Shown: positions 1 through 64,000 of the stretch, piece after piece
How the letters are laid out: the number at the start of each line of letters is the position of its first letter
How positions within the stretch are numbered: the first letter of the stretch is position 1
NCBI GenBank assembly: GCA_964627525.1
Contig: CAZVIA010000005.1
Location: 6,078 to 70,077, forward strand
Direction of reading: 5' to 3'
Source of the DNA: an uncultured Gammaproteobacteria bacterium
Lineage (GTDB): Bacteria > Patescibacteriota > Patescibacteriia > Magasanikbacterales > JBBTQS01
DNA length: 64,000 nucleotides
The notes under the pieces: generated by a model
Databases searched by the model: none
What the model was told of the DNA's origin: nothing
The model's input: the letters and a program-made list of their open reading frames with translations, nothing else
Program-made: the position numbers and the translations under genes

Positions 1-327
1 ATCTGCTCAAACTTACCTTCCTCATCTATTCTGACAACTTGCTGCCTAACCGCACGCTTCCTATATAAATCAATTACTAGGTTACGCGCTATTCTATATA
101 TAACAGCTCTAAAACTTCTTATGTCAGTATGTTCTGTAAGGTAATGCCATGCTTTTAAAAACGCATCAGCAGTTAAATCTTCAGCATCTTCATGAACACT
201 TACCTTAAAATAAACAAACCTGTAAATCGATGTTACATATATATCATAAAGTTCTGCGTATGCTTGTGGATCCTTTTTAGACTGAACTTTATATAAAAGG
301 TAATTTTCACGAATTTTGTCCTTCATC
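1..327 (-). CDS. ECF-type sigma-70 family RNA polymerase sigma factor, N-terminal part (C-terminus beyond window edge)
   Basis: Manual reverse translation from ATG (rc of 325-327): MKDKIRENYLLYKVQSKKDPQAYAELYDIYVTSIYRFVYFKV...DLTADAFLKAW...RAVIYRIARNLVIDLYRKR, a typical sigma-70 region 2 pattern. Not in the ORF track because it runs off the window. Confidence 0.65.
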
Positions 328-390
328 TAAGTAGACGTATTAAAATCAAAAACGTTACAGTTTGGTTAAAAACTTTTACAAAAATGGTGT

Positions 391-450
391 GGTGTGTGGG
401 TGGAATTCTCTATTTATTTAAGAGCGACGTTATCCACCCACACACCTTTT
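391..450. promoter_or_regulatory. Perfect 14-bp inverted repeat (GGTGTGTGGGTGGA / TCCACCCACACACC) with ~28-nt loop and T-run, in the divergent region between the sigma factor and HTH genes
   Basis: Arms at 391-404 and 433-446, read directly; TTTT at 447-450. Confidence 0.6.
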
Positions 451-514
451 GTACTGATATATGACCAGAACCTCTGAACTGTTCTACGCACTCGATATCT
501 GGTCACACATCATT

Positions 515-536
515 TTGTATACACTAGTCTATACAA
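515..536. promoter_or_regulatory. Near-palindromic 22-bp operator-like site TTGTATACACTAGTCTATACAA (copy 1)
   Basis: 18/20 dyad symmetry; identical second copy at 626-647. Followed by ATG plus a 7-codon mini-ORF, i.e. a duplicated promoter/start segment. Confidence 0.5.
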
Positions 537-625
537 AATGAGCAAAAAAGTCAAGTCTTAAAAAAATTTCAACTGATTTCACAAAATTCTGCTTGACACA
601 GCAAAAATCCTGTGTTTTACTTAAA

Positions 626-647
626 TTGTATACACTAGTCTATACAA
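626..647. promoter_or_regulatory. Near-palindromic 22-bp operator-like site (copy 2), ending 2 nt before the ATG of the HTH gene; TTGACA -35-like hexamer at 593-598
   Basis: Exact repeat of 515-536; abuts start codon at 649. Confidence 0.5.
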
Positions 648-648
648 A

Positions 649-957
649 ATGACTGAAAATGAACAAAAAATCAATATTGAGCAAAAACAAATTGTTAGAG
701 TGTCTGTTTCTGAAGCTGCAAGGCTTTTTGGAGTAAGCCAACAATCTGTACGTAGAGCTTTAAAAGACAATGAATTAAACTATATTGTAGTTTCAGAAAG
801 ATATAAAATTAGCTTTGAATCTTTAGTAAAATGGAGTCAGCAAAAATCTCATCGCAAAAAACAACTTGATAACACTGGAATTGGGCAATATGTTTCTAAA
901 TGGAAAATTAAAAACAAATTATACAGCCCAAGCAAAAAACTAGTTCGCAAAAAATAA
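649..957 (+). CDS. Small helix-turn-helix DNA-binding protein (excisionase/MerR-like HTH), likely autoregulated
   Basis: VSVSEAARLFGVSQQSVRRALKDNEL matches an HTH_17/excisionase-type motif; Lys-rich C-terminus; palindromic operator at start codon. Confidence 0.55.
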   Translation: MTENEQKINIEQKQIVRVSVSEAARLFGVSQQSVRRALKDNELNYIVVSERYKISFESLVKWSQQKSHRKKQLDNTGIGQYVSKWKIKNKLYSPSKKLVRKK

Positions 958-961
958 TTTT

Positions 962-2716
962 ATGTTTAAGAAACTATACCACAAAAAATACCATGGTTGG
1001 TATCGCAACGCCAAAAAATTATTTATTTTTGATTTAATACTACTTGGCCTAATAATCTTAACTGCTGGAACTGCAGTGTTTTTTTATTTTTATGGCTTGC
1101 CAGTTACAAGCAAAATTGACCTAACAATAACAACTCAAGCAACACACATAAACGGAGCTAATCTCCCAATCACAATTTCATATCAAAACAACAGCGACGC
1201 AATTCTTGAAAATGTTTTATTAAGTGTGCTTTTGCCAAATGGTTTTATTTTAGATAAAAATTCGGATGAAAGCCCGGACAAGAACACCGACGAAAGCCCC
1301 AACCCTGAAAACCAAAATCTAGACAAAAACAACTCAATCACAATTCCTGATCTAGCTCCAGGTGCAAATGCAAATTTAACAATAAGTGGACAATTTTTTT
1401 CAGACATAAAAAACAAAAACCAAATCATTGCTTCGCTATCATACAGACAACAAACTCGCTCTGTTCGCGAAACCAAATCTAGTGTTTTTCATTTAGCAAA
1501 TCCTGAACAGAATCCTGAACAGAATATTTTTTCTTTAAATATTCAGCCAGAACAAGCAATAATTTTCACACAACAACAAACTAAGACAAAAATCACTTTA
1601 TGTGACATTGATTCTGAATTTGATTTACCTGATACAATCCTTAAATTTACACACAAAAATCTAAAAACAAACAAAGATATAGTGTTAATTAAAGCAACTC
1701 AAAAACAACAATGTGAAATTGTTGAAATAAAAATTGAGCCACAAAATGACAAAAACGATGAAACCCAACTAATAGCAGAATTGATTTTTGAAAATAATGG
1801 AAAACCTGTCACAATAGCTCAAACATCAGCAGAAATTTTTATAAAAAATCCTAAGCCAAATTTTAGCTTAACACCTAAAACAAAAGTTTTTACACCAAAT
1901 ACTGACATTGATTTTGAACTAAAAATCACAAATACAGCAGACCAGCGAATAAATAATATAGGTGTTTTTATTCAGCCTGAAAATATTTGGCAAGAAAATC
2001 CAAACATTACATATAATGCTCATCCAGAACTACGGAGCATTACCCCAAATCAAACAGTCACAATTCCAATTGTTTTGAAAAGCAAAAACATCACTAGTCC
2101 GCAGACTAATGAAATAAACATCATCCCAAAAATAATTTTTGATTTTGATGCTTTGTCAGAGCCAGAAGTAAAATTAGAATATGCTGGAGAACCAATTATA
2201 ATGAAACTTCCAGCAAAACCGATTATTTTGGCAAATGCAAGATATTTTTCACCATTTGGCGATCAAATTGGGCGAGGTCCTATTCCGCCTATAGTTGGCC
2301 AAACAACAAAGTATTGGGTTTTTATAAATACACAATCACAATTTAGTAATACAAAAGACGCTGTGCTAAAAATGCAAACAGCGCCTAATGTAATTTTTAC
2401 TAATAAGTACAGCATGACTACAGGAAGTATTGCTTCACCAACAGAAAAAAATAGAATTTGGTATGTTGGAGACTTATCCACAGGCCGTGCTGAAGGTTTT
2501 TATATAGAAGTAGAGTTTACACCTGACCAAAATCAAGTTGGCAAGCATGTGAATTTGATTGAGACAATTGAGTTGAGCGGAAAAGATGTGGCAACAGGAT
2601 CTGATTTACAAATTAATCATCCAAAAATTACCTCGAAGTTAGAGCAAGATACTTATGCTCAAGATTTGGCGACTGAAGTGCAAGCTCTTCCTCATACACC
2701 AACATCAACTTTGTAG
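962..2716 (+). CDS. Membrane-anchored low-complexity repeat protein (N-terminal TM, N/T/Q-rich, NPEQNPEQN and DESPDKNTDESP repeats)
   Basis: Long ORF with N-terminal hydrophobic helix; in-frame tandem DNA repeats at 1262-1310 and 1501-1524; no recognisable catalytic motif. Confidence 0.5.
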   Translation: MFKKLYHKKYHGWYRNAKKLFIFDLILLGLIILTAGTAVFFYFYGLPVTSKIDLTITTQATHINGANLPITISYQNNSDAILENVLLSVLLPNGFILDKNSDESPDKNTDESPNPENQNLDKNNSITIPDLAPGANANLTISGQFFSDIKNKNQIIASLSYRQQTRSVRETKSSVFHLANPEQNPEQNIFSLNIQPEQAIIFTQQQTKTKITLCDIDSEFDLPDTILKFTHKNLKTNKDIVLIKATQKQQCEIVEIKIEPQNDKNDETQLIAELIFENNGKPVTIAQTSAEIFIKNPKPNFSLTPKTKVFTPNTDIDFELKITNTADQRINNIGVFIQPENIWQENPNITYNAHPELRSITPNQTVTIPIVLKSKNITSPQTNEINIIPKIIFDFDALSEPEVKLEYAGEPIIMKLPAKPIILANARYFSPFGDQIGRGPIPPIVGQTTKYWVFINTQSQFSNTKDAVLKMQTAPNVIFTNKYSMTTGSIASPTEKNRIWYVGDLSTGRAEGFYIEVEFTPDQNQVGKHVNLIETIELSGKDVATGSDLQINHPKITSKLEQDTYAQDLATEVQALPHTPTSTL

Positions 2717-3839
2717 CAACGCGATCCCAAGAATATTGATTTGCAACAAACTCTTGTGCTTGTTTTGATTTTTTTGAAACAAAATTTTTGTCCAAAGCAA
2801 GGCGTACAATAGCTTTTTCAAGCTCACTTAAATCCCCTACAGGAAATAGCAAATGTTCATCATGAACAACTTCCATGTGTGGCTGAATTGCTGAAACCAA
2901 CACAGCGGTTTTTTGCGCCATAATTTCAAGCACACTCATTGGCAAACCTTCTGCATGAGATGCATGAATTCCAAGATACGCCTGACGCATCAATGCTTGC
3001 AAAGTTTGGCCCGCTTGATATCCAGTGAAAACAATATTTTTGTCCGTAAGACTCATTGTTTTTAGCATTTTAAAATATGTGTTTGTAAAACTTCCAGCAC
3101 CAACAATAGCCAACTTCATATTTTGAAAAGCTTCTGGATTAGCTTTTTTCGCACGTTTAAATCCAGCAATAACTTCATGCACACCTTTGTGTTGCACAAG
3201 ACGAGTAACTACAACAAAATATTTGTTTGGCTCAAGATCAAACTGCTTAATCAATGTAGCATCAAATTCATCACTAGTTTGTGTTGGAATTGTTGCACCA
3301 TTTGGCAAATAAACAGCTTTTGTTCCAAACTTTTCTTTAATATATTGAACAATCATAAATGAACTTGCCAAAACAGCATGTGAAAAACTCACTGCAGTGT
3401 ATTCACCCATGCGAAGTGCTAGACGAGCAAACCATCCCCATTTTGCATGTTCACGATCAATTGATTGAAAACTTGTGATAATTTTTGTGCGCGGATTAAA
3501 AATTCTTGGAATCCAAGACATTAACGATGGGCCAACTCCATGATAATGAATAATATTGTACTTTTGAAAAAGTGCATGAATTGTAGACAAAAATGTGTGA
3601 ACAATTGCATCCAAATGTTTTGTGTTAATTGTTGGGATTTTTTTGATAGTCATCCCTTTATAATTTGTTTTTTGAATTTTTGTATACCAAGGACGGCTAT
3701 ACACAGTAACCTTATATCCAGCTTCAGCCAAACGAGAGCCCAATTCATCAACAGAACGTTCAACACCACCAAAAATAGCAGGCACTCCTTTTTGCCCGAT
3801 CATTGCTATTTTTATAGTTTTGTTTTTAGTGTAATTCAT
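2628..3839 (-). CDS. Glycosyltransferase family 4 (GT4)
   Basis: N-terminal GQKGVPAIFGGVERSV and C-terminal EGLPMSVLEIMAQKTAVLVS (E-x7-E) motifs. Confidence 0.8.
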   Translation of the reverse strand: MNYTKNKTIKIAMIGQKGVPAIFGGVERSVDELGSRLAEAGYKVTVYSRPWYTKIQKTNYKGMTIKKIPTINTKHLDAIVHTFLSTIHALFQKYNIIHYHGVGPSLMSWIPRIFNPRTKIITSFQSIDREHAKWGWFARLALRMGEYTAVSFSHAVLASSFMIVQYIKEKFGTKAVYLPNGATIPTQTSDEFDATLIKQFDLEPNKYFVVVTRLVQHKGVHEVIAGFKRAKKANPEAFQNMKLAIVGAGSFTNTYFKMLKTMSLTDKNIVFTGYQAGQTLQALMRQAYLGIHASHAEGLPMSVLEIMAQKTAVLVSAIQPHMEVVHDEHLLFPVGDLSELEKAIVRLALDKNFVSKKSKQAQEFVANQYSWDRVATKLMLVYEEELALQSPNLEHKYLALTSR

Positions 3840-4103
3840 ATATAAAACACGCTAAATTAGCCAATAATTTAACTCTACATAATAGCATATTTATACGATT
3901 TTGTCAACTCACTGTGTTCGTTGTCAGCTAGGTTTTTTGATAAGGGTTGGGTTGTGATTTTTTGACTAAAATTAGGGAAAAATTAAAGTTTGCGAAAAAA
4001 CAAAAATAGACAATAATTGACTATATTGCCATAATATACTAAGATACTCATCTGCCATCAGGGCAGATTCTGCAACTTTAACAACCAGAGGAGGTGTACT
4101 CAA

Positions 4104-5096
4104 ATGAGTACAAAAATGCAAAAAGTTGGAGCTTCTTGTTTTGTTGGTGGGATGCTTACACTCCTTTCACTGATCATCTTGGTTCCTAGCTTGCACTGGA
4201 TCGGCATGATCATTTGTGCAGTTGGTGGAGCCTTGTTTGGTTACATGTTCCATGATTTCAAAGCTGTTCTCAGAGCGATTCCGATTGCTTGGCACTATGC
4301 TGTTACTCAGCTTCACAAAGATGCATTCAGCGTGATCTTGTTTGCGATCTGTGTTGTTCCACACTTCGCATACTTGGGAATCCAATGGCTAGCAAGCAAG
4401 CCTCGACCTCGGTGGATGATTCACTCATTTGCTGGGTGTGTACTAATGTTGCTGTTTTTCTTTTACGACAGTGATTATGAAAGAAGTTATCTGTCTCTTA
4501 CAGGTAGTGCATTCCTAGTTTGGCTTGTTTCATCTATTGTCTGGTGGATATTCCTTGATTTCTTCATTGTGGGTGTCCTCTTGTTTGGGGTGACAGACGA
4601 TATGCTTGGTGATTCAGTTAACAGCTACTGGGAGAGAAAGGCAAATATCGACCTGTCTGATGTGGGGGAATTTACTTTTGAGATCTTTGGTGAAATCAAG
4701 TGGAAACATGCTTTGCAACTTTATGCAGTAGCACTGCTGAACATTGTGTTTGTGCAGTTACACCCAATATGTGCATTCATCTACTTTGTGGGTTGTGCTC
4801 TGTGGATAATCACCAAGCTTGGTTTCAGCTTCGCCTGGAAACTATTTGATCTGATTCACTCAAACGAGCGGATTGTGGTTGCAGTAGACACTCCGCTTGG
4901 TGCATTTCTCACGTACGGTTTGATTCGGGCTTTTGCTGGAGATCCAATCTTGATGCAACCGTGGATTCAACTCTTACTCTGCTTTGCTGGCGGTCTTGCT
5001 TCTGCTGGCTTGGGCATGCTCAACTACAAGCTCATGCAAAACATCCACTGGATCAAGAACTGGATTAGAGACATGGAATTCAACTTCACAGACTAG
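4104..5096 (+). CDS. Hypothetical polytopic membrane protein (higher GC ~46%, strong RBS GGAGG)
   Basis: Multiple hydrophobic segments; AGAGGAGGTG 7 nt upstream of ATG; hairpin ATCTGCC-atcag-GGCAGAT in 5' leader (4050-4069). Confidence 0.55.
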   Translation: MSTKMQKVGASCFVGGMLTLLSLIILVPSLHWIGMIICAVGGALFGYMFHDFKAVLRAIPIAWHYAVTQLHKDAFSVILFAICVVPHFAYLGIQWLASKPRPRWMIHSFAGCVLMLLFFFYDSDYERSYLSLTGSAFLVWLVSSIVWWIFLDFFIVGVLLFGVTDDMLGDSVNSYWERKANIDLSDVGEFTFEIFGEIKWKHALQLYAVALLNIVFVQLHPICAFIYFVGCALWIITKLGFSFAWKLFDLIHSNERIVVAVDTPLGAFLTYGLIRAFAGDPILMQPWIQLLLCFAGGLASAGLGMLNYKLMQNIHWIKNWIRDMEFNFTD

Positions 5097-5612
5097 GGCT
5101 GAACAGCTCGGTCCGCAACAAACAAAGAACTATATGATTAACTTCATGTGGTTTTTTGATATATAAAAAGTTGACTTCTTATATTATTAAGTGATATATT
5201 TATCTAATTTTTACCTCAAAAAAATGGATAAAAAAGAATTTAAAAAGTTTTTGCAGAAAAAAAGATTGTGGTACAAAAAAATCAAAAAAGGAGTTACACT
5301 TTTGGTCAATTCAAAATACGACCTTTAACAAAAATGTAGAAATAAAAGTAGTGCTCAAAAAAATAGGTAATGGAAAAATAATATTTTTTAGTGTAATGAA
5401 AATGGATAAAAAACAAAATAACCGCCACAATGGACAGTTATTTTGATGTACCTACTTTCTGCTTAGGAATAAATTCCATGGCTGAATAAAGCTTTCGCTT
5501 CATAGGTACAAATGAAATATAATACACTCGTTTGAGCTTGTCAAATTGGCTGGGGCGGTCGAGCGTGCCGATGGAGGTATGTAGTTGACAATATTAACAA
5601 ACAAGATTTGTG

Positions 5613-7640
5613 TTATCTAAAAAAACTAGCCGTAAAAACATCAGCACCTAACACCAAAATCTCATCTTTTCCATCTCCATCTAAATCATCTCCAGCAACA
5701 TATACACCATTGCGCTGACCAGAAAAAGCTTTAAAACCCTCCCCTATTTTTTCACCAGAAGAATTAAAAACAAAAATTTCAGTATTAACTCCAGGTCCAG
5801 GACCAGTCACAATTTCCACTATCCCATCTCCATCAACATCAGCTGCAGCAACCCTAACACCTCCGCGCATTGATTTTTGATAAGGGAAAAAACCTGGGTC
5901 AAGCAACCGACCATCTGCTGAAAAAATCTGAACATGGGGCCCACCACCAACACCAGCCCCAACAATAATTTCATTTAAACCATTTCCATTTGTATCTCCA
6001 ATCGTAATATTCACACCTCCACGAAACTTTGGATGAAAAGCAAAAAAACCACCATTCAACAATCGACCATGCGCAGAAAAAACTCGCACATGAGGCCCAC
6101 CACCATCCCGAGTTCCAGTAATAATTTCTTTTGTAGAACTTCCAGTCACCTGACCAACTGCAATTGTAACCCCACCAGTATAAGTTTCAGCATAAGCTGC
6201 AAACTTTGCGCGCAACTCCCCTGTCTCTTCGTACACATAAACATAAGTTTTATCTGAAACAATTTTTTCCACTTTACCATCACCTTCTAAATCTGCAAAC
6301 AAAACTTGCATTCCTCCCCTAACTTTTGGATCATAAGCAAAAAAACCATTGCGCACCACTTCCCCATTTTTATTAAAAACACGCGCAAACGCACCATTAT
6401 CAAAAGCTGTCCCAAAAAACTTTTCAACCCGACGCATTAAAATCCGTCCATCTTTTGCAGGCACAACTAAAGACGAAACAATCCTGCCAGAATTTGCAGA
6501 AGAATCTTGCTTACCATGAATTTGCTCAAACTCTCCATCAAAAACAATAGTCTTTGAAGAAGAAGCAGTATTCACAACAACAGTTCCATGACTAAAATCA
6601 CGACGCCACACTTCCCCAACTTGATATGGTTCAGATTTTGCCTCACCCAAAAAAGTTTCATACTCATCATACCACCAAATTTGCGTATGATTTTGATCTC
6701 CATCATCAAAAGAATAAAAACCATCACCCATCAACGCACTTGCCAAACCATAACGCATCATTTGATAATCATTTGACTTAATTACATTATTTGTATTGCT
6801 ATTTATAATTGAAGTATTTGGCTGTACACCCTTGTTTTGAAAATCCAAATATTGCGTTATTGTCTGCTTCCAACCATATCGCGGAAAATTTTCATACATT
6901 ATTCCATTCAATTCCGTAAAATCAGAATCACCATTTCCAATTAAAACAATTTTGTTTTTAGCTAAAGCGCGAGTTTTTTTAAACAATTTTTTCATGTGTT
7001 TTTGCCATTCAGCATTTACAAAACCTTCTGTGTCGCGCTTCCCATCTAAATTTATATCAACATCAGACCCAGCAAAATAAGTTATGTTTTGCCAAGAGTT
7101 ATCATAAAAAATTCCATCCCAATTTTTTGTAGATAAAATTTCATTTACAACATGTTCAGCTGTGTAATCTGCTGTGCGAGAAACATTTAATAAATAAGTT
7201 CCTGGCCACCAACTTAATTTTTGGCCTGCACTATTTTTTAAATACCAAGATTCTGGAGTTTCCAAATAACGCTTATAACGCAAAGGACTTATTTGCGATA
7301 AAGTTTTTGCATCCTGACGAATATCTTGTGAAGTTATGTAAGCTAAAATCGTAATATCGGGATTTAACTGACGCATTAATTTTATTGACTCAGGCGTGCG
7401 CTCTTGAACTTCAGCATCCAAAACAACCAAATCCCATTTTGCCAACTCACGCGCTTTTGCTTTATCAACTGTCCAAGCCAAATAATAATTTGCACGTTTA
7501 GGAAAATTATTTTTAATTTTTGCTGTAAAAACTTTTTGCGCACACAAATTAAAAACAAAAAAACCTGCTACCAAAAAAATCAGCAACAAAATTTTGTATT
7601 TTTTTAAATTTTTAATTTTTATTAAGGGAGACGGATTCAT
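5613..7640 (-). CDS. Secreted/membrane-anchored protein: TIM-barrel glycoside-hydrolase-like domain (GH114/GHL-like, tentative) fused to FG-GAP/VCBS-type beta-propeller repeats
   Basis: N-terminal TM; C-terminal repeats of type ADVDGDGIVEIVTGPG, TNGNGLNEIIVGAGVGGGPHVQIF, DDLDGDGKDEILVLGAD (FG-GAP consensus). Confidence 0.55.
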   Translation of the reverse strand: MNPSPLIKIKNLKKYKILLLIFLVAGFFVFNLCAQKVFTAKIKNNFPKRANYYLAWTVDKAKARELAKWDLVVLDAEVQERTPESIKLMRQLNPDITILAYITSQDIRQDAKTLSQISPLRYKRYLETPESWYLKNSAGQKLSWWPGTYLLNVSRTADYTAEHVVNEILSTKNWDGIFYDNSWQNITYFAGSDVDINLDGKRDTEGFVNAEWQKHMKKLFKKTRALAKNKIVLIGNGDSDFTELNGIMYENFPRYGWKQTITQYLDFQNKGVQPNTSIINSNTNNVIKSNDYQMMRYGLASALMGDGFYSFDDGDQNHTQIWWYDEYETFLGEAKSEPYQVGEVWRRDFSHGTVVVNTASSSKTIVFDGEFEQIHGKQDSSANSGRIVSSLVVPAKDGRILMRRVEKFFGTAFDNGAFARVFNKNGEVVRNGFFAYDPKVRGGMQVLFADLEGDGKVEKIVSDKTYVYVYEETGELRAKFAAYAETYTGGVTIAVGQVTGSSTKEIITGTRDGGGPHVRVFSAHGRLLNGGFFAFHPKFRGGVNITIGDTNGNGLNEIIVGAGVGGGPHVQIFSADGRLLDPGFFPYQKSMRGGVRVAAADVDGDGIVEIVTGPGPGVNTEIFVFNSSGEKIGEGFKAFSGQRNGVYVAGDDLDGDGKDEILVLGADVFTASFFR

Positions 7641-8778
7641 AAATCTGCATTACCCCCTTATAATGTTTTTTTAAATTAAGATTTTGCACAACCCATTCAC
7701 GCGCAGCCAAGCCAATTTCATCGCGTTGCTGTGACGGTATATTATACACATGCTGCAAAGTATCTGCAAGTGCATGAGCATCTTTTGGTGTAAATAAAAA
7801 TCCTGTTTTATTTTGATTAATTTGTTCTGGAATTCCACCAATTCGCGATGCAACAACAATTTTTCCCATAGACATTGCTTCAACAACGGAAAATGGAAAA
7901 TTTTCAAACCATTCTGAAGGCACCACAACCACAGCTGCATTAGCTAAAAACTTACGCAATTTTGGCTTACTTAAAAATCCCACAAACTCAATATGATTTA
8001 AAGACCGGTGGCGCACATATTGTTTTAAGTGAGATTCTACTGGACCAGTTCCAGCAATTTTCAAATTAATATTATGTAAATGCGCCGCAGCTTTCATTAA
8101 AGTCATTAAACCTTTTTCATGAGACAACCGACCCGCATACGCAATATAACCTTCATCACCAGACTCATATTTCCAATTATCTGAATCTAACATGTACGGC
8201 AAATGCTGAAATTTAGATTTAGGCCAACCAGCTTTTACACAAAAATCTTTTATAAAATTACTTGGCGCAATAAATTTATCAACTTTGTCATAACTTTTCA
8301 AAACCTTGTGCAACATTTTTTCTAAACCACCCAAAGCTTTTTCAGAAAAACTTCTGCGACTCACCAAAGTATAATCAGAAGAAACTAATTTATAATCATG
8401 CAAACTCATCACAACCGGAATTTTGTGTTTTTTCAAAGTGTGTAAAATTGCTGGACTAAGATGATGGTAAATATTATGTAAATGTGCAACATCAAAAGGT
8501 CCGTGATCTAAAATTAATTTTTCTAGTTTTTGTTGGGCATTTTTTGAATACAAAAAATGCCCAACTTTTTTTACCTTCTTAGTAAAACCATCTTTTTTCC
8601 GAAAATCAATTTCATCAATAAAATATTTTTCAAATTTTGTTTTCAAATTTTCTGGATGCTTCATTGAAAAAGGAACAACTTCGTTACCATAAGTTTTTAA
8701 CAATTTTTCTAATTCCAAAAAATAAGTGCTTGCACCGTCACGATAAAAATAATTTTTATGTACATTCAAAATTTTCAT
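7612..8778 (-). CDS. Glycosyltransferase family 4
   Basis: YAGRLSHEKGLMTLMKAA and PSEWFENFPFSVVEAMSMGKIVVAS motifs. Confidence 0.8.
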   Translation of the reverse strand: MKILNVHKNYFYRDGASTYFLELEKLLKTYGNEVVPFSMKHPENLKTKFEKYFIDEIDFRKKDGFTKKVKKVGHFLYSKNAQQKLEKLILDHGPFDVAHLHNIYHHLSPAILHTLKKHKIPVVMSLHDYKLVSSDYTLVSRRSFSEKALGGLEKMLHKVLKSYDKVDKFIAPSNFIKDFCVKAGWPKSKFQHLPYMLDSDNWKYESGDEGYIAYAGRLSHEKGLMTLMKAAAHLHNINLKIAGTGPVESHLKQYVRHRSLNHIEFVGFLSKPKLRKFLANAAVVVVPSEWFENFPFSVVEAMSMGKIVVASRIGGIPEQINQNKTGFLFTPKDAHALADTLQHVYNIPSQQRDEIGLAAREWVVQNLNLKKHYKGVMQIYESVSLNKN

Positions 8779-8798
8779 TTTAAATTTTCATTTTACTT

Positions 8799-9983
8799 TT
8801 ACTTTTTATCTTCTAACAAACTTAAATACAACAACTGATATTTTTTCACAATATTTTTTACATCAAAATTCTGCAAAGCATATTCACGCGCATTTTGACC
8901 AACCTTTAAAGTAGACACAGGATCTAACATCACATAACGCAATTGTTCTGCCAACATATTTGTATCTTCTGACTCAAACATAAAACCAGTTTTCCCCTGA
9001 TCAACCAACTCCACAATACCACCAACTTTTGAAACAATCACTGGCTTTGCCGCAGCCATTGCTTCCATAATCACAATCCCCTGACCTTCCCACCGCGAAG
9101 CCAAAACAAAAGCATGATGATCTTGCAAAACCTTGGGAATCTCATCAGTTGTCCCATAAAAACTTACCTTTTCCTTTAACCCCAACATCTGCACCTGGTC
9201 TTCTAAATCCCCTAACAGCGAACCATTTCCAACAACAGTTAGCTCCCATGGCAAATCACGAATTTTTGCAAAAGCACTAAACAACACATCAAAACCTTTT
9301 TGCTTTTCTAAACGACCAATACTTACAAATCTCACAACTTTAGTTTTTTCAAACGACACTGATTTTAATTTTACAAAATTTTCCACATCAACCCCATTTG
9401 AAATCAAAATCATTTTTGCATCATCAACACCTTCAATTTTATTTGCATATCTTTTTACTGCTTGTGAAATTACAATTATACAATTTGAAAACTTTGCCAG
9501 CACACCTTTAACTTTATGGCGAAACCAAGATTCATCAAACCAAGTATTATGTTCTGTTGAAACTATTACTGGCACGCGCGCAAACCACGCAGCTATTTTT
9601 CCCCAAGCATCAGCTCCAAACAAATGTGTGTGCACAACATCTGGTTTTTCTTTTAAAAATAATCTCCACAATTTAAAAACCATTTCCAATCCCCACCAAG
9701 ATTTTTTTTCTAAAGCAATGTAACGAACACCTGAATCAATTATTTCATCTTCAAAACCACCACCACGCACCAAAGAAACTACAATCAATTCAATTTTCTC
9801 GCGATCATGATAGCGCGCAAAATCAACCAACAATCTTTCTGCACCACCAAATTGTAAAGTTGGAATGCAGTGGATTACTTTGATTTTGCTTTGCTCTGAA
9901 TTTTTTTCTTGCTCTTGTATTTTTTCTTGTTCTCCCATAAAATCATTTGCGAAACAGCCAATGCTATTCCAATTGGAAACCAC
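8799..9983 (-). CDS. Glycosyltransferase family 4 (true start may be downstream of the ORF-track start, reducing the overlap with the upstream gene)
   Basis: IHCIPTLQFGGAERLL and ASRWEGQGIVIMEAMAAAKPVIVSKVGGIVE motifs. Confidence 0.75.
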   Translation of the reverse strand: MVSNWNSIGCFANDFMGEQEKIQEQEKNSEQSKIKVIHCIPTLQFGGAERLLVDFARYHDREKIELIVVSLVRGGGFEDEIIDSGVRYIALEKKSWWGLEMVFKLWRLFLKEKPDVVHTHLFGADAWGKIAAWFARVPVIVSTEHNTWFDESWFRHKVKGVLAKFSNCIIVISQAVKRYANKIEGVDDAKMILISNGVDVENFVKLKSVSFEKTKVVRFVSIGRLEKQKGFDVLFSAFAKIRDLPWELTVVGNGSLLGDLEDQVQMLGLKEKVSFYGTTDEIPKVLQDHHAFVLASRWEGQGIVIMEAMAAAKPVIVSKVGGIVELVDQGKTGFMFESEDTNMLAEQLRYVMLDPVSTLKVGQNAREYALQNFDVKNIVKKYQLLYLSLLEDKK

Positions 9984-11473
9984 ATCTTAGCATTATAATA
10001 AGATGTATTTAATAATTGATAACACATTGCACCAACTACCATTACTAACATTGCTGTCATAATTGCACGCTGACGTTTTGTTCTTGAAGATTTAAACGCA
10101 GCATAAATCATTGCCAACACTGCAACCAATAAACCTAACCAAGTTGCCAAACCAATAAAACCATTTTCCGCAATTACTTTTTGTAACATTCCATGCGCAT
10201 CCAAAGCATCTCCATATTCTAAAAAGTAAACTTTTGTTTCAGAAACAATTGGTATAAAACTTCCTGGACCATTTCCAAAAATAGGACTGCGCTTAAAATA
10301 CTCCCAAGAAATTCTAGTTAAATCAATTCGCGTATTTGTTGACCCAGCAACCATATGGCTTGTTGAAATTGCAGCCATGTACATTATTATTGGAATCATC
10401 AAAACCAACACTAGTCCAAAAATTTGTTTTGAATATTTTTTTACCCAAGAATTATAAATTTGTTTTTTATATAAATATGCAAAAACCAACAACTCAATCC
10501 CTAAAACCAACCAAGCTGTTCTAGCAAAAGTTAGTAAAGCAACTGCCCCGATCATTACAGTACTTATAAAATATAATTTACGTTTAATTGCGACACGTTC
10601 TTGATAAACCAAATACACACCAATTGGAACCATTACAACTAAAACTTCTGCCAACAAATTATGATTAAAACCTAATGGAGCAACACCTCCAATTGAAAAT
10701 GGAGTTGCACGATGCCACAACCCAGAAAATGGCCCAACCACAACCAAAGAAACCAATCCCATCAAACCAGATAATACACCTGCCACAAAAAAAGTTTTTA
10801 AAGTTTTTACAAAAATTTTTGCATCTTGAATTATGCTGTTTGGTAAAACAACAAACATTAAGTACATAAAAATAATTGGTCTTAGCAAGAATTTTAATCC
10901 ATGAAAAAACAATCTATAATCTGCTGCAAACACAGACAAAACATTTGCTAAAACAAATGCACCAAAAAACAAAATCAAAGGAAGTGCTTTTATTTTTGCA
11001 AATTCTTTTTTAGGCTCTTTCCCAAACTTAGGTTTTTTCCCAGATTCAATTTCTTTTTCAGATTCAGATTCTTTTTTTGGAAACAAAACTATTTTGCGCA
11101 AAACTAATGAGATCAATAAAACTATTGCAAACAAATCTACAAAAGGCGCATCCACAGAAGATAAATATCTTATTCCGCGAGACCAATCATAATTTGCAAA
11201 ATTTATAATCAATCCACTAAACGGAACAAAAAAAGCTAAGATTAATAATCCAATATCTAATCTATATGCAAAAAAAGCAATCGCTGCTGCTACTAAAAAT
11301 ATTATTAAAGGCAGCCACCCAGGCAACAATACAATTAGTAATACAACTGCAACCACACTCAATCCAAACAAAAATACATTGTGTCTATTTTCACCACCAA
11401 TGATTTTTATACTACTAAAATCCGCATACTTTTCTAGATGCGATTTAGATTTTTTAGAAAGCTCTACTTTCAT
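9875..11473 (-). CDS. Polytopic membrane protein, O-antigen ligase/polymerase (Wzy_C)-like, with Lys-rich C-terminal tail
   Basis: More than 10 hydrophobic helices and a large periplasmic-loop pattern; in a glycosylation gene cluster. Confidence 0.5.
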   Translation of the reverse strand: MKVELSKKSKSHLEKYADFSSIKIIGGENRHNVFLFGLSVVAVVLLIVLLPGWLPLIIFLVAAAIAFFAYRLDIGLLILAFFVPFSGLIINFANYDWSRGIRYLSSVDAPFVDLFAIVLLISLVLRKIVLFPKKESESEKEIESGKKPKFGKEPKKEFAKIKALPLILFFGAFVLANVLSVFAADYRLFFHGLKFLLRPIIFMYLMFVVLPNSIIQDAKIFVKTLKTFFVAGVLSGLMGLVSLVVVGPFSGLWHRATPFSIGGVAPLGFNHNLLAEVLVVMVPIGVYLVYQERVAIKRKLYFISTVMIGAVALLTFARTAWLVLGIELLVFAYLYKKQIYNSWVKKYSKQIFGLVLVLMIPIIMYMAAISTSHMVAGSTNTRIDLTRISWEYFKRSPIFGNGPGSFIPIVSETKVYFLEYGDALDAHGMLQKVIAENGFIGLATWLGLLVAVLAMIYAAFKSSRTKRQRAIMTAMLVMVVGAMCYQLLNTSYYNAKMWFPIGIALAVSQMILWENKKKYKSKKKIQSKAKSK

Positions 11474-11628
11474 AAATTCATTATATAAAAAAAATCAGCA
11501 GAGCACTAGGTGGGATAAGTGTCTGCTGATCAGAAAGTTTTGAAGATAGGATTTTAAGGTGGGGTTTTTGGGGCTTGGAATGACAGCAAAGCTGTCACCC
11601 CAAGCCCCGGAGAGTTGAGTAACTAGAT

Positions 11629-13491
11629 CTAGTAACCAACCCAGAAGCGACCACTACAGCCGCTCGCGTTGTTATCCACCAAGGTGATGGACACCAACTG
11701 GTTGTCTACCCACACGACCCACTTCACTCCGGTCGAGTAACCGTCCGGGGAAGAATCGCACCAGTCCTTGTACGGCGTACCGTACTCAGTCTGATACTTC
11801 ACGTTGAAAAAGAACCATCCTCCATGCGGCAGCTTGAAGCCACCTTCTGGGGAAGTGAATGCTCCGCCATTGCCAGCATCCCAGGTGTACCACTCCTGCC
11901 AATCCCAGTGATAGTCACCAGGCGGCGGGTTGGTGCAACCAGTTGCAGACTTTCCGTCCAAGGTCAGGGTCCCGTTTTCACAGAACCAACCCTGGAGCCC
12001 AGCATGGCTCAAACCGAACGTGATGGGCCACTTGACCCAAACGTCCGCGAAATCGTCAATCTGCGGACCAACCACACATGTACCATCCTGACACACGAAC
12101 CCGTCCGAACAATCGTCGTCCGTGTTGCAGCAGAACGGCTTGGTGCTGAATTGGCAGAAACCAGTCATGACATTGCACATGTCCGTGGTACAGGGGTTGT
12201 TGTCCTCGCACACCTTGGAGGTGTAAAAGCACTGCCCGTTCACGCACGTGTCCACTGTACAAGCGTTGGCATCATTGCAGTTCATCAGATCACAAGGATC
12301 GTCCGAAACGCACTGACCCGTAGCCGAATCACAGGAGTAACCAGCACCGCAAACCTTGGGAGACTGATAGCAAGTACCATTTGCCGAGCACGAACCGATC
12401 GTGCAAGGATCTCCATCGTTGCAATGCGTGGGATTGTAGCACTCGCTGCAAAGCCCTTCCACGCAGTACGGTGTATTACCACCACACAACCCGCAAGAAC
12501 CACCACAACCATCAGTACCACACTCTTCTCCAGAACAGTTAGGGACGCAAGGCAGCGGCGAAGGAACAACACACTCGTTGTCCACGCACACCAACCCAGT
12601 GTCGCAATTGTAATCGTACAAGCAACACCCTAGCACCCCAGCGTAAGTGCACCCATTTACAGGGTTACACGTATCTGATGTACATGGGTTGTCATCATTG
12701 CAGTCAAGCCCACTTTCACCAGGTTGGCAAGCCATACCCTCGCAATGGTCACCCTCAGTGCATAGATCGTTATCAGTACACAAGGTTCCAGGCTCTGCTG
12801 CAACGTAACTGCAGCCATAGCCATTGACACAAGTATCCACAGTACAAACGTTGTTGTCAGCGCACGACTTCGGAGAGCCGCTTACGCACTGATCAGCGCT
12901 GCATGTGTCATTTTCGGTACAAGTATCTCCATCATCACATGCCTGACCATAACGCGGGACATTCTCACACAATCCATCGTCTTTGCAAACGTTGAATGTG
13001 CACTGATTTCCATCGTCACAATCAATGTGAAACTCGCACAGCGGATCCTGGCACGCGCCTTCAACGCAAACCATCTCGCCAACACAAGCACCACAAGAGC
13101 CACCGCAACTGTCTGTACCACATACCTTGTCCAGGCAATTCGGCATACAGCAAGTGTTTTCATAACACACCTCGCCGCCAGTACAGTCTGGGTTACTCTG
13201 GCACACGCCAACGGGTCCATCATCCGGAGTTCCCTCGTCAGGAGTGCCTTCATCTGGGCTACCCACATCCGGGTTTCCAGTGTCCAGCTTCCCAACCTCG
13301 GGTTGTCCAGTGTCCGGAGTTCCAACGTCCGGGGCACTCACGTCTGCTACCGGCTGAGGCATATCCTCTTCCGGCATATTCGGGGTGCACCCAGAGCAGG
13401 TAAAAATCGCACACACAACGGACACAAGCAGAGCTGTCAACAGAACTACCAACGTCCGCATGAACTTACGATCCCTTTGGGTAAAGATCAT
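11629..13491 (-). CDS. Secreted cysteine-rich repeat protein (high GC ~57%); over 15 repeats of C-x-D-x-N-x-C-T-x-D-x-C; Pro/Asp-rich linker; C-terminal beta-rich domain
   Basis: Signal peptide MIFTQRDRKFMRTLVVLLTALLVSVVC; strong RBS AGGGAG 6 nt before ATG; repeats such as CDDGNQCTFNVC, CNDDNPCTSDTC. Confidence 0.7.
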   Translation of the reverse strand: MIFTQRDRKFMRTLVVLLTALLVSVVCAIFTCSGCTPNMPEEDMPQPVADVSAPDVGTPDTGQPEVGKLDTGNPDVGSPDEGTPDEGTPDDGPVGVCQSNPDCTGGEVCYENTCCMPNCLDKVCGTDSCGGSCGACVGEMVCVEGACQDPLCEFHIDCDDGNQCTFNVCKDDGLCENVPRYGQACDDGDTCTENDTCSADQCVSGSPKSCADNNVCTVDTCVNGYGCSYVAAEPGTLCTDNDLCTEGDHCEGMACQPGESGLDCNDDNPCTSDTCNPVNGCTYAGVLGCCLYDYNCDTGLVCVDNECVVPSPLPCVPNCSGEECGTDGCGGSCGLCGGNTPYCVEGLCSECYNPTHCNDGDPCTIGSCSANGTCYQSPKVCGAGYSCDSATGQCVSDDPCDLMNCNDANACTVDTCVNGQCFYTSKVCEDNNPCTTDMCNVMTGFCQFSTKPFCCNTDDDCSDGFVCQDGTCVVGPQIDDFADVWVKWPITFGLSHAGLQGWFCENGTLTLDGKSATGCTNPPPGDYHWDWQEWYTWDAGNGGAFTSPEGGFKLPHGGWFFFNVKYQTEYGTPYKDWCDSSPDGYSTGVKWVVWVDNQLVSITLVDNNASGCSGRFWVGY

Positions 13492-13800
13492 AACAATCTC
13501 CCTGTTGGCCCCCTAGGGCCGGTAAAGCCCGTTAAGGCGTCGAATTCTGGTCTTCTTCAGTGGAACTGTGTTCCAAACGTCCGGCTCAAGAGCGTCACTA
13601 TTGAAGGAGGGCACAATAGCGAACCCGAACCGAACGATTACAACACAGTTCATCAAGCAATTTATGTGTTTTTTTACACAAATCCTGCTTGTTAAAGGAG
13701 AGGTTATACTAGCATAATTACATGTTTTTGTCAAGCTATTTTTGTATAAGCAAGTTTATTTACTTTTTTTTGTAAATTTACAACTTATTTAACCTCAAAA

Positions 13801-13886
13801 TTTCCCTAAAATTACAAAACCCATAGCAAAGTTAATTACTACGGGCTCTGTGTTGTTAAAAGCGCTTAAGTGGCGCTCCATTGAAA
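13801..13886 (-). terminator. Conserved two-hairpin plus U-tract 3' module (copy 1) just after the stop of 13887..14990
   Basis: Hairpins agcgc-ttaagtg-gcgct and cccgtag-N12-ctatggg, then U-run (minus-strand sense). Homologous to 15241..15324 with compensatory stem changes. Confidence 0.65.
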
Positions 13887-14990
13887 CTAGAAGTTGATAA
13901 TGCCTCGGAGTTGCACTGGCACTACACCATGCCACTTTCCAAGACTGTCACGAATCCATTCGCCACCAACAGCGACCTTAGCTCCATACCTGACCAGCGA
14001 CTTTTCGTCACCGTTCAAATACGAAACACCAGCAAGAAAACCTGGACCTCGACCATCCCAAGACAACACACCCCCAGTCGAAGCCTGAGTAATTGTGCCC
14101 TCCAAGGTCAACTGAATGGCTGGGTGCACTGTGAAATCCACCCCAAAGGCAGCGCCCCAGAGATGACTGAAGTCTGCATCTTCATCAGACCCAGGCAAAT
14201 CCATTGGCTGACCAATGGCAGTGTTCAGCTCTGCATGCATTCCCAAAACCTCATTGCGGAGATTCCAGTTGTACCGCAGTGCCAACTCACCAACCAAGTG
14301 GGTGGGAAGTTCGTCGCTGTTCAAACCAGGCCTGAACCGCAAACCATATTCCAGAGACAATCCATTCCAACGATGGTTAGCCTTACCAGTAAGTCCGCCA
14401 CCACTATCACGCCCTTCTGGACCATGCACATCGTTCTCCAAACGAGAAATCCGCTGCCCTTGAAAAAGCAACGACTGGTCTTGCGATATATCTCTGGTAT
14501 CTTGGATTCCCTGCGCCTTGCAAGTACGCCAGTCCAGCTCCAAGTACAAGTACTGAAACTCGGAAACCTGCCTTGCTACTTGCGGCTCGTTACAAGAAAA
14601 CCTATGGAAATCTTGGTCAGCGGAAAACCGATCAGTGAAACTCATCTGTGCAGCTGCACACCTACGACGAGCAAGTACATACTGTGGGTTGTCCTGATAC
14701 ATACCAGGATTCACTGACACAGTAGCACGAACCTTCAAACAAGGATGACTTGCAACTACAGCGAAAAGCCGATCGAAAAGCATGGTCGCCTGTGCGCGCG
14801 GTTGCACCATACACTCAAGAGTACCATCAAACCAGTTCTCCATTGGCGCCAAATCCACACCAGAGTATGGACCTATGATTTGTTTCACTGGCTCAATCGG
14901 CAACTTGTCAACGTAAGGCGGTGGCACCTGAGCATTTGCAAGACCCGCCACAAACATGATCATCACGAAACATGCGAGTTGCTTTGACAT
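13887..14990 (-). CDS. Secreted protein with outer-membrane beta-barrel-like features (signal peptide, alternating hydrophobic strands, C-terminal ...GIINF), high GC
   Basis: Start taken at MSKQLACFVMIMFVAGLANAQ (RBS AAGGGGAAAG); C-terminal Phe and beta-strand patterns such as YGAKVAVGGEW. Confidence 0.5.
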   Translation of the reverse strand: MSKQLACFVMIMFVAGLANAQVPPPYVDKLPIEPVKQIIGPYSGVDLAPMENWFDGTLECMVQPRAQATMLFDRLFAVVASHPCLKVRATVSVNPGMYQDNPQYVLARRRCAAAQMSFTDRFSADQDFHRFSCNEPQVARQVSEFQYLYLELDWRTCKAQGIQDTRDISQDQSLLFQGQRISRLENDVHGPEGRDSGGGLTGKANHRWNGLSLEYGLRFRPGLNSDELPTHLVGELALRYNWNLRNEVLGMHAELNTAIGQPMDLPGSDEDADFSHLWGAAFGVDFTVHPAIQLTLEGTITQASTGGVLSWDGRGPGFLAGVSYLNGDEKSLVRYGAKVAVGGEWIRDSLGKWHGVVPVQLRGIINF

Positions 14991-15240
14991 CTTTTCTTTC
15001 CCCTTTGCCCAGCGGGCATTTTTAGCGCCCACTGAGCGCTTTTTCCGAACAATTGCTTATCTGCTAGTTAATCAACCAACAGATTGCAACAACTAAAGCC
15101 ATTAGCATTAATTGTTGCAACCTCTTAGCTAAAATTAGCCCAAAAATCAATCTTTTTTCTGAAGACTTAGATTAGCACAAATAAACTAATCTGTCAAGTA
15201 CTTAATACAATATATTTTTATAATCTAGAAAAACCTAATT

Positions 15241-15324
15241 TTTGCCTAAAATTACAAAACCCGCAGTAAAGTTAATTACTACGGGTCCTGTGTTGTTGAG
15301 AGCGTTTTCACGCTCTACTAGAAA
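15241..15324 (-). terminator. Conserved two-hairpin plus U-tract 3' module (copy 2) after the stop of 15325..16137
   Basis: gagagcg-ttttca-cgctct and cccgtag-N12-ctgcggg; covariation relative to copy 1 keeps pairing. Confidence 0.65.
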
Positions 15325-16137
15325 CTAGAAGTACCGACCAGACCGAGCCGAAGTACGCGACGGCGGCGGATTACGACGACCTTGCGGAGGTCGCGGTGCT
15401 GGTCGCACGATCCGACGGCGCATCGTATTGACACGACGCGGCGAGGAACCCATCACGAATCCAGCATCTGCGGCAGGCAACGAACTCGGACGATCTTCAC
15501 GACGACTACGAGTAGCACGAGGCACTGAACGATCCTCACGGCGAGCAAATCGCTGCAACACCTTACGCTCCTGAGGAGCATAGTAAGAAGTCGCGGGAGC
15601 TGCAGCACAAGGCTTCAACCAATTCAACCGATGCACTGCCTCCAAGCAATACTCCATCGCAGCCTCACGCTGGGAATGTTCGTGCTCAACTCGATCCACA
15701 GCGTTCCACTTCTCCTCCAGGACGTGACGCTGTAGAGTTAGGTCACCATTGGTGTTTCCAACAGACCTTTGCAGACCTTCCAACTCCAAGATGTTCAGAG
15801 CGGAAGCCAACTTATACCAGGTCCAGGAACCCTTCTTGGTCTCGAACAACTGGTCCACGGCATCTCGCAAAACGAGCTTGTCCGGAACCTTGTTTCCATT
15901 CAAGTCCAACTTGGGAACCTCATTCACATGATGACGTGCCGTAGCACTGCCACCAAGGGCACATTTCGTTACTGCCGAAATGGCATCACGAACCGGCTGC
16001 ATTCGACGCAACTCCGCGGCAACAGCTCGCTTTTCCTCAGCCAACTTGGCTGCCTGACCCCCCTTTCGGTTATGGGCCAATGCCGTCATCGGAATCGCGA
16101 ACAGAACGATGAGAATGAGTGCGATACTTCGCTTCAT
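15325..16137 (-). CDS. Secreted protein with Arg/Pro-rich disordered C-terminal tail ending ...GRYF (high GC)
   Basis: Start at MKRSIALILIVLFAIPMTALA (RBS GGAGGGAAGG); signal peptide; tail RRRIVRPAPRPPQGRRNPPPSR. Confidence 0.5.
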   Translation of the reverse strand: MKRSIALILIVLFAIPMTALAHNRKGGQAAKLAEEKRAVAAELRRMQPVRDAISAVTKCALGGSATARHHVNEVPKLDLNGNKVPDKLVLRDAVDQLFETKKGSWTWYKLASALNILELEGLQRSVGNTNGDLTLQRHVLEEKWNAVDRVEHEHSQREAAMEYCLEAVHRLNWLKPCAAAPATSYYAPQERKVLQRFARREDRSVPRATRSRREDRPSSLPAADAGFVMGSSPRRVNTMRRRIVRPAPRPPQGRRNPPPSRTSARSGRYF

Positions 16138-16446
16138 CTTCCTTCCCTCCAAGGAGTTTTTAAACCCCTTTGCTGTGATTCTGAAAAGGGCATACGAGAA
16201 TCACCACGCGGTGACCACGACGGCACAACGGGTGATTCCCGTGCTGCCCCTTCCATGGCTAGTTTCCAAATGTGCCGTAATTAGGGCTTAATTTACGAGA
16301 AATTTAACCCTAATTACCACACACCCAGCAAGAAGATAACTTAGCACAAATCTTAAATTTTGTCAAGCCCTAAAATCACTTACTAAAAAAACAATAAAAA
16401 AAGGCACAAAAATTGCCTAAAATTAGATAAAATAATGAATTTTTAT

Positions 16447-17085
16447 TTAACCAAAATAAACCTGATCTTTAGAAAGTTTTTTCTCTTTTTTAAATAAAAC
16501 ACGAAGACTTGCCAAAATTAAACCAAACAAAAACCCAACAATAGCATTGGCAATTAAATTTGGTTTTACTGGAAAATTAGAAACAACTGCTTTTTCAACA
16601 GCTTTAAACTCAACTTGAGGACCAACATACTCAACCCCATTTTCAACCAAAGTATTAATTACTGCATCTGAAATAATTTCAGCTTGGCGCCCATCAACAC
16701 TATATGCAGTTACTCTTAACAAACCAGTTCCTGGACTAACTTGCGGATCAATGGTTTGTTTCCAATACTTACGACGTTTATTTTCATCTTTTGGAAAAAC
16801 TTTTGAAACAATTCTTAAATCACTTTCCAAAACCTGACTTAAAAAAGAACTTGTCTCAACAATCTGTGATAAGTTTTCCCCTACACGTTCTGCAGATTTA
16901 ATTACTGTGTATGGATCTACTCCAAAACCTTGACGTGGAATAATTAATAAACTTCCAGTTGCGCTGTACTTCAAAGGAAAAAGCAAACTCACAATTATTG
17001 CAATCACACCAACTACCACACCTATTCCAATTAAAAATTTTGTGCGCTTAAGTAATTGTAAAATGTATGAATTTTGTTCAGACAT
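16447..17085 (-). CDS. Wzz/YveK-like polysaccharide chain-length determinant (N- and C-terminal TM)
   Basis: TM at ~17-37 and ~170-195 with periplasmic domain between; glycan cluster context. Confidence 0.45.
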   Translation of the reverse strand: MSEQNSYILQLLKRTKFLIGIGVVVGVIAIIVSLLFPLKYSATGSLLIIPRQGFGVDPYTVIKSAERVGENLSQIVETSSFLSQVLESDLRIVSKVFPKDENKRRKYWKQTIDPQVSPGTGLLRVTAYSVDGRQAEIISDAVINTLVENGVEYVGPQVEFKAVEKAVVSNFPVKPNLIANAIVGFLFGLILASLRVLFKKEKKLSKDQVYFG

Positions 17086-17108
17086 ATTTTCAAAAAGTTT
17101 TGCAAAAA

Positions 17109-18233
17109 TTATTCTGCGATCAAAGGTAAATCAATTGTAATTTCTTCATCTTCTCTTTCAACTTGCAACTGAACCGTTGTGCCAACTGGATATGAATACA
17201 ACAATGGAACTAGCGCTTGTTTTTCATCAATAGCAATTCCATTTACAGCTATGATACGATCGTCTTTTAGCAAAACAAAATCATCTGCAGCTGTGTAATG
17301 AATTTTCATTATTAATGCTCCTGCTTTAGCAACTTCTGTATCTGTGCTTTTTACTCCAGATAAATCAACGTAATCAAACGGCAAATCTGGACGCAAAATT
17401 CTTTGTGACACAAATAATTCTTCAAGCACCGGAGAAATAATTGTCGCAGCCACAAACTCAATATTATTATTTGCAGGATCAAGCTTACTTACAATACCTA
17501 AAACCTCTCCGTGTTTATTTAAAATTGGATGACCAATTTCAATTCCTTTATAACTTGGACTTGCTAAACCAAGTGCTTGATATTTTCCTGCGTCGCGAAC
17601 AACACAAGTTGCGTTTGCACAATTAAAATTACTCACTTCATTTATTATCATAGCACGAAGCGGCCCTTGCATGGTAGGTACTGCAGCAATTTCTGTTAAA
17701 ACAGAACTATCAAATCTTGCAAAAGCAAATGGAGTTAAAGAATCTGTTTCAACTTTTGCAAAAACAAGTGAGGTCGCCGGGTCTTGAATTATTTTTTCAA
17801 CTTTTGCAAACTCTCCGTTTGGCAAAGCTATCACTGCATTTATATTTTTCAAAACATCGCTTGTACTTACTACCCAACCATCATTTGTAATTGCCAAAGC
17901 AATTCCGCGCAAGTCACGATCATCTATATATAAACTTGATAAAAAAACTTTACTTGCAGCGCGTTTTGTATAAACCGGCAAAACACCTTGCAAAACATTT
18001 TTATCAATTGATTGAACAATTGATTTTGCATCTTCTGTAACAAAAACTGGCGTTGGTCTTTCAACAATAGTTATGTTTCCTTTTCCAATAAAACCTGCAA
18101 CTAAAGCACCAACAAAACCTGCGCCAATTAACACAACTACTACACCTAAAATTTGTGCTAATTTAAATGTTTTTTTCTTAATTTGTTCTTCTCTTTGTAA
18201 ATCTCTTGGTGGTAAATGCGGAGATAATCCCAT
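17109..18233 (-). CDS. HtrA/DegP-like trypsin-fold plus PDZ protein lacking the canonical GNSGGP catalytic serine motif (possible pseudo-protease)
   Basis: N-terminal TM; the position homologous to GNSGGPLxNxxGEVIGI reads IGHPILNKHGEVLGIV; C-terminal PDZ-like VGTTVQLQVERE. Confidence 0.5.
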   Translation of the reverse strand: MGLSPHLPPRDLQREEQIKKKTFKLAQILGVVVVLIGAGFVGALVAGFIGKGNITIVERPTPVFVTEDAKSIVQSIDKNVLQGVLPVYTKRAASKVFLSSLYIDDRDLRGIALAITNDGWVVSTSDVLKNINAVIALPNGEFAKVEKIIQDPATSLVFAKVETDSLTPFAFARFDSSVLTEIAAVPTMQGPLRAMIINEVSNFNCANATCVVRDAGKYQALGLASPSYKGIEIGHPILNKHGEVLGIVSKLDPANNNIEFVAATIISPVLEELFVSQRILRPDLPFDYVDLSGVKSTDTEVAKAGALIMKIHYTAADDFVLLKDDRIIAVNGIAIDEKQALVPLLYSYPVGTTVQLQVEREDEEITIDLPLIAE

Positions 18234-18272
18234 ATTTTTTATTTTATTTTTGGAAACAAAACCTTAACATAT

Positions 18273-19010
18273 TTACAGCCATCGTGCAAGTATTAACACT
18301 AAAATAATTATCCCTGCCAAAATACCGTACAATTTATAATTTTTTACTGCATTTAAAATCATTAGAAAACCTATGTACAAAATTGTTCCAATCAATGCTG
18401 TGATCGCGTGACCAAATGGTAAAAACAACAACACCCAGCTGATTTCAATCATACTAATTAACAAAACCAAAGTGCTGGCAAGTTGATATGCTTTTCTTTT
18501 TTCTACAAAACACAACAAAGCATAAATTTGTGTTGCTGTGACTAATCCAACTAATATCAAAACCCAAATTAATTTTAATTGCACAAATACAACTAATCCA
18601 AAAACAGAAAACAAAGTTAAGAACATTGTGTATGCTTGTGTGACCCAAGATGTATTTAATAAAACTAATTGCGCACGTTTTGCTGGAACTAACATAAAAT
18701 GTAATCCATGATAATCGTGCAACAACAAAATAAATCCGCTTAAAAATATAACTATAAAATGCAAGGTTGCGCTTTCAACAAAATACAAGACACCAATTGT
18801 GCTTATCAAAAGCCAAATACTTTGTGTGAACAACAAAGGTCTTAAAGAACTTTTTCTGGCTTTTTTTGTATAAACCATCAGACCGCTTGTGTGGAAAATC
18901 AAAACCGTGATTCCAATAAAAATTGCAAGTTGCGGTAACACACGAACAAAAAGCAGCCCAGCTGCGCTAATGGCTGCAAGTAAAATTGCATTATGCAATT
19001 CCTTACTCAT
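18273..19010 (-). CDS. Hypothetical polytopic membrane protein
   Basis: Seven or more hydrophobic helices; no motif recognised. Confidence 0.45.
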   Translation of the reverse strand: MSKELHNAILLAAISAAGLLFVRVLPQLAIFIGITVLIFHTSGLMVYTKKARKSSLRPLLFTQSIWLLISTIGVLYFVESATLHFIVIFLSGFILLLHDYHGLHFMLVPAKRAQLVLLNTSWVTQAYTMFLTLFSVFGLVVFVQLKLIWVLILVGLVTATQIYALLCFVEKRKAYQLASTLVLLISMIEISWVLLFLPFGHAITALIGTILYIGFLMILNAVKNYKLYGILAGIIILVLILARWL

Positions 19011-19035
19011 AACTCATAAAAATTATTTATTCAAA

Positions 19036-19482
19036 CTATTTAAGCGCTTCTGTAATATCAAACACCTCTTCAGACAATTCGTCAAGTAGCACCTGTGTAT
19101 TATCAGTTAAATCAACTTCTAAAATCGCGACAATTTGTGCTGCATCTAAAACCAAACTCAAGTGAAGAGTTTGCATTATTGGCGGCACTGGAAATGAAAT
19201 TAAAGCTTGGTGCATTTCTTCTGCACTATTTTTCATTTTAATTTGATCTTCTGGTAATTTTAAATCTTCTATATTAACTTCATATTCTTGCACAAGAGAA
19301 CGCACATCTTTTACATATTTTTTTTCTACTACAGTTGGCTCATAATCTTGAATCACAGTTGGGTCTGCTGGTTTTATTTCTGCTCTATACACAAAAATAA
19401 TTAAAGCCAACAAAAGTGTAGTTGTAATTAAAACAATCCACAAAAAAACTGGAGTTGAAGGTTTATTTTTTAGAAAAAACAT
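19036..19482 (-). CDS. Hypothetical membrane-anchored protein
   Basis: Single N-terminal TM, acidic C-terminal region. Confidence 0.4.
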   Translation of the reverse strand: MFFLKNKPSTPVFLWIVLITTTLLLALIIFVYRAEIKPADPTVIQDYEPTVVEKKYVKDVRSLVQEYEVNIEDLKLPEDQIKMKNSAEEMHQALISFPVPPIMQTLHLSLVLDAAQIVAILEVDLTDNTQVLLDELSEEVFDITEALK

Positions 19483-19506
19483 ATTGGGTTTTGTAAAAAA
19501 TTTTTC

Positions 19507-20532
19507 TTATAAAAACTTTTTGTCTTTAAAAACTTCTTGCAAAAATACTTTAACTGCAGTCGCAACAGGAATTGCCAACAAAGCACCTAGAACACCAGCA
19601 AGTTTTGCACCAATTAAAATTGCAATAATACTAATTAGTGGATTTAAGCCAACTGCTTTTTGCATTACTTTTGGAACAAGTAAATTATTTTCAATAACTT
19701 GTAGCAACCAGAAAAAGATCAAAACAATTAGCGCGCGAACTGGTGAATCAGTAAATGCAAAAAAGATTGCAGGAATTGCTGCCAACACCGGACCAACATA
19801 TGGAATAATTTCAAACAAACCTGCGATCAGCGCAAGCACAAGTGCATATTCTAAACCAATAATTGTAAGACCAACATAAGTCAGCAAACCAATAATCAAA
19901 CTTAGTGCCAACTGCCCTCTCAACCAATGCCCAAGCATTACTCTGATTTTTGTAAAAATTCTATTTACAAATGGCTGATACTGATCTGGAATAAGTGCGC
20001 GAGTTGCTTTTTTAAGACTGTCCTCTTGCACAACCATGTAAAATGTCAAAACCATCACAAGAATAAATGAAAAAACTTTTCCAAAAAATCCTGAAACTGT
20101 TGTAAATAAATTTGAAAACGCACCTTGTAGCCCAGCGCCAAAAGCATTTACACTTGATTGAATGTCGCTAGTGATTCCATACTCTGTTGAAAATTGTTTA
20201 AGTGCTTCAAAACTTGACGCTATGCTGTCCCATTGTGTTGCAAGATTTTTTGCTAGTGCTTTAGCTTCAAAAGTAATTGGAGGAACTAACATTGATCCAA
20301 CCAATACAAAAACTCCTACAAACAAAATATAAATTACAATAACTGAAAGTGCTCTTGGAATTTTTTTGCGATGAGCCCAATCTGCAAATGGATCAATTAG
20401 TGATGCAAAAATTAGTGAAACAAAAATTATTAAAATTATGTCTCTCACTAAAAACAAGAGCCAAAGTAAAATTAAAGTTAAAACAATTTTAATAATTGTT
20501 TTTGTACTTATGGTTACAGCGTATTCTTTCAT
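19507..20532 (-). CDS. AI-2E family transporter (PerM/UPF0118)
   Basis: ~340 aa, 8-TM pattern typical of the family. Confidence 0.65.
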   Translation of the reverse strand: MKEYAVTISTKTIIKIVLTLILLWLLFLVRDIILIIFVSLIFASLIDPFADWAHRKKIPRALSVIVIYILFVGVFVLVGSMLVPPITFEAKALAKNLATQWDSIASSFEALKQFSTEYGITSDIQSSVNAFGAGLQGAFSNLFTTVSGFFGKVFSFILVMVLTFYMVVQEDSLKKATRALIPDQYQPFVNRIFTKIRVMLGHWLRGQLALSLIIGLLTYVGLTIIGLEYALVLALIAGLFEIIPYVGPVLAAIPAIFFAFTDSPVRALIVLIFFWLLQVIENNLLVPKVMQKAVGLNPLISIIAILIGAKLAGVLGALLAIPVATAVKVFLQEVFKDKKFL

Positions 20533-20581
20533 ATATTTTTATACTATTTTGTACTAGACTGTTTTTATTGTACCGTATATA

Positions 20582-21058
20582 GTGTTGTTACACAATGAAT
20601 TTATTTGTATGGCAAAGTTGGCAATAAACAAAAAAGCTAGATTTGATTATGAAATTTTAGACACGCTTGAGGCGGGTGTTATTTTGAATGGCCAAGAAGC
20701 TAAATCTGTAAGAGAAGGTGGATTGAGATTGGTTGAGTCTTTTGTAACTTTTAAGGGTGAGGAAGCTTTTATAACAAATGCACACATTAATCGTTACAGC
20801 AAAGCAAGTTCGCATTTGGAACATGACCCAACTCGCCCGCGAAAATTATTGTTGCATAAAAAACAAATTGCTCGGCTGATTGGAAAAAAATCTGTTGAGG
20901 GCTTGACAATTGTGCCTTTGTGTGCTTATATTAAAGGAGGAAAAATTAAAATAGAAATTGGAATTGCGCGCGGTAAAAAGAAACATGACAAGCGCGCGGT
21001 TTTGAAAAAACGCGACACTGATAGAGAAATCAGAAGAGCCCTTAAAAAAAACCTCTAA
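20582..21058 (+). CDS. smpB: SsrA-binding protein SmpB (probable true start at 20609, MAKLAINKK)
   Basis: NKKARFDYEILDTLEAGVILNGQEAKSVREGGLRLVESFV matches the SmpB core; immediately upstream of tmRNA. Confidence 0.85.
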   Translation: MLLHNEFICMAKLAINKKARFDYEILDTLEAGVILNGQEAKSVREGGLRLVESFVTFKGEEAFITNAHINRYSKASSHLEHDPTRPRKLLLHKKQIARLIGKKSVEGLTIVPLCAYIKGGKIKIEIGIARGKKKHDKRAVLKKRDTDREIRRALKKNL

Positions 21059-21060
21059 AA

Positions 21061-21133
21061 TTCGCATACTAATTTTGTACCGTTTGCCCGTAGAGGGTGG
21101 TCGAAGGCCATAGGTGCAAAATTAGTATGCGAA
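21061..21133 (+). terminator. Perfect 17-bp hairpin (TTCGCATACTAATTTTG / CAAAATTAGTATGCGAA) with 39-nt GC-rich loop plus TTTT, between smpB and ssrA
   Basis: Read directly; ends 7 nt before tmRNA GGGG. Confidence 0.55.
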
Positions 21134-21140
21134 TTTTACT

Positions 21141-21520
21141 GGGGATGACAGGCATCGATGGGAGGTTCGTGTAATTTTCTTGCGTATCAAGTTTGTATGT
21201 TCTTGTAAAAAATATTCAAACGATTACGTGCAAACGTTTTCAACAAAGTGAAAAACGCTTTCCGCGTTCCTTCACTTTCAATGGTAGCAGCTTAAAAGCA
21301 GCAACCCATCGCGTCCTGACGTCTCTAGGGGCAACGCGGTGTTATAATGAGACTTAGGTTTGCGAGACTTCTCCACTTGTAAACTGAAATAATTGGAGAT
21401 AGACATTACAAGACTTTGATTGTTTGTTGCTTGTAGTGCGACCCCTTCAAACAATCTACATACGTAGATAAGTTTATTGCATACTCACCAGACGCGGGTT
21501 CGAATCCCGCCATCTCCACA
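21141..21520 (+). ncRNA. ssrA: tmRNA (SsrA); predicted tag ANVFNKVKNAFRVPSLSMVAA
   Basis: 5' GGGGATGACAGGCATCGATGGGAGGTTCG and 3' GACGCGGGTTCGAATCCCGCCATCTCCA(CA) match the tmRNA tRNA-like-domain consensus; in-frame tag ends GTA GCA GCT TAA. Confidence 0.85.
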
Positions 21521-21602
21521 TTTTTAAATCACAAACGACCAGAGGTTTTCTTCTGGTCGTTCGTTGGTTGGAATGCTTGGTGTTCACACCTGTTGCCAAG
21601 CG

Positions 21603-21815
21603 CTAGCGCCTAGCTGCCGGAGCAAGCACAACCATGGTACAGTTGGTACACAAGTACACATCATGCGGACCATTCCTGTGACGGAAATAGCAGTCGTGCA
21701 CTCCCCCACAGTTATGGCAGTACAAAGGAACTCGTCCGTCCATGACCACAGCCGGATGGTGTGTCTTGGTTGTTTGACCTGCAATAGGCAAAACCGCGAT
21801 TGATGCTGAGCTCAT
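21603..21815 (-). CDS. Small Cys/His-rich protein (71 aa; CHNCGG...CTNC), high GC, strong RBS GGAGGAG
   Basis: MSSASIAVLPIAGQTTKTHHPAVVMDGRVPLYCHNCGGVHDCYFRHRNGPHDVYLCTNCTMVV; ~58% GC island right after the ssrA terminator. Confidence 0.45.
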   Translation of the reverse strand: MSSASIAVLPIAGQTTKTHHPAVVMDGRVPLYCHNCGGVHDCYFRHRNGPHDVYLCTNCTMVVLAPAARR

Positions 21816-21942
21816 TTCTCCTCCCTTGGTTTTTTCACCTCCAAGCCCTGCAAATCGCCCAAAGTATATCATATTTATTTTTCTGATGCACCATGTTGAT
21901 ATTTTTTACTAATTTTGCTATACTTTTTGCGTAGAAAACTTT

Positions 21943-22548
21943 ATGAGAATTTCAAGAAAAAAACGGCCAAAACATGAGACAAAAATGCGATACAGATTTA
22001 ATCGCCATATTCGCGCAGAAGAGGTGCGTGTAATTGGTGTTAATGGAGAACATGTTGGAAATATTCCAACACAAGAGGCTGTTGCATTAGCTGAATCACA
22101 AGGATTGGATTTGGTTGAAATTAATCCAAAAGCACAACCACCTGTTTGTCGCATTGTTGAGTATGGTCAATTTAAATATCAACAAGAAAAAGAAGAGCGA
22201 ATGAAGCGTGCTCACCAAAAAGCAACTGAAGTTAAAGGAATTAGAATTAGTGCAAGAATTAGTGAACATGATCGAGATACTCGCCTTAAACAATCTGTAA
22301 AATTTTTGTCAAAAGGAAATAAATTAAAACTTGAACTAATTTTGCGTGGTCGTGAAAACGCTCAAAAAGACAGGGCAGCTGATATTGTGAAAAGTTTTAT
22401 TGAAAGTTTAAAGGAATATGCAGATATAATTGTTGAACAAGAGGTTAAACGTCAAGGTAATAAGTTTACTGCATTAGTGGGCGGAGTTGTTAAGAAAACA
22501 GACAAAAAATCGCCTGAAACTGACGCAGAAGAAGCTTCCACAGACTAA
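21943..22548 (+). CDS. infC: Translation initiation factor IF-3
   Basis: EVRVIGVNGEHVGNIPTQEAVALAESQGLDLVEINPKAQPPVCRIVEYGQFKYQ. Confidence 0.85.
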   Translation: MRISRKKRPKHETKMRYRFNRHIRAEEVRVIGVNGEHVGNIPTQEAVALAESQGLDLVEINPKAQPPVCRIVEYGQFKYQQEKEERMKRAHQKATEVKGIRISARISEHDRDTRLKQSVKFLSKGNKLKLELILRGRENAQKDRAADIVKSFIESLKEYADIIVEQEVKRQGNKFTALVGGVVKKTDKKSPETDAEEASTD

Positions 22549-22600
22549 TCTTGCAATTTTTTAGTGGATATTGTATAGTATTGCCACTGATTTTATTGAT

Positions 22601-22798
22601 ATGCCTAAGTTAAAAACACACAAAGCTACGGCTAAAAGAATTAAAAAAACAAAATCTGGTAAGCTGATTAAACGTACTGCTGGCCAGGATCATTTTAATG
22701 CACGCGAAACCGGTAAAAAAATGCGCAAGAAACGTCGTGACACTAGCGTGAGTCCTGCAAAACGTCGTGTGATTGAAAAATCAATGCCATACGCATAA
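22601..22798 (+). CDS. rpmI: 50S ribosomal protein L35
   Basis: MPKLKTHKATAKRIKKTKSGKLIKR; infC-rpmI-rplT synteny. Confidence 0.85.
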   Translation: MPKLKTHKATAKRIKKTKSGKLIKRTAGQDHFNARETGKKMRKKRRDTSVSPAKRRVIEKSMPYA

Positions 22799-22821
22799 AA
22801 ATTTTGGAGTAAAAGAGTAAT

Positions 22822-23166
22822 ATGCCTAGAGTAAAAAGAGGAAAAGTTAGACAAAAAAAACGAGCAGCAATTCTTAAACAAACAAAAGGATTTCGCTGGG
22901 GTCGTAAAAAATTAATCAAGCTGGCAAAAACAGCTATTCTTAAATCTGGTCAACATTCTTATATTGACCGCAAAAAGAAGAAAAGAGTTAATCGTCGTTT
23001 GTGGAATTTGAGAATTAATGCAGGAGCGCGTGAACATGGAATGACTTATTCAACTTTTATTTCTGCTTTAAAGAAAAAAGGATCTACTTTAGATCGCAAA
23101 GTGTTGAGTGGTTTGGCAAAAGATCATCCTACAATTTTTGAGAAGATAGTTGGGTTCGTGAAATAA
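22822..23166 (+). CDS. rplT: 50S ribosomal protein L20
   Basis: MPRVKRGKVRQKKRAAILKQTKGFRWGRKK...RRLWNLRINAGAREHG. Confidence 0.9.
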   Translation: MPRVKRGKVRQKKRAAILKQTKGFRWGRKKLIKLAKTAILKSGQHSYIDRKKKKRVNRRLWNLRINAGAREHGMTYSTFISALKKKGSTLDRKVLSGLAKDHPTIFEKIVGFVK

Positions 23167-24334
23167 ACAATAAATTCAACCCCATCAAAACAAATAAACT
23201 AATAGTCGCTACCACAAAACTGATATTAAAGACATTTACTAGCAAGGCCAGCACACCATACAAAATTACTTTAAAAATAATTGCAAAAGTATTTCTATAA
23301 GTTGATGCACTCAGTGCATCAATTTTTGCTCCACGTTCAAAAATATCGCTATCCAAAGGAACTAAAACCAAAACACTAAACAAACCAATTAAGAAAACCG
23401 TCACATACAACATAATATCAGCCTGAATTGTTAAACGAAGAATCCAAGTAAGTGCCACCAACCCCGCACCAAGCGCAATCATCTTACTTCTGTCCCCCTT
23501 CTTAATATTTCCCGCAAAATAAGTAATTATCATTGTTGTGACCGCAACAATAACTGGTAAATAAGCAACAGATTCTAGTGTTCCAAAGATCACATAAATA
23601 AACAAAGGCCAAATCACTGACTCAGCAGAACCCTGAATTCCCCAAATCATCATTGATGCATAATTTTTCTTCTCACGAATATCTTTGAAAAAAACCTTAA
23701 AAGGTTTTGTTTTTATTTTTGGCTTATCATGCACATGTTTCATTTTATACAATGGCCAAATAGACAAAGCCAAAATTCCAGCAGAAACTAAAATCAATAA
23801 TTTTTGACTAATAAAAATCAAAATCAAAGCACCTGCGATTGGCGCTAAAATTCCCGCAATAGTTCTAACAATATAAAGTATGCTCGTGCTTTTACTTGAA
23901 TTTCTTTTTTTACCTTTTTTATTTTTAGTACTTTGCATGAACAAATACAAATACCCTATCCAATAAAAAGCATCATGAATCGCTGCAAAAACAGCAAGCG
24001 CAAAAAGTGTTGACCATGTAAAGTTTAAACTATAAAAAATTGCAAAAAACACAATGCTGGCCAGCGAACCAATTATAACTACCCAGCGCGCACCAATTTT
24101 TGGCAATAAATATTTTACAAAAAATCCCAACGGCAAATCTATCAGCAAAAATATAAAAAAGAAAATCATTACATCGCCGATTTCCAATCCATTTAACAAA
24201 AATAAAACCGGAATAAAAACAGCAATCAATGCACGCGCAAAAACATGAAGCCAAACAGATAGCTCAAAAAGCCAAAATTCTGAATGCATTAATTCATGAA
24301 TTCTGTTGTGATGAAATGTGTGAAACAATTGCAT
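23129..24334 (-). CDS. Hypothetical polytopic membrane protein (polysaccharide polymerase/flippase-like?)
   Basis: More than 10 TM helices; adjacent to a GT2 gene. Confidence 0.45.
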   Translation of the reverse strand: MQLFHTFHHNRIHELMHSEFWLFELSVWLHVFARALIAVFIPVLFLLNGLEIGDVMIFFFIFLLIDLPLGFFVKYLLPKIGARWVVIIGSLASIVFFAIFYSLNFTWSTLFALAVFAAIHDAFYWIGYLYLFMQSTKNKKGKKRNSSKSTSILYIVRTIAGILAPIAGALILIFISQKLLILVSAGILALSIWPLYKMKHVHDKPKIKTKPFKVFFKDIREKKNYASMMIWGIQGSAESVIWPLFIYVIFGTLESVAYLPVIVAVTTMIITYFAGNIKKGDRSKMIALGAGLVALTWILRLTIQADIMLYVTVFLIGLFSVLVLVPLDSDIFERGAKIDALSASTYRNTFAIIFKVILYGVLALLVNVFNISFVVATISLFVLMGLNLLFISRTQLSSQKL

Positions 24335-24346
24335 GCAAAAATTATA

Positions 24347-25057
24347 TCATTTTCGCGCGATTCTTAACACATCAATAATAAACCTAAAACCATCTGAAGT
24401 GCGCACACTTGATTTTGGATTATATTTAAAAGTCACTGGATGAGAAATAATTTGCAAATCCTTATCACGACATTTTTTTATTAACTCAACATCAAAAGCA
24501 AATTTGTCCTCTTGTAAATTAGGAAAAATTTGTTCAGCAATTTTTTTATCAAAAGCTTTTATGCCACATTGTGTATCAACAAAACCAAGACCCACAACTG
24601 ATGCAACAAATTTTTGTAAAATCCGAGAAATGAACGAACGAAATCGCGCATACAAAGAAGGATGGTTTGCAGCTTTTCTCTGACCAATAACTAAGTTGCA
24701 CTCCCCTTTTAAAATTTCAAACATTTGCTCAAGTGCTTCCAAAGGAAAAACTAAATCAGCGTCAATAAAAGCATAGTGCTGCGCGCGCACTGTTCGCACC
24801 GCATGACGAATTGCAAAACCCTTGCCTTTATTTTTTTTATAAGACAAAGCCATGCAACGCAAATTATAATCAGCTTGCTCTGGAAAATTTGTAATTTTTT
24901 GATGAGTTTTATCCTGACTTCCATCATTTACAAAAACAATTACGATCTGCTTATCACGCCATTTGGATTTTTGAAAAAAATTAATTAACTGGACGTATGT
25001 GTGGTCCAATTGTTCTTCTTCATTAAAGCAAGGAATTATAATTGCAAAGTCATACAT
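24347..25057 (-). CDS. Glycosyltransferase family 2
   Basis: IIIPCFNEEEQL...VFVNDGSQDKT...FIDADLV (DxD). Confidence 0.75.
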   Translation of the reverse strand: MYDFAIIIPCFNEEEQLDHTYVQLINFFQKSKWRDKQIVIVFVNDGSQDKTHQKITNFPEQADYNLRCMALSYKKNKGKGFAIRHAVRTVRAQHYAFIDADLVFPLEALEQMFEILKGECNLVIGQRKAANHPSLYARFRSFISRILQKFVASVVGLGFVDTQCGIKAFDKKIAEQIFPNLQEDKFAFDVELIKKCRDKDLQIISHPVTFKYNPKSSVRTSDGFRFIIDVLRIARK

Positions 25058-25176
25058 AGTGCTGAAAGTATATCAATATCATGCTATTTTTAGCAAAAAG
25101 AAAAACCCTGGGCATGGAGGATTTATTGAGCAATGCTCTTATCCCAGGGTTTTCTGCACCATTACAGCGCAACTTG

Positions 25177-26130
25177 TTAGTCTATTGGTGTGGAGCTATT
25201 CAAGCCACCCCACATGCCCAACAATTCATTCTTGTGTCTGTAGCGTTTGTTTTGCCACGCTTGAAACTGCCTTTCATCCATAAGTGGTATGTCTTCAAAA
25301 CACAACTCTTCTACTTCCACGTAAAAGGTTTTGTCTAGAATTTTTTCCAAATCCCAGATTGTGTGACACAAGATCCCAAAACCCCAAGTCACATCAAAGA
25401 CACGGACACCACTCATTCCACCACAAAACAAAGTGTGCAAAATCGTGAGCTCTGAACCACTTCGCGGCTGACGCGTGAACTTGAGCCAATGAGCATGAAG
25501 TGAAAACTTCTTGTGATCACTGGCCATGCTTTTTGGTTTTGGCCGACCAGTGTCTGGATGCAAGATCATTGTGGTGCCATGAGTAAACACCAATGGAAAT
25601 CTCTGCTGTACTTTTTGCAAAGATTCCGCACGCTTGTCCCTATTAATAGAAATCATCGTACCTAGTACAGACAAAAATCCACCAATCGGTGAAAACTGAT
25701 TTTTGGTTGCCATCACAGCGCCAACTCGCCTGTTACTTAGGTAATTAGCAAAAGGACTGTTTACGCCACGCATTAGCGCAACTTCATTCAAACTGTGAGC
25801 ATACAATCCATAAGCTGGACCAATCTCACCAGTAGTTGGATGATTTGTTGTAAGAAAAACCCTGTCACCAGGATCAATACTCACCTTTTTCAGGATTTTG
25901 ATCTTTGTGCCCAAAATCTTTATCCAACAATGCCTAGTTGCCACACCAGTCCACAACGTTGGAATTCTGTTAAAAGGATTGAACTGAAACTTTTTGTCCA
26001 AAATCCTTCCTTGCAAAACCCAGTAATACACCATGCCAACTACCCATGGTATAAAACCAAGAAACACGAAGTAAAAACAGAACCAGAACACAGCCTTGCA
26101 AATTCGCCACTTGTTTCTGACTTTCATCAC
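25177..26130 (-). CDS. Membrane protein, possible lysophospholipid acyltransferase (PlsC/LPLAT)-like; low confidence
   Basis: N-terminal TM helices; NHPTTGE (H-x4-acidic) reminiscent of LPLAT block I. Confidence 0.35.
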   Translation of the reverse strand: MMKVRNKWRICKAVFWFCFYFVFLGFIPWVVGMVYYWVLQGRILDKKFQFNPFNRIPTLWTGVATRHCWIKILGTKIKILKKVSIDPGDRVFLTTNHPTTGEIGPAYGLYAHSLNEVALMRGVNSPFANYLSNRRVGAVMATKNQFSPIGGFLSVLGTMISINRDKRAESLQKVQQRFPLVFTHGTTMILHPDTGRPKPKSMASDHKKFSLHAHWLKFTRQPRSGSELTILHTLFCGGMSGVRVFDVTWGFGILCHTIWDLEKILDKTFYVEVEELCFEDIPLMDERQFQAWQNKRYRHKNELLGMWGGLNSSTPID

Positions 26131-26230
26131 CCCCCTCCTCCTTGTTGCGATTGTTCATGTGATTATTACCACATGAAAATTTATCCTAACAAACCAATCC
26201 CAGCCTGTCAAACAGCAATAATTAAAAAAC

Positions 26231-26959
26231 TTAATTTATTATTTTTTCAAAAATTTTATTTTGGTAAACCTTGTGCTTTAAAACATATCTCTCTGCTTTT
26301 TCTGGTTTCCCATCTTTCCCTCTTTTTCCACTTTTCACAGATTTTTTTTCTAAACTATTTGAATAAAAAATTACCTTAAAATTTCCTTTTAAAAAACCCT
26401 TGGCTTTTAACGGCATTCGCATTCCAGCGCTATTTTTTATAAAATTTGAGACTCCTGTTTTAAATCCAGAATGTTTATATGCGTCATTTATTAATTGTGT
26501 ACAAAAAAATTCTTTCTCTCCTGGGACAAACTCAAAATCATATGGCTTGCCAAGTTGCTTGCTTACAAAATCAATTGATTTTGTTACTTGGCTTTGTGTT
26601 ATATTTTTTGGCCGAAGAATCATTAAAGTATCGTACTCTTTAAAAAGTTTTACAAATTTCATTTCTTGAACACCATCTGCAATTGAATGTACGAGTTTTT
26701 TATTCCCAACGTACAAAAGTGAGTGAGACACAAAATCATGGGTAACTAAGGACATTATTCTTGTATGCCCAGCAACTAAAACAAGGTCACCTGGCTGAAT
26801 AACTTTTCTTGATCGCTTAAAATCTTTTTTTCTTAGAAAATTTTTTCTTTGAAAAATCTTTGTCACCACAATCAAAAAAATAATATTGAACAGGATTTTT
26901 TTAATCCAACTTTTTTCTTTATGAAAATTTTTTATAATGTGGTGTCTGTAACTAAGCAT
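26231..26959 (-). CDS. YiiX-like permuted papain-fold protein (DUF830 family)
   Basis: N-terminal TM; GDLVLVAGH...LLYVG...YDFEFVPGEKEFFCTQLI pattern (His upstream, Cys downstream). Confidence 0.5.
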   Translation of the reverse strand: MLSYRHHIIKNFHKEKSWIKKILFNIIFLIVVTKIFQRKNFLRKKDFKRSRKVIQPGDLVLVAGHTRIMSLVTHDFVSHSLLYVGNKKLVHSIADGVQEMKFVKLFKEYDTLMILRPKNITQSQVTKSIDFVSKQLGKPYDFEFVPGEKEFFCTQLINDAYKHSGFKTGVSNFIKNSAGMRMPLKAKGFLKGNFKVIFYSNSLEKKSVKSGKRGKDGKPEKAERYVLKHKVYQNKIFEKIIN

Positions 26960-26968
26960 ATTTATAAA

Positions 26969-27244
26969 TCACAATCTCCTTTTATAATCATCTTGTCCTT
27001 TGCGAAGAAATATATCCAAAACTTCTACAATATTTTTCTTAGAAATTATAAAATACAAAACTCTCCAACGTCCAATTCTAATTCTAAATGCCATTTGTTT
27101 TACACCAACAATACGTCGTGTTTGGGGGTGAGAAAAAGGATTTGTAGTTAATTCTTCTAATTTATTTAAAATAATTTGCTGCGTCTTTTTATCTATTTTT
27201 TTAAACTCTTTTTCAAACCTAGCACGAAAAATAATTTCGTACAT
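26969..27244 (-). CDS. RelE/ParE-family toxin
   Basis: ~91 aa; MAFRIRIGRWRVLYFI resembles the RelE/StbE core. Confidence 0.65.
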   Translation of the reverse strand: MYEIIFRARFEKEFKKIDKKTQQIILNKLEELTTNPFSHPQTRRIVGVKQMAFRIRIGRWRVLYFIISKKNIVEVLDIFLRKGQDDYKRRL

Positions 27245-27249
27245 ACTAA

Positions 27250-27483
27250 TTATAAATTACAACGTGAACGCAACTCTTTCATGCTGTATGTTTTTTGTTT
27301 GCGAGTATCTTTATATGCTTCTAAAAATCTTTTGCGATCTTCTTTAACATCTAAAACATACTCACGAAGCGCATTACGCATGAGTTCACTTCTGGTTTGA
27401 TCCATTTGTGCAGAAAGGTCGTCAATTAATTGAGTCATACCTTTTGGCAAAGAAATAGATAAAATTTGAGTTTTTCTTGACAT
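27250..27483 (-). CDS. Ribbon-helix-helix (CopG-like) antitoxin, start at MSRKTQ
   Basis: Small basic N-terminus, 4 nt upstream of the toxin gene; classic TA arrangement. Confidence 0.55.
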   Translation of the reverse strand: MSRKTQILSISLPKGMTQLIDDLSAQMDQTRSELMRNALREYVLDVKEDRKRFLEAYKDTRKQKTYSMKELRSRCNL

Positions 27484-27548
27484 AAAAGTGTAATACTTAG
27501 TATTAACATTTAAACTATAAAACAATCCTCAACCCATGTCAATAAGTT

Positions 27549-28169
27549 TTATCCTTTTATAACTTTGTATTGATCAAGGCAATATTCAAAAACTTCTAAC
27601 AAAACTTTATCCCACTGAAAATGTTTTCTTTTTTTCTTATCAATCACATCTTCATCAAAACCATAAAGCTCATGTTTTCCAATTGTAATTTTTGGCAAAT
27701 CTATTTCATGTAATAAACCTGCGATAGAATCAACACTTTTTGCAAATTTAGCATCTAAAGTTTCATGATTCTCAAATTCCTGAAAATATTTTTTTAAATT
27801 TTCATGCAAAACACCCATTGCCGCTACAAATTCTTTATCACCTTGTTCTTTTGTTTTTTTAAACATTGGAATATCACCCAAAACAGTTTCGCCAATATCA
27901 TGAATTGAAAGCATTATTAAAACTCTTCCCAAATCAACCTTAGAACTGTTTTCAATATGTGGATGTAAAAATGTGGCTATTATTGGCAAATGCCCCACAT
28001 GTTCAATCAATGGCTCACGAAATGATTTGTTTTCATAATCAAAACTTTTCAGGCCACTTTTTTCAAAAATATTTTCATAACGTTCACGCGTCACAATACA
28101 GCGATCCACATTTGCGTATTTTGTTTGAAGTTTCATTAAATTTTCCACCAAATCTTTTGTGTTGTTCAT
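27549..28169 (-). CDS. HD-domain phosphohydrolase (YfbR-like 5'-nucleotidase family)
   Basis: HVGHLPIIATFLHPH ... SIHDIGETVLGD (H...HD...D). Confidence 0.7.
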   Translation of the reverse strand: MNNTKDLVENLMKLQTKYANVDRCIVTRERYENIFEKSGLKSFDYENKSFREPLIEHVGHLPIIATFLHPHIENSSKVDLGRVLIMLSIHDIGETVLGDIPMFKKTKEQGDKEFVAAMGVLHENLKKYFQEFENHETLDAKFAKSVDSIAGLLHEIDLPKITIGKHELYGFDEDVIDKKKRKHFQWDKVLLEVFEYCLDQYKVIKG

Positions 28170-28207
28170 ATGTGACTATTATATGGGAATATTGTGTATA
28201 AAACAAA

Positions 28208-28233
28208 ACACCCTGCTTAAAAAAGGGTGTTTC
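28208..28233. terminator. Hairpin AAACACCC-tgcttaaaaaa-GGGTGTTT with flanking A/T runs (bidirectional)
   Basis: Read directly. Confidence 0.5.
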
Positions 28234-28258
28234 TTTTCGAGTGCGGATCGGACGGGAC
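28234..28258 (-). repeat. 25-nt exact duplicate of the tRNA-Asp 3' end plus trailer (ttttcgagtgcggatcggacgggac); att-like scar
   Basis: Identical to 28424-28448, which spans the 3' 16 nt of the tRNA and 9 nt of trailer. Confidence 0.8.
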
Positions 28259-28432
28259 ATTTTTCGGTTGGCTTTGCCAACCTCAAAAAGAATCCTCCTG
28301 CGCCTCGGAAGACATAAAATAAATTTTAGTCTTCGCTCACCTTAGTCAGCTTCCGAACCCCTGGGTTCTCGCCCCAACCAATCCCATATTCAAAAAGAAA
28401 TACCCCACTTGTGGAGTATTTATTTTCGAGTG

Positions 28433-28506
28433 CGGATCGGACGGGACTCGAACCCGCGACCTCCGCCGTGACAGGGCGGCATTCTAACCAGCTGAACTAC
28501 CGATCC
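28433..28506 (-). tRNA. tRNA-Asp (anticodon GTC)
   Basis: rc gives GGATCGGTAGTTCAGCTGGTTAGAATGCCGCCCTGTCACGGCGGAGGTCGCGGGTTCGAGTCCCGTCCGATCCG; cloverleaf with loop CUGUCAC; near-identical to canonical bacterial tRNA-Asp. Confidence 0.85.
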
Positions 28507-28668
28507 AAAGAATTTTTTGTGTGCCAACACTATAATATATTACTGTATTTTTGTCCAGCACCAACTCAAACTTAATTTAAAAGAAAACAGACCCTCTACA
28601 CGTTAATGTGTATCAGGTCTGCCAGTTAGGAGGAGGTTTTGCAGAACTTCATGTTCTGCGCGGACCTA

Positions 28669-30039
28669 TCAGGAAGGGCAACCAGTGTCGGGATCAGCGG
28701 GGGCTGAGTCACACGCGTCGCCGCATGCGTCTCCGTCCTCGTTCTCCTGACCATCGTTGGCGTTCAGCGGGCAGTTATCTTCTGCGTCGCCCACACCATC
28801 GTTGTCATCGTCACTGTCGCACTCGTCTCCGTAATTGTCACCGTCCGTGTCCACCTGATCCGGGTTGTCTACACCCGGGCAGTTGTCCATGGGCACGCCG
28901 TCGCCATCCATATCAGGCAGGCACACCCCGGTCGGGAGATCGTCACTCACGTAACATTCCTCATCCACGGCGCAAACCGCGGTGGGATCACAGCTCATTC
29001 CGCACACCGGATCTGAACCACACACGCCGGAACAGTTGGGAACGCACTCTACGCACGCGCCATCCTGACAGGACATGTCGCTGGCACCGAACTCACAAGG
29101 AGTCCCATCGTCTACCACAGAGGCAGCCGTGCACAAGCCAGTGGCCGGATCACAGACATCACCCATGGTACAGACCTCGTTGTCCTCACAGTCAACGGCC
29201 GTGCCAGAGCACGTGCCACCACTGCAGACATCTTCGGTCGTACACAAGTTGTCGTCGACGCAGGACTGACCGTCCTGGGCCGCGGAATCATTCTCACAGC
29301 TACCGTCGGTCTCGTCACACGAGTCCGCGGTGCAGGTATTCGAATCATCGCAATCCACTGCCGTACCGACCTGACAAGCTCCGTCCACACACACGTCACC
29401 GGTGGTGCACAGGTTGCCATCGTCGCAGGCGATATCCAAGTTGGTGCTCACGCAACCAGTCCCAACGACACACTCGTCACTGGTACAGACCTCTCCGTCA
29501 TCGCACGAAGCGTTGTTCGGAGCGTTGGCACAACCAGTCAAAGGATCACAGGAATCCACGGTGCAGGCGAAGGTGTCGTCACAGTCCGTGGCACTGGTAT
29601 CTGTCCCAGCGCACGAGCTGTCCGCACACACGTCAGTGGTGGTACACGCATTGCTGTCATCGCACGAAGCGACGTTAGCCGTGTTCACACACTGATAATT
29701 CGTACACACATCGTCGGTACAGACGTTGGTGTCGTCACACTGCGTATCCATGATACAGGCAATTGCTTCCTCACAACCTTCCGCATCGGAATCCTTGATG
29801 TACGCGCAGTATGCCTGCGTGTCACCGTCCTTCATGTAACAGAAGTATCCGGTCAAAGCGCACGGATCTGCGGGCTCTCCCGCGCAATCCGCGTCAACCG
29901 TACATTCGGTCAAACCACTCACCGTGGTTACGAACTGATCCAATGCCGGAGCATCGGTCATGTTCCCACAACCGTAGATGAGCGGAGAAACGATCAGTAC
30001 GGACAGAACGAACAGAGCGGTCTTTGACTGCTGCATCAT
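28669..30039 (-). CDS. Secreted Cys-rich repeat protein (C-x-D-x-N-x-C-T-x-D-x-C repeats) with C-terminal thrombospondin type-3 Ca-binding repeats; high GC
   Basis: Start at [24 protein letters not shown] (RBS GAGGAG); repeats [26 protein letters not shown]; TSP3: [33 protein letters not shown]. Confidence 0.7.
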
Positions 30040-30398
30040 GGGAAAAACTCCTCTTCCCACACCCAGTTTACACCAGGTGCTTTTGCTATTAGGCGTGGTT
30101 TTAAGATGATCTTGCCTAAGGATCATCCGAGCTGCGATCCGCAGTCTTTTTGCTTAAATTTTTTAAGCAAAAAAACCACAGATCAGAGTATTTTTAATAT
30201 ACACTCTCAAAAAGAGCAGGTCTTAAGTTAACATAATTATTATATTTTGTCAAGTCTTTTTTAGAAAAAAATTTTAAAACAAAAAAATTAGCTAAATTTA
30301 GCTAAAAAATAGCTGTCAAAAAGTTATCCACAAAAAAAATTTGACTAGAATTTTAAATTTTTTATAATTGGTTCTAGTCTTGCTCTGCAAGATAGAAA

Positions 30399-30440
30399 AA
30401 CGTCGGGGCGGCACTCCAATCGCGCGGCGTTTTTCGTTTT
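30399..30440 (-). terminator. lexA terminator hairpin plus T-run (bidirectional)
   Basis: acgccgcgc-gattggagtg-ccgccccgacgt followed by TTTTCTATCTT in minus sense. Confidence 0.5.
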
Positions 30441-30455
30441 TATAGACAAAAAATC

Positions 30456-31070
30456 CTAAGCAGCGCTAAACTTTCGTATCACTGCTTTTACAATTCCTTG
30501 TATATTTGGATTGCAAGCATAAATAGGTTTCATTGAACTGTTAGCTGGTTGTAATCTTATACGTTCTTTTTCTCTATAAAACTTTTTTAAAGTTGCATAT
30601 GCATTATCTAACAAAGCAACAACAACATCTCCATTTGTTGGCGAAGGATTTCTTTCAACAACAACATAATCCCCATCAAAAATTCCATCCTCTATCATTG
30701 ACTCACCTTTTACTTTTAAAACATAAGAATTAAAACTATCTACAACAAAATCTGCTGGCACTCCAAAAGTTTCATTATCTTCTAAAGCTTCAATTGGTTC
30801 ACCAGCTGTAATCATTCCAGACAAAGGCAAAAGAATTGTGCGACCAGTTTGCATTGCTTTTGAAGAAAGTTCAATTGAGCGAGCGCGATTGTGTGAACGT
30901 TTTATGTATTTCTTTTTTTCAAGAGATTTTAAATGTTCATGAATTGTTGCAACTGAAGACACACCAAGCTCTTGAGCAATTTCTTCTAAAGAAGGAGCAT
31001 AGTCATATTGCAAAACATAATTTACAACATAATTTAAAACTGATTTTTGGCGAGGTGTTAGCATAAGCAC
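30456..31070 (-). CDS. lexA: LexA repressor (S24 peptidase)
   Basis: N-terminal HTH; C-terminal GESMIEDGIFDGDYVVVE (Ser) and ATLKKF (Lys) catalytic dyad. Confidence 0.85.
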   Translation of the reverse strand: MLMLTPRQKSVLNYVVNYVLQYDYAPSLEEIAQELGVSSVATIHEHLKSLEKKKYIKRSHNRARSIELSSKAMQTGRTILLPLSGMITAGEPIEALEDNETFGVPADFVVDSFNSYVLKVKGESMIEDGIFDGDYVVVERNPSPTNGDVVVALLDNAYATLKKFYREKERIRLQPANSSMKPIYACNPNIQGIVKAVIRKFSAA

Positions 31071-31101
31071 ATGAATTTATTTTAATTACTCCTGTGCTCA
31101 A

Positions 31102-31130
31102 ACTATACCCGAAAGAAAACCGAAAGTCAA
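31102..31130 (-). promoter_or_regulatory. Putative sigma-70 promoter of lexA (minus sense TTGACT-N17-TATAGT); spacer contains direct repeat CCGAAAG x2
   Basis: rc of 31125-31130 = TTGACT, rc of 31102-31107 = TATAGT; 17-nt spacer counted by hand. Confidence 0.45.
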
Positions 31131-31159
31131 AATATTTATTGTGGATAAGTTTTTTTACA

Positions 31160-31192
31160 ACCTAAAACCGACCTCTAGTTTGAAGTCGGCTT
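31160..31192 (-). terminator. pyk terminator hairpin (AAGCCGAC ... GTCGGTTTT)
   Basis: Stem 31166-31172 / 31184-31190, U-run on the minus transcript. Confidence 0.45.
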
Positions 31193-31204
31193 ACTCATCC
31201 ATCC

Positions 31205-32599
31205 TTAGATACGCTCTTCGCGCATCTCCAAGTTATTTGAAGACAGGTCAAATATTATTATCTTCTTAGCTCGCTTGTCAAGAATATTTAAATATTTTTT
31301 CATTGCTGAAATTTCATTTTTTGGAAAAACTTTTGGAATAAGACCCCAGTACAAATTCAACTGCTGTGCATGAGTTTTATCTTCTGCTGAAACTATAATC
31401 GGCAACTCTGGCCTAAACCTACGAATCATTGGAGCATATTTTGAAGCTGAACGTGCAACTAAAATTGCTTGAACTTTATTTGTGCGCGCCAATAAAGAAG
31501 CAATTGAACTTAACTCACTGTGTTTTTTATCTGAAACAAAATCCAAAGCAGTTGGCACAAAATCATCAAAAACAGATTTTTCAGTTTCTTTTATTATGTT
31601 AGCCATTGTCTTAACCGTAACAACAGGATACTTCCCTGTTGCAGATTCACCAGACAACATCGTTGCATCTGTGTGATCCACAACAGCATTTGCAACATCA
31701 GAAATTTCCGCACGAGTTGGGCGAGGTTTTTCAACCATTGAACCTAACATTTCAGTTGCCACAATTACAGCACGATTTGCTTCAATAGCTTTTTCTGTAA
31801 TTATTTTTTGCAAAACCGGCACGCGAGTTCCTTCTGTTTCTAAAGCCAAATCACCGCGCGCAACCATAATTATATCTACAACTTGCAAAATACTATCAAA
31901 ATTATCTACCGCCTCACGCATTTCAACTTTAGCAACAACCAATGGAAACCGAGCACCTTTTGGCAACCATTTTTTTATTAATTTACGCAACTGCTTAATA
32001 TCTTTTGCTGTGCGCACAAATGACAAAGAAACAATATCCACTCCTTGCGCCAACCCAAATTTCAAATCTTTTTTATCTTTATCAGTAATTGTTGCTACTG
32101 ATAATTTTGCAGTTGGTGTATTTAAACCTTTGTGACTTTTTAATTTCCCACCCACAACAACTTTACAATAAACATTTTTTCCAGAAATTTTTTCAACTTT
32201 TAATTCCAGCAAACCATCATCCAACAAAACCTGATCACCCTTACTAACATCTTTGTATAATTTTTTATATTGAACTGGAATGTGATCTTTGATTAATTTT
32301 TCCGCACAAGACAAAACCACAACTTTACCCTTGATTAATTTCAAACCTTGCTCTGGCAAATCTCCTACACGAATTTTTGGTCCAGAAAGATCTTGCAAAA
32401 TTGCTACTGGCTGACCAACTTTACGCGACGCTGTACGAATCAATCGAATTAATTTTTTGTGATCTGGATGTGTGCCATGAGAAAAATTTAAACGACAAAC
32501 ATTCATCCCAGCTTTCATCATTTTTTCCAAAACCACTGGCTTAGAACTTGCCGGCCCAATAGTGCATACAATTTTTGTTCGCTTCATTGTTGGTTTCAT
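31205..32599 (-). CDS. pyk: Pyruvate kinase
   Basis: KIVCTIGPAS...NFSHG... barrel plus C-terminal domain, ~460 aa. Confidence 0.85.
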   Translation of the reverse strand: MKPTMKRTKIVCTIGPASSKPVVLEKMMKAGMNVCRLNFSHGTHPDHKKLIRLIRTASRKVGQPVAILQDLSGPKIRVGDLPEQGLKLIKGKVVVLSCAEKLIKDHIPVQYKKLYKDVSKGDQVLLDDGLLELKVEKISGKNVYCKVVVGGKLKSHKGLNTPTAKLSVATITDKDKKDLKFGLAQGVDIVSLSFVRTAKDIKQLRKLIKKWLPKGARFPLVVAKVEMREAVDNFDSILQVVDIIMVARGDLALETEGTRVPVLQKIITEKAIEANRAVIVATEMLGSMVEKPRPTRAEISDVANAVVDHTDATMLSGESATGKYPVVTVKTMANIIKETEKSVFDDFVPTALDFVSDKKHSELSSIASLLARTNKVQAILVARSASKYAPMIRRFRPELPIIVSAEDKTHAQQLNLYWGLIPKVFPKNEISAMKKYLNILDKRAKKIIIFDLSSNNLEMREERI

Positions 32600-32617
32600 A
32601 ATTTGTTGTTTGAAAAT

Positions 32618-32971
32618 TTATCGTTGTTGATATTGTTTTAAAATTTCTTCTGGTGAAAAGTTTTCACCTGAAAAACCAAACCCACTAAAAATAGCACCAA
32701 CACCATCTTCTTTAAATGAAGTGCTTATTGTCTCAAACTGTGTGCGCACAAATCTTGGCACAAAAACTAATCCAAAAATTATTATACCAATTAATATTGC
32801 CAACTTTAACCAACCCCACAAACTTGAAATAATTTGATAGCGCCGAACTTTTTTACTGAGCTTAATACTTTCTTGAGTCAGCTCAATATTTTGTTTTAAT
32901 AATTTTAAAATCTCACTATTGCTTGGGCCTGCTGATTTTTCAACTGGCTTTGATATGGTTTTTTTGTCCAT
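32618..32971 (-). CDS. Small hypothetical membrane protein
   Basis: One central TM helix; operonic between nrdR and pyk. Confidence 0.4.
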   Translation of the reverse strand: MDKKTISKPVEKSAGPSNSEILKLLKQNIELTQESIKLSKKVRRYQIISSLWGWLKLAILIGIIIFGLVFVPRFVRTQFETISTSFKEDGVGAIFSGFGFSGENFSPEEILKQYQQR

Positions 32972-32974
32972 AAA

Positions 32975-33454
32975 TTATTTCTTATTATTAACACGCTTTT
33001 TGCTTTTGCTTAAAAGCGCTTTTAATTCTTTTTGAAAACTTTTCACATCCTTAAATTGACGATACACACTCGCAAATCTTATGTACGCAACTTGATCAAA
33101 TTTTCTTAAATATTTCATTATGATTTCACCAATCTGCTTGCTGGTGATTTCACGATTTTTTTTCTTTTGAATTTCTTGTTCAATTTTGTGGATCAAAGTT
33201 TTAAATTTATCTTGGGTGTATGGACGTTTTTCTAAAGATTTAAAAATACCTCGTGATAATTTTTCTCTATTATAAGTTTCCCGTTGGCCATTATTTTTAA
33301 CCACAGTTATATCTAGCAATTCCATTTCTTCAGTTGTTGAAAATCTAAAATGGCATTTTTCACATTCACGACGGCGACGCACACTTAAACCATCTTGAGC
33401 CACGCGCGAATCCACCACTTTTGTTTCTTTATTTTTACAGCTAGGACAATGCAT
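32975..33454 (-). CDS. nrdR: Transcriptional repressor NrdR
   Basis: MHCPSCKNKETKVVDSR...RRRECEKC zinc ribbon plus ATP-cone. Confidence 0.85.
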   Translation of the reverse strand: MHCPSCKNKETKVVDSRVAQDGLSVRRRRECEKCHFRFSTTEEMELLDITVVKNNGQRETYNREKLSRGIFKSLEKRPYTQDKFKTLIHKIEQEIQKKKNREITSKQIGEIIMKYLRKFDQVAYIRFASVYRQFKDVKSFQKELKALLSKSKKRVNNKK

Positions 33455-33562
33455 AGTGTTGGTATTATAGCACGATTGACTTGGCAGTATTAAAAATTTT
33501 TGCTATTATCATTTCTCACTATGCAATGGCGCATAGTGTTAACCAGGGGGAGGTTGGCTCAA

Positions 33563-34804
33563 ATGAGTGAGCAGACCAGAACCATAGCCAGATTGACTGT
33601 TGCCAGTATTCACATGATAAAAATTCCTATCTATGTTTTTCGCATAAAAGGCAAAGATGGAGCACAAAGAAGTAACATCAGATGGGTCAATGTTGGTGGA
33701 AAACTTGCAGGCATTGCATCGCGCTCTGAAGAGTACCCTTACAACATCACTGTTGTGGTGATGATAGATAGTGAGGGCAGAAAATACTTTTTAAGTTCAG
33801 ATTCTTTTAGGGTGTATGTGTTCAAAGCCAAAGATGTGCAAGTGACAACTTCAGGTAAATTTGCAAAGACAGTACTTAAGACACACTTAATAACTGGAAG
33901 GTATGGTGCTTATCATAACAATGCATGTAATTGTTCGTATCGTGATGTGCCACATCGTAAAGAGTGTTACACAACAGAATATCTTGATGCAAAAAGTGCT
34001 CTTCGAGAAAAAACTCTGTTTGACCAGCGATTTGTCCGAGTTATGTGGTCTCATGATTATCATGGCTTGAAACGCATCCATTTTGAAAAAGAATATACTT
34101 TTGAAGAGTTGTGCGCTCTTAAGCCTGGTGATGTGTTGTTTGAAGTAAAAGATCATCCATTCAAAAAAGAGACTGGAAAATTCAGTCTTCCTTGCAGAGT
34201 TGAAACTACTCCAAGTTGGATGAGGTACAAACGAACTTTTGGTTGGATCACACAAGTCAAGAAAATGACTGTGTTCACAAATGGTATTGTGCATTTTCCT
34301 TTAGAAAGGCCTTTTGGTGCAATTGGCTGGAAGCAGTGGTCTTTGATTAAATTCACACAACGCATTCATGCCGAAAACTGGCATGAGATGCTTAAAGCGA
34401 TTGAAGGTAAATATTTTGAAGGTGTAAACACATCTACAAAACTCAATCGAGCAATTCGAAATTTGCACTTTATTGGAGAAAGCCAGGATCGTATCAGAAA
34501 AATTCAGGGCGAGTGCTTCAGAGGTGGTACTTTTGATGAATGTCATGGTGTAGAAGTAGGTATTGGTGAACGACTTTTGTTCATTGGTCAAAAAAATAAT
34601 GTGCCCGTATATGTGATTGACTCCCCTAGCTATGGGACTGCACTATATGTTTTCACTGATGAAACAGTTGCGCGTAATTTTGCAAACAAACGTATCAGCG
34701 CAACTAAGGCCCAGGAATCTGCATCTGCTCGTGTGATTCATGTTGGAAAATGGGAAGCTCGAGCTAGTCAAGCTATTGCGTCTGCTAGCGTAGCAAGTTC
34801 GTAA
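33563..34804 (+). CDS. Hypothetical protein (no recognisable domain); self-contained plus-strand gene with strong RBS GGGGGAGG
   Basis: Start at MSEQTRT (the ORF track begins upstream at 33500); GC ~42%; own terminator at 34841-34872. Confidence 0.55.
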   Translation: MSEQTRTIARLTVASIHMIKIPIYVFRIKGKDGAQRSNIRWVNVGGKLAGIASRSEEYPYNITVVVMIDSEGRKYFLSSDSFRVYVFKAKDVQVTTSGKFAKTVLKTHLITGRYGAYHNNACNCSYRDVPHRKECYTTEYLDAKSALREKTLFDQRFVRVMWSHDYHGLKRIHFEKEYTFEELCALKPGDVLFEVKDHPFKKETGKFSLPCRVETTPSWMRYKRTFGWITQVKKMTVFTNGIVHFPLERPFGAIGWKQWSLIKFTQRIHAENWHEMLKAIEGKYFEGVNTSTKLNRAIRNLHFIGESQDRIRKIQGECFRGGTFDECHGVEVGIGERLLFIGQKNNVPVYVIDSPSYGTALYVFTDETVARNFANKRISATKAQESASARVIHVGKWEARASQAIASASVASS

Positions 34805-34840
34805 TTTAACAGAGCTATTCCCTATTAACCCTTAACAAGG

Positions 34841-34872
34841 CCGCTTAGTTAACTACTAAGTGGTTTTGTAAT
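34841..34872 (+). terminator. Rho-independent terminator (ccgcttagt-taact-actaagtgg plus TTTTG)
   Basis: Read directly. Confidence 0.55.
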
Positions 34873-35049
34873 TTATATAATTTTAAAATTTAAAAAATAC
34901 CCGTAACCTGATTCGTTGAACCAAGTTACGGGCAAAGGGGTGATTTGGTAGAGGATTTTTCTAGGGGAGCCCTCCACCAGTCCGTGACGAGGTCTACCAT
35001 CATGGCTCTCTCATAATTATTATGTCGTAATTTAATTTTTTTTGCAATA

Positions 35050-35095
35050 TTAAAAAGCCCTGTCGCTTTGAGGTGACAGGGCTTTAAACTTTTCT
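35050..35095. terminator. Bidirectional terminator (GCCCTGTC-gctttgaggt-GACAGGGC, A-run before and T-run after) for ftsZ and the convergent plus-strand gene
   Basis: Stem 35057-35064 / 35075-35082. Confidence 0.6.
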
Positions 35096-35130
35096 GAATT
35101 TAAAACTTTTTTATAACTTTTTTTATAAAC

Positions 35131-36459
35131 TTATCCACCCATTTTTCTTCTAATAAATGCTGGGATCTCTAACTCTTCATCAGGTTCAACATTTGCATCT
35201 GTTGCTGAATCTGGTTTTCTTAGTTTTGGTTTGATAATATTTTTCTGTGGCTGTGAATGTGGTTGTGGTTGTTGACGCTCTGTTGTTTCTTCTTTTGTTT
35301 TATCTGTTGTGCCACCAAAAATTTTTCTTTTAAAACTAGGAGGTGAATCTTTTTTCTCTTCTTCTTGTTGTCCTGTAGGTGCTGTAGCTACATTTGCAAA
35401 ATTAGTTGGACTTGGCCCAAACAAATTTTGATTCATAGACATTACAGTACTACGCTCCTGACCTCGTGGATCAATTCTTTTTGGCATACGATCACCAAAA
35501 CCAGTTGCCACAACAGTAATTTTTACTTCATCTTTCATGTCTTCATCAATCACAGCACCAAAAATAACTTTTGCATCTTCATCAGTGCTTTCTGTAATAA
35601 CTTGAGCAGCGTCATTTACTTCTTGCATTGTCATATCACTACCTCCACAAATTGTGAACAACAAACCTTTAGCTCCATCAACTGAAACTTCAAGCAAAGG
35701 AGACGCGATTGCAGATTTTGCAGCATCCACTGCACGATTTTCACCAGTTGCTCTTCCAATTCCCATGAGTGCACTTCCTGTATCATGCATGATTGCTTTT
35801 ACATCTGCGAAATCAACATTAATTAAACCTGGAGTTGTAATTAATTCTGAAATTCCTTGAACACCTTGGCGCAAAACATCATCAACAATTTTAAATGAAT
35901 CAACTAAAGATGTTTTTTTGTCTATGATTTGCAAAACTCTATCATTAGGAATACAAATTATTGTATCAACACTTCCTTCCATTTCTTCATAAGCAGAGTC
36001 AGCAACTTCTCTTCTTTGTGCTCCTTCAAAAGTAAATGGACGAGTTACAACAGCAACTGTTAAAGCACCTAAATCACGGGCAATCTTTGCAATTTCAGGA
36101 CCAGCTCCTGAGCCAGTTCCACCACCCAAACCACACGTTATAAAAACCATGTCAGTGCCTTTTAGCATGTCGCGAATTTCATTTTGAGATTCTTCTGCTG
36201 ATGCACGCCCAACATTTGGATCCATACCTGCACCAAGTCCGCGTGTTACAGAATTACCAATGTGTAATTTTTGTTGAGCACTACTATGATGCAATGCTTG
36301 AACATCAGTGTTAATTGCAACAAACTCAACACCACGAATTTTTGCAAGAATCATTCGGTTGATTGCTGAATTACCACCACCCCCTATACCTACTACTTTT
36401 ATTTTAGCAAATGTTTCAATTGCTGGTTTTACTTCTGGCATATTTTTTTGGTTGAACAC
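35131..36459 (-). CDS. ftsZ: Cell division protein FtsZ
   Basis: [12 protein letters not shown] and [12 protein letters not shown] tubulin signature. Confidence 0.9.
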
Positions 36460-36563
36460 ATTTTTTGTTCAACAAAATTATTTTTGAATACATTTAGTGT
36501 TTCTATATATAAGTTTACAAGAGGATTAAAAAAAACACAATAGCTGTGGAAATAAACACAAAG

Positions 36564-36592
36564 TTGACAAATTTTGCCAAAAATGATATAAA
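36564..36592 (+). promoter_or_regulatory. Consensus sigma-70 promoter TTGACA-N17-TATAAA for the 36630 gene
   Basis: Hexamers at 36564-36569 and 36587-36592; 17-nt spacer counted. Confidence 0.6.
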
Positions 36593-36629
36593 AAGATGTC
36601 GCAAACAACCGCGGCAAAGGGGAGGGACT

Positions 36630-37382
36630 ATGCCTCATATAAGCGAAGACCAAATTGCTAGGTTGCGTGAGTTGGATTCAAAGTTTGAGCATGGGTTGGG
36701 AGATAACTTTGAAGCATGGCTAGATTCCATGGATCAGCTACAAGCTTTGGACATAGACGATCCAAGCCAAACTTCTGAAGCACCAAGTGATATTCGTGAA
36801 AAACAAGCTCAAGTGCTTTGGGATAAGGGTTTTGGTCGTGAGCAAGGTTATGCTGAATTCAAGGGTTACCTTGCAACCATTCCTCCACAACCAGAACGTC
36901 CAACTGATCTCCCAGACTACTTGGACAAGCTAATCCTCGTAGATGCACGAATTGCTCGTACTCAAGATAAGGATGGTGAGTACCAGTTCGGAGGACTTGT
37001 CAAAGTCTGTGAACTGCTTAGAGTCAAATTCACTGGAAACAACTCCATATTTGAACCATTCAATCCAGAACAGGTCAAAAAACAAGACGTGTATTGGATG
37101 TGGTGCCAAGATGGTAAACGTAATCTAGGTAAAACTGTCCAAACCTGCCGTAAAGAGTTCGCTGAAAATGAAATCGGACTTGATGCAATGGAAGGTCTAG
37201 CATTGTTTGCTCAACACAGAAAGATTCCAGAAGATCACTACATGGACCTGCCAAGTTCGGTCCATTGTGGCAATCGCAAGTGCTGCGCGAACCTCGACTT
37301 GTGGGACGACGTTCCGGAGTTGGACTTGGACTGGGATGGCGATGCGGATTCCAGGTTTGGTTCTGCGTCGCGTGGGGAGTAA
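36630..37382 (+). CDS. Hypothetical acidic protein (no recognisable domain); plus-strand gene between ftsZ and ftsA; RBS AAGGGGAGGG
   Basis: Start MPHISEDQ 7 nt after the RBS; GC ~45%; flanked by its own promoter and terminator. Confidence 0.55.
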   Translation: MPHISEDQIARLRELDSKFEHGLGDNFEAWLDSMDQLQALDIDDPSQTSEAPSDIREKQAQVLWDKGFGREQGYAEFKGYLATIPPQPERPTDLPDYLDKLILVDARIARTQDKDGEYQFGGLVKVCELLRVKFTGNNSIFEPFNPEQVKKQDVYWMWCQDGKRNLGKTVQTCRKEFAENEIGLDAMEGLALFAQHRKIPEDHYMDLPSSVHCGNRKCCANLDLWDDVPELDLDWDGDADSRFGSASRGE

Positions 37383-37431
37383 TTTCCCTCTGCCCTTTTA
37401 ACCTAGTCACTCTTTGAAACTTTTCCCTTGT

Positions 37432-37470
37432 CCCTCTTAGTTTAACAACTGGGAGGGATTTGTGTTTTTT
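37432..37470 (+). terminator. Terminator (CCCTC-N14-GGGAGGG plus T-run) for the 36630 gene
   Basis: Read directly. Confidence 0.5.
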
Positions 37471-37473
37471 GTG

Positions 37474-37512
37474 AAAAAAGGGCGAAATTTGCTTTGCAAA
37501 TTTCGCCCAATA
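37474..37512 (-). terminator. Strong terminator for ftsA: perfect 13-bp hairpin GGGCGAAATTTGC-tttg-GCAAATTTCGCCC followed by U6 on the minus transcript
   Basis: Stem 37480-37492 / 37497-37509; AAAAAA at 37474-37479. Confidence 0.65.
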
Positions 37513-37556
37513 AAACACAAACTAAATACCCCAAACCCTTTATTCCAACTCCACTT

Positions 37557-38822
37557 CTAAGGCACCAAACTCTTAAACCACTTTCTCACTTGTTTACTCA
37601 CCTTATCTACGGTTTTAAATTTTGAAATTACATCTCCCCAACCTTGACCATCACCAGTACTTAATTTAAATCCCCATTGCACCAAACCAATCGCAGTTGC
37701 AAAAGATAAATCATTTACTTTTTCTGTTACACTTGAAATTTCTAAAGGATAACCCAATGAAGCTGGTAACTGCAAAACATCTTTACTAACTTCAACTATC
37801 CCAGGCATTTTTGCTCCTCCACCAGTAAACACAACTCCTGCTGGCAAAATCCTACTACGCCCAATTTTTTTAAATTCATCATCAACTCTTTCTAAAATTT
37901 CTTCAATACGCGCCTGAATAATTTCTGCAACGTATTTTTTTGCAACTTCTTCTGATTCATCAGCACCCAGATCTGCCAAGTCAATTGTATCGCGCTTATG
38001 TATTCCTTTTACTTGTGCTGTTCCATATTCAATTTTTACTCTTTCTGCAACATCAATTGATGTACGCAAACCAATAGCAATATCATTTGTAATATGCTCT
38101 GAACCAATTGGCAAAACAGCTGTGTGCACCACATCTCCTTCTTCATAAACAGCCATACTTGTTGTTGAACCACCAAGATTGATCACAGCAACACCTAATT
38201 CTTTTTGCCTACGAGTTACAACAGCTTCTGCAGTTGCCAAAATAGACAAAACCAAATCATCAATATCAACTCCAGTTCTATAAACACTTCTTGTTAAATT
38301 TTTTATTTGAGAAGAAACACCTTGGATAATTTGTGAATCAACCTCTAAACGCACACCTGTCATTCCAACCGGATCTTTAATTCCTGCCTGACCATCTACT
38401 GTAAAACTTTTTGGTAAAACATGAAGTATCTCATAATTAATCGGTGTAGCAACTGTTCGCGCTGCGTCAATTGCTCTAGCAATATCATCCCCTGTTATTT
38501 CACCATCTGATCTTGAAACAGCAATCACACCTTTACTTTCTTGAGACAAAATATGACTTCCAGAAATTCCAACCCAAACATGTTCAATTGGCGCACCAAT
38601 CATTCTTTCTGCACGCTCAAGACAAGCACTAATTGATGAAACAGTGTCCTCAATACTTGTGACTATTCCTTTATGCACTCCTTCAGAAGGAACTTCAGCA
38701 GCACCAACAATGTGCATTGTTTCTGTTTCAGCACGCACCATTGGCTGACCAACAGCAATTCTCACTGCAGTTGATCCAATGTCTAGCCCTGTTATTAATT
38801 CTTCTCTAATTTTCGCTCGCAT
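37557..38822 (-). CDS. ftsA: Cell division protein FtsA
   Basis: Actin-like ATPase; LDIGSTAVRIAVG phosphate-1 motif. Confidence 0.85.
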   Translation of the reverse strand: MRAKIREELITGLDIGSTAVRIAVGQPMVRAETETMHIVGAAEVPSEGVHKGIVTSIEDTVSSISACLERAERMIGAPIEHVWVGISGSHILSQESKGVIAVSRSDGEITGDDIARAIDAARTVATPINYEILHVLPKSFTVDGQAGIKDPVGMTGVRLEVDSQIIQGVSSQIKNLTRSVYRTGVDIDDLVLSILATAEAVVTRRQKELGVAVINLGGSTTSMAVYEEGDVVHTAVLPIGSEHITNDIAIGLRTSIDVAERVKIEYGTAQVKGIHKRDTIDLADLGADESEEVAKKYVAEIIQARIEEILERVDDEFKKIGRSRILPAGVVFTGGGAKMPGIVEVSKDVLQLPASLGYPLEISSVTEKVNDLSFATAIGLVQWGFKLSTGDGQGWGDVISKFKTVDKVSKQVRKWFKSLVP

Positions 38823-38853
38823 GTTAAATCGTAAGTAAGAACACTTTTTGTGT

Positions 38854-39324
38854 TCAATGCTTTTTGCTCTTTAGGAAATTATACACTAATTTATCTTGCT
38901 TTGTATACATTTGCTGTGCATGACTTTTTTTCTTATGATCCTTGCCAATTAAATGCAACAAACCATGCGCTACTATTGTGGCAAATTCTTCTTTAATAGA
39001 CCCACCCCCAAACTTAGCTTCTTTTACAATTTGTGGCACACACAAAATAATTTCACCTAAATCATTTTTATTTTCAACTGATTGTGCTGGCCATTTTTCA
39101 TTTGCATAAGTTTCTTTTGAAGAAAAAGACAAAACATTTGTAACCTTAAAATCTCCTGAAAAAACACCATTCAAAGTTTTCATCTTTCTTTCTCCAACAC
39201 AGACCAGTGCCACCTCTTTTGAAGGTGGCAGGTTTAAATTTTTTGCAAAATGTTCAGCTGCTTTTTTCAACCACTGACATGAAATCGGCAGTGAACGCAA
39301 TGTTGTTACTGTTCTTATTTTCAT
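38854..39324 (-). CDS. ybeY: rRNA maturation RNase YbeY
   Basis: HGLLHLIGKDH (H-x3-H-x5-H) zinc motif. Confidence 0.8.
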   Translation of the reverse strand: MKIRTVTTLRSLPISCQWLKKAAEHFAKNLNLPPSKEVALVCVGERKMKTLNGVFSGDFKVTNVLSFSSKETYANEKWPAQSVENKNDLGEIILCVPQIVKEAKFGGGSIKEEFATIVAHGLLHLIGKDHKKKSHAQQMYTKQDKLVYNFLKSKKH

Positions 39325-40596
39325 TTATGGAATAATAAAAGATCCTTGGTCTTCATCTTCTGGCTCTGACCCACCTGCTGGCTCTCCTGTTTCAATCTCT
39401 AACCCTAACTCTACTTCAGGTGTTGTAGTTGCTTCTGACTCTAAATCTGGCTCTGCAAAAGGTTCTTCTAAACCAAACTTCCCTGAATCAAAAAGATTTT
39501 CTAATTCTGGCAAATCACCCAACTCTGGCAGTTCTTCCAACCCAGCAACTGCCTCACCAGTACTTTTTTCTACAAAGTGAAAACTTTCAGCCATCATTTC
39601 CAAAGTTCTTCTAAAATTAATTGCATTACGTACTCCAGCATTATATTGTAATACAAAAACTTTTTCAGGTGTTGCAAAATAAAATCTCAATTGCTGATCT
39701 TCATACCAACCAACTTGACCCATTCTATTTTCCCAAGGATTTAATTTTGAAAAAGCTACCTTAGGATTATTTTTTGAAAACCAAGCAACAAACGATTCAC
39801 CTACTTCTAACTCATAAGTATTTAAAGCCATGTACTCTCCAGTCAAAGAAGTAAACAAAACTTCATTTTGTTTATTTGCATCTAAAGGAGCTGCCAACCA
39901 ATCAATTGGATAAATTAATTCATACTTGTGAATTGTACTCTTATAACTTGATATACTTGTTGAGGTTGTAATACTTGCAGGTGCTTTAATAACTGGATTA
40001 TATAAGTTTGAAACTTCTACCCCATCTGGAAAAGAATCATCATCAGTATCAGTATCTGCAACATCAGTTGTAAATAATTCTTCTTCAACATCTGTTAACC
40101 CATCTCCATCAAAATCAATTGTGTCACCCAACAAAGGCAAAACTACTAACAATGTAGGAGTACTAGTTGGCACAACTGGTTCTAAGTCAGGCTTAACAGG
40201 TGTTTCAATTTCTGGAACAACAACAATTTCAGGTGGCACAACAACTGGCTGTGGACCTGGTCCATCTTTTGTATAAAACCAAGTAGACCCTGCAATAACC
40301 AAAATCAAAACCAAACCAGCTCCACCATACATTAAATTCTTCTTTTTCTTGTAAATTGGAATCTCATGTTTTGGCCCGTGTTTTTGATTTGGGTCAGTAA
40401 GTTTTTGCGGCTGTGGTTTTACAGGAGGTTTTACAACAACTGGTTTAGGTTGTTGAGCAACAACAGGAGCTGCAGCATTCACAGAAGCTTGTTCACCATA
40501 AAAAGCTTTTGGAATTGTGTGGATATCAATAGGATCTTTATCAATTTTTGGTTGAATAGATTCTTGTTCTTGTTTTTTCTTTCCAAATCCTAACAT
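39325..40596 (-). CDS. Membrane protein with Pro-rich region and bacterial TSP3-type Ca-binding repeats
   Basis: TM ~85-105; FDGDGLTDVEEELFTTDVADTDTDDDSFPDGVEV. Confidence 0.45.
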   Translation of the reverse strand: MLGFGKKKQEQESIQPKIDKDPIDIHTIPKAFYGEQASVNAAAPVVAQQPKPVVVKPPVKPQPQKLTDPNQKHGPKHEIPIYKKKKNLMYGGAGLVLILVIAGSTWFYTKDGPGPQPVVVPPEIVVVPEIETPVKPDLEPVVPTSTPTLLVVLPLLGDTIDFDGDGLTDVEEELFTTDVADTDTDDDSFPDGVEVSNLYNPVIKAPASITTSTSISSYKSTIHKYELIYPIDWLAAPLDANKQNEVLFTSLTGEYMALNTYELEVGESFVAWFSKNNPKVAFSKLNPWENRMGQVGWYEDQQLRFYFATPEKVFVLQYNAGVRNAINFRRTLEMMAESFHFVEKSTGEAVAGLEELPELGDLPELENLFDSGKFGLEEPFAEPDLESEATTTPEVELGLEIETGEPAGGSEPEDEDQGSFIIP

Positions 40597-40602
40597 GTTG
40601 TT

Positions 40603-41397
40603 TTAGTTAGTAGGCACTTTTAATAACTTACCAGCACCTTTTGGATTATAACCTGCATTTATTTCACTACCATCTTCATATGTATCACCATCTGTATCTG
40701 GATTTAGAGGATCAGTTCCCCAAATCTCCAACTCTTCTTTATCATTTAAACCATCACCATCTGTATCAGGATTATTCCAATCTGTTCCATATTGAATTTC
40801 AACATCATCAGTTATGCCATCAAAATCTGAATCTAGCAAAGCAGAAGGTTCTGGCTCTGGGATAACAATTGTTTCGTCTACTTCTGGAATAATTGTATTG
40901 TCTTTTGGTTCTGGCTCTACAATAGGTGCATCTTCAATTATTAAAGAATCAGTATCATTAATATCTTCTTGTTCCTCTTCCTCATCTTCAATATCTTCTA
41001 TATTTGCTTCAGGAGGAACAATAGTTTCAACAACATCCACATCATCACCAGACATCAAAGAATTAAAAACCCAATATCCACCAGCAATCACTAAAACAGC
41101 AACTACAACTACCAAACCAATCATAAAAATTTTACTTTGTGTCATTGGTGCTTTTAACTCATAAATACTAACACCTTCTCCAGGCATTCCAGTATCTTTT
41201 GGTGTATCTGCTGTAACTGGTTTTAATTTTCCAGTTTCAACAGCTGATGGACCATAATCAACAGATTTATATTTTACTTCTTCTGGAGCTGGCACACCTG
41301 CCGGATCTGGCGCACCTTCTGTTGTTGGTGGCTGATTTGGATCTGGCTGTTGCGTTGGCTGTGGTGACTGCCCTGGTTGTTGTGGATCATCAAACAT
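40603..41397 (-). CDS. Membrane protein with bacterial TSP3 repeats (DSDFDGITDD...NPDTDGDGLNDKEE...NPDTDGDTYEDGSE)
   Basis: Pro/Gln-rich N-terminus, one TM, acidic linker, TSP3_bac-type repeats. Confidence 0.5.
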   Translation of the reverse strand: MFDDPQQPGQSPQPTQQPDPNQPPTTEGAPDPAGVPAPEEVKYKSVDYGPSAVETGKLKPVTADTPKDTGMPGEGVSIYELKAPMTQSKIFMIGLVVVVAVLVIAGGYWVFNSLMSGDDVDVVETIVPPEANIEDIEDEEEEQEDINDTDSLIIEDAPIVEPEPKDNTIIPEVDETIVIPEPEPSALLDSDFDGITDDVEIQYGTDWNNPDTDGDGLNDKEELEIWGTDPLNPDTDGDTYEDGSEINAGYNPKGAGKLLKVPTN

Positions 41398-41423
41398 ATT
41401 TTTATAAAAAACTTTTTGTAAAA

Positions 41424-44400
41424 TTAAATACTACAATTTATTTTGTCAAAACTACAATCTGGCGCACATTGCAAATCTCCTCCTGTAAATCCAAAATCCG
41501 TACACTGCACACCGCTCATATCCTCATTATCACAAGATTCTTGAGCTTGCCTAACTCCATCACCACAACTTCCACCAGTTAATGTAATTTTTTTACAAGT
41601 ATTACTACAATATATGCAACTACTATTATACAGTGCTGAGCAAATATTACCATTGCTCACTCCATTATCACACTCCTCACCTATTTCAGGTTGCAAAGAA
41701 GCATCCCCACAAATCTTTTCTGGAACTGGTGGAGTTGGTGGTGGAGGTGCATATACAACTTCTGCATTAGGATCTGTTTCAGAACATTCCCAATCAGTAC
41801 TTTTTTCTATTTTACAATCAGATGTACAACCCTTAATCAAATATGCTTTATCTTTTCCAGGTGCACACCACTCTATCACATTTATATTTAAAGTTTCTGA
41901 AATTATAGGATCCCCATCACATTCTTCACCACCATTTATCAATCTATCACCACAATATGGTCCAAAAGCCTTACAATCCCAGTTACATGATTCTGACTTA
42001 GACGAAGCATGAACTGTTTGCACTTGTTCCTTTAGACAAGGCTCTGGATCACTTGTTTTTATTCCAGCTGGTAAATCTTCTACTGGCATTACAAAAGAAA
42101 CTACCTTATCATCTCCTGCAGAATATACACCAACAATTACCATTTGTTTCCCATCAACTGTTTTATAATAAATATCAACTACTTTTTCACAATCCACACT
42201 TTCAGACCCAACAGAACAAGTTCTGTTTGTAAATGCACACCTATTACCCCACACATCACATACCTCACCTTGATTTTCTTGTATAATTCCATCACCACAA
42301 GCACCATAGGCACTAATTTCACTTAAGCAATCTAAACTACAATTATTATAAGCCCCATTAAACGAAGCATTATCACAAACCTCACCACCATTTAGAACAC
42401 CATCTCCACAAAAACCAGTTGGCTGACAATTAACTTGTGACTCTGGCAAATATTTACAATCATTAGGACATTGAATTACAAAAGTACCTGGATATTCCAC
42501 GCTAGAAGCATCACTATACACACAACTTCCATAACTTGCTTTCATTCCAATTTCACACTGCTCTCCCATACTTGGATTTAAAATTCCATCACCACAAACA
42601 CCACCAGCACCAATAAATGTACTTGTTATATCTGTGCATGTTTCAACAAGATCAAATTCAGATAAATCAATACCTTTCCAATCATTTGGTCCACTACTTT
42701 CTAATTCAGCTTTTAATTTATATTCTAAACCACCTTCAGTTGATTGATAAGCATAAACATGAGAACGTTTCATGCATTGATATTGTTGTGAACCTGAATT
42801 CCAACAATTTTCAGAATTAGCACCTGATTCAGCACAACCAATCCTAAATTCATTCAAAGGATCTAATGGCATTTCAATTCCCAAAACAGAACCAAGTTGT
42901 GCTTGCCATGAATCCCAAGCACTAACACTCATAGATGGAATATATGTACCTTGTTGCAACAAAGGTGCGTTTGTGTTTTGCATTTTATAAATTTCAACAG
43001 CTTGTTTAATTTTTTGCAAATCACTCAACCTCACCATGTCTCGTTGCATTTGTTTTTTAACAGACAAGCAATCAATATATTCTTCACTACCTGGAATAAT
43101 TTTTTCTTCAGCAGTTGGAGCTTCAGCTAGACACTCTAATTCTGAAGTACATTGAATTTCTGGTTGCAAAATATTGTAAGCTTTTTTAGATTCTTTTATT
43201 GACGCACAAACACCCTGATCCCACTCTTTATTCAAATTAACATTAAATTCTAGATTATCAATTAATTGTTTGTAAATAATTTTTGTTTCAGCAGATGCTG
43301 TGTCATTATGAGAAATAATATAAATATTTGTATACCTTTCATTAAATTTTCCTTTATCATTAGACCCAGGAGTCAATTTATGATTATTGTTTTCAGTTGC
43401 AACATTAACAGCACTAATATAAATTGTGGCACCATCAACAATAGCCTGGTAACCATCAATTTCAATTACTTCGGGATTACCAGGAAATCCTTGCTCATTG
43501 TACCAATCCATTGGAGACAAATGTTTTAGGTTTTTCTGAACTCTTACACCAATAGCATCTCCATTATCTTGGTTTTGCAAGAAAAATGCTTTTAATAAAT
43601 TTGGATCATCAGCAGTTGAAACAAGCTGACCCTTAGTTAGTCCTGGTAACAAATCTTGAGTTCCATTTCCTCTACAATACCAAGTGCTAAAATTGTGTGA
43701 ACTATCAATCAATGGGAACTGACTATTTTGATATTCAGGCCAAGGATTTTCACACATTGTGTTAGTTAATTCAGCAATACCATAATACTCATTTTCAACA
43801 GTTGAAGGATTAAAGAAAGTATCATGCGTAATTGTTGCTGTTGCACGCAAAATTGCACTACCTTTATTTGGTAAAGCACTTACTATAACAACATCACCAT
43901 CATCACTAACATTTTCAATTTGTGCAATAGTTTCATTACTTACTAACCAACTCCACTCCCACTCATAATCATTTGTTTGAATTAGTGGTTGTGCAACACC
44001 ATTAATCACTGTTTCTGCTATTGCAATAAAATTACCAGCACCTTCAATACCTGGCACAAAAAATACATATTTACCAGGTTCAACACTTACACGATCTATA
44101 TCACAAACCTCAAGACCTGTTGTAAACTGCCAACTTTTATCTTGGTGCATGCTAATACTTTTCTCATTTTTAATATCTTTTCCTAAATTAACATAATAAG
44201 TAGTATTTGCTTTCAAAACCTCTGTAGGAATTATAAACAACTTACTTCTATTAACCACCTTACCCTCAATTATTTCTTGTGCATCTGCTAACTGAATTTC
44301 AAAATCAACCACACCTTCACAATCAAATAATGCATAAGCTGGCTCTACATCAAGCATCTCACGCACAAAATTAACAACTGAAAGCCATGCGCGTCTATAC

Positions 44401-47400
44401 CAAGGATCATTTATATTTTTTGTAAATTTTTGAGTTACAGTTCCACCAGCTTTTGTACAAGCTTCTTCTGTATTAGTTTTAATATAAACAGAAACATTAT
44501 CAGTTAAACTATTAGGATAAATTTTTTCATTAAATTCTGCTGTCATCATTGTGTTCCTACACACACCAGATGAAATTGGTTTTTCAGAAATAACATTTGG
44601 ACGACCATAACAACACGCATCATTTCCAACACCCAATGTATTTACATCACCACATTGTGCATCTGAAGTAAATCCACACTGAATAACATATTTTCCTTCA
44701 GCATCAACACTACCTACTGCAAATGGCAAACTAGTTGAAGCTTTTACTTCAGCAGTACGTTTATTATCTACCACATCACCACCTTCTAACCCTGTTATAT
44801 ATTGGATATGATTACTTGCAGACACACCTACATATGCACCAGCTTTTTCACAACTTGAAGCTTCATCAAACTGTGTAGTACCATCACCACAAAATGAACC
44901 ACGTTGTGCAGATGATCCTTCTAACAAACATGTTGAACTACAACCATCTCCAGAAATTATATTTCCATCATCACATGACTCACCTTTTGCAATTTCAACT
45001 TCTCCATTACCACACCAATCTGCATCACCTTGTTGTTTAGGGCCACGACCTTCCATTACGCAAAACTCACTACAAGAATTTTCAAGATTATTTTTTACAA
45101 AACCATCACAATATAAATCTTCACCCGGCTCATTTATTCCATTACCACAAACAGCCACACCAACACATTGTGCATCTAAATCTTCTGATTTTAATTTATT
45201 ACAAGCAGTATAAGACGGTGGTGTACCTGTCCACAGACAACCACTACAATACATTCCATATTCTGGATCAGCATCATCACATTCTTCGCCAATACCCACA
45301 TCCTTATTTCCACATTCAGCAACTGTTGAATTAGAACCCAACCATGTACAAACCTCACTACAACCTTCTCCACCATCACAATCTTCACCACCCAGATCTG
45401 CCATATACTGGACTTCTCCATCACCACAAACTGAATTAGGTGAATCTGCGCCTTCATTTAAACAAATACTACTACAACCATCATCACTTCTAATATTTCC
45501 ATCATCACAATTTTCACCAGGTTCAAGCACTTTATTTCCACAAACACTAGTGCCTTTTGGCTGACTTCCTTTTGCTAAACAAGAATCAGTACAATAAGGA
45601 GATTCTTTAAGTGTTTTTATTTTGGATTCTTTTCCACCAACTAATTGTGCCACACTTGAAGGCAAAACACTCCATGACCAATCATAACTACCTGCATCTA
45701 ATAATTGACCTTCTGTTGGATTACAATTATCTACTGAACCACGAGCTTCCACTTCAAAACCTCTTACAATACCTGGTCCAGACACAACAGTTTCTACAGG
45801 TACTAAGCCAGCTTCGGAAATTTCACAATTTTGTGTATTATTTTTTGATTTAAAAACCCAACTAAAGTAACGTGAATTTTCACCCAAAGGATAACGACTT
45901 TCTTCAGGAATACTTGTAATTGGAATTCCAACACCTGATTTTGAAATCAAACCATTTTCACCTAACAAAACCAAAACTCTGTGATATTTATTAGGAGGCA
46001 AGGTATATCCATTTAAAATTATTTTATTTGTTACCCAATAATTTGGAACTTGCAATGTGTAAGGTAACTTAAGTGACTCTACTTCTTTGGTTAACAAACC
46101 ATTTTCATCTGTGTCAAACAAACATGATTCATTTTCACATTCTAACACCAAAATACTAGCTGCCTTAGCTGGATTAAAAGTACTACTATTTAATCTAATT
46201 GATTGTTTTTTAACTGGCTTATCAAACTCAATTCCAACTTGCGCATTTACACAAACTGCTGAACAGAAAGGATAATAACTAGAAATTTCAGAAGACTTTA
46301 CTTTTACACTTAGCTCACCTTTTCCAACCTTATCCTTCACAGATGCCAAAATTGTTGCAGGAGTATTTGCTGGAGTTTCAGCTTTTGCATCAACAACAAT
46401 TTCTGGATAAGTATCTTCAAATTTTTGACCTTCATACCCATCTAAATCATCATAAAATTCTACGTATTTATAATCTTCATCACTTACTTCCCATGTCCAT
46501 TGATAATAAGATGAATCTAAAACAACACAAGAATTTTCTGGCTTTGCTTCTGCTTTATATTCAACAATTATTTCCTCTCCATTTTCTAATGTTTCACTTA
46601 CCCAACCTAATGAACTTGCAGTATATCTATTTGGATTAACTTCTACTGATTCAACTTTACATAATTCTTTTGACTCACGAGTTTTAAATATATAACAATA
46701 TGATTCATTTCTTGCTACATCACAACTAGTATTAATTTCCATTGGAATACTATTTGTATTTTTCAAACCATTATTCAAACCAACTCTATACCATGTATCT
46801 GGATCAAAACCAATGTGATTCATACCACCTGCTGCACCAACTACTTTTAATATTGCTCCATCTTTAGTATCATCAAAAACATAAGTTTGTACAAGAGATC
46901 CCAACATTGGACTCAATGCTTCACATTCATGATCCACTTCTCCAGGAATCTCTTCACCATCTTCTCCTATTTGATCAACCTTACCTATACATTTTTGAAC
47001 ATAAAAATTTGAATTGCTAAACGTGTTAGCATCCATTTTTTGTGAAAACACAACATTTACAATTGCATTTTTACAAATCTCTTCACCACCAGCATGACCA
47101 ACCCAAGGCGAAGGACTTTCCATACCAGAACCACATTGTTGCATTACTTGAGGAGCTCCATAATCCACAAAAATCAAAGCATCATCAGTTATTTTTGTTT
47201 GTAAATGAGTTGCTGTTACAACTGCTGGCACAACTGAAACACTCCCAGTTTCTAATGCAGCCTCCTTGCTTTCACCAGTAACTTTCATGTGAGATTGACA
47301 ACTATTAGCTCCAACAACTTTTTTAGGAATTACAACTGATTCATTATCACTGCCCCAAGACATTGAGCTTCCAAACCCAAAACAATTATCATACAAAAAG

Positions 47401-50400
47401 CAATTAGACTCTTTTGCAACTCCCATGACATTCCAAGCCAAAGGATTGTAAACCCTAATCTTTTTACCTTCTTCATCTAAAATTTGCACCCCTTCTTCAT
47501 CAACCAAATACTCACCTTTAGGATCCATGATTAAACTAGTATTTTCTTGCAAACCATCTGCTCCATCAACTGTAAATTCACTTGGTGAAACAACTAGTCC
47601 ACCTAACTTACAATCTGTACCATCCTCATGAGTTTTAAATTTAAAACAATATGCACCACCTGCTAATTCTGCAGGAGTTCCTTCACAAGTACCATCGGGA
47701 ACCATACTCATTCCGTTTTCCAAACCAGTGATAGTATCTTTTAACACACCCATGTACCAAGTATTTGGAGCAAAATTTTGAGTTATAAAATTAGCCAAAT
47801 AACTTTGGTAAGCACCCCCATTACCAATATACATTTGGTAAACAAAATCAACAGGATTATCATTAAACACACCACAAACCTCCTCACCTTTTTCCTCATC
47901 TCCTTCACACTTATACAACAGCATTGAAGAATTCACTCCTTGCCCTAATTTTAAAGTGGTTTGATCAATAGGAATTGAAAACTTTACACCAACTGGCACA
48001 CTCTTACAAACAGAAGTACCACCTGGATGATCTTCCCAAGGAGATGGTGAAGGTAAAGCACTACCAGTACACTCTTCAATCACAGTCGGTGGAAAATTAT
48101 TTGGATTTGGAGATGACTTTCCAGTAAAAAATGAATAAGTATAACTTGCCACTGGAATATTAAACGAACCACATTTCAAAGCATCACCAGAATCAGTATC
48201 TGTTTTTGGAATACAAGCACCATCACCACAACATTGTTCATCTTCTGTACATGCTTTTTTATCTTCATTACAATTTTTTATTGTGAAAAACTTTTCATTA
48301 CTTGTAAGCGCACTAGCATTTTTAATTTTAACTGGACCAGAAGTTGCACCCATAGGAACAGTTGTATAAATCACATCCTCATACCAATCATTTGCATCTA
48401 CACTTGCTTCTAAATCACCAAAAGACACCTTACCTTTTTCTGTTCCAAAATTTTTACCATGCAAAGTAACTTTTAATTTTTCTGGACCATTATCTGGAGC
48501 TAATGCACACAAACCAGGTTTTGGCACACCATCAATAATCTCAAACTTAATACTATTACTATTATTATTATTTGGATCATTATCTGAATCATTTCTAGAA
48601 ACCAATAAATGATAATTTCCAGACGCAGCTTGTGGCACTTTAACTATAATAGATGCATCAGACCAAGTACCTAACTTGCTACACATTTCTGGAAATTCAA
48701 AATCACCTAACACCACCAAATCTGTTGGTACTAAATCAGGTGTTAAACTTATAAACTTCACTAGATTTTTATATTTCCCAAAATTCTTTCCTGTTATTGT
48801 AATATATTGACCTACAGGACCTCGCTCATCACTTAAAGAAATAATCGATGGAGCTGGTTTTGCACCTTCACCCAAAACCTCAAAAGGAACTGGATTAGAT
48901 TTTTTACCATTAACCTCTGCTTCAACTAAATAATTTCCAACACTCATGTTTGGCACATTAACACCAACCTTATTTATAGCAAGTGTTTTCATTATTGCAG
49001 TTTGTCCACCAATTCTAATATACTGTTTTGCAGCGTCAATACTTAAATTTTTTCCAAAAACCTGAACCAAAGAATCTGGTTTATCAGATGGGGGAGAAAC
49101 CGAACACAAACCCGGAGCTGTAGAATCCCCTTCTTTAACTTGAAAAACTTCTGGCAAAAAATTACCACGATCATCATCTGTCCTATCTTCGCCAAATTGA
49201 TTTTTAACTTCAATTGGATATTTTTTGTCTAACACTAAATTCTGTGGCACCTCAACAATAATCATATTATCTGTCCAACTACTATTTCCAGCACATTGTG
49301 CTTTTGATGCTGTAAACTTCTTTATATTTTTTCCATCTTCATCAATAAAACTCACTGTCCCCTGCTCACCAAAATATTTTCCAAAAATCGTAACCCAATT
49401 TGGCGCACCACCACCACGCGGTGAAACCTCTGTAATTGTTGGTAGCTCAACACATTTTTTTACTTCAGTATTAGTAGTGTCTTTTGTTTTATCCCAACTT
49501 AAATCAGCACCATACAACACAAAACTTTCACCACGCTCACACTCATCACAACCAATATGCAATCTCAATTGCTCAGCAGGTTTTTCAAAAGTTTTTGTAA
49601 TTGAATATTTTACCCACTGATTTGTAACCTCAATTTTTTTAGACTCTGCTTCATCATAAGTACCCCGATCCAGCAAATTAGAAAAAACAACTGACACTTC
49701 TCGTGGCGCTGACCTACTTAGAATTTTCCGCAACCACAATGTAAATGTAAAAGTATTTCCTTGAGTTTTTTGTGAAAAAACTTTCTGCAAAATATTATTT
49801 TGAGATTCCAAAACTTCAACAGCTGCACCTGTTAGATCCCCAGAAGGACTTTTTAATTTATTTTCTTTTACCACAAAACCACTACCAACTTCCCACTTTG
49901 AAAATTCACTTGAATTATCTAATAATTTTTGCGGTAATTCAGCAGGCGTTGAACACACACCACTTGCACAATCACTATTTTTATCACACCCAGAATTTTT
50001 ACATTTTCCACAATCACCTCCATCAGGACTACAATCAATACCTATCTCATCTGTATCTGCAGTTTTTATACCATCAAAACAATGTTCTGGTGCAAGCGAT
50101 AATTTTATTTCATCTGATTCTGTTTTATGTCCATCAAAATCATAAGCAATTGCCTTAACAGCAATTTCAGAATCATTACTAAACTGTCCTGTATCAAAAG
50201 AAATACTAACCGTTGTTGGTAAACCAATAGGATAATCAAGTTTCTTAAAACCAACTTTTTCATTTTCTACAAAAAACTCAACCAAACCAACACCAACGTC
50301 ATCATCAACCTTTGCACCTATAGTTACATTACTATTTTTTGGAATCATTGCTCCTTCATCTGGAGAAGTTATCTCAACACTTGGAGCTTTCAAGTCTAAC

Positions 50401-51239
50401 TTATCCCCAGTTGTAAATGTCACACTACAAGTACTACCAAGTCCACATTTTAATTTTTTACCATCTTTTGATAACACTCCATTTTTTCCATCTTTTACAT
50501 CCACAACATATTGTGTGTTTCTATCAAGACAACCTGTTGCTTCAGCTGTACCACAGTCTTTTGCAGACTTCATTGCCACCATACTGTCATCTATATCATA
50601 ATCAACATCAATTGCTTTACTAGATCCTGTTTTACGCAAAATTATATTTTTTTCAACACTTTCAGAATCAACATCCATTGAAAAATTAATTTTTACGCTT
50701 ACATTATAAATAGGAACATTACCACTTGGTACAATACTTTGAACTGTAAAATTCTTTATTGAACCACCACCGCCAGTCCCACCTGTTCCTCCTCCACCTC
50801 CACCACTACTATCTGAATCACTTGAACTAAATTGAGTACCAGTTGCATCACCTAGTGAGCTTAAAACAAATTGCGTAATTGAAAATGACAAAATAATTAT
50901 CATCAATCCAATCAAACCATTTTTCAAAATCTTTTTAGCTAACAAAATCTTATCTTCATTTCCACCAGCAGTCATCCAAATAAATCCACCATACAAAACA
51001 ATCAAGATCGCCAAAATTCCCAAAAAACCAAGAACCACACGAACTATTTTTGCGATTGTAACTTTTATGTCCTGATCTCCTAATTGAGATGCTTCTTGAA
51101 AATCACCTAAACTTGTATCAATTTGTGCTAAAACTTCTCCAGCTCCAACAAATGCAAAAACAGCAAACACCAAAGCAAACACTATTAAAAAGTTTTTGTA
51201 TTTAGACTTTGATTTAAATTTTGAGAAAAATGATCTCAT
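41424..51239 (-). CDS. Giant (3271 aa) surface protein: VirB2/TrbC-like N-terminal double-TM hairpin, Gly-rich linker, Ig/IPT-TIG-like domains, about ten myxococcal-type Cys-rich repeats (CGDG...E.CDDGN...DGCS..C)
   Basis: N-terminus homologous to the 51242..53053 product; repeats such as [27 protein letters not shown] and [29 protein letters not shown]; IPT-like [11 protein letters not shown]. Confidence 0.75.
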   Translation of the reverse strand: [3271 protein letters not shown]

Positions 51240-51241
51240 AA

Positions 51242-53053
51242 TTATTTAGCAGTTGGATTACACGCACTTGATGAAGGATTTCCATTACAACACCAAGGTT
51301 TTGATTCACTTGTGCCACTACACCCCATATCATCTTGCGCTGGATAAAAACAATTATTAGCCATATCCATTATTGAAGACGGCAAATGTGGAATGTATTC
51401 TCCATCTTCATAAAATTCAGTTCCATGATGGATAATAAATTGACCTCTTTCATCATAAAAATCTGCGTGCGGCTCACCTTCTGGAATTACCTCCTCATCA
51501 AATCGCTTAGAAAAACCAACTGCAATTTCTTCAGGATTATTTAATAGCATTGCATCTGAAAAACTACTGTATTGCATTGGTTTTGAAAAAGTAATTACAG
51601 GATCAAGCTCAACGTCTATTTTCGTTGCATTTACTTTTGGCAAAATATTTATAATTTTCGGAGCACTAATATCTTTGTTTCCTGAAGTTGAAAAACTATA
51701 CAAAAAATTATCTTGATCAGGACCACTACTTGTATCATCTTCATTTCCATCCAAAGAATTTCCGACCATATCAACCACACCATTATAACCAGCTGTATTT
51801 GGATAACTTAATAAATTAATAGCTGCAGCTGGCTCACCTGTTGCTGGATTGTTTAATGTTGCTGCTTTTGCCAAAACTTGAATTGCAGCTGGTCCAGGCA
51901 AACAATAAACTTCATTACCACAGGAATTTTTTCCACAAGAATTTTCAGGATCATCTGCTATATATTCAATTGTTTTATAACCATTTGTAATTCTAAAAGT
52001 TCCTTTCACTGCTGTTAAAGCATTTTCTTTTGACTCCCCAACTATTATATTATTAAAACCTTCTGTAACTTTACCAACAACTGCGAGTGGCAAAATAGGT
52101 TCATTAAAAGTAATTTGAATTCCAATGTTGCGCGGAAGTTCTTTTGTTGTGCCAATTTTAGGAAATGTAGAAACAACATGAGGTGGCTCTGAATCCACTT
52201 GAGTACTCACTTCAAACACCCAATCATAATCAGGATTTGCCAAACTAAAAATTGTTTTTCCGTTTGTGTTTAAAATTTCATTTGTTAGTCGAACTGTATA
52301 TTGAACATCTTCTGTGGATAAACCAAGATAATTTGCTGGTTTGAAAATAAAAGTTTTATTATCTGGAGCAACAGTCACTGTGACATTTTTAATTGTTTTT
52401 TCATCTAAAGTTTTTTGTGCATCAGGTCCGCTAATAGGATAAATCTGAATTGCGTTTGTATTTATTGTTTCGCCATCAATAATTGAGTTTTTATCAATCG
52501 GCATTTTAAAAGTAATTACAATCGGAGTGTTTCTTGGAATATTTTTATCCCCACGATCTGGATAATGTGATTCTAAAACAGTTCCAAGCGCACCAGAAGT
52601 TTTAAATGAAATACCTGAACCACCTGTTCCACCAGACCCACTACCAAAAAGATTTGCACCTGTTGCATCATTTAAAGATTTCAAAACAAAATAAGTAATG
52701 CTATATGCAGACATAATTATTACCAAACCAATTCCAGCATTAATTAAAATCTTTTTAGCTTTATCAATCTGATCAGGATTTCCAGCTGCAGTCATCCAAA
52801 TAAAACCACCGTACAAAACCAAACAAATCGCAATAATACCCAAGAAGCCTAAGACCACTTGAACAATATCACCAATTATGGTTTTTATATCTTTATCACC
52901 TAAACTTGTTTGCTGTTGAAATTCATCTAATTCAGTATTGATTTGCGCTGATACAATTTGTGTTTTTAAAACAAAAAAACCAGCGGCCAATATAACACAA
53001 AAAATTGCCACTAAAAACTTTTTCTTGTAACTCAATGGATGTGCCCTATCCAT
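51242..53053 (-). CDS. Surface protein (603 aa) with the same pilin-like N-terminal module plus Ig-like domains; paralog of the N-terminus of the giant protein
   Basis: [27 protein letters not shown] is ~60% identical to residues 60-90 of the neighbouring product. Confidence 0.7.
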   Translation of the reverse strand: [603 protein letters not shown]

Positions 53054-53068
53054 TTAGGACAAAATTTA

Positions 53069-53509
53069 TTATCCGATCATTTCTGTCAACAATTCGCGTA
53101 CATAATTGCCGTCTGCACGACCAGAAACTTGCTTCATCACAAGCCCCATGCACTTATTCACAGAAGGTTCCTCGGACTGTTCAATTACTGAACTTATTAT
53201 ACCACGAATTTCTTGTTCAGGCATCTCCTGTGGAAGAAAATCTTTTAACACTTCTAATTCTAATTTTGTTTTTGAAATTAAGTCCTCACGACCAGCGCTT
53301 TCAAACTCTTGTAAAGCATCTTTTAATTGCTTCACTTGTGTTTTCAAAACTTTTTGCATCTCATCTTCAGATATTTCTTTTTCAGTTTTGCGCAACTCAA
53401 TTTCACGATTTTTTATTGCGGTTTTCACTAAACGCAAAATAGACAAATCAGGTTCTTTTTTGTCCCGCATTGCCTGTAGAATTTTTTCTTCAATTGTTTG
53501 TAACAACAT
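53069..53509 (-). CDS. GatB/YqeY domain protein
   Basis: ~146 aa, helical GatB/YqeY pattern; precedes rpsU as in many bacteria. Confidence 0.75.
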   Translation of the reverse strand: MLLQTIEEKILQAMRDKKEPDLSILRLVKTAIKNREIELRKTEKEISEDEMQKVLKTQVKQLKDALQEFESAGREDLISKTKLELEVLKDFLPQEMPEQEIRGIISSVIEQSEEPSVNKCMGLVMKQVSGRADGNYVRELLTEMIG

Positions 53510-53514
53510 AAAAT

Positions 53515-53769
53515 TTATCGTCTCTTCTTTTTTCCTCTTCCTCTAAAATCATCTTCAGTTGCTTTTCCGGACTTAATTAAATAAGTACGCTTTGCTGCCA
53601 TTTTATTTCTAACTAAAGCTGAATTTTTTTGAAGATTTTTACTTTTGGTACGCTTAAAATATTGCGTTTTTTTAGCTTGCAATAATTTTCCACTCATTGT
53701 CATTGATTTACGAAAGCGTCGCATCAATGCTTCAAAACTTTCGCCTTTGTTTTTTGTTACTTCAATCAT
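53515..53769 (-). CDS. rpsU: 30S ribosomal protein S21
   Basis: Small basic protein; ALMRRFRKS motif. Confidence 0.8.
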   Translation of the reverse strand: MIEVTKNKGESFEALMRRFRKSMTMSGKLLQAKKTQYFKRTKSKNLQKNSALVRNKMAAKRTYLIKSGKATEDDFRGRGKKKRR

Positions 53770-53803
53770 GTAAACACCTACCTTTCTCTATTTTATTCTT
53801 ATA

Positions 53804-55276
53804 TTATTTCTTTGTTTTTTTCGTAGACTTTCTGGTCTTTTTAACCTTTTTCTTAAGTTCTGGAATAATTTTGTCAAAATCCACGACTTCCTGATTTCCA
53901 GACTCCATATCGCGAATTATCACAGTATTATCCATAACTTCCTTTTGCCCTACCAGCACAACATATGGTATCTCTTTTTCATTAGCTATGTCAAGCTGTG
54001 TTTTTAGTGCATCTTTAGCAAAATTTGCATCTAAAACATATCCTGCATCACGCAAATTATTATATAAAGCCAATGCACGACGTTTTCCTTGCTTTCCTAA
54101 TTGTGCAACAAACAAATCTGGCTTAGGCGCAGACCAAGGTTTAACCCCCCGATCCTTCATTGCCAAAACTATACGATCAATTCCAGGAGCAACACCACAT
54201 GCCGCTGTTTCTTTTCCACCCAATTGTTCCATTAACAAATCATAACGACCCCCACCACACAAAGATGATTGAGATAATTCACTATCATCATCTACTGCCA
54301 AAAACTCAAAAACGGTTTTTGTATAATAATCTAAACCACGCACCAAAAAAGTATCCACAAAATACGGAATCTCCAATTCATCTAAGTATTCCAAAACTTC
54401 TGTGAAATGTTTTTTAGAATCATCTGAAAGCCAATCAATAATTTGCGGAGCTTCCTCACGAACTTCTGCACATTGTTCTTCTTTACAATCTAACAAACGC
54501 AAAGGATTTCGCACCAAACGTTTTTGACAATTATCACACAATTCTTTTTTACGCTGACGATACCATTGAACTAATTCCATTTTATATCGTGCACGATCAT
54601 CTGGAAGTCCGATGCTATTAATATTTACACGAGTTTCAATCCCCAACTCTTTAAAAAACTGATAAGTCAACAAAATTATTTGAGCATCAGTTGCTGGAGA
54701 ATCATCTCCAATTATTTCAAAATCTGCCTGATAAAACTGTCTGTAACGACCAGCTTGTGGACGATCATAACGAAACATCGGCCCCCATAACCATAATTTT
54801 TGTGGTTGCGGACGATTAAACATTCCATTATTTATAAATGCACGACACAAAGACGCTGTTGCTTCTGGACGCAAAGCCAATTTTTTCTCATCACGATCCA
54901 GCAAAGTGTACATTTCTTTTTCAACAATATCAGTAACTTTTCCAACCGCACGCACAAACAATTCCTCTGGCTCAACCAAAGGAGTTTCAATTCTCATAAA
55001 ACCAAAATCATCTGCAATTTTTTGCGCAGTTTCATAGCACTTTCGCCAATAAGGTTCGTCTTCTGGTAAAATATCTCGCATCCCACGAACAGTTTGAGGA
55101 GTTCTAATTTTTTTCTTTTTCGGCTCTTGATCCTCTTGTGGCTCTGGCTTTTTTACTTCAGTTTTCTTCTCTGGCTTTTTATCCTCTGGTTTTTTATCGA
55201 CTTTTTTGTCTAATTTTTTATCAGACTTTTTGTCTTCAGGTTTTTTGTCGACTTTTTTCGTAATTTTCTTAGTCAT
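53804..55276 (-). CDS. hisS: Histidyl-tRNA synthetase with Lys-rich low-complexity N-terminal extension
   Basis: GMRDILPED (motif 1), FRYDRPQAGRYRQFYQ (motif 2); the N-terminal ~55 aa are KKxDKK repeats. Confidence 0.85.
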   Translation of the reverse strand: MTKKITKKVDKKPEDKKSDKKLDKKVDKKPEDKKPEKKTEVKKPEPQEDQEPKKKKIRTPQTVRGMRDILPEDEPYWRKCYETAQKIADDFGFMRIETPLVEPEELFVRAVGKVTDIVEKEMYTLLDRDEKKLALRPEATASLCRAFINNGMFNRPQPQKLWLWGPMFRYDRPQAGRYRQFYQADFEIIGDDSPATDAQIILLTYQFFKELGIETRVNINSIGLPDDRARYKMELVQWYRQRKKELCDNCQKRLVRNPLRLLDCKEEQCAEVREEAPQIIDWLSDDSKKHFTEVLEYLDELEIPYFVDTFLVRGLDYYTKTVFEFLAVDDDSELSQSSLCGGGRYDLLMEQLGGKETAACGVAPGIDRIVLAMKDRGVKPWSAPKPDLFVAQLGKQGKRRALALYNNLRDAGYVLDANFAKDALKTQLDIANEKEIPYVVLVGQKEVMDNTVIIRDMESGNQEVVDFDKIIPELKKKVKKTRKSTKKTKK

Positions 55277-55280
55277 ATTT

Positions 55281-55892
55281 TTACAAATTATATTCTGGCT
55301 GATCCATCAACCCAAATTCTTCAATTGGCCAACCTCGTAACCATGCTCGACCAATAATATCATCACGCATAACAGCTCCCATTTTGCGCGAATCCAAACT
55401 TACGTTTCTATTGTCTCCTAAAACAAAATACTCATCCTCATTTAAAGTCACTGTAAGTTCACCAGTTGTATAAACTGCATCCTCTAAATAATCTTCTTCT
55501 GCAACCACAACTCCGTTTTCATTTTCAGAATTATAAACCACAACTTTTCCTGACTGAACTTTTATTTTTTCACCCGGCAAACCAATAATTCTTTTTAAGA
55601 AAAATTCTCGTTTGTCATTTTCTCTCCTAAAAACTATTACTTCACCACGTTTTGGCTCTGAAAACCTATAAGTGATCTCATCAATGATTAAATACTGCTT
55701 TTCATAATAATTCGGCTCCATGCTTGCACCTTTTACATAAAAAGGTTTAAACAAAAAATATCGCACCATTCCAATTGTTATAATAGTAAGTAACGCGATT
55801 TTTGCGAACTCTATAAAAAAAACTTTTGTTGCATATCCGCGAGATGATTTGTCTTGCTCGCTTTGATCATATAGACCTGGATCTTCTAACAT
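55281..55892 (-). CDS. lepB: Signal peptidase I
   Basis: GASMEPNY (Ser box), VLGDNRNVSLDSR (box E). Confidence 0.85.
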   Translation of the reverse strand: MLEDPGLYDQSEQDKSSRGYATKVFFIEFAKIALLTIITIGMVRYFLFKPFYVKGASMEPNYYEKQYLIIDEITYRFSEPKRGEVIVFRRENDKREFFLKRIIGLPGEKIKVQSGKVVVYNSENENGVVVAEEDYLEDAVYTTGELTVTLNEDEYFVLGDNRNVSLDSRKMGAVMRDDIIGRAWLRGWPIEEFGLMDQPEYNL

Positions 55893-56172
55893 ATTTTGCT
55901 TATTTTGCTAATAAAATGCACTTCTAGGGGCTAGTATAGCATGGATTTTAGGGTTGTGCAAGATTAGGGTAAAAAAGGAAAAACACCTTGAGGACAGCCT
56001 GCTTAGAACAGATGTGCTTTATCTCAAAGTGTTTTTAGGTTAGGTTTGGGCTGTGAGAACGTCGAAGATAATCCAACGAATGGTTATCTCACAACCCAAG
56101 TTATTGATGTGCCTTGAACACGCGTGCTGTATTTTATGGAACCAGTATCTCAAGGCGTAAAATGTTGTGTGT

Positions 56173-56562
56173 TTAAATCGGGAAGTCAGGACTGTTCGCA
56201 GGCTCGCAACGCGCAAAAGCACGAAGCGCCCGAGCAAACTCCATTTTCCTTTGAAGTCGTTCGAAAATGTCTGGCATTGTCAAACGCACAGGCATTGTGC
56301 TGCGACAGTCTTGTTGAAACTGCCAGTTGTGGTGACACAGATTTCTCTGCTGTTCCAGACCATTCCTGCCATACTCGTGAGAAAACGCCCAATGACGCAA
56401 CTGGTTGTGCCAACCATACCAGTATTTACCACCAAGACGGCAGTAGACCAGCTTTGCCAAGGTCAGCAAAAACACAGTCCAATGCTTGTCTACAGCATAG
56501 AACTGGTTTCCAAATGCAACCACAAACCTTCGTTTGGATTGCTTTTGAACCAAAGACGACAT
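56173..56562 (-). CDS. Hypothetical protein (129 aa), GC ~50%, strong RBS GGGAGGGAGAG; possibly the first cassette
   Basis: RBS 5 nt before ATG; downstream long hairpin 56046-56115. Confidence 0.4.
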   Translation of the reverse strand: MSSLVQKQSKRRFVVAFGNQFYAVDKHWTVFLLTLAKLVYCRLGGKYWYGWHNQLRHWAFSHEYGRNGLEQQRNLCHHNWQFQQDCRSTMPVRLTMPDIFERLQRKMEFARALRAFARCEPANSPDFPI

Positions 56563-56757
56563 CTCTCCCTCCCTTTTGCCAGCCCCCTGTGACTAGCTAA
56601 GTTATAATAGCAAGTTTGGGGAGTTTGTCAAGTTTGAGTTGCTCTGGCGCACCCCAATACCAAGCATTGGAGTTTGACGTTTCGCTTAGTCAAGCACCCC
56701 CTTGTGGTTAAGTTTAAAATTATAAATTGTATAATGTGGTAGGAAAATATGTATGTC

Positions 56758-56889
56758 GCCTAACGTTCCAGAATATGCGATGTTTGCCCGTGGTAAAATT
56801 TGCGACCGGCGGGAGCTTACCACGGGCAAATATGGGTGCAGCGAGGAGGAGGTACGACGACGAACGGAACCGCATATTCTGTGTTGTAC
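56758..56889. repeat. attC-like element A: GCCTAAC-gtt-CCAGAATATGCG ... CGCATATTCTG-t-GTTGTAC; inner 14-bp stem TTTGCCCGTGGTAA/TTACCACGGGCAAA; AATATGGGTG motif
   Basis: Read directly; 11-bp outer inverted repeat. Confidence 0.7.
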
Positions 56890-56928
56890 GATGTAATGAA
56901 AAATTTATCCATTAAAAATTATTTGGGG

Positions 56929-57747
56929 CTACTTTTTTGGGTAAGGAATTGGGAAAACTCCTTTTAACTTCATGACGGCAGGTGAAGCAGTTTTTGCATT
57001 CACTTTTGCCATAAAGTTGTACTTTTTAAGTGATGTAAGTGCGCTCGGACTCATTTCAGAGTGATACTTGTTGATTAGCTCAGCTGTTGCACTGCCAACG
57101 AAATAGCAAAGTACATGGTTTGCGGCTTCAAGTGTGCGCTCCAGAATATCTGTACGGTAGTGCATAGATGTTTGATCTGACAATATGCAAGACAAGTCTT
57201 TTTCTTTGCTTTGCACTATTTGTTCCAGGACTTCTTCATCTACAAAGTTATGTGCTTCGTCGAGTCCGAGCGAACGATTTTCGCCGCCAACGATTTGCAA
57301 AAACTGCTTCACAAGGTATAAACCGAGTTCTCTTGCTACACCTGTACCCAAACTACGATAATCCAACTTGCAGAGGAGAAACTTTTGGCCGTCCTTTTTC
57401 ATTTCCTCAAAGTGGATTTCCTTCTGGAATTTTGCAATGTTTTCATCAAGTGTTCCGGTCACTGCTTCAAATATCGCAACTTTGTTAGCTTTGTCTGCTG
57501 GAATGTAAGATTGAACATCTTTGATAAGATCCCCGTAAGGATCAATCAACATGCCACCTCGACTGTTGTGGATGTCTGAAATTATTATGTCTTCAAGAGT
57601 GACGGATTTGCCTTGGCCGGAACGTCCAAATAAATGCAAAATTCCAGGACGTTCTTCTGGAGAAAGGCCAAAAGTTTCTCCGTTTTCTTGTGCACCGATT
57701 GGTGTTAACCCTTCCTTGATGATGTTTTCCATAGTGTTTGTGCTCAT
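56929..57747 (-). CDS. P-loop ATPase (HerA/AAA_10-like; Walker A GRSGQGKS, Walker B LGLDEAH)
   Basis: Motifs read directly; 272 aa, possibly a truncated or standalone domain. Confidence 0.55.
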   Translation of the reverse strand: MSTNTMENIIKEGLTPIGAQENGETFGLSPEERPGILHLFGRSGQGKSVTLEDIIISDIHNSRGGMLIDPYGDLIKDVQSYIPADKANKVAIFEAVTGTLDENIAKFQKEIHFEEMKKDGQKFLLCKLDYRSLGTGVARELGLYLVKQFLQIVGGENRSLGLDEAHNFVDEEVLEQIVQSKEKDLSCILSDQTSMHYRTDILERTLEAANHVLCYFVGSATAELINKYHSEMSPSALTSLKKYNFMAKVNAKTASPAVMKLKGVFPIPYPKK

Positions 57748-57821
57748 ATGAATTAGTTAGTTAATTAGTAAATTGTGAAAAAAGTAGCCCCAAATACATT
57801 ATAAAAATTTTTCATTATTTC

Positions 57822-57922
57822 GTACAACGTTAGGTATAAGCGAAGTTTTGCAGAGCTGAAAAGCGGAGCAAAATTTGCGTGAGCCCCGAGCCGAGGGGCG
57901 AACCGCTTATACCTTGTTAAAC
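57822..57922. repeat. attC-like element B: GTACAAC-gtt-AGGTATAAGCG ... CGCTTATACCT-t-GTTAAAC
   Basis: 11-bp perfect outer inverted repeat; inner TTTTGC...GCAAAA hairpin. Confidence 0.7.
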
Positions 57923-58026
57923 GACCCGAGGTCTGCCTTCCTTATTATAATTATTTAAGAAAAGGCAGGCCGAGAGCGCAGCGGGGCGCGACTGGAAGGA
58001 GCGAGTTTATAATTTTTTGTAAATTT

Positions 58027-58677
58027 TTATATGGTCTCATCATTATTTCTTCCAAGGTTACATTTACTGCAAAGTGTTCTTAGGTTTTTTACTTCATTGC
58101 TTCCGTCCTTTGAGAAGGGTTTTATGTGGTCAACATGCAAGATCACACCTCTCTGGGTGGCTGGACTTCTACCACACATTACACAAGAAAAATTATCTCG
58201 TTTTAATATCTGCAACCTCTTTTTTTCATTTATCGTTCTTGATTTTGCAGTACTTTTTTGGTTGAGTAATTTTTCGAATTGTATATCACCCTTCTTGTAT
58301 TTTATAAACGCACTGCAAGCTTTCATCCAGCCACCCCAACGGTTAATATATGGCTTTGCAGTAAACTCTGAGAGAGGAGACTTCATTTCACTATAAAATG
58401 GCTGCCTACCAAGAGAACGCCAAATTTTTTCTAAGTTATTAAAAAGAACTTTTTCAGTAATTTTATGTTCTCTTATTATATCTAGTCCGGCTTTTTGAAC
58501 AGCTTTATTCCATGAACCAAATCTATTAATAAATACTTTGGTTGAAAAAGTGCCATGCTTAACATAGTCGCGAAAACTAACATTATTCTTTTTAAGTTTC
58601 TTGGCGACTTTTCGTAGGTCTTTTAGTAATTCTTCATTACTAGAAAATTTGGCGTTCGTCCGTAGTTTAAAATCCAT
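58027..58677 (-). CDS. HNH endonuclease (C-terminal CVMCG...HVDHIKP...N...CSKCN); N-terminal tandem RFGSWNKA / RWGGWMKA repeats
   Basis: His-Me finger spacing; cassette context. Confidence 0.65.
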   Translation of the reverse strand: MDFKLRTNAKFSSNEELLKDLRKVAKKLKKNNVSFRDYVKHGTFSTKVFINRFGSWNKAVQKAGLDIIREHKITEKVLFNNLEKIWRSLGRQPFYSEMKSPLSEFTAKPYINRWGGWMKACSAFIKYKKGDIQFEKLLNQKSTAKSRTINEKKRLQILKRDNFSCVMCGRSPATQRGVILHVDHIKPFSKDGSNEVKNLRTLCSKCNLGRNNDETI

Positions 58678-58704
58678 AAAAATTTACAAAAAATTATAAA
58701 TTTC

Positions 58705-58791
58705 ATTTAACGTCGGAATTATGAGAAGTCGCCGAAGGCGATTTGGGTGGAGAAGTCTGCAAGACTTCGTAACCTCATAATCCTTGTTATA
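58705..58791. repeat. attC-like element G: ATTTAAC-gtc-GGAATTATGAG ... CCTCATAATCC-t-GTTATAT; ATTTGGGTG motif
   Basis: Read directly; inner hairpins TCGCC/GGCGA and GAAGTCT/AGACTTC. Confidence 0.65.
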
Positions 58792-58861
58792 TTCCCCGAA
58801 GGGCTGAAATTTAGTGCAACGTCCCGAAGGGAAATTTCAGAGTCGTCGTGTTTATATTTTT

Positions 58862-59605
58862 TTATTGAGGGTTTCCACCGTATCTAGAAAGAACATATAT
58901 AGAAACATCTCCTAGATGAAGTCCTTGTTTGGATTCAACCTTATGTTCTTGAGAAATTTTTAGTTTATATTTTTCTACATGGTTTGCAGGGTTATTTTCC
59001 TTCCCAGCAAAATGAAAATAAGGCATGATTATGATTCCATCTTGTTTTAAATACTGAGGAACTTCTCTGAAAAATCTTTGTAGGAGTTCAGTGCCTCCAA
59101 GCATACTTCTTCTCAACATTTCATCTTGATTTGGGTCACCTTCAAATTTTTCAGGTTCTTCAGAAAAAAATGGGTGATTGAATAAAACAATATCATAGAT
59201 TCTGTTTTTGGGAAGACCATTAAATAAATCGCTTTGATAAACTTCAGCATTCGCAAGTTTATGTTGCGTGATATTTTTTTGGGTGTTGGCAACTGCTTTA
59301 GGATTAATATCTGCAAACGTAATTGATTTAGCTCCATATTTTGACATTACTATTCCTTGTGTTCCTGGACCACACCCAATATCAACAACATCTTTTTCAG
59401 AATATAATTCTTGATGTTTATATAAAAATCTTGCAAGATGACTTGCAGTGGTAATAATGTCTGACCCAAAAACTCCTTTTTCAATCAACAAGTCAAGAGA
59501 GAGATGTGTCTTTTCATCTAATACAATATTTCTGATTCCTGATTCACGCTGATGAACCTGCAACTGCTTTTTTACAAGATCATATTGTTCTTTAGTGAAT
59601 GCCAT
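58862..59605 (-). CDS. Class I SAM-dependent methyltransferase (MTS-type; VVDIGCGPG, NHPF motif IV)
   Basis: Motif I GxGxG and (N/D)PPF-like NHPFF read directly; target (DNA, rRNA or protein) cannot be assigned. Confidence 0.6.
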   Translation of the reverse strand: MAFTKEQYDLVKKQLQVHQRESGIRNIVLDEKTHLSLDLLIEKGVFGSDIITTASHLARFLYKHQELYSEKDVVDIGCGPGTQGIVMSKYGAKSITFADINPKAVANTQKNITQHKLANAEVYQSDLFNGLPKNRIYDIVLFNHPFFSEEPEKFEGDPNQDEMLRRSMLGGTELLQRFFREVPQYLKQDGIIIMPYFHFAGKENNPANHVEKYKLKISQEHKVESKQGLHLGDVSIYVLSRYGGNPQ

Positions 59606-59679
59606 AATAAAAGAAAATATAAACTGATTTATAAATGTTAGGCGGAAACCCTCAAATTATAATTCTACACGACGATTGA

Positions 59680-59803
59680 ATATAACGTCTAGGTATAAGC
59701 GATGTTGCACGGGTGTATAATACGCTGAAAGCGTACACCCGTGCAATATGGGTGAAGTGAAAGAGTGAAAGGACTGAACGAAACCGCTTATACCTTGTTA
59801 AGT
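59680..59803. repeat. attC-like element C: AATATAAC-gtct-AGGTATAAGCG ... CGCTTATACCT-t-GTTAAGT; inner 11-bp stem GCACGGGTGTA/TACACCCGTGC; AATATGGGTG motif
   Basis: Read directly. Confidence 0.7.
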
Positions 59804-59814
59804 GATGTAAATTT

Positions 59815-60333
59815 TTATTTTGTATTGTTTCCGATTATCAAAGTGATGTTGCCATCTTTCTCTTCTCTTATACTTTGGCCCTTAATTGGACCTGAAAAAA
59901 CTCCTTGAGCTATGCTGGTGAAATCATATCCATTTTGCTCTAGATAGTCTTTGATCTCATAACCGAATTGGATGGCCTCAGCGTCTCCCATGACCGTTGT
60001 TATTCCTATTTTTTTATCTCTGAAATTTTCAAGTTGTTGTTTTAATCCTTCGGTAAGATGACGCTGAGGTGTTCCTATGTTGACTTGCCCAGCCGTAATG
60101 CCGCCTTGTTGATTGTTACTAGTCACATTAAATATATTGTCTGTCATATTTGTGCTTGTTAGGTAATAAACTGCTACTCCACCGACAATGACAACTGTCA
60201 GTGGAATAAAGAAATATTTGTTAATTGGTTTGCTCCAAAATTTGGGGTTTTTCGGCTGGGCAATTTTATTGATTTCGCCAGCGGTTGTTCCACCTTTTTG
60301 GTTGTTACTTGTTACGTTGATTATTTTTTTCAT
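59815..60333 (-). CDS. Hypothetical membrane-anchored protein with two INVTSNNQ(K/Q)GG(T/I)TAG repeats
   Basis: Internal duplication and one TM; cassette gene. Confidence 0.4.
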   Translation of the reverse strand: MKKIINVTSNNQKGGTTAGEINKIAQPKNPKFWSKPINKYFFIPLTVVIVGGVAVYYLTSTNMTDNIFNVTSNNQQGGITAGQVNIGTPQRHLTEGLKQQLENFRDKKIGITTVMGDAEAIQFGYEIKDYLEQNGYDFTSIAQGVFSGPIKGQSIREEKDGNITLIIGNNTK

Positions 60334-60346
60334 AAAAATTTATTTC

Positions 60347-60440
60347 ACTTAACGTTTCAGTATATGCGATGTTTTGCGAAGTATGAGCAAAATATGGGAG
60401 AGCGAAGTGCAACGAGCGAACCGCATATACTGTGTTAGGC
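60347..60440. repeat. attC-like element D: ACTTAAC-gttt-CAGTATATGCG ... CGCATATACTG-t-GTTAGGC; AAATATGGGAG motif
   Basis: Both ends match RYYYAAC / GTTRRRY exactly; 11-bp perfect outer stem. Confidence 0.75.
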
Positions 60441-60613
60441 GAGCCGAACGGAGCGATAGCGGAGTGAGAGTGCAACGTGCCTTGCGTATTTTTGAAAAAT
60501 TTATCCATATTATTCCGTTTTTGGTGGGCTTTTTATATTTGTATTTGATTTTTTTGTTTTGAAAAATGGAAGAGGGGCTGGGGGTGAATTCCATTTTTCA
60601 AAACTCCTTATTA

Positions 60614-63127
60614 TTAAATCTTAATGTTTAATTTTTTTAGTACCATTTCAGAAATGGAACTTAGCATGTTTTTTGATTTATTAATTAATGCTTTTGCTTC
60701 TTCTCTTTGATTTATTGCTTCTTCTGCAATTTTTCTTTGATCAGCTATATTTGGTTTAACTATTTTTATCTTAAAAAAGTCTTTAAGTCGTAAATTTTTA
60801 ATACCAGTTGTCTGATTCTGTATATAGTCCATATAACCTGACTTATAAAGTGTTTGTAAATAGACAAAGACATATTCTGGTAGCAATGTGTTTTCTTTTA
60901 TTTTCATTTTTTGCAAAAAGTTACTAAAGACAACGGGTTTATCAAATGGTAAATCCTCAATTATTGCCACTCTCCCAACAGGTTGAATTGGACTTCCTCC
61001 TGATTTTTCTACTAAAATTTCTCCTTTTTTTAATGCAAGTTTTTCTGCTTTATTTTTTTTAATATAACGCTGGGCTACATCTGAAAAATCAAGATTGAAG
61101 TCGTTATGAAAATTTGTATTTCTAACTACATAGCAAAGTTCATAATCTGAATTTGGTTCAAAATTAATTGGATCCTCGCCCCATTCTCCCGCAACAGAGC
61201 TTTCGACTATGTCTTCAAGAATGATATTTGATTGGCTGTTATTCTCGATGACATTCTGTAAGTTTTTAAAAAATGGTCTATAAAAGTAAGGATCAAAACG
61301 ATCTTGTAGTTCATTATTATCAATAAAAAATGTTTCAGGCTCTTTTTTCTTAGTTACATTTTTTTTATTTAAGTATGTATCGAGAATATCTATCAAGTCA
61401 TTTTTTGGATCACGTTTTCCAGTTGCTTCATAGCCAATATGATCAGCTATTGCCATAAAAACTTTGTATTTTTTTTCTTTTTCTTGCTTATCCTTTTTTC
61501 TTAAAAATAAGAGGGATGACTTTACTGCTGCTCCATAATGAACGAATGTAAATTGTGGTAGACTAATTATTGCTTCTATTTGGCAATGATCCATTATAAA
61601 ATCACGCACATATTGAAATGTTGAGTTCATGAGTATTCCGTCAGGCAAAACAATTGCCATTCTTCCAGTGCCGTATTTTAGAAAATCAATGCAACGCTCA
61701 ATAAATAAAATTTCGGTTTTTTGATTGTCTCGGCATTTTTTCCCATTTTGTCCAAAATTAAATTTTTCAATATAAGGGTGTTCACTTCTTTTTACATTCG
61801 CCCCAAATGGTGGATTTGTTACAATTACATCAAATTTATTTATTTCAAAGCCACGATTTTTACCATTCATTTTTTCAATATCTTCTAACGCATCAAAGCC
61901 AATTACATTTGTGTGTCCGTCATCATGAATAATCATGTTCATTTTAGCAACGCGTGCAATTGAATCATTTATTTCAATGCCAAAAAGATTGTTTTGAGCA
62001 AAATCATGCCAAAAGCGATATTTTTCTGTTTCATCATCCTTGTAGTATTCCTCAGCTTGACTTCGTACTTCATCAAGAGCGTGCAAAAGAAAACCACCAG
62101 AACCACAGGCAGGATCAAGCACGAGATCATCATTTTTAATCTCCATCATTTTAACTGCGAAGCTAACGATTTCACGCGGAGTAAAAAATTGCCCGCTTTT
62201 ACCTTTGAAAAAATCTTCCATAAATTGCTCAAAAGCTACGCCTTTTGTATCAAGATCAGTTTTACTAAGGGAAACGCTTTGCAAATGTCCAACTACTGTA
62301 TACAGTTCTTCTGGGTCAATTTTTAGACTTTCCTTAAAAACTTCTGGATCTTTTTGTTTTGCCTCTTGATAAATAGCGTCTAATCTTTTGTATACACTTT
62401 CAGCCTTTTCATGTGTTTTGATTTGAAAATCGTAGAATTCACCATTTTTTCTTCCACGTTTTTCATCACGAATTTTTACAAAAATGATTTTACAAAGCTC
62501 ATCAAAAGCTACGGTTGGATTTCTTTTTCCGCCAGCCCATAAAGTGTTTTGAGATTTTTCAAGAGTTCGTTTAAGTTCTAATTTATCGAGTGTCTTTAAG
62601 TCCCAATCGGGATCGCCTTTTTTAAAACGATATTCTTCAATTTTTCCATAAGAAATTGGAATATCGGTAATAGTGGCTTTTTCTGGTTCTTTATCATTCC
62701 ATTCCGCCGTTTCCATTGCTCTGCGAGTATTGCCAGCAACGCAAATTGCAAACGGAGCATGAAGTACGCGAGCGTTGCCGATTGCTTGTTTGGTAGCTTG
62801 TTCAAATTCTGCATCCGATACTCCGTCTTTTTTGCACTCAACGACGATGTAGGGTTTCTTTTTTGCGTCGTCTTCATAAATAACAATATCAGCAAAAAAA
62901 CGAGGCACGCGAGCAGGCATTTCCGTTTCGAGTTCTAAACGCTTTGCAGGATAGTGATATTTTTCAAGCAAATCAAAATAGTATTCAGCACGGACTTTTT
63001 CCTCTGGATCATTCAAATTTTCTTTGTGTCCTGACGGCAGGTATTCTATTTTTGCACCATCATTAAAAACACGAAAATATCCTTTTTTCTCGCCGTCATT
63101 TAATATTTTTTCCAGAGTATTTATCAT
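60614..63127 (-). CDS. Single-chain Type IIG/IIL-like restriction-modification enzyme: N-terminal PD-(D/E)xK nuclease, gamma-class N6-adenine MTase (DPACGSGGFL, NPPFG), C-terminal TRD-like region
   Basis: ADIVIYEDD...VVECKK nuclease motif; FTPREIVSFAVKMMEIKNDDLVLDPACGSGGFLLHA and VTNPPFGANV methylase motifs. Confidence 0.7.
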   Translation of the reverse strand: MINTLEKILNDGEKKGYFRVFNDGAKIEYLPSGHKENLNDPEEKVRAEYYFDLLEKYHYPAKRLELETEMPARVPRFFADIVIYEDDAKKKPYIVVECKKDGVSDAEFEQATKQAIGNARVLHAPFAICVAGNTRRAMETAEWNDKEPEKATITDIPISYGKIEEYRFKKGDPDWDLKTLDKLELKRTLEKSQNTLWAGGKRNPTVAFDELCKIIFVKIRDEKRGRKNGEFYDFQIKTHEKAESVYKRLDAIYQEAKQKDPEVFKESLKIDPEELYTVVGHLQSVSLSKTDLDTKGVAFEQFMEDFFKGKSGQFFTPREIVSFAVKMMEIKNDDLVLDPACGSGGFLLHALDEVRSQAEEYYKDDETEKYRFWHDFAQNNLFGIEINDSIARVAKMNMIIHDDGHTNVIGFDALEDIEKMNGKNRGFEINKFDVIVTNPPFGANVKRSEHPYIEKFNFGQNGKKCRDNQKTEILFIERCIDFLKYGTGRMAIVLPDGILMNSTFQYVRDFIMDHCQIEAIISLPQFTFVHYGAAVKSSLLFLRKKDKQEKEKKYKVFMAIADHIGYEATGKRDPKNDLIDILDTYLNKKNVTKKKEPETFFIDNNELQDRFDPYFYRPFFKNLQNVIENNSQSNIILEDIVESSVAGEWGEDPINFEPNSDYELCYVVRNTNFHNDFNLDFSDVAQRYIKKNKAEKLALKKGEILVEKSGGSPIQPVGRVAIIEDLPFDKPVVFSNFLQKMKIKENTLLPEYVFVYLQTLYKSGYMDYIQNQTTGIKNLRLKDFFKIKIVKPNIADQRKIAEEAINQREEAKALINKSKNMLSSISEMVLKKLNIKI

Positions 63128-63328
63128 AATTTTAAACCTTAAAAGTAAAAGTTATTTGTATTATATAAGTATTTCTCTTGTTTATTCAATTTATAAATAA
63201 ATCGTTTTCGGAGCGATAGCGGAGAAAACACCTTTTACCCCCCCCTCTTTAAAAATTAAAAAAATCAAATTCCTTATTTCTTAAAGCCCACCAAAAACAT
63301 TTTAAAAACAAATTTTTCAAAAATATGT

Positions 63329-63471
63329 CGTCTAACGTTCCCGTGTATGAGAAGTTTCTCCGACTTCCTTATTCTCTATGATAGAGGAGGCGAAATTTGG
63401 GTGAAAGAAAAAGTGCAACCGCTAAAAATTATTAACGCACTTTTTCTTGAACCTCATACACGCTGTTATGT
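63329..63471. repeat. attC-like element E: GTCTAAC-gtt-CCCGTGTATGAG ... CCTCATACACGC-t-GTTATGT; AAATTTGGGTG motif
   Basis: Outer arms 10/12 complementary; longer variable centre. Confidence 0.6.
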
Positions 63472-63482
63472 GATGTTTAATT

Positions 63483-63932
63483 TTAAGCTTCTAGGTCTAG
63501 TAATTTTTTGCACTCATCTCGCATAAACTCGGGATATATTTCTAACTTTGGTGTCCCACGTTTAATAATTTCAGAAGCCGGAATAATAATTCTTTGCGGA
63601 TGAGATTCGGTTTGATCATTCATGCCAGCTCCATACACGATGCCTTTCATCTTTGCCCATATAGCGGCCGAGGTACACATTGGACATGGTTCATAAGTAG
63701 TATACAAATAGCAGTCGAACAATTTATTCCCAAGCTTTTTGGCCGCGGCTCGGATAGTATTGATTTCAGCGTGTGCTGTAGGATCAATATCGCGTCTAAC
63801 CGTAGTAAAGGCTTCTGAAATTATTTCATCATCCTTAACAATAATTGCCGCAACTGCATGTCCGCCTTCTTTGTGCTTTTCAATGGCAAGCTCGATAGCC
63901 TTATTCATTATGTCTTTGTTAGGATGATGCAT
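63483..63932 (-). CDS. CMP/dCMP-type zinc deaminase (TadA/dCMP/guanine deaminase family)
   Basis: HAEINTIRAA ... YEPCPMCTSAA (H-A-E ... P-C-x-x-C) zinc motif. Confidence 0.75.
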   Translation of the reverse strand: MHHPNKDIMNKAIELAIEKHKEGGHAVAAIIVKDDEIISEAFTTVRRDIDPTAHAEINTIRAAAKKLGNKLFDCYLYTTYEPCPMCTSAAIWAKMKGIVYGAGMNDQTESHPQRIIIPASEIIKRGTPKLEIYPEFMRDECKKLLDLEA

Positions 63933-63955
63933 AAAAAAGCTTAAAATTAAATTTC

Positions 63956-64000
63956 ACATAACGTTTCAGTATATGCGATGTTTTGCGGAACGTAGTGGAG
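63956..64000. repeat. attC-like element F (truncated at window end): ACATAAC-gttt-CAGTATATGCGATGTTTTGCG, nearly identical to the 5' half of element D
   Basis: A 40-nt stretch (aaatttcacNtaacgtttcagtatatgcgatgttttgcg) matches 60341-60380 at all but one position. Confidence 0.6.

Follow-up and report, generated by a model that had tools for sequence, protein, structure and literature searches.

How did a run of GC-rich genes for exported proteins come to lie in a glycan cluster of a low-GC bacterium? The stretch of DNA analysed here, 64 kb long and called the window throughout, has a GC content of ~0.30-0.35 that rises to 0.50-0.59 across positions ~11600-16250. A preliminary description, made by inspection of the sequence, had reported an island of three minus-strand genes at this place and offered two explanations: either the genes were acquired horizontally, with a high-GC diderm as donor, or the assembly is chimeric.

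Results

Composition and codon usage of the island

All three minus-strand ORFs were present where they had been placed (Table 1), and the C-termini (...GIINF and ...GRYF), signal peptides and Arg/Pro tail attributed to them were all legible in the translations. The reported GC content of 55-60% held for the peaks and for two of the genes (0.54, 0.50 and 0.56 for genes 1, 2 and 3), but not for the average, which was 0.503 over 11480-16300 and 0.353 in the remainder of the window. GC at third codon positions (GC3) was 0.57, 0.49 and 0.54, respectively, as against 0.233±0.063 in the 41 genes of the window that served as native reference, giving z-scores of 4.1-5.4 (4.1-6.7 with the fourth gene described below). 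Values at 4-fold sites were likewise far above the native ~0.17 (0.48, 0.37 and 0.42; range 0.37-0.66 with gene 4). Hence codon usage itself differs, as had been proposed, and amino-acid composition alone is insufficient to account for the difference.

AT-rich spacers split the island into three GC-rich ORFs. The picture of GC-rich genes embedded in AT-rich intergenic DNA was correct for the promoter zones (GC 0.26-0.35) but not for the ~150 nt of 5'UTR immediately before the ORFs of genes 1 and 3, where GC is 0.52. In AT-richness the promoter zones equal the host. As to the flanks, Pfam confirmed the Wzy assignment on one side (Wzy_C, PF04932) and identified GT4 glycosyltransferases; the gene called Wzz-like owes that label to its two-TM topology, since Pfam gave no match. 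The island is not the sole GC-rich locus: the window holds a fourth gene of this kind, with the same repeat type as gene 1, which the preliminary description did not mention.

Table 1. Positions of the island genes, their signals and the unlinked gene 4 within the window
Feature	Position	Strand	Details
Gene 1	11629..13491	-	620 aa; exported, probably lipidated, Cys-rich repeat protein; GC3 0.57; SD -8.4
Gene 1 promoter	13706..13734	-	sigma-70-type, TTGACA-17-TAGTAT with TG extension
Gene 1 5'UTR hairpin	13555..13660	-	I1, in ~200-nt 5'UTR; fold -47.4 kcal/mol, z -6.5
Gene 1 terminator hairpin	11570..11608	-	inverted repeat I5, 18-bp stem; -35.5 kcal/mol, z -7.3
Gene 2	13887..14990	-	367 aa from ATG, exported; GTG at 15032 would give 381 aa
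Gene 2 promoter	15169..15197	-	TTGACA-17-TAATCT; related to gene 3 promoter (family D6)
Gene 2 5'UTR hairpin	15070..15135	-	I4; -33 kcal/mol, z -8.9
3'UTR module after gene 2	13796..13886	-	GAGCGC small hairpin, ACAAC linker, 16-bp terminator stem, U-tract, TAATTTTAGG
Gene 3	15325..16137	-	270 aa, exported; signal peptide, helical domain, Arg/Pro-rich tail ending ...GRYF
Gene 3 promoter	16338..16366	-	TTGACA-17-TAAGTT
Gene 3 5'UTR hairpin	16255..16335	-	I2; -31.7 kcal/mol, z -6.2
3'UTR module after gene 3	15236..15324	-	two-hairpin design as after gene 2
Gene 4 (unlinked)	28669..30039	-	456 aa; lipoprotein-like, Cys-rich repeats, TSP3-like Asp-rich C-terminus

Shine-Dalgarno sites mark the same genes

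The island genes had also been described as carrying strong ribosome-binding sites that the flanking core genes lack. Duplex energies with the anti-Shine-Dalgarno (anti-SD) sequence bore this out: in the island genes they lay between -7.8 and -9.8 kcal/mol, and in the Wzy, Wzz-like and HtrA-like genes and most others at ~0. Across the window, a strong SD site preceded all six high-GC3 genes but only 2 of the 41 others (Fisher p=2.6e-6). In the native, highly expressed genes for L20, L35, IF3 and FtsZ, GC3 is low and a strong SD site is missing; because even ribosomal-protein genes of the native set are without these features, the combination of raised GC3 and SD is not accounted for by high expression. 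The SD signature is a foreign marker independent of GC, and in SD-less genomes such sites could serve to flag foreign genes whatever their composition.

Genes 1-3 are separate transcription units. Each starts from a promoter close to the sigma-70 consensus, set in AT-rich DNA, and closes with a strong hairpin terminator; between them lie a 5'UTR of ~150-200 nt with secondary structure, a strong SD site and the coding sequence, whose product bears a Sec-type signal or lipoprotein-like peptide. The long 5'UTRs matched no known RNA family at E up to 1.

Cys-rich repeat proteins

The product of gene 1 begins with a hydrophobic segment ending in ...CSGC. A pentapeptide linker (PDxG) leads on to repeats of the Dicty_CTDC type, and the C-terminal ~155 aa form a Trp-rich orphan domain. 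It matched PF00526 (Dicty_CTDC) in six stretches with 46.1 bits (gathering score 27). Gene 4, at 25.1 bits, fell slightly under this cutoff; with 37% identity over the repeats it appears paralog-like to gene 1. It has the same repeat type and the top GC3 of the window (0.65), carries its own TTGACA promoter (30225-30253) and terminator, and adjoins tRNA-Asp.

Searches returned 692 homologs of gene 1 at 30-37% identity, and 11 of the 12 named ones came from Myxococcota or 'Deltaproteobacteria', in agreement with the donor type suggested earlier for the Cys-rich repeats. The best matches were compositionally native on contigs of 0.50 and 0.71 GC, and on L002-L005 gene GC equalled flank GC. The C-terminal domain had no match among the 120 best homologs of gene 1 and no Pfam or PDB assignment.

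A near-orphan gene pair

An exhaustive search of 1.84 billion representative proteins found a single relative of gene 2 (P0123), encoded on a contig of only 2.5 kb and 69% GC (L006) with ORFs of GC3 0.88. The ORF directly upstream is a distant homolog of gene 3 with the same architecture, and gene order is kept. Judged by this arrangement, genes 3 and 2 form a conserved two-gene module in which gene 3 is the partner of gene 2. At conserved residues, third-position GC was 0.42 in the island genes and 0.84 in the L006 relative. The pair represents a two-protein family unseen before, with two members among ~15 billion proteins.

The L006 cassette is laid out with an AT-rich TTGACA promoter zone (0.42 GC), a long 5'UTR, AAGGAGG and a two-hairpin 3'UTR, the last a design common to the gene 3-gene 2 pair and its sole known relative. 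Within the island, the 91-nt module behind gene 2 (fold z -5.5) is 78% identical to the copy behind gene 3 (alignment z=28). Pattern scans for the 3'UTR/promoter module gave 24 matches in ~186,000 reference genomes, 2 in a metagenome collection and 0 in viral contigs; the 24 and 2 matches proved to be either generic terminators or parts of coding sequences, lying in DNA of uniform composition, and no further copies were found. Neither the host genome nor relatives of it came up among the reference genomes. Since the intergenic DNA of L006 is AT-rich and resembles the window cassettes, this contig is weaker as proof of a high-GC donor genome, and could instead represent a cassette carried by a related genome of low GC.

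Is gene 2 an outer-membrane barrel?

The N-terminal part of the gene 2 product comprises a signal peptide (MSKQLACFVMIMFVAGLANA/QV by inspection of the translation; conserved in P0123), a beta-alpha-beta-alpha-beta-beta domain with four conserved Cys, and a long helix. Its C-terminal half has ~8 amphipathic strands, and the last residue is Phe. Beta-amphipathic windows numbered 51 (18.8±8.4 in shuffles), and 48 in P0123 (18.1±7.9); the two proteins end in ...LRGIINF and ...LLVGANF, a C-terminal beta-signal with an aromatic last residue, in which the final N-F is invariant. An AF2 model from a 3-sequence alignment contained 8-9 long strands at 201-366 and was barrel-like, with a low-confidence pLDDT of 45; a single-sequence model reached 35.

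The barrel-like character first proposed for gene 2 is consistent with these strands, the terminal Phe and the signal peptide, but no outer-membrane protein family was matched and the model is of low confidence. Indeed, gene 2 and its halves had no Pfam, NCBIfam or PDB-profile match even at E up to 10, so that neither an OmpA-like nor any other Pfam or PDB identity was assigned; gene 3 and P0123 gave no Pfam or PDB assignment. The 64-kb window revealed no BamA, Lpt or Lol genes. We regard gene 2 as a candidate outer-membrane-type beta-barrel on the basis of its sequence pattern and the low-confidence model, and with gene 3 it may make up a small outer-membrane barrel system of a new kind.

Discussion

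Origin of the island

An artefact, in which assembly or binning fused GC-rich reads of another organism to a low-GC contig, might be suspected from the sharp composition boundaries and from two short JGI contigs that break off at 13228, in a 15-nt tandem-repeat tract of gene 1. However, these contigs end at an internal repeat (D2) and at no junction. The island and both junctions were at least 99.99% identical in one ENA scaffold and three JGI metagenome assemblies, and the same 21-kb arrangement recurred, with no more than 2 mismatches, in assemblies from ENA and JGI that differ in sample and assembler; all contigs retrieved with the island represent one clonal population. Moreover, GC-rich ORFs alternate three times with AT-rich spacers, and the unlinked gene 4, 12 kb off on the same contig, is equally anomalous. 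With junctions identical in at least four independent assemblies we reject a chimera, which we consider hardly conceivable.

A biological alternative is that a low-GC lineage keeps a native family of exported-protein genes GC-rich and equipped with SD sites, for instance for mRNA stability or high translation, and passes them on vertically or exchanges them among relatives only, together with conserved promoter and terminator modules. The uniform cassette layout over four to six window genes would fit such a family, as would the lack of a close donor and the fact that L006, the sole relative of genes 2 and 3, repeats the layout and shares the 12-mer GCTAATTTTAGC. Against it, L20, L35, IF3 and FtsZ are highly expressed without either feature, the Cys-rich homologs lie on Myxococcota-type, compositionally uniform contigs of mid to high GC, the non-coding stretch that resembles L006 is short (21/26 nt, z 4-5.7), and the scans of reference genomes and the metagenome collection yielded no additional modules. 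The wide spread of GC3 among the GC-rich genes (0.44-0.65) fits separate or partly ameliorated acquisitions. We judge a native family improbable. Much the same holds for arrival aboard a phage, plasmid, integrative element or integron-like array, as opposed to direct recombination of donor DNA, which we think unlikely. The modular cassettes with their duplicated 91-nt 3' module and the tRNA-Asp beside gene 4 would be in line with a mobile element, as would a 16-nt direct repeat around the island, although as an att site this repeat is marginal (shuffle p=0.018). By contrast, PHROGs and PADLOC gave no matches and hence no phage or defence affiliation, viral contigs lacked the module pattern, and no integrase or transposase flanks the island. 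Integron cassettes in particular were dropped: unlike these, the genes have a promoter each, and neither attC-like RYYYAAC/GTTRRRY core sites nor an integrase was found by inspection.

Horizontal acquisition, as first proposed, is supported by three signals independent of one another, namely codon usage, the SD sites and homologs that were found solely in compositionally native mid- or high-GC contexts; none of the closest homologs was a CPR protein with the same GC skew. Among non-coding features, the common two-hairpin 3'UTR design and the GC-rich 5'UTR next to the ORFs also speak for it. We therefore consider it likely that the island is a real multi-cassette acquisition from high-GC, SD-using diderm bacteria, in a host probably of the CPR/Patescibacteria type. 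As gene transfer, the case is clear yet fairly ordinary. Because there is no close donor (best identities 24-37%), direction and source are inferred from composition. The Cys-rich repeat genes would have come from a Myxococcota-type source and the gene 3-gene 2 pair from an unsampled high-GC lineage. The DNA presumably brought along the 5'UTRs, SD sites and terminators of its genes, entered a variable surface-glycan locus in the interval between the Wzz-like and Wzy genes, and may since have drifted partly towards host composition, as the third-position GC of 0.42 versus 0.84 suggests. Its added function would be to remodel the cell surface through exported envelope proteins, possibly an adhesin or lipoprotein with disulfide-rich repeats, a small beta-barrel-type protein whose N-terminal domain is soluble, and a helical partner with a basic tail.

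The host and what the island may mean

The host, with its low GC and lack of SD use, is plausibly of the CPR/Patescibacteria type. The window also encodes a homing HNH endonuclease and giant proteins headed by PF18895 (T4SS_pilin), a pilin family widespread in CPR (bioRxiv 10.1101/2025.01.22.634366); like low GC and the lack of SD sites, each of these traits is non-diagnostic for CPR, and the 64-kb window contains no rRNA. If the host is a low-GC diderm, the island is a routine genomic island. If it belongs to the CPR, we have a clean, reproducibly assembled case of a reduced epibiont importing diderm surface or envelope genes, placing them in a glycan locus and keeping them functional, and such genes may hint at the identity of its partner organism. 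One could go further and picture a monoderm-like CPR epibiont that took a set of Myxococcota-like envelope genes (barrel, partner and disulfide-rich repeat lipoproteins), possibly from its own host, and retained them in intact form, each gene with its own promoter and translated through an SD site. As such an epibiont has no outer membrane, the captured barrel would act outside the cell, perhaps as a conduit or anchor in the host outer membrane, and the repeat proteins would be host-mimicking adhesins. We regard this scenario as a long shot.

Comparison with known systems

With Myxococcota-type Cys-rich repeat proteins (PF00526 arrays, often lipoproteins), genes 1 and 4 have in common the CxDxNxCTxDxC-type repeats and a CVPNCSG..CG.DGCGGSCG motif; they differ in residing in a low-GC genome and, for gene 1, in the Trp-rich end that its best homologs lack. 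As a candidate barrel, gene 2 would be closest to small OmpA-like barrels with a soluble domain, but its domain order is the reverse, the soluble part being N-terminal, and in sequence it stands apart from the outer-membrane protein families in Pfam, NCBIfam and the PDB. Small outer-membrane barrels are BAM substrates and end in an aromatic C-terminal beta-signal, whereas the presumed host type of gene 2 has neither an outer membrane nor BAM.

As a whole, the island resembles the 'alien' islands of the Lawrence-Ochman type, which often lie in surface-polysaccharide loci: it is likewise atypical in GC, codon usage and translation-initiation signals, and it shares with them homologs in distant taxa, a site in a variable surface cluster and exported or surface cargo. 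Unlike such islands, it has no mobility genes, tRNA or significant att repeats, and is built of three monocistronic units with AT-rich spacers rather than a single GC-rich block. It further differs in that the recipient genome is SD-less, which makes foreign SD sites an unusually clean marker.

A GC-rich island with a foreign codon signature

In sliding-window composition, GC rises from ~0.30–0.35 to 0.50–0.59 at ~11600–16250, between a Wzy_C protein with GT4 glycosyltransferases on one flank and a two-TM 'Wzz-like' protein with an HtrA-like protease on the other. The GC-rich blocks are occupied by the minus-strand ORFs of genes 1, 2 and 3, and GC falls to 0.34–0.38 inside the island at 13550–13850 and 15050–15350. 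The jump is thus as the preliminary description had it, but the level given there (55–60%) was slightly high, the mean over 11480–16300 being 0.503. Native GC at third codon positions (GC3) is 0.233±0.063 (47 ORFs of the window surveyed), compared with 0.57, 0.49 and 0.54 in genes 1, 2 and 3, respectively (z 4.1–5.4). Since GC at 4-fold degenerate sites is also shifted (0.37–0.48 versus ~0.17 in native genes), codon choice differs, and amino-acid content is insufficient as the sole cause. The 'Wzz-like' gene (16447–17085, minus strand) has no Pfam match, its label being based solely on size and two terminal transmembrane segments.

Positions of the features discussed in the text
Feature	Position	Strand	Remarks
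Gene 1 ORF	11629–13491	minus	620 aa
Gene 2 ORF	13887–14990	minus	367 aa from ATG; 381 aa from upstream GTG
Gene 3 ORF	15325–16137	minus	270 aa
Gene 4	28669–30039	minus	GC3 0.65, window maximum; lipoprotein-like Dicty_CTDC Cys-rich repeat protein
Gene 4 promoter	30225–30253
tRNA-Asp	28432–28506		adjoins gene 4 directly
Orphan, intermediate GC	4104–5096	plus	SD ~-13 kcal/mol
Orphan, intermediate GC	25177–26130	minus	SD ~-13 kcal/mol; own TTGACA promoter, 5' hairpin, terminator
Orphan, intermediate GC	36546–37382	plus
Orphan, intermediate GC	56929–57747	minus	weak sub-threshold AAA_22 match (Pfam)
3271-aa protein	41424–51239	minus	T4SS_pilin (PF18895) head
603-aa protein	51242–53053	minus	T4SS_pilin (PF18895) head; adjoins 3271-aa protein gene
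Free-standing HNH homing endonuclease	58027–58677	minus	HNH_repeat domains
Fused type I/IIG-like restriction-modification protein	60614–63127	minus	HSDR_N, N6_Mtase, Methylase_S domains

Such a shift could reflect an assembly chimera, which the preliminary description had offered as an alternative to horizontal acquisition. However, the gene 1 protein is present on three contigs of 50–200 kb. An ENA scaffold from a separate assembly has 2 mismatches in 21,863 bases over 1629–23491, a 45-kb JGI contig has 1 mismatch over 3887–25032, and across the island two shorter JGI contigs, which come from other samples, show no differences. Furthermore, gene 4, 12 kb away, shows the same compositional anomaly as the island genes. 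The matching assemblies and this second anomalous locus therefore rule out a chimera. The shorter JGI contigs (L032 and L033) both stop at 13228, a break that coincides with 15-nt tandem repeats (D2) and with no composition junction. These repeats (13215–13347) encode the PDxGxPDxG linker of gene 1, and the tract is an assembly-fragile point within that gene.

Strong Shine-Dalgarno (SD) sites are a second foreign signature, independent of composition. The anti-SD duplex energy, computed on the 22 nt 5' of every start codon, was ~0 for ~39 of 41 low-GC3 genes across the whole window, including those for L20, L35, IF3, FtsZ and FtsA, and the genome is therefore mostly without SD sites. In contrast, all six genes with GC3 ≥0.44 have a strong SD (-7.8 to -13.3 kcal/mol), against 2/41 others (Fisher p=2.6e-6), in agreement with the earlier remark on ribosome-binding sites. 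This contrast argues against the idea that the island genes are simply highly expressed native genes.

Cassette architecture

Genes 1, 2 and 3 each form a separate transcription unit, with perfect TTGACA -35 boxes and 17-nt spacers at 13734, 15197 and 16366. Promoter-zone DNA has a GC of 0.26–0.35, and the 5'UTRs (~150–200 nt) hold long hairpins (fold z -6.2 to -8.9); in genes 1 and 3, GC is 0.52 across the 150 nt adjoining the start codon. Genes 2 and 3 are followed by copies of a 91-nt module that are 78% identical (alignment z=28). The fold of the module (z -5.5 and -7.5) comprises a small GAGCG hairpin joined through an ACAAC linker to a 16-bp terminator stem, which has a U-tract. The gene 1 terminator differs (18-bp), and the overall layout of gene 4 is that of the island genes. 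An Rfam search of the UTRs returned zero matching families. A near-palindromic motif, GCTAATTTTAGC (or AGCTAAATTTAGCTAATTTT), occurs in the gene 2 5'UTR (15126–15137), upstream of the gene 4 promoter (~30290–30310) and at the end of L006, a 2.5-kb Logan contig (2470–2486); TAATTTTAG has four copies within the island and three elsewhere in the window. This recurrent motif may be the site of a common regulator.

Homologs of the island proteins

For gene 1, the Pfam Dicty_CTDC match exceeds the threshold, and there are 692 homologs, with 30–37% identity across the repeat region. Among the named homologs, 11 of 12 belong to Myxococcota, Myxococcales, Polyangiaceae or 'Deltaproteobacteria'. The best two matches lie on contigs with GC values of 0.50 and 0.71; as each gene agrees in composition with its flanks, both are native to their contigs. 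The C-terminal ~155 residues of gene 1 form an orphan Trp-rich domain. The repeats of gene 4 are of the gene 1 type (37% identity to gene 1), and its C-terminal end is made up of TSP3-like Asp-rich repeats.

Genes 2 and 3 gave only self-matches in an indexed search of 5.8 billion proteins. Exhaustive HMMER searching of 1.84 billion representatives found a single relative of gene 2, P0123 (29% identity, E 2e-12), encoded on L006. The ORF immediately 5' of P0123 is a distant gene 3 homolog (24% identity over ~200 aa, E 7e-5) that likewise has a helical domain and an Arg/Pro-rich tail with terminal Phe; gene 3 and gene 2 therefore constitute a conserved two-gene module. The ORFs of L006 have a GC of 0.69 and GC3 of 0.88, and where gene 2 and P0123 have the same residue (83 positions), GC at the third codon position is 0.84 in L006 versus 0.42 in the window, as partial drift toward an AT-rich host would produce.

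Gene 2 and P0123 both have a signal peptide and an invariant terminal N-F; their N-terminal halves contain four conserved cysteines, and their C-terminal halves ~8 beta-amphipathic segments. Beta-amphipathic windows above threshold number 51 in gene 2 (18.8±8.4 in shuffles) and 48 in P0123 (18.1±7.9). AlphaFold2, run on a three-sequence alignment, returned a beta-alpha-beta-alpha-beta-beta domain, a long helix and 8–9 long antiparallel strands, at a mean pLDDT of only 45. Pfam, NCBIfam and PDB sequence profiles gave zero matches to gene 2. Thus, the barrel proposed in the preliminary description is backed by the signal peptide, amphipathic strands and terminal Phe, but not by profile matches or model confidence, and we regard gene 2 as a candidate beta-barrel, likely but unproven.

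Origin, host and insertion

Composition, the SD contrast and the homolog contexts bear out horizontal transfer from a diderm source of high GC, and the conclusion that the island is real and so acquired holds. The direction of transfer follows because the window genes are outliers at home, whereas their homologs are at equilibrium in their contigs; a native CPR gene family is not supported. One complication is that L006, as a 2.5-kb contig, might itself be a cassette within a related low-GC genome and not donor-type DNA. Its intergenic GC falls to 0.42, with a TTGACA-17-TATGGT promoter, a ~230-nt 5'UTR and AAGGAGG, and both genes are followed by the two-hairpin 3'UTR design of the window, features that resemble the window cassettes. 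The window's terminator arm has a 21/26-nt match in L006 (z 4–5.7), and the 12-mer GCTAATTTTAGC is common to both (z 5.1). Scans of the reference-genome, metagenome and viral collections for the pattern of this non-coding module gave no other true copy. Our preferred reading is that such non-coding parts and the genes came together from a donor lineage having this layout.

The two giant surface proteins (3271 and 603 aa) carry Big_5, TIG and Big_7 Ig-like domains behind their pilin heads, and resemble pilin-headed giant surface proteins known from CPR. PF18895/VirB2-like pilins have been detected in 1,948 CPR assemblies (bioRxiv 10.1101/2025.01.22.634366). LexA, HisRS and signal peptidase I are also encoded. 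The sequence would fit, without proving, a CPR-type host. A TSP3_bac repeat protein (40603–41397) lies beside the giant protein genes, and a standard one-piece tmRNA (113.7 bits; 21141–21521, plus strand) adjoins smpB.

The flanks of the island contain neither an integrase nor a transposase, and PHROGs and PADLOC searches gave zero matches. The island lies between two copies of a 16-nt direct repeat, AAAACTTTCT..GATCAG (11523–11541 and 16462–16480; shuffle p=0.018), one where the Wzz-like ORF ends and the other ~50 nt 5' of the Wzy start. The downstream copy, translated in frame with Wzz, remains open and runs on as KLSDQQTLIPPSALLIFFI until a stop codon 8 nt short of the Wzy ATG. It may preserve what was once the 3' end of the Wzz-like gene; this is suggestive only. 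Insertion would then have split the end of that gene, the earlier site ending in ...KKLSDQQTLIPPSALLIFFI and a stop immediately 5' of Wzy, and the 8-nt interval would fit tight native gene spacing. The four intermediate-GC orphans (GC3 0.39–0.48) may have been acquired earlier or from different sources; three have no Pfam, PHROGs or PADLOC match, and the fourth (56929–57747) has none above threshold in Pfam.

Surface-glycan loci are a well-known setting for compositional genomic islands, of which this is one. Less ordinary are the monocistronic cassette architecture, the SD sites set against the rest of the genome, the nearly orphan gene 3–gene 2 module and, possibly, the retention of an outer-membrane-type barrel by a bacterium that lacks an outer membrane.

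Follow-up and report, generated by a model that had tools for sequence, protein, structure and literature searches.

Among the described systems that resemble the two proteins reported here, p1 and p2, are the secreted, extracellular proteins of Dictyostelium in Pfam family PF00526 (Dicty_CTDC), which includes EcmA/ST430 and EcmB/ST310; they consist of tandem units of about 24 residues with four cysteines and a CxDxNxCTxDxC core. EcmA and EcmB sit in a cellulose-based matrix. Units of the same kind make up p1 and p2, which would likewise be extracellular; they differ from the Dictyostelium proteins in being bacterial, of lipoprotein type or apparently anchored at the N-terminus, and built from two alternating unit sub-types, and they additionally have CxPNC...CGGSCGxC modules and other C-terminal heads. 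The CTDC repeat has no established structure or function as of PMC8078820. Our literature searches turned up no study on the function of CTDC proteins in bacteria.

Bacterial relatives of p1 and p2 are the CTDC lipoproteins of Myxococcota or 'Deltaproteobacteria' (for example P0001, P0008 and P0124), which come from MAGs and are 30-46% identical to the p1 and p2 repeats. Shared features are the lipobox, the acidic linker, a Cys content near 12%, occasional CGxDGCGGSCGxC modules and a CTDC stalk whose C-terminal domain varies. They are, however, usually 700-1080 aa long and have about 17 units (median), they end in LTD, FGE-sulfatase, fibrinogen_C or DUF1566 domains, and the GC content of their genes equals that of the flanks. 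CTDC lipoproteins are also found in a CPR host, Candidatus Uhrbacteria (P0185 and its 535-aa neighbour, locus L025). Points in common are the lipoprotein-type N-terminus and the tandem CTDC units, but their GC3 of 0.51-0.55 is within the local background (0.29-0.55), and they have neither TSP3 repeats nor a p1-type head.

Three further systems resemble parts of the two proteins. With thrombospondin and COMP (1yo8 and 3fby), p2 shares the motif DxDxDGxxDxxDNCPxxxNxDQ, the paired cysteines and the Ca2+-ligand residues (E 1e-24), but it has only about two to three repeats and neither EGF domains nor the C-terminal lectin-like globe; it therefore carries the repeat without being a thrombospondin-family protein. 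The Gal/GalNAc lectin of Entamoeba histolytica (9gjb/9gjc) has a chain of beta-hairpin modules with intra- and inter-module disulfides, which forms an elongated, disulfide-rigidified arm of the heavy chain on a surface adhesin (PMC12948311); the light chain, and not the arm, is the part that binds sugar. This heavy chain (9gjb_H) was the best Foldseek match of the p1 model (E 8.7e-5), but with 15% identity and a TM score of about 0.07 we regard the likeness as an analogy of shape only. Finally, the TIGR02232/DUF4215 repeat is, like CTDC, acidic, cysteine-rich, extracellular and frequent in Myxococcota, although it is a different family.

Repeat units and architecture of p1 and p2

The window, that is the whole 64-kb stretch of DNA that was analysed, belongs to a CPR (Patescibacteria) bacterium judging by its FtsZ, which has 60-69% identity with proteins from Patescibacteria, Magasanikbacteria and Uhrbacteria; this agrees with the tiny-genome bacterium proposed as its source in the initial annotation. 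Both ORFs described there were recovered on the minus strand. The first, p1 (11629..13491), encodes 620 aa with 75 Cys (12%), and the second, p2 (P0121; 28669..30039), encodes 456 aa with 57 Cys. With a start at 30126 p2 would be longer, but gene callers choose 30039. The peptides quoted from the two proteins were also found, CDDGNQCTFNVC at aa 158 and CNDDNPCTSDTC at aa 264 of p1 and a 13-residue peptide at aa 126 of p2.

The repeat unit follows the pattern C-x5-C-[TS]-x3-4-C-x3-7-C, and is about 24-29 aa long with four Cys. Each protein has eight of them in tandem and in register, where 2000 residue shuffles gave 0.15 on average and 3 at most. Two sub-types alternate, with homologue consensus sequences CDDxNPCTxDxCDPxxGC and CDDGxxCTxxDxCxxGxC, and conservation in the Cys columns is 90% or higher over 77-124 homologues. 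The repeats had initially been counted as more than 15 tandem modules of some 12 residues; the quoted 12-mers reach only as far as the third of the four Cys in a unit, and both the number and the length of the modules were therefore mis-measured. Small hairpins of the form C-x5-C-xxG-xx-C-x4-C, overlooked at that stage, are also present.

Against Dicty_CTDC (gathering cut-off 27 bits), p1 scored 46.1 bits over six stretches and p2 just missed the cut-off at 25.1 bits; the p1 orthologue P0244 scored 83 bits and the p2 orthologue P0122 18.8 bits. Nearly all of the p2 phmmer matches listed (E down to 1e-83) were PF00526 proteins, the remaining listed ones being TSP_3 (PF02412) proteins that align to the p2 C-terminus. 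The suggested likeness to eukaryotic extracellular-matrix modules was well placed, as the repeat matches a matrix family named after a eukaryote. A search of NCBIfam with p1 and p2 gave no real match, and a PDB sequence search with the CTDC region gave none. Pfam already has an entry for the repeats, and as a protein family p1 and p2 are ordinary; what is notable is their apparent origin.

The likeness to myxobacterial proteins fared less evenly. Most homologues of p1 and p2 come from MAGs of Myxococcota or 'Deltaproteobacteria', but the myxobacterial repeat model TIGR02232 (cut-off 20.8 bits) matched neither p1 nor p2 at E <= 1. It is the giant ORF at 41424..51239 that matches this model ('myxo_disulf_rpt', 54.6 bits), and no CTDC unit was found in that ORF. 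Its codon usage is native (GC3 0.16; TGT 94%), whereas that of p1 and p2 is foreign, and the initial grouping of the giant adhesin with p1 and p2 masks their differing histories.

Several other explanations were rejected. The Cys region has no tandem repeats at the DNA level, which excludes recent repeat amplification or assembly collapse, and nothing else in the window resembles the genes at the DNA level, which excludes both a DGR target or template repeat and a recent p1/p2 paralogy.

The N-terminus of p1 (aa 1-35, 13387..13491) is a hydrophobic signal or anchor that ends in FTCSGC; it is the sole Kyte-Doolittle hydrophobic segment of the protein, it is modelled by AF2 as a helix at residues 5-28, and it may either serve as a signal anchor or be cleaved by SPase I. 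An acidic Pro/Asp/Gly linker follows (aa 36-96, 13204..13386; pLDDT below 50), in which a regular expression picks out seven tandem (D/E)xGxP pentapeptides and within which lies the single DNA tandem repeat of the gene (13270..13326). Next come a Cys hairpin and the first CxPNCxxxxCGxDxCGGSCGxC module (aa 97-157, 13021..13203), a region of low AF2 confidence to which no Pfam model matched; 8 of 233 homologues have the module too. Five CTDC units in the order A-B-A-B-A occupy aa 158-289 (12625..13020), each with a beta-hairpin at pLDDT 89-96. A second hairpin and CxPNC...CGGSCGxC module (aa 290-350, 12442..12624) lead into three more CTDC units, at residues 357, 405 and 428, that alternate with two Cys hairpins (aa 351-476, 12064..12441; pLDDT about 73-84). 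All of these pLDDT values are from an AF2 model with an MSA, as the single-sequence model was uninformative (pLDDT 39).

The protein ends in a 144-aa Trp-rich, non-repeat domain with four conserved Cys (aa 477-620, 11632..12063), which is clade-restricted. The model has about nine beta-strands (pLDDT 55-87), and the domain is probably a beta-sandwich. No match to it was found in Pfam or, by sequence or profile, in the PDB, and a fold search returned only weak C2, ChiA-N and AA10-like matches (E >= 0.3). The domain is rare: it was in none of the first 240 homologues retrieved, and only four true clusters contain it among 1.84 billion representatives. Along with the two CxPNCxxxxCGxDxCGGSCGxC modules, their degenerate copy in p2 and the sevenfold (D/E)xGxP linker, it had gone unnoticed in the initial annotation. 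A candidate promoter, TTGACA-17-TG-TAGTAT with 10 of 12 matches, lies upstream of p1 on the minus strand (13706..13734) in an AT-rich gap (local GC 0.27); the region has no more sites of this kind than chance would give.

Eight CTDC units of p2 (aa 101-309, 29113..29739) are followed by a Cys knot with a degenerate CxPNC...CG.D..CG module (aa 310-372, 28924..29112) and by thrombospondin type-3 repeats (aa 373-456, 28672..28923), the best-conserved part of the protein. The TSP3 ending had been recognised before, and Pfam TSP_3 matched the isolated C-terminus at 46.7 bits over three stretches (cut-off 25), although it was not reported when the whole of p2 was searched. Residue-level phmmer alignments to COMP (3fby, E 1.1e-24) and TSP-2 (1yo8, E 1.7e-23) were the PDB counterpart of this; the PDB matches are confined to the TSP3 region, and p2 ends 9 aa past the last repeat. 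From the conserved Asp/Asn ligand pattern we infer that these repeats bind Ca2+.

That p1 and p2 are secreted, as first proposed, is in keeping with a single hydrophobic segment in each, located at the N-terminus. The lipobox pattern [LIVMFWSTAG]2-[LIVMFYSTAGCQ]-[AGS]-C after an uncharged h-region was matched at the N-terminus of p2 (10 residues, then Cys), by P0122 and P0244, and by the homologue P0001; p1 did not match the strict expression. Counting only the Cys that follow the putative lipid Cys, p2 has 56 and P0122 has 58, both even numbers, as is the 72 that follow C35 in p1; mature P0244 would have an odd number (45). Together with the N-terminal signal or lipobox, the even numbers suggest a putative extracellular, disulfide-bonded state. 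Of signal peptidase I, Lgt and LspA, only the first (55281..55892) was seen in the window, and no Dsb or VKOR gene was seen within the 64 kb.

Gene neighbourhoods and foreign composition

The p1 gene is part of a three-gene cassette, all on the minus strand, between Wzz-like and Wzy genes. Its first gene encodes a 270-aa secreted protein with an Arg/Pro-rich tail (15325..16137), which matched no family and has a counterpart of like size and position in the orthologous locus L020. The second, with GC3 0.49, encodes a 381-aa secreted protein that ends in IINF (13887..15032). It is a distant relative of the OmpA-like protein in orthologous cassettes, as judged from weak similarity between collinear genes: it aligns to the L020 counterpart with E 0.007, that protein aligns to the one in L024 with E 1e-5, and the L020 protein has a weak OmpA match (20.6 bits). 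A PDB search with a profile of the 381-aa protein found no match. Both neighbours are GC-rich. The p2 gene lies beside lexA and 162 bp upstream of tRNA-Asp(GTC) (28432..28506, minus strand), an arrangement that is repeated in a related genome. We also note that the fixed position of p1 beside Wzy, Wzz and GT4 genes would suit partner attachment no better than a function tied to the glycan of the cell itself.

Related CPR genomes have the orthologues in matching positions. Between p2 and P0122 identity is 55% overall, every Cys is kept and synonymous sites are saturated; identity declines from the TSP3 repeats (75%) through the Cys knot (63%) and the stalk (51%) to the N-terminal region (42%). 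Likewise, the head of p1 is 43-53% identical between orthologues, compared with 33-42% for the whole protein.

It can be seen from their composition that p1 (GC 0.536, GC3 0.569) and p2 (GC 0.58, GC3 0.65) stand apart from native genes, for which GC3 is 0.15-0.30; with the two neighbours of p1 the range is 0.49-0.65. Codons AAG, GAG and CAG are raised alongside TGC and GAC, and because G- and C-ending codons are both raised p1 and p2 are compositionally foreign. The rise in AAG, GAG and CAG rules out translational selection for NNC codons. Amino-acid composition alone was ruled out likewise, as native codons would give an expected GC of 0.41-0.43 and not the 0.54-0.58 observed. Expression-linked bias was ruled out since the genes for L20, L35 and IF3 are native in GC3 (0.18-0.28). 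Both genes therefore look horizontally acquired from GC-richer bacteria, judging by their codon usage and relatives. No close donor allele was found among 5.8 billion proteins, the best identity outside CPR being 36-46% over about half the length, and the Myxococcota loci sampled showed no trace of having passed on the three-gene cassette whole.

Possible roles and history of the two genes

Attachment to other cells is the presumed way of life of CPR bacteria, and to our knowledge few of their attachment proteins are known. The reading that we favour, with moderate confidence, is that p1 and p2 are 'stalk-and-head' proteins which the CPR bacterium exports and tethers to its membrane, and which were acquired from a GC-richer donor. 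The N-terminus would fix each protein on the outer face of the cell membrane, p2 through its lipobox and p1 through its hydrophobic anchor, which in p1 would be followed by a flexible acidic linker. Eight four-cysteine CTDC beta-hairpin units and the Cys knots would then fold into a thin, disulfide-stapled rod, serving as a rigid spacer that pushes the head past the cell wall. The far end, the most conserved part, would be the head (the Trp-rich, beta-rich domain in p1, and the Cys knot with the putatively calcium-binding TSP3 repeats in p2), and it might bind a ligand on a partner cell or an extracellular polymer, so giving the proteins a role in adhesion; the attachment to a host or partner suggested at first would fit this architecture. 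The genes would have come from outside the lineage, out of a family centred on Myxococcota-like bacteria, and the surface-glycan locus and the tRNA-Asp neighbourhood would both be sites prone to gene exchange. If so, p1 and p2 would be concrete candidates for surface or partner-contact functions in CPR bacteria and would show that genes have passed from GC-rich diderms to a monoderm with a minimal genome, each stalk import carrying a conserved distal head at a fixed site in several related CPR genomes.

A different role, which we consider unlikely but worth weighing, is that p1 and perhaps p2 form an envelope-matrix scaffold that binds the polysaccharide of the cell's own Wzz-like, Wzy, GT4 and GHL15 genes and so organises or anchors that layer, in parallel with EcmA and EcmB in the Dictyostelium matrix. 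Consistent with this, p1 orthologues on three other CPR contigs always lie directly upstream of Wzy_C in a collinear glycan locus, and the adjacent 212-aa protein has weak Wzz and GNVR matches. The head of p1 is also aromatic-rich, and its weak fold matches include the chitinase A N-domain and AA10 LPMO-type sandwiches; these matches are not significant, however, and no carbohydrate-binding family was matched. Moreover, p2 does not lie in a glycan locus, and the composition of the island marks it as an insert into that locus and not an original member.

The acquisition held in our favoured reading meets a problem in the orthologues, which are saturated at synonymous sites yet all GC-rich, an outcome that a simple single acquisition followed by amelioration does not predict. 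The lasting GC excess is a compositional puzzle that may tell how the genes are kept or renewed. A doubtful solution is that the GC-rich surface genes are a standing partner-derived set that is repeatedly replaced by alleles from GC-rich, Myxococcota-like bacteria. Related CPR lineages would swap alleles at the same two sites (the three-gene cassette of p1, and the site of p2 by tRNA-Asp), the donors being GC-rich bacteria on which CPR cells live. Recurrent replacement would explain how saturated orthologues stay at least 20 GC points above every host genome, and if it were true the composition and phylogeny of the genes would point to the hosts of the CPR clade.

It is very unlikely that p1 and p2 are recently landed, functionless foreign genes, neutral passengers on the way to decay. 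Their codon usage is strongly atypical, and the two island neighbours of p1 have diverged beyond BLAST recognition between genomes. The ORFs are intact, however, the p1 cassette is kept in at least four diverged genomes, and the retention of all cysteines between p2 and P0122 in the face of synonymous saturation, with distal modules conserved at a housekeeping level, largely refutes this reading.

Nor do we give much credence to a metal-binding, redox-buffer or toxin-type protein in place of a structural stalk. A Cys content of 12% and the many Asp residues that could bind cations would suit it, but the Cys spacing is that of an extracellular-matrix repeat family, the proteins have putative export signals and even mature Cys numbers, the model has beta-hairpins and not metal clusters, and no toxin or defence family was matched in Pfam or NCBIfam. 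Least probable of all, to the point of being negligible, is an assembly chimera or contamination in which GC-rich Myxococcota fragments were misjoined into a low-GC CPR contig: GC does step sharply at the gene borders, but the spacers between the GC-rich genes are AT-rich and of native type, orthologues in other genomes are bracketed on both sides by collinear CPR genes, the exact p1 protein is present on contigs of several assemblies, and the identical gene arrangement recurs in at least four data sets assembled independently (ENA, JGI and Logan).

Cysteine-repeat architecture of p1 and p2

Protein p1 (11629..13491, minus strand) has 620 aa, 75 of them cysteine (12%), and p2 (28669..30039, minus strand) has 456 aa with 57 cysteines; starting instead from the ATG upstream, at 30126, would lengthen the latter to 485 aa. 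The two are 34-37% identical to each other. Both exact proteins are present in public assemblies, and the lack of an identical match to p1 in the first homology search is explained by its 90% cluster representative, which is a 110-aa fragment. In Pfam, the p1 match to Dicty_CTDC (PF00526) reached 46.1 bits, above the cut-off of 27, and that of p2 stayed just under it at 25.1 bits. The initial annotation had described more than 15 tandem 12-residue modules in each protein. The cysteine-repeat feature itself is real and can now be assigned precisely, as Dicty_CTDC repeats joined in p2 by thrombospondin type-3 (TSP3) repeats and in p1 by a rarely seen head domain; unit length and number were wrong, as the module has four cysteines in ~24-29 residues (C-x5-C-[TS]-x3-4-C-x3-7-C) and there are eight in-register units per protein, beginning at aa 158, 185, 210, 238, 264, 357, 405 and 428 of p1 and at aa 101, 126, 153, 179, 205, 230, 260 and 284 of p2. 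Residue shuffles gave a mean of 0.15 units and a maximum of 3.

In alignments of 77-124 homologues two CTDC sub-types alternate (CDDxNPCTxDxCDPxxGC and CDDGxxCTxxDxCxxGxC), with conservation of 90% or more in the columns for Cys, Asp and Thr. Further modules are short Cys hairpins and CxPNCxxxxCGxDxCGGSCGxC, the latter found twice in p1, once in degenerate form in p2 and in 8 of 233 homologues; the p1 linker consists of seven (D/E)xGxP repeats. The repeats are old, and no DNA-level tandem repeats were detected in the Cys regions of either gene. The suggested link to TIGR02232 holds for the giant ORF (41424..51239) and does not extend beyond it. We conclude that p1 and p2 are further members of a known but uncharacterised protein family.

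Long antisense ORFs are produced by the GC-rich CTDC genes, at 11824..12633 (+) in the window, 14453..15262 in locus L006 and 7773..9128 in the related CPR contig L024. For the window's own contig, the JGI annotation has, in place of p1, the antisense ORF of 269 aa plus a fragment of 93 aa; in L024 the antisense call is 451 aa long and runs across the p1-like gene, which also holds a scaffold gap.

C-terminal domains, predicted structure and export

The TSP3 repeats proposed for the end of p2 were substantiated: the last 84 residues, when excised, matched Pfam TSP_3 at 46.7 bits, and the PDB sequences of COMP (3fby, 1.1e-24) and TSP-2 (1yo8, 1.7e-23) were also matched. The type-3 repeat is thus common to p2 and thrombospondin; however, since p2 stops directly after it, p2 bears a TSP3 repeat without being a thrombospondin. 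The last 144 residues of p1 form a Trp-rich head domain with four conserved cysteines, for which neither a Pfam nor a PDB sequence match was found. Only four true clusters of this head were present among 1.84 billion representatives searched, and every placeable one belongs to related CPR contigs.

An AlphaFold2 model of p1 from a 77-sequence alignment placed one beta-hairpin in each of the central five CTDC units (pLDDT 89-96), with lower confidence for later units (73-84) and no structure for the CxPNC modules. The head was modelled as a nine-strand beta-rich fold (pLDDT 55-87), probably a beta-sandwich, and its fold matches were weak (C2, chitinase-N or LPMO-like, E >= 0.3). The sole PDB structure match of the p1 model below E 1e-3 was the Entamoeba Gal/GalNAc lectin heavy chain, whose arm strings together small hairpin modules, stiffened by inter-module disulfides (PMC12948311). 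Arm and p1 stalk are alike in shape by analogy, not homologous.

Each protein has a single hydrophobic segment, at the N-terminus. The lipobox pattern is matched by p2, its orthologue P0122, the p1 orthologue P0244 and the Myxococcota-type homologue P0001; p1 itself has no strict lipobox match. An even number of cysteines follows the putative lipid Cys in p2 (56), P0122 (58) and p1 (72 after C35), and an odd number in P0244 (45). No Dsb or VKOR genes were seen within the 64-kb window. Most likely, p1 and p2 are membrane-tethered, disulfide-stapled stalks presenting a putative distal binding module, the target of which could be either a partner cell or a glycan of the cell's own.

Foreign composition at conserved sites

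The window (GC ~33%) encodes an FtsZ 60-69% identical to proteins of Patescibacteria, Candidatus Magasanikbacteria and Candidatus Uhrbacteria, and giant proteins nearby bear a T4SS-pilin-like N-terminus; it therefore comes from a CPR bacterium. Against this background there are two GC-rich islands, one at 11.6-16.2 kb with p1 and two ORFs for secreted proteins of 381 aa (13887..15032, minus strand, adjoining p1) and 270 aa (15325..16137, minus strand), and one at 28.6-30.1 kb with p2. GC3 is 0.57 for p1, 0.65 for p2, 0.49 for the 381-aa ORF and 0.54 for the 270-aa ORF, compared with 0.15-0.30 for native genes, among them the giant Cys-rich ORF at 0.16. The four genes have a GC of 0.51-0.58, where native codons would give 0.41-0.44; AAG makes up 93-100% of their Lys codons (18-20% natively), and TGC 46-59% (6-14% natively). 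Translational selection was rejected as the cause, because C- and G-ending codons are both raised and L20, L35 and IF3 have native composition; the shift is therefore a general GC shift. Homologues of p1 and p2 are mostly from Myxococcota or 'Deltaproteobacteria' MAGs, and their GC equals that of their own flanks (0.56-0.75 in GTDB loci; the two best matches, 0.50 and 0.59). An Uhrbacteria genome also has CTDC lipoproteins, of near-native composition.

The p1 and p2 loci are not an assembly artefact, as independent assembly of ENA, JGI and Logan data recovered the identical gene order each time. Both p2 and P0122 lie downstream of lexA and immediately upstream of tRNA-Asp. They are 52-55% identical; FtsZ, PK, LexA and NrdR of the two genomes are 71-76% identical. 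Every Cys is retained, and identity climbs from 42% in the N-region through 51% in the stalk and 63% in the Cys knot to 75% in TSP3, so that the distal end is the most constrained part. A Wzz-like gene borders the p1 island on one side and Wzy_C on the other, after which come GT4 and GHL15 genes; the related contigs L022 and L024 are collinear with the window on both sides of the island and hold a p1 orthologue with fast-evolving neighbours that give a weak OmpA-like signal.

Four-fold sites are saturated both between p2 and P0122 (third-base identity 0.27, expected 0.28) and between p1 and P0244 (0.20, expected 0.24). Despite this, the GC of each orthologous copy exceeds that of the genome around it: GC3 is 0.73 for P0122 against 0.26-0.40 in its flanks, 0.87-0.90 against 0.45-0.53 for the island of the related locus L020, and 0.60-0.85 against 0.33-0.42 for that of L024. 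The excess is even along whole genes, the clade-specific head included. A lasting GC excess at saturated sites is not predicted by one old transfer with subsequent neutral amelioration. Repeated replacement from GC-rich sources is possible, because each of the two sites is a plausible hot spot of exchange: one is a surface-glycan locus, and at the other an att-like 25-nt direct repeat accompanies the tRNA. Neither the homology searches nor the head search of 1.84 billion representatives turned up a close donor allele. The follow-up value of these genes lies in their probable horizontal origin within a CPR genome, in insertion sites that are conserved and in a GC excess that has lasted.

Neighbouring features

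The tRNA-Asp(GTC) gene (28432..28506, minus strand) lies just downstream of the Asp-rich p2. Its 3' end plus 8 nt forms a perfect 25-nt direct repeat (28423..28447 and 28234..28258), flanking a 164-nt segment that has ~84% DNA identity to the related genome L002 (the P0122 locus) despite synonymous saturation of the genes nearby. This segment has a folding z of -2.96 and no Rfam family match, and may represent an att-like scar or a small RNA. Just past this region (~26969..27483, minus strand) are an RHH_1/ParE toxin-antitoxin pair and an HD_3 protein, annotations carried over from the identical contig L001.

In the p1 island, the 381-aa protein ends in ...IINF, the final Phe being outer-membrane-protein-like; the corresponding proteins of L020 and L024 terminate in HF and SF, respectively, and the L020 one has a weak OmpA match (20.6 bits). 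Such features are odd in a CPR bacterium, presumed to have no outer membrane.

A surface gene cluster of native composition (40603..53053, minus strand) encodes the 3271-aa giant protein (T4SS-pilin-like N-terminus; TIG, Big_5 and Big_7; TIGR02232 Cys-rich repeats at aa ~1880-2130), a 603-aa protein sharing this type of N-terminus, and one of 264 aa in which bacterial TSP3 repeats occur along with partial CglD/MtsD-like matches. Intermediate GC3 (0.39-0.48) was seen in four ORFs that may be older or other foreign genes: 4104..5096 (+) and 25177..26130 (-), both with no Pfam match, 36546..37382 (+) and 56929..57747 (-). The window also holds an HNH endonuclease with homing-endonuclease repeats (58027..58677, minus strand) and an 837-aa fused N6-methylase/specificity/HSDR_N protein of type IIG/type I-like restriction-modification (60614..63127, minus strand). 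A tmRNA gene (21141..21521, plus strand; Rfam 113.7 bits) adjoins smpB (20582..21058), and this neighbourhood is conserved in L022 and L024.

Follow-up and report, generated by a model that had tools for sequence, protein, structure and literature searches.

At the 3' end of a tRNA-Asp gene in the 64-kb stretch of DNA analysed here (the window), which comes from an uncultured member of the Patescibacteria, we found two copies of the tRNA end in the arrangement expected of site-specific integration, and between them a short gene-less interval whose core is conserved in sequence and fold in a sister species. A repeated tRNA end is as a rule taken for the scar of a dead island; here, 164 nt between such repeats are constrained like second codon positions. 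The reading that we prefer, with a probability of roughly one half, is that the locus holds an old, att-flanked, gene-less remnant or mini-element resembling a CIME, whose core has been kept as a putative structured RNA.

The repeated end of tRNA-Asp

The features that define the repeat are as follows.

28433..28506, minus strand: complete tRNA-Asp (GTC) gene with no encoded CCA (ARAGORN; Rfam tRNA model, 68.5 bits)
28423..28447 (28416-28447 for the 30/32 match), minus strand: repeat copy 1, attL-like, the tRNA 3' end (last 15-16 nt of the tRNA) plus trailer
28234..28258 (28227-28258 for the 30/32 match), minus strand: repeat copy 2, attR-like, the displaced tRNA 3' end plus trailer
28200..28231, minus strand: terminator hairpin 2, AACACCCU...AGGGUGUU and a U run (read from the sequence; a hairpin in the 311-nt fold)

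The 25-mer TTTTCGAGTGCGGATCGGACGGGAC occurs as two exact copies in the 64 kb, and a duplication of this kind found no match at all in shuffled controls (0/100). The initial annotation had reported the exact duplicate correctly, but placed the tRNA copy one base off its position at 28423-28447. A longer match, identical at 30 of 32 nt, joins 28227-28258 and 28416-28447. The copies start 189 nt apart, leaving an interval of 164 nt (28259-28422) between them. Given that tRNA-Asp occupies 28432/28433-28506 of the minus strand, the repeat spans the end of the T-loop through the trailer. It contains the last 2 nt of the T-loop, the 3' strand of the T-stem, the 3' strand of the acceptor and the discriminator (15-16 nt in all), followed by 9-10 nt of trailer, as the earlier description of a tRNA end plus trailer had it; the block of identity begins at the final 2 T-loop nt and extends 9-16 nt into the trailer. 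The displaced fragment lies downstream of tRNA-Asp and in the same orientation, both copies being on the minus strand, and a terminator hairpin stands after each of them. Terminator hairpin 2, which adjoins the promoter region of an HD hydrolase gene, is probably the original terminator of the tRNA gene. The regenerated gene, the displaced fragment in the same orientation and the start in the T-loop bear out the signature of site-specific integration that the initial annotation had recognised.

The 500-nt intergenic region is identical in seven independently assembled contigs (ENA, JGI, Logan), and therefore the repeat is not an assembly artefact; an eighth, shorter contig holds one copy of the repeat core. 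Source runs and samples of the population include SRR8062331, SRR9166041, SAMN11854493 and SAMN10231901. Within the window's own population the site shows no polymorphism. The predicted junction of an empty site, with the tRNA joined to terminator 2, is GGGTTCGAGTCCCGTCCGATCCGCACTCGAAAAGAAACACCC, and that of a circle or a tandem is CCAACCGAAAAATGTCCCGTCCGATCCGCACTCGAAAATAAATACTCC.

Fold and conservation of the interval

Reading from the tRNA toward copy 2, the interval is made up of the following parts.

28391..28421, minus strand: terminator-like hairpin 1, AAAUACUCCAC-AAGU-GGGGUAUUU and a U run (terminator scan)
28341..28385, minus strand: block A, GGGAUUGGUUGGGGCGAGAACCCAGGGGUUCGGAAGCUGACUAAG (84% identical to sister L153; consensus fold)
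28308..28334, minus strand: AU-rich hairpin, GAAGAC...GUCUUC (sister counterpart GAAAUA...UAUUUC)
28282..28308, minus strand: block B, CCGAGGCGCAGGAGGAUUCUUUUUGAG, including a terminator-like hairpin, UCUUCC/GGAGGA, and a U run (terminator scan match at 28313-28292)
28266..28282, minus strand: hairpin P3, GGUUGGC-AAA-GCCAACC

Comparison with a sister species (L153/L154), whose PK, LexA and NrdR proteins are 73-75% identical in amino acids to those of the window, shows that it too carries this insertion or one closely related to it. Two neutral yardsticks for this pair of species, third codon positions at 42-51% (saturated) and, at 35%, the spacer that precedes the tRNA, stand against 84% identity in block A and 92% in block B, the two blocks being as conserved as second codon positions. 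Terminator-like hairpin 1 is kept in the sister with 78% identity in the alignment, its one-sided changes persisting as G.U pairs. In the AU-rich hairpin three of the six pairs are altered on both sides and every one of them still pairs, and the position of P3 is taken in the sister by a different perfect hairpin, GUGC-GAA-GCAC. On the sense strand, four one-sided changes between the species are retained as G.U, and the fold of the interval scores z = -3.5 on that strand versus -1.9 on the antisense strand. From this comparison, in which the structural evidence comes from two species only, the core (blocks A and B with two hairpins) is shown to be under purifying selection that acts on a folded nucleic acid of the tRNA-sense strand. 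The remnant of a lost element that had been proposed does not suffice to describe the interval, which the sister conserves with compensatory changes in its stems.

The consensus fold gives block A two helices conserved in both species (UUGGUUG/YGACUAA and GAACC/GGUUC). With G.U included, the 5' part of block A is complementary both to copy 2 and to the end of the tRNA; when G.U pairs are tolerated, 13 of 15 positions pair with the tRNA end, a modestly significant result that 33 of 2000 shuffles equalled. In the window, 14 bp join block A and copy 2 in a helix about as long as a tRNA acceptor/T minihelix. In the sister, copy 2 has decayed to AAUG..CCGUCCG.U. Without an intact copy 2 the sister cannot form the same closing helix, which is therefore no conserved requirement.

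Several other candidates for the interval were rejected. No ORF is present in the 164 nt and no frame is open in both window and sister, and a small protein was discarded given that all frames carry stops in one or both species. A leader or riboswitch for the downstream gene was rejected because the genes after the repeat differ, HD, RHH and ParE in the window versus a PD40-like ORF in the sister. At 16/22 identity, a tRNA-like DNA copy in inverted orientation within the interval does not exceed chance as DNA similarity. When the families of Rfam 15 were searched against 28150-28680, only tRNA passed, the next best matches (E at least 0.03) being far under their cut-offs.

In the reading that we prefer, the 189-nt unit would comprise a replacement tRNA end, trailer, terminator 1 and the 164-nt interval, and would have entered the 3' end of tRNA-Asp as a gene-less insertion with the topology of site-specific integration. 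The present tRNA would then end in sequence supplied by the insert, and the original 3' end with its terminator would have been displaced 189 nt downstream, where they would now be copy 2 and terminator 2. The unit would be att-flanked and, because no recombinase remains, non-autonomous, like a very small CIME. For its present function, the simplest proposal is a small structured RNA that would arise if transcription, as we assume, reads through terminator 1; in the window, copy 2 would close its fold through base pairs to the 5' end of block A. Twenty-five perfectly matching nt in an old insertion call for an extra assumption, e.g. gene conversion, selection or re-integration.

The same conservation could be expected of a host small-RNA gene, vertically inherited and non-mobile, that has borrowed the tRNA 3' end and trailer for trimming or stabilisation by tRNA 3' processing or for mimicry of the acceptor/T arm. 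The strong two-species conservation with compensatory changes, the preference of the structure for the sense strand, the minihelix-like length of the helix between block A and copy 2, and similarly built covarying modules after tRNA-Asp elsewhere all agree with such a gene. However, the sister dropped the tRNA-like end while retaining blocks A and B, no Rfam family matches, and terminator 1 stands between the tRNA and the module, for which no promoter was recognised. The variable presence, tandem arrays and mobile genes at the site, described below, are also better explained by insertion, and we regard a purely host-derived gene as unlikely.

The tRNA-Asp site and its neighbours in relatives

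The genes on the two sides of the locus in the window are listed here.

28669..30039, minus strand: gene for a secreted or lipoprotein-type Cys-rich protein with Dicty_CTDC repeats and 2 TSP_3 repeats (57% GC, GC3 0.65)
27549-28169, minus strand: HD_3 hydrolase (Pfam, NCBIfam)
27250-27525, minus strand: RHH/RelB-like antitoxin (Pfam, NCBIfam)
26969-27244, minus strand: ParE/RelE-superfamily toxin (Pfam, NCBIfam)

The Cys-rich protein has a signal- or lipoprotein-like N-terminus and matches Dicty_CTDC at 32.9 bits (cutoff 27) and TSP_3 at 46.4 bits (cutoff 25). Its high GC, its TSP_3 repeats and its secreted character had been correctly noted in the initial annotation, which had also called the repeats eukaryote-like and taken the gene as an arrival at the hotspot. 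Neither of these two points held: the protein is of a common bacterial type, and the gene is syntenic in L153, L157 and L164, an outcome of the kind that the initial annotation had itself named as counting against this part of its reading. Given that it stands directly upstream of tRNA-Asp in every relative seen, we concluded that the high-GC gene is a resident neighbour and not cargo of the tRNA-Asp site.

On the other side, the HD hydrolase and RHH/RelE pair seen earlier beyond the repeat were confirmed in the families given above. The three genes follow one another at distances of 5-23 nt and are lineage-specific; they lie just past copy 2 and are missing at the same position in sister L153. 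No third repeat bounds this block within 4 mismatches of the 17-mer. A homologue of the HD protein (P0002) sits in an unrelated locus.

In related genomes the same tRNA-Asp carries different insertions. In L157 (contig ERZ930065 k127_33187) a tyrosine integrase gene lies 36 nt beyond tRNA-Asp, across its terminator, and is followed by a Toprim primase gene; in L164 the site holds a split large serine recombinase with an IS1595 fragment (the tRNA-proximal junction was seen in both). L159/L160 carry a minimal duplication of 83 nt. These findings, together with genes after the repeat that vary, uphold the integration hotspot of the initial annotation, and the comparison supports the conclusion that tRNA-Asp is a recombination hotspot used by different recombinases in related genomes. 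The hotspot is confined to the 3' side of the tRNA. The tRNA-proximal trailer of L157 resembles the distal trailer of L159, a likeness compatible both with insertion into the tRNA and with insertion past the terminator.

Occupied and empty sites, a comparison which had been suggested at the outset, were both found at tRNA-Asp. Among distant genomes with an identical tRNA 3' end, sites are empty in L089, L096, L114, L118 and L145 and occupied in L107, L131 and L151. Tandem units are present in L131 and L126; a zeta toxin gene lies between the copies in L151 and a GIY-YIG gene between those in L135, and a MazE/ParE pair follows the array in L131. LexA-based synteny across 80 species-representative genomes was uninformative, the nearest being Uhrbacteria-like at 60-65% identity and with a different tRNA-Asp.

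Repeated use of the site raises the question of whether the 189-nt unit is itself an active miniature element, moved in trans by a tRNA-Asp-specific integrase and entering the two lineages separately, so that their likeness would reflect recent spread. The between-species similarity of the interval is far above that of neutral DNA, both species come from the same sample series, and copy 2 is perfect in the window, as a recent event predicts. Where an att site is regenerated and integrated into again, tandem units such as those of L131 and L126 are expected (PMC5704250). Against this, the insert is present in all 8 contigs of the window population, among which no empty-site or circle-junction sequence was seen, and no further copy occurs in the window or in any fetched locus. 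The decayed copy 2 of the sister and an insert divergence of 8-35% also argue against a recent common source. An excised circle of 189 bp is, in addition, mechanically demanding. We consider recent mobility of this kind rather improbable.

No parent of the unit emerged from the searches. The 64-kb window contains no integrase or other recombinase, and the element with a matching att core that had been anticipated was found in neither the viral nor the metagenome collection: the 25-mer core is absent from viral contigs and a 21-mer core from the metagenome collection, which does not include the window's own population. Phage records match the interval query in the tRNA only, plasmids gave no match to the L107 module, and neither relatives of the L157 integrase nor the L107-family junction pattern turned up in viral contigs. 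Searching with a profile built on the interval gave no similarity in the visible 6 kb of the L157 element, in L164 or in any other fetched locus; descent from a larger element is therefore something that we infer rather than show. The literature on a tRNA-Asp module offered nothing specific, the general framework alone.

A plain neutral scar of a deleted island, without function, would account for the att-like topology and for the lack of genes and of a recombinase, and the 83-nt minimal version in L159/L160 looks like such a scar. It is nevertheless very unlikely for the window, where conservation of blocks A and B matches that of second codon positions, with the upstream spacer and third positions saturated, and where the stems show compensatory changes. 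Least credible of all is a decayed tandem duplicate of tRNA-Asp, in which the interval and copy 2 would be a second gene that acquired insertions and lost its function: a 5' GGAUUGG could pair with a 3' CCGAUCC like an acceptor stem and GGGUUCG of block A resembles the start of a T-stem/T-loop, but ARAGORN and the Rfam tRNA model (Infernal) find one tRNA and nothing in the interval, the interval, when aligned locally with the tRNA, scores no better than chance (163/500 shuffles are as good), no D or anticodon arm is present, the span is ~140 nt, and the duplicated trailer and terminator are explained no better by a tRNA duplication than by integration.

Significance and comparison with known systems

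The preferred reading, a CIME-like remnant or mini-element with a retained core, bears on CPR/Patescibacteria, a group of bacteria with a little-studied set of RNAs and mobile elements. Modules of like organisation, with covariation, also follow tRNA-Asp in further uncultured bacteria. Should they prove to be RNAs or minimal mobile units, they would form a new non-coding gene class for CPR/Patescibacteria and would indicate that att-flanked remnants can be kept for function. The locus provides a natural series in the evolution of an integration site, from empty through minimal and structured module to tyrosine-integrase and serine-recombinase elements. Even if the unit proves ordinary, the Cys-rich gene is shown to be resident and the hotspot is placed on the 3' side of the tRNA only.

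A similar organisation is that of the L107-type modules, seen in other metagenomic genomes and not in Rfam. There too, tRNA-Asp is followed by its own trailer and terminator, by a module beginning with a GGGRCGAGAAC block, by covarying hairpins and by a second tRNA end whose trailer and terminator differ from the first. The layout is present in the window, where the GGGRCGAGAAC block matches at 10 of 11 positions, a one-mismatch 11-mer for which we estimate a chance expectation of ~0.8; unlike the L107-type modules, the window has no P1 hairpin and its identity block begins with GU, not GAGU. In an nhmmer profile search without the core the interval and the L107-type family gave E = 35, and pairwise z did not exceed 2.3. 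The L107-type covariance model scored 12.9 bits on the interval versus 10.4 bits for the tRNA alone. On the sequence profile, covariance model and pairwise scores, homology of the interval to the L107-type family was rejected as unproven. We would put forward only tentatively, as a possibility we do not favour, an undescribed class of gene-less structured modules of ~90-220 nt at the 3' end of tRNA-Asp in Patescibacteria and their neighbours, each bringing its own replacement end and terminator and folding onto the displaced end, with the window/L153 and L107-type modules as two branches. Such modules would be inserted at that end or inherited with it, and might be miniature integrative elements recognised by way of their fold, or small RNAs capped by a tRNA end and domesticated from the termini of integrative elements.

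Functional small RNAs such as 3'ETS-leuZ of E. coli derive from the 3' external transcribed spacer of a tRNA, immediately after which they are encoded and whose precursor also releases them. The proposed module RNA would share with them its position as a small RNA directly downstream of a tRNA; unlike it, they precede the terminator and lack any repeat of the tRNA end, whereas the window has a terminator between the tRNA and the module.

Integron attC sites are likewise short, recombination-associated sequences (~60-140 nt) that conserve fold over sequence; inverted repeats close them, they form tandem arrays, and toxin-antitoxin cassettes are often nearby. The resemblance is an analogy only, the window having no R''/R' (RYYYAAC/GTTRRRY), IntI, attI or ORF-attC cassette layout.

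A CIME (cis-mobilizable element) is a decayed integrative element, defined by the loss of its integration genes and the retention of attL and attR (PMC5704250). CIMEs typically extend over kilobases and can be recognised as derivatives of an ICE or IME, unlike the window unit, which has 189 nt, for which no parent was found and any mobilisation of which is putative. Shared with them are the att-like direct repeats, the absence of integration and transfer genes, the location at a tRNA 3' end and the use of the same site by other elements of the clade, a setting that recalls accretion.

Genomic islands and prophages brought into tRNA genes by tyrosine integrases are the subject of the Islander principle (Williams 2002; PMC4383910). 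Under this principle an island in a tRNA gene is marked by a regenerated gene and, beyond it, a like-oriented piece of the 3' end that has been displaced, and attP sites in the T-stem region form one major class (PMC4383910). Known crossover sublocations are the anticodon loop, the T-loop and the 3' end. The window unit is unlike such islands in having 164 nt between its copies with no integrase and no cargo genes, and in that these nt are folded non-coding sequence conserved in a sister species. It agrees with them in its intact tRNA, in a 3' copy of the same orientation that starts in the T-loop, a recognised sublocation of crossover, in identity that runs past the end of the gene, in a replacement end that would be supplied by the insert, and in relatives that hold a tyrosine integrase at the same tRNA.

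The tRNA-Asp 3' end and its second copy

The window is AT-rich (overall GC ~34%, ORF median GC3 0.24) and comes from a patescibacterial lineage whose nearest named relatives are Uhrbacteria-like. Exploring the tRNA-Asp locus, we found a 25-mer that occurs exactly twice (0/100 shuffles contain one), and the match extends to 30/32 identity (28227-28258 versus 28416-28447), confirming the claim of the initial annotation that the tRNA 3' end is duplicated.

Features of the tRNA-Asp locus (window positions)
28669-30039, upstream of the tRNA on its strand: Cys-rich protein gene, 456 aa, secreted/lipoprotein-like
28432/28433-28506, minus strand: tRNA-Asp(GTC) (ARAGORN and Rfam)
28423-28447: copy 1 of the 25-mer
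28421-28398: hairpin and U run after copy 1
28234-28258: copy 2 of the 25-mer
28231-28207: hairpin and U run after copy 2
Downstream of copy 2: HD_3 hydrolase, RHH/RelB-like antitoxin and ParE/RelE-type toxin

On the tRNA strand the repeat starts with the last two T-loop bases, goes on through the 3' strands of the T stem and the acceptor stem to the discriminator, and reaches 9-16 nt into the trailer. Seven independent assemblies from this population agree base for base over the 500-nt intergenic region, and one core copy is also present on a shorter, eighth contig, indicating that the repeat is not an assembly artefact; it is real, and its topology is that of tRNA-gene integration. Those assemblies revealed no site polymorphism within the population, and the 64-kb window holds no other degenerate tRNA-end copies. 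No integrase, transposase or other recombinase was found among the ~50 ORFs of at least 90 aa scanned in the 64 kb (the 3,271-aa ORF excluded). Searches for the repeat core in viral contigs and in the metagenome collection found none, and phage records gave matches to the tRNA only; all of these are weak negatives because the lineage is poorly sampled.

Recombinases and resident genes at the tRNA-Asp site

The closest homologue of the window Cys-rich protein, P0122 (52% by BLASTP, 56% in global alignment), lies on L153/L154, sister-species contigs from the same sample series with the gene order FtsZ-NrdR-hyp-(HtrA)-PK-LexA-(DinB)-Cys-rich gene-tRNA-Asp. We also examined more distant clade members (PK 59-63% identical). 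On L157 the order is Cys-rich gene, tRNA-Asp, terminator, tyrosine integrase, 215-aa ORF, Toprim primase and small ORFs, the integrase (376 aa; Phage_integrase, 115 bits) starting 36 nt past the tRNA and reading toward it; the stretch covered stops short of the far junction. L164 shares the run from Cys-rich gene through tRNA-Asp to terminator, after which Resolvase and Zn-ribbon ORFs represent the parts of a split large serine recombinase, with a fragment of an IS1595 transposase and HTH genes beyond them. On L159/L160 the tRNA and terminator are followed by 23 nt and then by AGTCCCGTCCGGTCCGC and a second terminator; CCGGGUGGGAC, part of that 23-nt stretch, pairs with the tRNA-end copy (11 bp through G.U pairs). 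The contents of these contigs show that the 3' side of tRNA-Asp varies across the clade and is exploited by recombinases, while its 5' side, with the Cys-rich gene, is stable. The proposed integration hotspot at tRNA-Asp therefore stands, with a tyrosine integrase (L157) and a serine recombinase (L164) at the site.

The high-GC Cys-rich gene (57% GC), which had been counted as part of the hotspot, is instead a resident of the stable 5' side. It encodes Dicty_CTDC repeats and two TSP_3 repeats and belongs to a family that is very large in bacteria (2,475 matches, among them Myxococcota, Binatia and Phycisphaerae, with Uhrbacteria as well). At full length, the Cys-rich proteins of L157 and L164 match those of the window and L153 best, indicating that the gene is resident at this position. 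Its codon usage looks foreign, GC3 in the syntenic orthologues being 0.65 in the window, 0.73 in L153 (8001-9416) and 0.89 in L157 (13814-14983) versus 0.30-0.42 in housekeeping genes of L153 and L157. A Dicty_CTDC-repeat paralogue lies at 11629-13491, within three adjacent minus-strand genes (11629-16152; also 4104-5096) of 51-56% GC and GC3 0.49-0.57 versus the median of 0.24; the other two genes in 11629-16152 have no Pfam match.

Elsewhere in the window, a 434-aa ORF without Pfam match (33500-34804, plus strand) separates NrdR from FtsZ; given that this gap is 72 nt in the sister species, the ORF looks like a lineage-specific insertion. DinB (IMS) and HtrA, located near LexA and PK in relatives, are missing from the window. 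Big_5/T4SS-pilin-type and bacterial-TSP3 proteins are encoded after a single 3,271-aa ORF (41424-51239), a giant gene that in L157, L159 and L161 precedes the FtsA-FtsZ block. Near the window end lie an HNH endonuclease with homing-endonuclease-associated repeats (58027-58677) and a fused N6-methylase/specificity-domain restriction-modification protein (60614-63127).

The interval between the copies

Judged by sequence identity, the divergence between the window and L153 is deep.

Identity between the window and L153
NrdR, PK and LexA (amino acids): 73-75%
Coding DNA overall: 68-72%
Second codon positions: 85-89%
Third codon positions: 42-51%
Spacer upstream of tRNA: 35%
Trailer and terminator 1: 78%
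Block A of the interval, 28385-28341: 84%
Block B of the interval, 28308-28282: 92%
Copy 2 position: 41%

In the AU-rich hairpin of the interval, 3 of the 6 pairs differ on both sides and pairing is still perfect (GAAGAC/GUCUUC in the window, GAAAUA/UAUUUC in L153), and hairpin P3 is replaced in L153 by another perfect hairpin. Four one-sided changes are retained as G.U, that is, with pairing on the tRNA-sense strand only, and the fold z of the interval is -3.5 in sense versus -1.9 in antisense. Every reading frame is closed in at least one of the two intervals. Together, block conservation, compensatory changes, the lack of a shared ORF and the sense-strand fold show an interval that is constrained, folded and non-coding, and thus, by this comparison, conserved and not a neutral remnant. 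The att-like topology proposed for the locus stands, but calling the interval the remnant of a lost element is too simple given the conservation in L153.

At the copy 2 position of L153, AAUG..CCGUCCG.U is all that remains. With G.U allowed, 13/15 positions at the 5' end of block A are complementary to the tRNA end and to copy 2 (33/2000 shuffles match), as are 20/26 over the 26-nt unit (10/2000 shuffles match); by Watson-Crick pairs alone the complementarity is not significant at either length. Pairing of block A with copy 2 may close the window fold, and since the L153 module folds without this closing helix, the pairing is dispensable. Beyond the module the window has HD/RHH/ParE genes versus a PD40-like ORF in L153. 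By eye only, we noted a 30-nt direct repeat, GTTCTAATACCATCCCATCGCTCCCGCAAAA, downstream of the L153 module (10986-11016 and 11497-11527, 510 nt apart).

We propose that a site-specific insertion would have brought in a new tRNA end and terminator, displacing those originally present, a topology described for integration at tRNA genes (PMC4383910). The unit would now be non-autonomous and CIME-like (cis-mobilizable element) in the sense of PMC5704250, and its core may have been retained through a role as a structured RNA of the tRNA-sense strand. The perfect 25 nt, despite an apparently old insertion, could reflect tRNA gene conversion, selection on the closing helix or later re-integration. 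The interval is possibly a host sRNA with no tie to mobile DNA, although the presence/absence pattern and the recombinases at the same site fit this less well. Also possible is an active mini-element that each species gained separately, although neither empty-site nor junction sequences were observed. A neutral scar is disfavoured by the conservation of the interval between the window and L153. A decayed tandem tRNA is likewise disfavoured, as the interval and copy 2 carry no tRNA signal outside the repeat.

Modules at the same tRNA end elsewhere

A query with the 3' 23-mer of tRNA-Asp returned 64 metagenome loci. Where the tRNA-Asp is identical or nearly so, genomes mostly have one terminator after it and then unrelated DNA, and several have extra tRNA-end copies. 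Five loci have a common layout: tRNA, its own trailer and terminator, module, tRNA-end copy, and a different trailer and terminator. The module starts with GGAAGC-hairpin-GUCGGGACGAGAAC followed by further hairpins.

L107-type modules
L107: 2587-2733
L126: 3255-3412 and 3452-3599 (two units)
L131: 1607-1970 (three tandem 136-nt units)
L138: 461-603
L151: 1722-1868

In the common fold of four of these modules 94% of cells are paired versus 30-39% with partners slid, and 15/43 pairs changed on both sides versus 6.2 +/- 1.8 in shuffles (0/500 reach 15). The remaining units were confirmed by a covariance model, and no Rfam family matched. The L107-type module after tRNA-Asp is thus an undescribed structured module, and empty sites exist among genomes sharing the tRNA of these loci.

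A zeta toxin and small partner lie between two tRNA-end copies in L151 (644-1553), and a MazE-like/ParE pair directly follows the module array in L131 (1088-1573), recalling the RHH/ParE pair of the window. In L135 the gene separating the tRNA from a long partial tRNA copy encodes an 87-aa GIY-YIG nuclease. L135 (10551-10975) and L109 (oriented, 7886-8095) carry a different duplication, in which tRNA and terminator are followed by a partial tRNA copy from the D loop with a covarying hairpin at the variable-arm position (TCCCGAGTACTCGGGA versus TCCCGGCTAAGCCGGGA). The SmpB-tmRNA-IF3-L35-L20 block is directly upstream of tRNA-Asp and co-directional in L107 and L131, and convergent with it 5 kb apart in the window (20582-23166); this may be an old linkage broken in the window's clade by inversion or insertion.

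The feature in the window is an att-flanked, gene-less, conserved structured module at a tRNA gene. It gains importance if the module family is a true RNA or mini-element class, and is otherwise of moderate interest. Its interval resembles the L107-type family in layout, less the P1 hairpin of that family, and in a GGGGCGAGAAC block (a 10/11 match, of which about 0.8 would be estimated to arise by chance); homology to the family was not demonstrable by nhmmer (E = 35), by the L107-type covariance model (12.9 bits versus 10.4 bits for the tRNA alone) or by pairwise scores (z at most 2.3).

Follow-up and report, generated by a model that had tools for sequence, protein, structure and literature searches.

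In a diversity-generating retroelement (DGR), reverse transcription of the template-repeat (TR) RNA is error-prone at adenines alone, and the resulting cDNA takes the place of the variable region (VR), rewriting a ligand-binding surface. Phage 'morons' are promoter-gene-terminator units inserted between the genes of another operon. DGR variable proteins are already known in the CPR, where the targets typically have no transmembrane segments or known domains (PMC8144416), and remote targets have been described as well, the Treponema denticola DGR having multiple (PMC5758913). Here we add a member that lies inside the ftsA-ftsZ spacer, in a 64-kb stretch of DNA (the window; GC 36.9%) from a tiny groundwater bacterium, a low-GC Patescibacteria (CPR) member.

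This gene, gene B, shares much with the CPR 'clade 2' DGR targets (PMC8144416). Its family is cellular and chromosomal, with groundwater Patescibacteria as hosts, and the proteins are small, with neither a signal peptide nor a transmembrane segment and with no known domain; the VR is at the extreme C-terminus, and homologues of B stand beside TR-Avd-RT, with TR/VR differences that are adenine-specific. It departs from these targets in being invariant, with TR and RT absent from the ~74 kb inspected, in its location within the ftsA-ftsZ spacer, and in being one among several dispersed copies with a common promoter and terminator. As for the T. denticola remote targets (PMC5758913), one TR corresponds to VRs at separate loci in the B family (L001 and L003, below), whereas the window copy has no serving TR in ~74 kb. 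The C-type-lectin-fold proteins Mtd of BPP-1 and TvpA of Treponema likewise carry their VR at the C-terminus, on a scaffold able to absorb massive variation, with variable positions spaced among conserved Trp/Gly scaffold residues, and the weak structural neighbours of the B model are C-type-lectin-like; however, sequence similarity of either protein to B is undetectable, membership of B in this fold is putative, and B is not phage-borne. Like a moron, B is an autonomous unit of atypical composition with its own promoter and terminator, wedged in a conserved block, but that block is chromosomal rather than part of a prophage, and no phage homologues turned up in the collections searched.

Predicted insertions in a conserved block of core genes

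The core genes flanking the two units are encoded on the minus strand: nrdR (32975..33454; Zn_ribbon_NrdR and ATP-cone on an identical public gene), which adjoins ftsZ in relatives, ftsZ (35131..36441) and ftsA (37557..38822). The ftsZ reading frame extends to a GTG at 36459; its start is most likely the ATG at 36441, since relatives begin with M-x-EVKP and the public gene call is 436 aa. Two plus-strand genes are wedged among these, gene A (33563..34804, 413 aa) between nrdR and ftsZ, and gene B (36630..37382, 250 aa) between ftsZ and ftsA. Neither is a chance reading frame, given that at ~6.8% stop codons the probability of an open run is ~2e-13 for 413 codons and ~2e-8 for 250, and that both proteins have homologues. 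An earlier note on this DNA had singled out these units, with their RBSs and terminators, and both proved real and correctly placed.

The order p264-p423-ybeY-ftsA-ftsZ-(nrdR/pyk) is kept, on one strand, in 11 related Patescibacteria, the nearest of which have an FtsZ identity of only ~60%. The adjacency of ftsA and ftsZ, on which the earlier note relied, is the rule in these genomes: in all but one of the 11 the gap measures 10-220 bp, the exception having a same-strand gene between the two. In the window the gap is 1.1 kb and holds an opposite-strand gene, so ftsA and ftsZ are not immediate same-strand neighbours; with 36564-37472 removed, the native spacer is ~206 bp, inside the range of the relatives. 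No homologue of A or B occurs in any of the 11, and A is also absent from their ftsZ-nrdR spacer; a clade-wide presence of the two genes at the same place, which would have made them ancestral, was not found among these genomes. The comparison supports the earlier proposal that A and B are lineage-specific, self-contained, opposite-strand insertions into an otherwise conserved co-linear block.

The terminators are distributed somewhat differently from the earlier description. The perfect 13-bp stem said to shield ftsA is present (37480..37508), but stem and T-run are both on the minus strand, making it ftsA's own terminator. Likewise, the truly bidirectional-looking terminator (35054..35085, a 14-bp stem between an A-run and a T-run), thought to bound A, is that of ftsZ, and A is followed on the plus strand by a hairpin of its own (34835..34869), a putative terminator. 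The ancestral ybeY-ftsA-ftsZ-nrdR block would have been broken twice, independently, by self-contained opposite-strand transcription units; after insertion ftsA would still end at a terminator of its own, and ftsZ would depend on a separate promoter. In that case, even in a reduced CPR genome, the best-conserved pair of genes in the division cluster would tolerate an opposite-strand insert that is autonomous.

Gene B as a putative copy of a dispersed cassette

Each element that the earlier note had recognized around B, that is, promoter, RBS and terminator, was confirmed in the sequence. The plus-strand promoter TTGACA-N17-(TG)-TATAAA (36564..36592) has its -35 box at 36564-36569, a 17-nt spacer and TATAAA at 36587-36592 with TG just before it, and is conserved in an alignment of five paralogous loci. 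The RBS AAAGGGGAGGG is at 36617-36627. Past the stop codon lie a pyrimidine-rich 3' element (37383..37429, plus strand), conserved in the window and at loci L007, L001, L003 and L009, and the terminator (37430..37472, plus strand), formed by a hairpin (37430-37459) and the T-run behind it. In blastn, L007, an unrelated locus flanked by DNA_alkylation and DUF5667/sigma genes, matches this unit at 78% over 916 bp, and the match extends from the -35 box into the T-run of the terminator, where it stops. B paralogues at unrelated loci share a conserved promoter and 3' flank, GC3 is ~0.41-0.45 in all cassette copies as against ~0.2 in their neighbours, and B homologues adjoin genes as diverse as TGT/UvrD, ParE, PemK, a sigma factor and rpiB/ileS. 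Alignment thus delimits an inserted unit from promoter to terminator (36564..37472, plus strand) that recurs at unrelated loci, in keeping with the earlier note, and the ftsA-ftsZ unit is to all appearances one copy of a dispersed cassette.

Relationship of gene B to DGR variable proteins

The B protein has 24 homologues; it is 67% identical to P0003 (E 4e-92), which is encoded beside TR-Avd-RT in L001, and 57% identical to P0004 (E 5e-86), a remote target. L001 has the architecture VP-TR-Avd(-)-RT; its VR/TR pair is 130 nt long, and TR adenines account for 11 of the 13 differences. A second locus of L001-like architecture, L099, has 19 VR/TR differences, 18 at TR adenines. L003 has no RT within 6 kb, and its VR has 17 mismatches to the L001 TR at A and 1 elsewhere; differing from this TR almost only at A (17/18), it is taken to be a remote target. 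Both RT reading frames are interrupted, that of L001 stopping after 170 aa, which suggests that both DGRs may be decaying. Since sister copies beside TR-Avd-RT differ from the TR almost only at TR adenines, gene B is assigned, by homology, to a Patescibacteria-specific family of DGR variable proteins. The earlier statement that its function is unknown no longer applies, because homologues at 57-67% identity are demonstrable DGR targets, and what was a 'hypothetical protein in an odd place' becomes interpretable as a DGR-type variable protein without its retroelement.

The 3' end of gene B (37254..37380, plus strand) can be aligned to the TR and VR sequences of both L001 and L099. This VR has a GC content of 58% and only 16% A, as against 32% A in the remainder of the gene. 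Family entropy shows variable positions alternating with the scaffold residues R216, A220, W225, P229, L231, W235 and GSASR244-248, all of which B retains. Gene B consequently has the hallmarks of a DGR target: a VR at the C-terminal end, adenine-depleted, with variable codons amid a conserved scaffold. The AlphaFold2 model is confident (pLDDT 87, pTM 0.80) and consists of three N-terminal helices and a conserved α/β core. Its neighbours in the PDB are weak, several being C-type-lectin-like, and the last ~43 residues form a hypervariable surface on a conserved, probably C-type-lectin-like scaffold. Profile searches against PDB sequences gave no match, and Foldseek of the model against viral structures gave nothing significant. 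Scans of A, B and the gene at 4104-5096 against Pfam, NCBIfam, PHROGs and PADLOC produced no match above threshold, bearing out the claim that A and B have no recognizable domains. The sole recurring sub-threshold signal was DUF5701, in 6 of 24 B-family members; we found no paper mentioning DUF5701.

State of the window copy

No TR or RT was found in the window and the 10 kb upstream (~74 kb of the genome), nor was any repeat of 37240-37385 over the same span; RT and Avd were likewise absent from the window and from L090. The window VR has 18 non-adenine mismatches to the L001 TR, which rules that TR out as its donor, and 21 to the L099 TR. The VR shows no difference at all in L004, in L006 or anywhere in its 90% cluster. 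A scan of metagenome contigs for a cognate TR, using a degenerate 'base-or-A' pattern, returned 0 matches; it missed even the window's own VR, which implies that the organism is absent from that collection. Homologue clusters lacking a DGR nearby are mostly static too, and a frameshift interrupts the VR of L007, the closest paralogue. VR-only differences between samples were seen in one case, P0003 versus P0123; the P0123 VR equals that of the paralogue P0004, and the difference could reflect gene conversion or an assembly chimera.

Taken together, the lack of TR and RT in ~74 kb, the mismatch to both known TRs and the identity in all assemblies suggest that the window copy is most likely an orphan or frozen DGR target, or at most a remote one that is rarely serviced. 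The protein it encodes would bind a ligand with fixed specificity and would not be a membrane protein. A candidate for residence in the same genome is L001, which encodes Avd together with a truncated RT, occurs alongside the window genome and matches it in tetranucleotide signature. The dispersed cassettes (serviced, remote and frameshifted) offer a natural series for the expansion and decay of a DGR target repertoire in Patescibacteria.

Competing explanations

We consider it probable that the block was interrupted twice, by a dispersed-cassette DGR variable protein that is now orphaned or frozen and by gene A, a member of an unrelated, unannotated family. That B is instead an active remote target, with a DGR elsewhere in the same genome rewriting 37254-37380 in trans and one variant being dominant, appears rather unlikely, although a number of observations point that way. 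Remote targeting does occur in the family, as the L003 VR and the L001 TR indicate; B is intact and has its scaffold residues, a GC-rich VR 3' end and a downstream hairpin; and the VRs of the window and of L007 have non-adenine features in common that set them apart from the L001 TR, which argues for a second, unseen TR lineage. L001, L003 and L007, moreover, come from samples that also contain the window genome, tetranucleotide profiles of the three correlate with the window at r 0.94-0.98 (0.97 between the two halves of the window), and single-copy genes are not duplicated among them. Against this stand a VR that does not vary between any of the assemblies from several samples, the absence of a TR in the ~74 kb inspected, the 18 non-adenine mismatches that make the known L001 TR non-cognate, the frameshifted state of the closest paralogue and an L001 RT reading frame that ends after 170 aa. 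A broader version, in which the ~0.9-kb unit is a mobile 'variable-protein cassette' and the ftsA/ftsZ copy, L007, L001 and L003 form a one-genome library serviced in trans, is speculative and has, in our estimation, a small chance of being correct. One or two DGRs would then service the library, with the pyrimidine-rich 3' element and the hairpin serving as target-recognition signal; the cassettes would have to spread by a yet-undescribed mechanism, as DGR retrohoming itself replaces the VR only. If this were so, a further effect of insertion between ftsA and ftsZ would be to uncouple the transcription of ftsZ from that of ftsA.

We regard it as very improbable that A and B are, in line with the earlier note's suggestion of small mobile genes or accessory factors, generic genes with no link to a retroelement, the C-terminal variability of B being ordinary fast evolution. 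Such an origin would accord with the failure of both proteins to match a database family, with genomic contexts that differ among homologues and with atypical GC3; for B, however, it conflicts with the 130-134-nt repeats beside Avd/RT, in which 29 of 32 differences across two loci fall at repeat adenines. The adenine-specific VR/TR differences at L001, L099 and L003 refute ordinary divergence for the B family; for A, by contrast, a generic mobile or accessory gene is still the best description to be had. It is scarcely credible that A, B or both are lineage-specific division factors, for example FtsZ/FtsA modulators sited for co-regulation. Position alone speaks for such a role, the two genes flanking ftsZ and the B promoter being divergent from the ftsZ upstream region. 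Homologues of B nevertheless lie beside the diverse genes listed above, those of A at differing chromosomal sites in other genomes (beside TrmB, recA and other genes), none of either is near ftsZ/ftsA, and relatives divide without A and B.

Gene A and the proposed gene class

The earlier note had grouped A, B and 4104-5096 into one class of genes of 42-47% GC. Gene B (45.9%) and 4104-5096 (43.9%) fit that range, but A (39.7%) falls below it; GC3 gives a better separation, at 0.31 for A, 0.41 for B and 0.48 for 4104-5096, as against 0.16-0.25 in core genes. The class itself was abandoned, as all-against-all BLASTP detected no relationship among the three, and 4104-5096, which lies in a glycosyltransferase/Wzy cluster, encodes a multi-pass membrane protein. 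Mobility of a phage or plasmid kind found no backing either: phage and plasmid collections contained no matches to A or B, IMG/VR none to B, and neither insertion has an adjoining recombinase reading frame or convincing flanking direct or inverted repeats or duplications as scars.

Gene A is preceded on the plus strand by a promoter-like consensus match (TTGGCA-17-TATTAT with TG, 33481..33509; 10/12 matches) and by the RBS GGGGGAGG at 33546-33553. Rfam gave only chance-level matches in the A-ftsZ spacer. The AlphaFold2 model has pLDDT 81, and Foldseek against the PDB found no fold match; A stands for a confidently modelled protein family without a known fold neighbour. A word-indexed homologue search made A look like an ORFan, and still missed the family when repeated with the A alignment; a full HMMER scan overturned this, recovering 95 cluster representatives at E<=1e-3 and 51 at E<=1e-10. 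Gene A belongs to a family of 95 clusters, and its product is predicted to be a cytoplasmic protein unrelated to B. Conservation is concentrated in the C-terminal ~170 aa, where the motifs FPxxRP, NW..L.A..G, G.CF, VVDSPxYGxALYVF and H.G.W..R are all present in A and the alignment has P246, R249, P250, W273, G335, D353, P355, H393 and W397 as invariant residues. The family is seen mostly in metagenomes, and its source-named member is from a Patescibacteria MAG.

Two plus-strand genes in a division block

The minus strand of this region carries lexA, pyk, a small membrane protein, nrdR (32975–33454), ftsZ (35131–36459), ftsA (37557–38822) and ybeY, and this block is interrupted by two plus-strand ORFs, gene A (33563–34804; 413 aa) and gene B (36630–37382; 250 aa). 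The ftsZ ORF as listed starts at a GTG at 36459; relatives and the public gene call (436 aa) use the ATG at 36441 (MPEVKP...). The observation of two such genes is confirmed, and the promoter, ribosome-binding sites and ORFs that an earlier note had claimed for them are all found in the window sequence. Gene B is preceded on the plus strand by TTGACA (36564–36569), a 17-nt spacer and TATAAA (36587–36592), itself preceded by TG, and by the ribosome-binding site AAAGGGGAGGG (36617–36627); the ribosome-binding site of gene A is GGGGGAGG (33546–33553, plus strand). A scan for terminator-like hairpins returned four relevant sites: one 3' of gene A (34835–34869, plus), gene B's own (37430–37459, plus), a perfect 13-bp stem at 37480–37508, assigned to ftsA because its T-run sits on the minus strand, and a bidirectional-looking hairpin (35054–35085). 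The terminators claimed earlier were thus recovered, with the bidirectional-looking one placed after ftsZ.

A possible small transcription unit lies on the minus strand between the gene A hairpin and the ftsZ terminator (34890–35047). It has a promoter-like TTGCAA-17-CATAAT (35047–35019), a 17-bp terminator of its own (34934–34898) and about 120 nt with strong predicted folding (−44.4 kcal/mol, z = −3.9), the candidate transcript spanning 34890–35012; it could also code for a 25-aa peptide, MMVDLVTDWWRAPLEKSSTKSPLCP. Rfam gave no match, and the unit was seen in contigs of the window organism only.

We scanned one genome per species for FtsZ and compared 11 related loci. The nearest relatives are Patescibacteria (53–62% identity), including Falkow-, Kerfeld-, Buchanan- and Terrybacteria and Parcubacteria-group MAGs. 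All 11 loci have p264-p423-ybeY-ftsA-ftsZ followed by nrdR or pyk, in the same order and on one strand, with ftsZ and nrdR 27–570 bp apart where nrdR was detected. The gap between ftsA and ftsZ, adjacency of which the earlier note had taken as the norm, is 10–220 bp in ten cases, and in the eleventh it accommodates a 233-aa same-strand gene; none of the 11 contains a homologue of gene A or gene B. The conserved order and the missing homologues support the reading of both genes as lineage-specific insertions into an ancestral block. Excising 36564–37472 leaves an ftsA-ftsZ spacer of about 206 bp, inside the range of the relatives.

Composition of the inserted genes

The earlier note had grouped genes A and B with a third gene (4104–5096) as one class of 42–47% GC. 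Gene B (45.9%) and the third gene (43.9%) lie in that range and gene A (39.7%) falls below it, in a window of 36.9% GC. Third-position GC is more telling than overall GC, with values of 0.31 for gene A, 0.41 for gene B and 0.48 for the third gene against 0.16–0.25 in core genes. The absence of recognisable domains from A and B was borne out by Pfam, NCBIfam, PHROG and PADLOC, none of which returned a model match. The single class did not hold, as the three genes have no mutual sequence similarity, and the product of 4104–5096 is a multi-pass membrane protein within a cluster of GT4 glycosyltransferases and Wzy_C proteins. What the three have in common is orientation, autonomy and raised third-position GC, not ancestry or function.

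Genes at 11629–16152 and 28669–30126 (50–57% GC; third-position GC 0.49–0.64) deviate in composition much more strongly than A or B. These genes encode Cys/Asp-rich repeat proteins, for two of which the public calls list weak or faint Dicty_CTDC matches and one TSP_3 match. They have coding repeats of 37–45 nt in common, and two of them are preceded by a 91-nt repeat (13777–13867 and 15217–15307; 78% identical).

Gene B belongs to a family of probable DGR variable proteins

Gene B has 24 homologues, none named and none with a Pfam domain. In one contig, L001, a bAvd gene in the opposite orientation and then an RVT_1 reverse transcriptase (RT) lie downstream of a homologue 67% identical to gene B (P0003). 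The final 130 nt of the P0003 gene (1411–1540) are repeated at 1880–2009, and 11 of the 13 differences between this variable region (VR) and the downstream copy, the template repeat (TR), fall at adenines of the latter. A second, independent case of the same architecture, L099 (VR 4430–4563, TR 4880–5013, minus-strand Avd, then RT), emerged when metagenomes were scanned with the family alignment; 18 of its 19 differences are at TR adenines. Adenine-specific TR/VR differences beside Avd and RT are the defining signature of diversity-generating retroelements (DGRs) (PMC5758913, PMC8144416). A third homologue, P0004, is encoded on a 128-kb scaffold, with a hypothetical gene on one side and TGT on the other, and no RT occurs within 6 kb of it. 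Comparison of its VR with the L001 TR gives 17 mismatches at adenines and a single one elsewhere, which makes it a remote target of that TR.

As its homologues carry this pattern beside Avd and RT, gene B can be assigned, on sequence evidence, to the DGR variable proteins, and the earlier ‘function unknown' gives way to a known kind of gene: a variable-protein cassette, here apparently orphaned. In the last ~43 residues of the family, variable positions (2.2–3.3 bits entropy) alternate with a conserved scaffold (R216, A220, W225, P229, L231, W235 and GSASR244–248), all of which gene B retains. Its own VR homologue (37254–37380, plus strand; 58% GC) contains 16% adenine, the remainder of the gene 32%, which is what past adenine mutagenesis would be expected to leave.

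With the family alignment as input, AlphaFold gave a confident model of the gene B product (pLDDT 87, pTM 0.80). Foldseek against the PDB gave weak neighbours only (best E 0.07), several of them C-type-lectin-like domains (rhodocetin, BDCA2, CD72 and MCL). The C-type-lectin fold carries DGR variable regions (PMC8144416); the model is compatible with such a fold, but is not proof of it. Like the DGR targets reported from CPR bacteria, the product has neither signal peptide nor membrane segment (PMC8144416). The kind of system is already known; what is new is a CPR target family without annotation, its unusual location and its cassette-like dispersal, a modest novelty.

Gene B homologues adjoin toxin-antitoxin genes in two examined contexts (ParE in L001/L002, PemK in L009/L010), and an RHH-ParE pair lies at ~26.97–27.48 kb of the window, ~10 kb from gene B, as computed from genes at 3407–3921 of L004, another assembly of the region. 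This fits accessory-gene neighbourhoods.

A self-contained cassette at unrelated loci

The closest paralogue, P0002, is flanked in contig L007 by a DNA-alkylation-repair gene and, on the other side, by a DUF5667/sigma-factor pair. Window and L007 are 78% identical over 916 bp, the homology starting exactly at the −35 box (36564) and ending in the terminator T-run (37472). The TTGACA-N17-TGnTATAAA promoter is kept in five paralogous loci, as are a pyrimidine-rich 3' flank (~65 nt) and the hairpin, and third-position GC is ~0.41–0.45 in all copies against ~0.2 in their neighbours. Gene B is thus a self-contained cassette recurring at unrelated loci. We found no duplications, inverted repeats or recombinase genes at the cassette flanks, and the earlier suggestion of small mobile genes gained nothing from phage collections, plasmid collections or IMG/VR, where gene B has no homologue.

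The samples in which the window organism occurs (ENA ERZ23499038, ERZ23499057, ERZ23499059 and ERZ23499079; JGI 3300009374, 3300009375 and 3300009405) are also the source of L001, L007 and the P0004 scaffold (L003). The tetranucleotide correlation of these three loci with the window is 0.94–0.98 (0.97 between the window's halves, 0.87 for an equal-GC Magasanikbacteria locus), and they have no single-copy genes in common with it. On these three grounds they could be parts of the window's genome, although this is not proven.

Frozen or serviced target

Granted membership of the DGR family, the window copy may be a frozen or orphan target or a remote one served by a DGR elsewhere. No VR copy, RT or Avd is present in the 64-kb window or the 10 kb upstream, and the L001 and L099 TRs are ruled out as cognate templates by 18 and 21 non-adenine mismatches with the window VR. 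Non-adenine features common to the window and L007 VRs set both apart from the L001 TR, which points to a second, unseen TR lineage. A degenerate pattern for the cognate TR had no match in metagenome contigs; as it missed even the window sequence, that collection evidently lacks the organism.

The window VR shows no difference between three independent assemblies or among the members of its 90% cluster, and the majority of homologue clusters that lack a local DGR are just as static. VR-only differences between samples occur in a single case, P0003 against P0123 (13 of 13 differences in residues 208–236); as the P0123 VR is the same as that of the paralogue P0004, this may reflect gene conversion or an assembly chimera. 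In L007, a 1-nt insertion in the VR (~4190–4210) cuts P0002 at ...LSWHLG, while the 3' remainder and terminator are still conserved; this makes it a pseudogenised cassette copy. The RT reading frame is interrupted in both DGR loci: in L001 (2384–2896) a stop comes after 170 aa, with a hairpin downstream, and in L099 (5408–6449) the frame changes near 5664–5971, which suggests decaying DGRs, assembly errors or recoding. The lack of TR, RT and Avd nearby, the non-cognate TRs, the invariant VR, the static clusters, the L007 frameshift and the interrupted RTs lead us to favour, with some reserve, a frozen or orphan target; service by an unseen DGR is a somewhat less probable, still substantial alternative.

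Gene A

Gene A is unrelated to gene B by sequence. A word-indexed homologue search returned gene A itself only. When 1.8 billion cluster representatives were scanned in full with HMMER, 95 relatives passed E≤1e-3 and 51 of these E≤1e-10; in all of them the match covers the C-terminal ~170 residues of A and lies at the relative's own C-terminus. The alignment of whole-length relatives has invariant P246, R249, P250, W273, G335, D353, P355, H393 and W397. Pfam found no domain in any of ten relatives, and one, from a Candidatus Magasanikbacteria MAG, is annotated just ‘hypothetical protein'. Relatives were seen in three contexts, each different and each chromosomal: beside TrmB and holA, following a 1382-aa protein, and in the vicinity of recA and efp. 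The model is confident (pLDDT 81): its N-terminal half is rich in beta structure, residues 96–140 form a disordered insert rich in Cys and His, and its C-terminal half is helical and alpha/beta. Foldseek found no PDB neighbour for the model (best E 0.69). Gene A has no associated repeats, RT or defence-system signals.

Other features of the window

A 33-nt inverted repeat (21056–21138; 88% complementary, 17-nt loop) lies directly upstream of the tmRNA gene (21141–21521). A 46-nt intergenic motif with core AACGTTTCAGTATATGCGATGTTT occurs in five copies (56744–56789, 59666–59711, 60333–60378, 63316–63361 and 63942–63987), in a region that also holds an MmeI-like restriction-modification gene (60614–63127), an HNH nuclease, a methyltransferase and an AAA-like ATPase; the motif may be a common promoter or operator of an accessory island.
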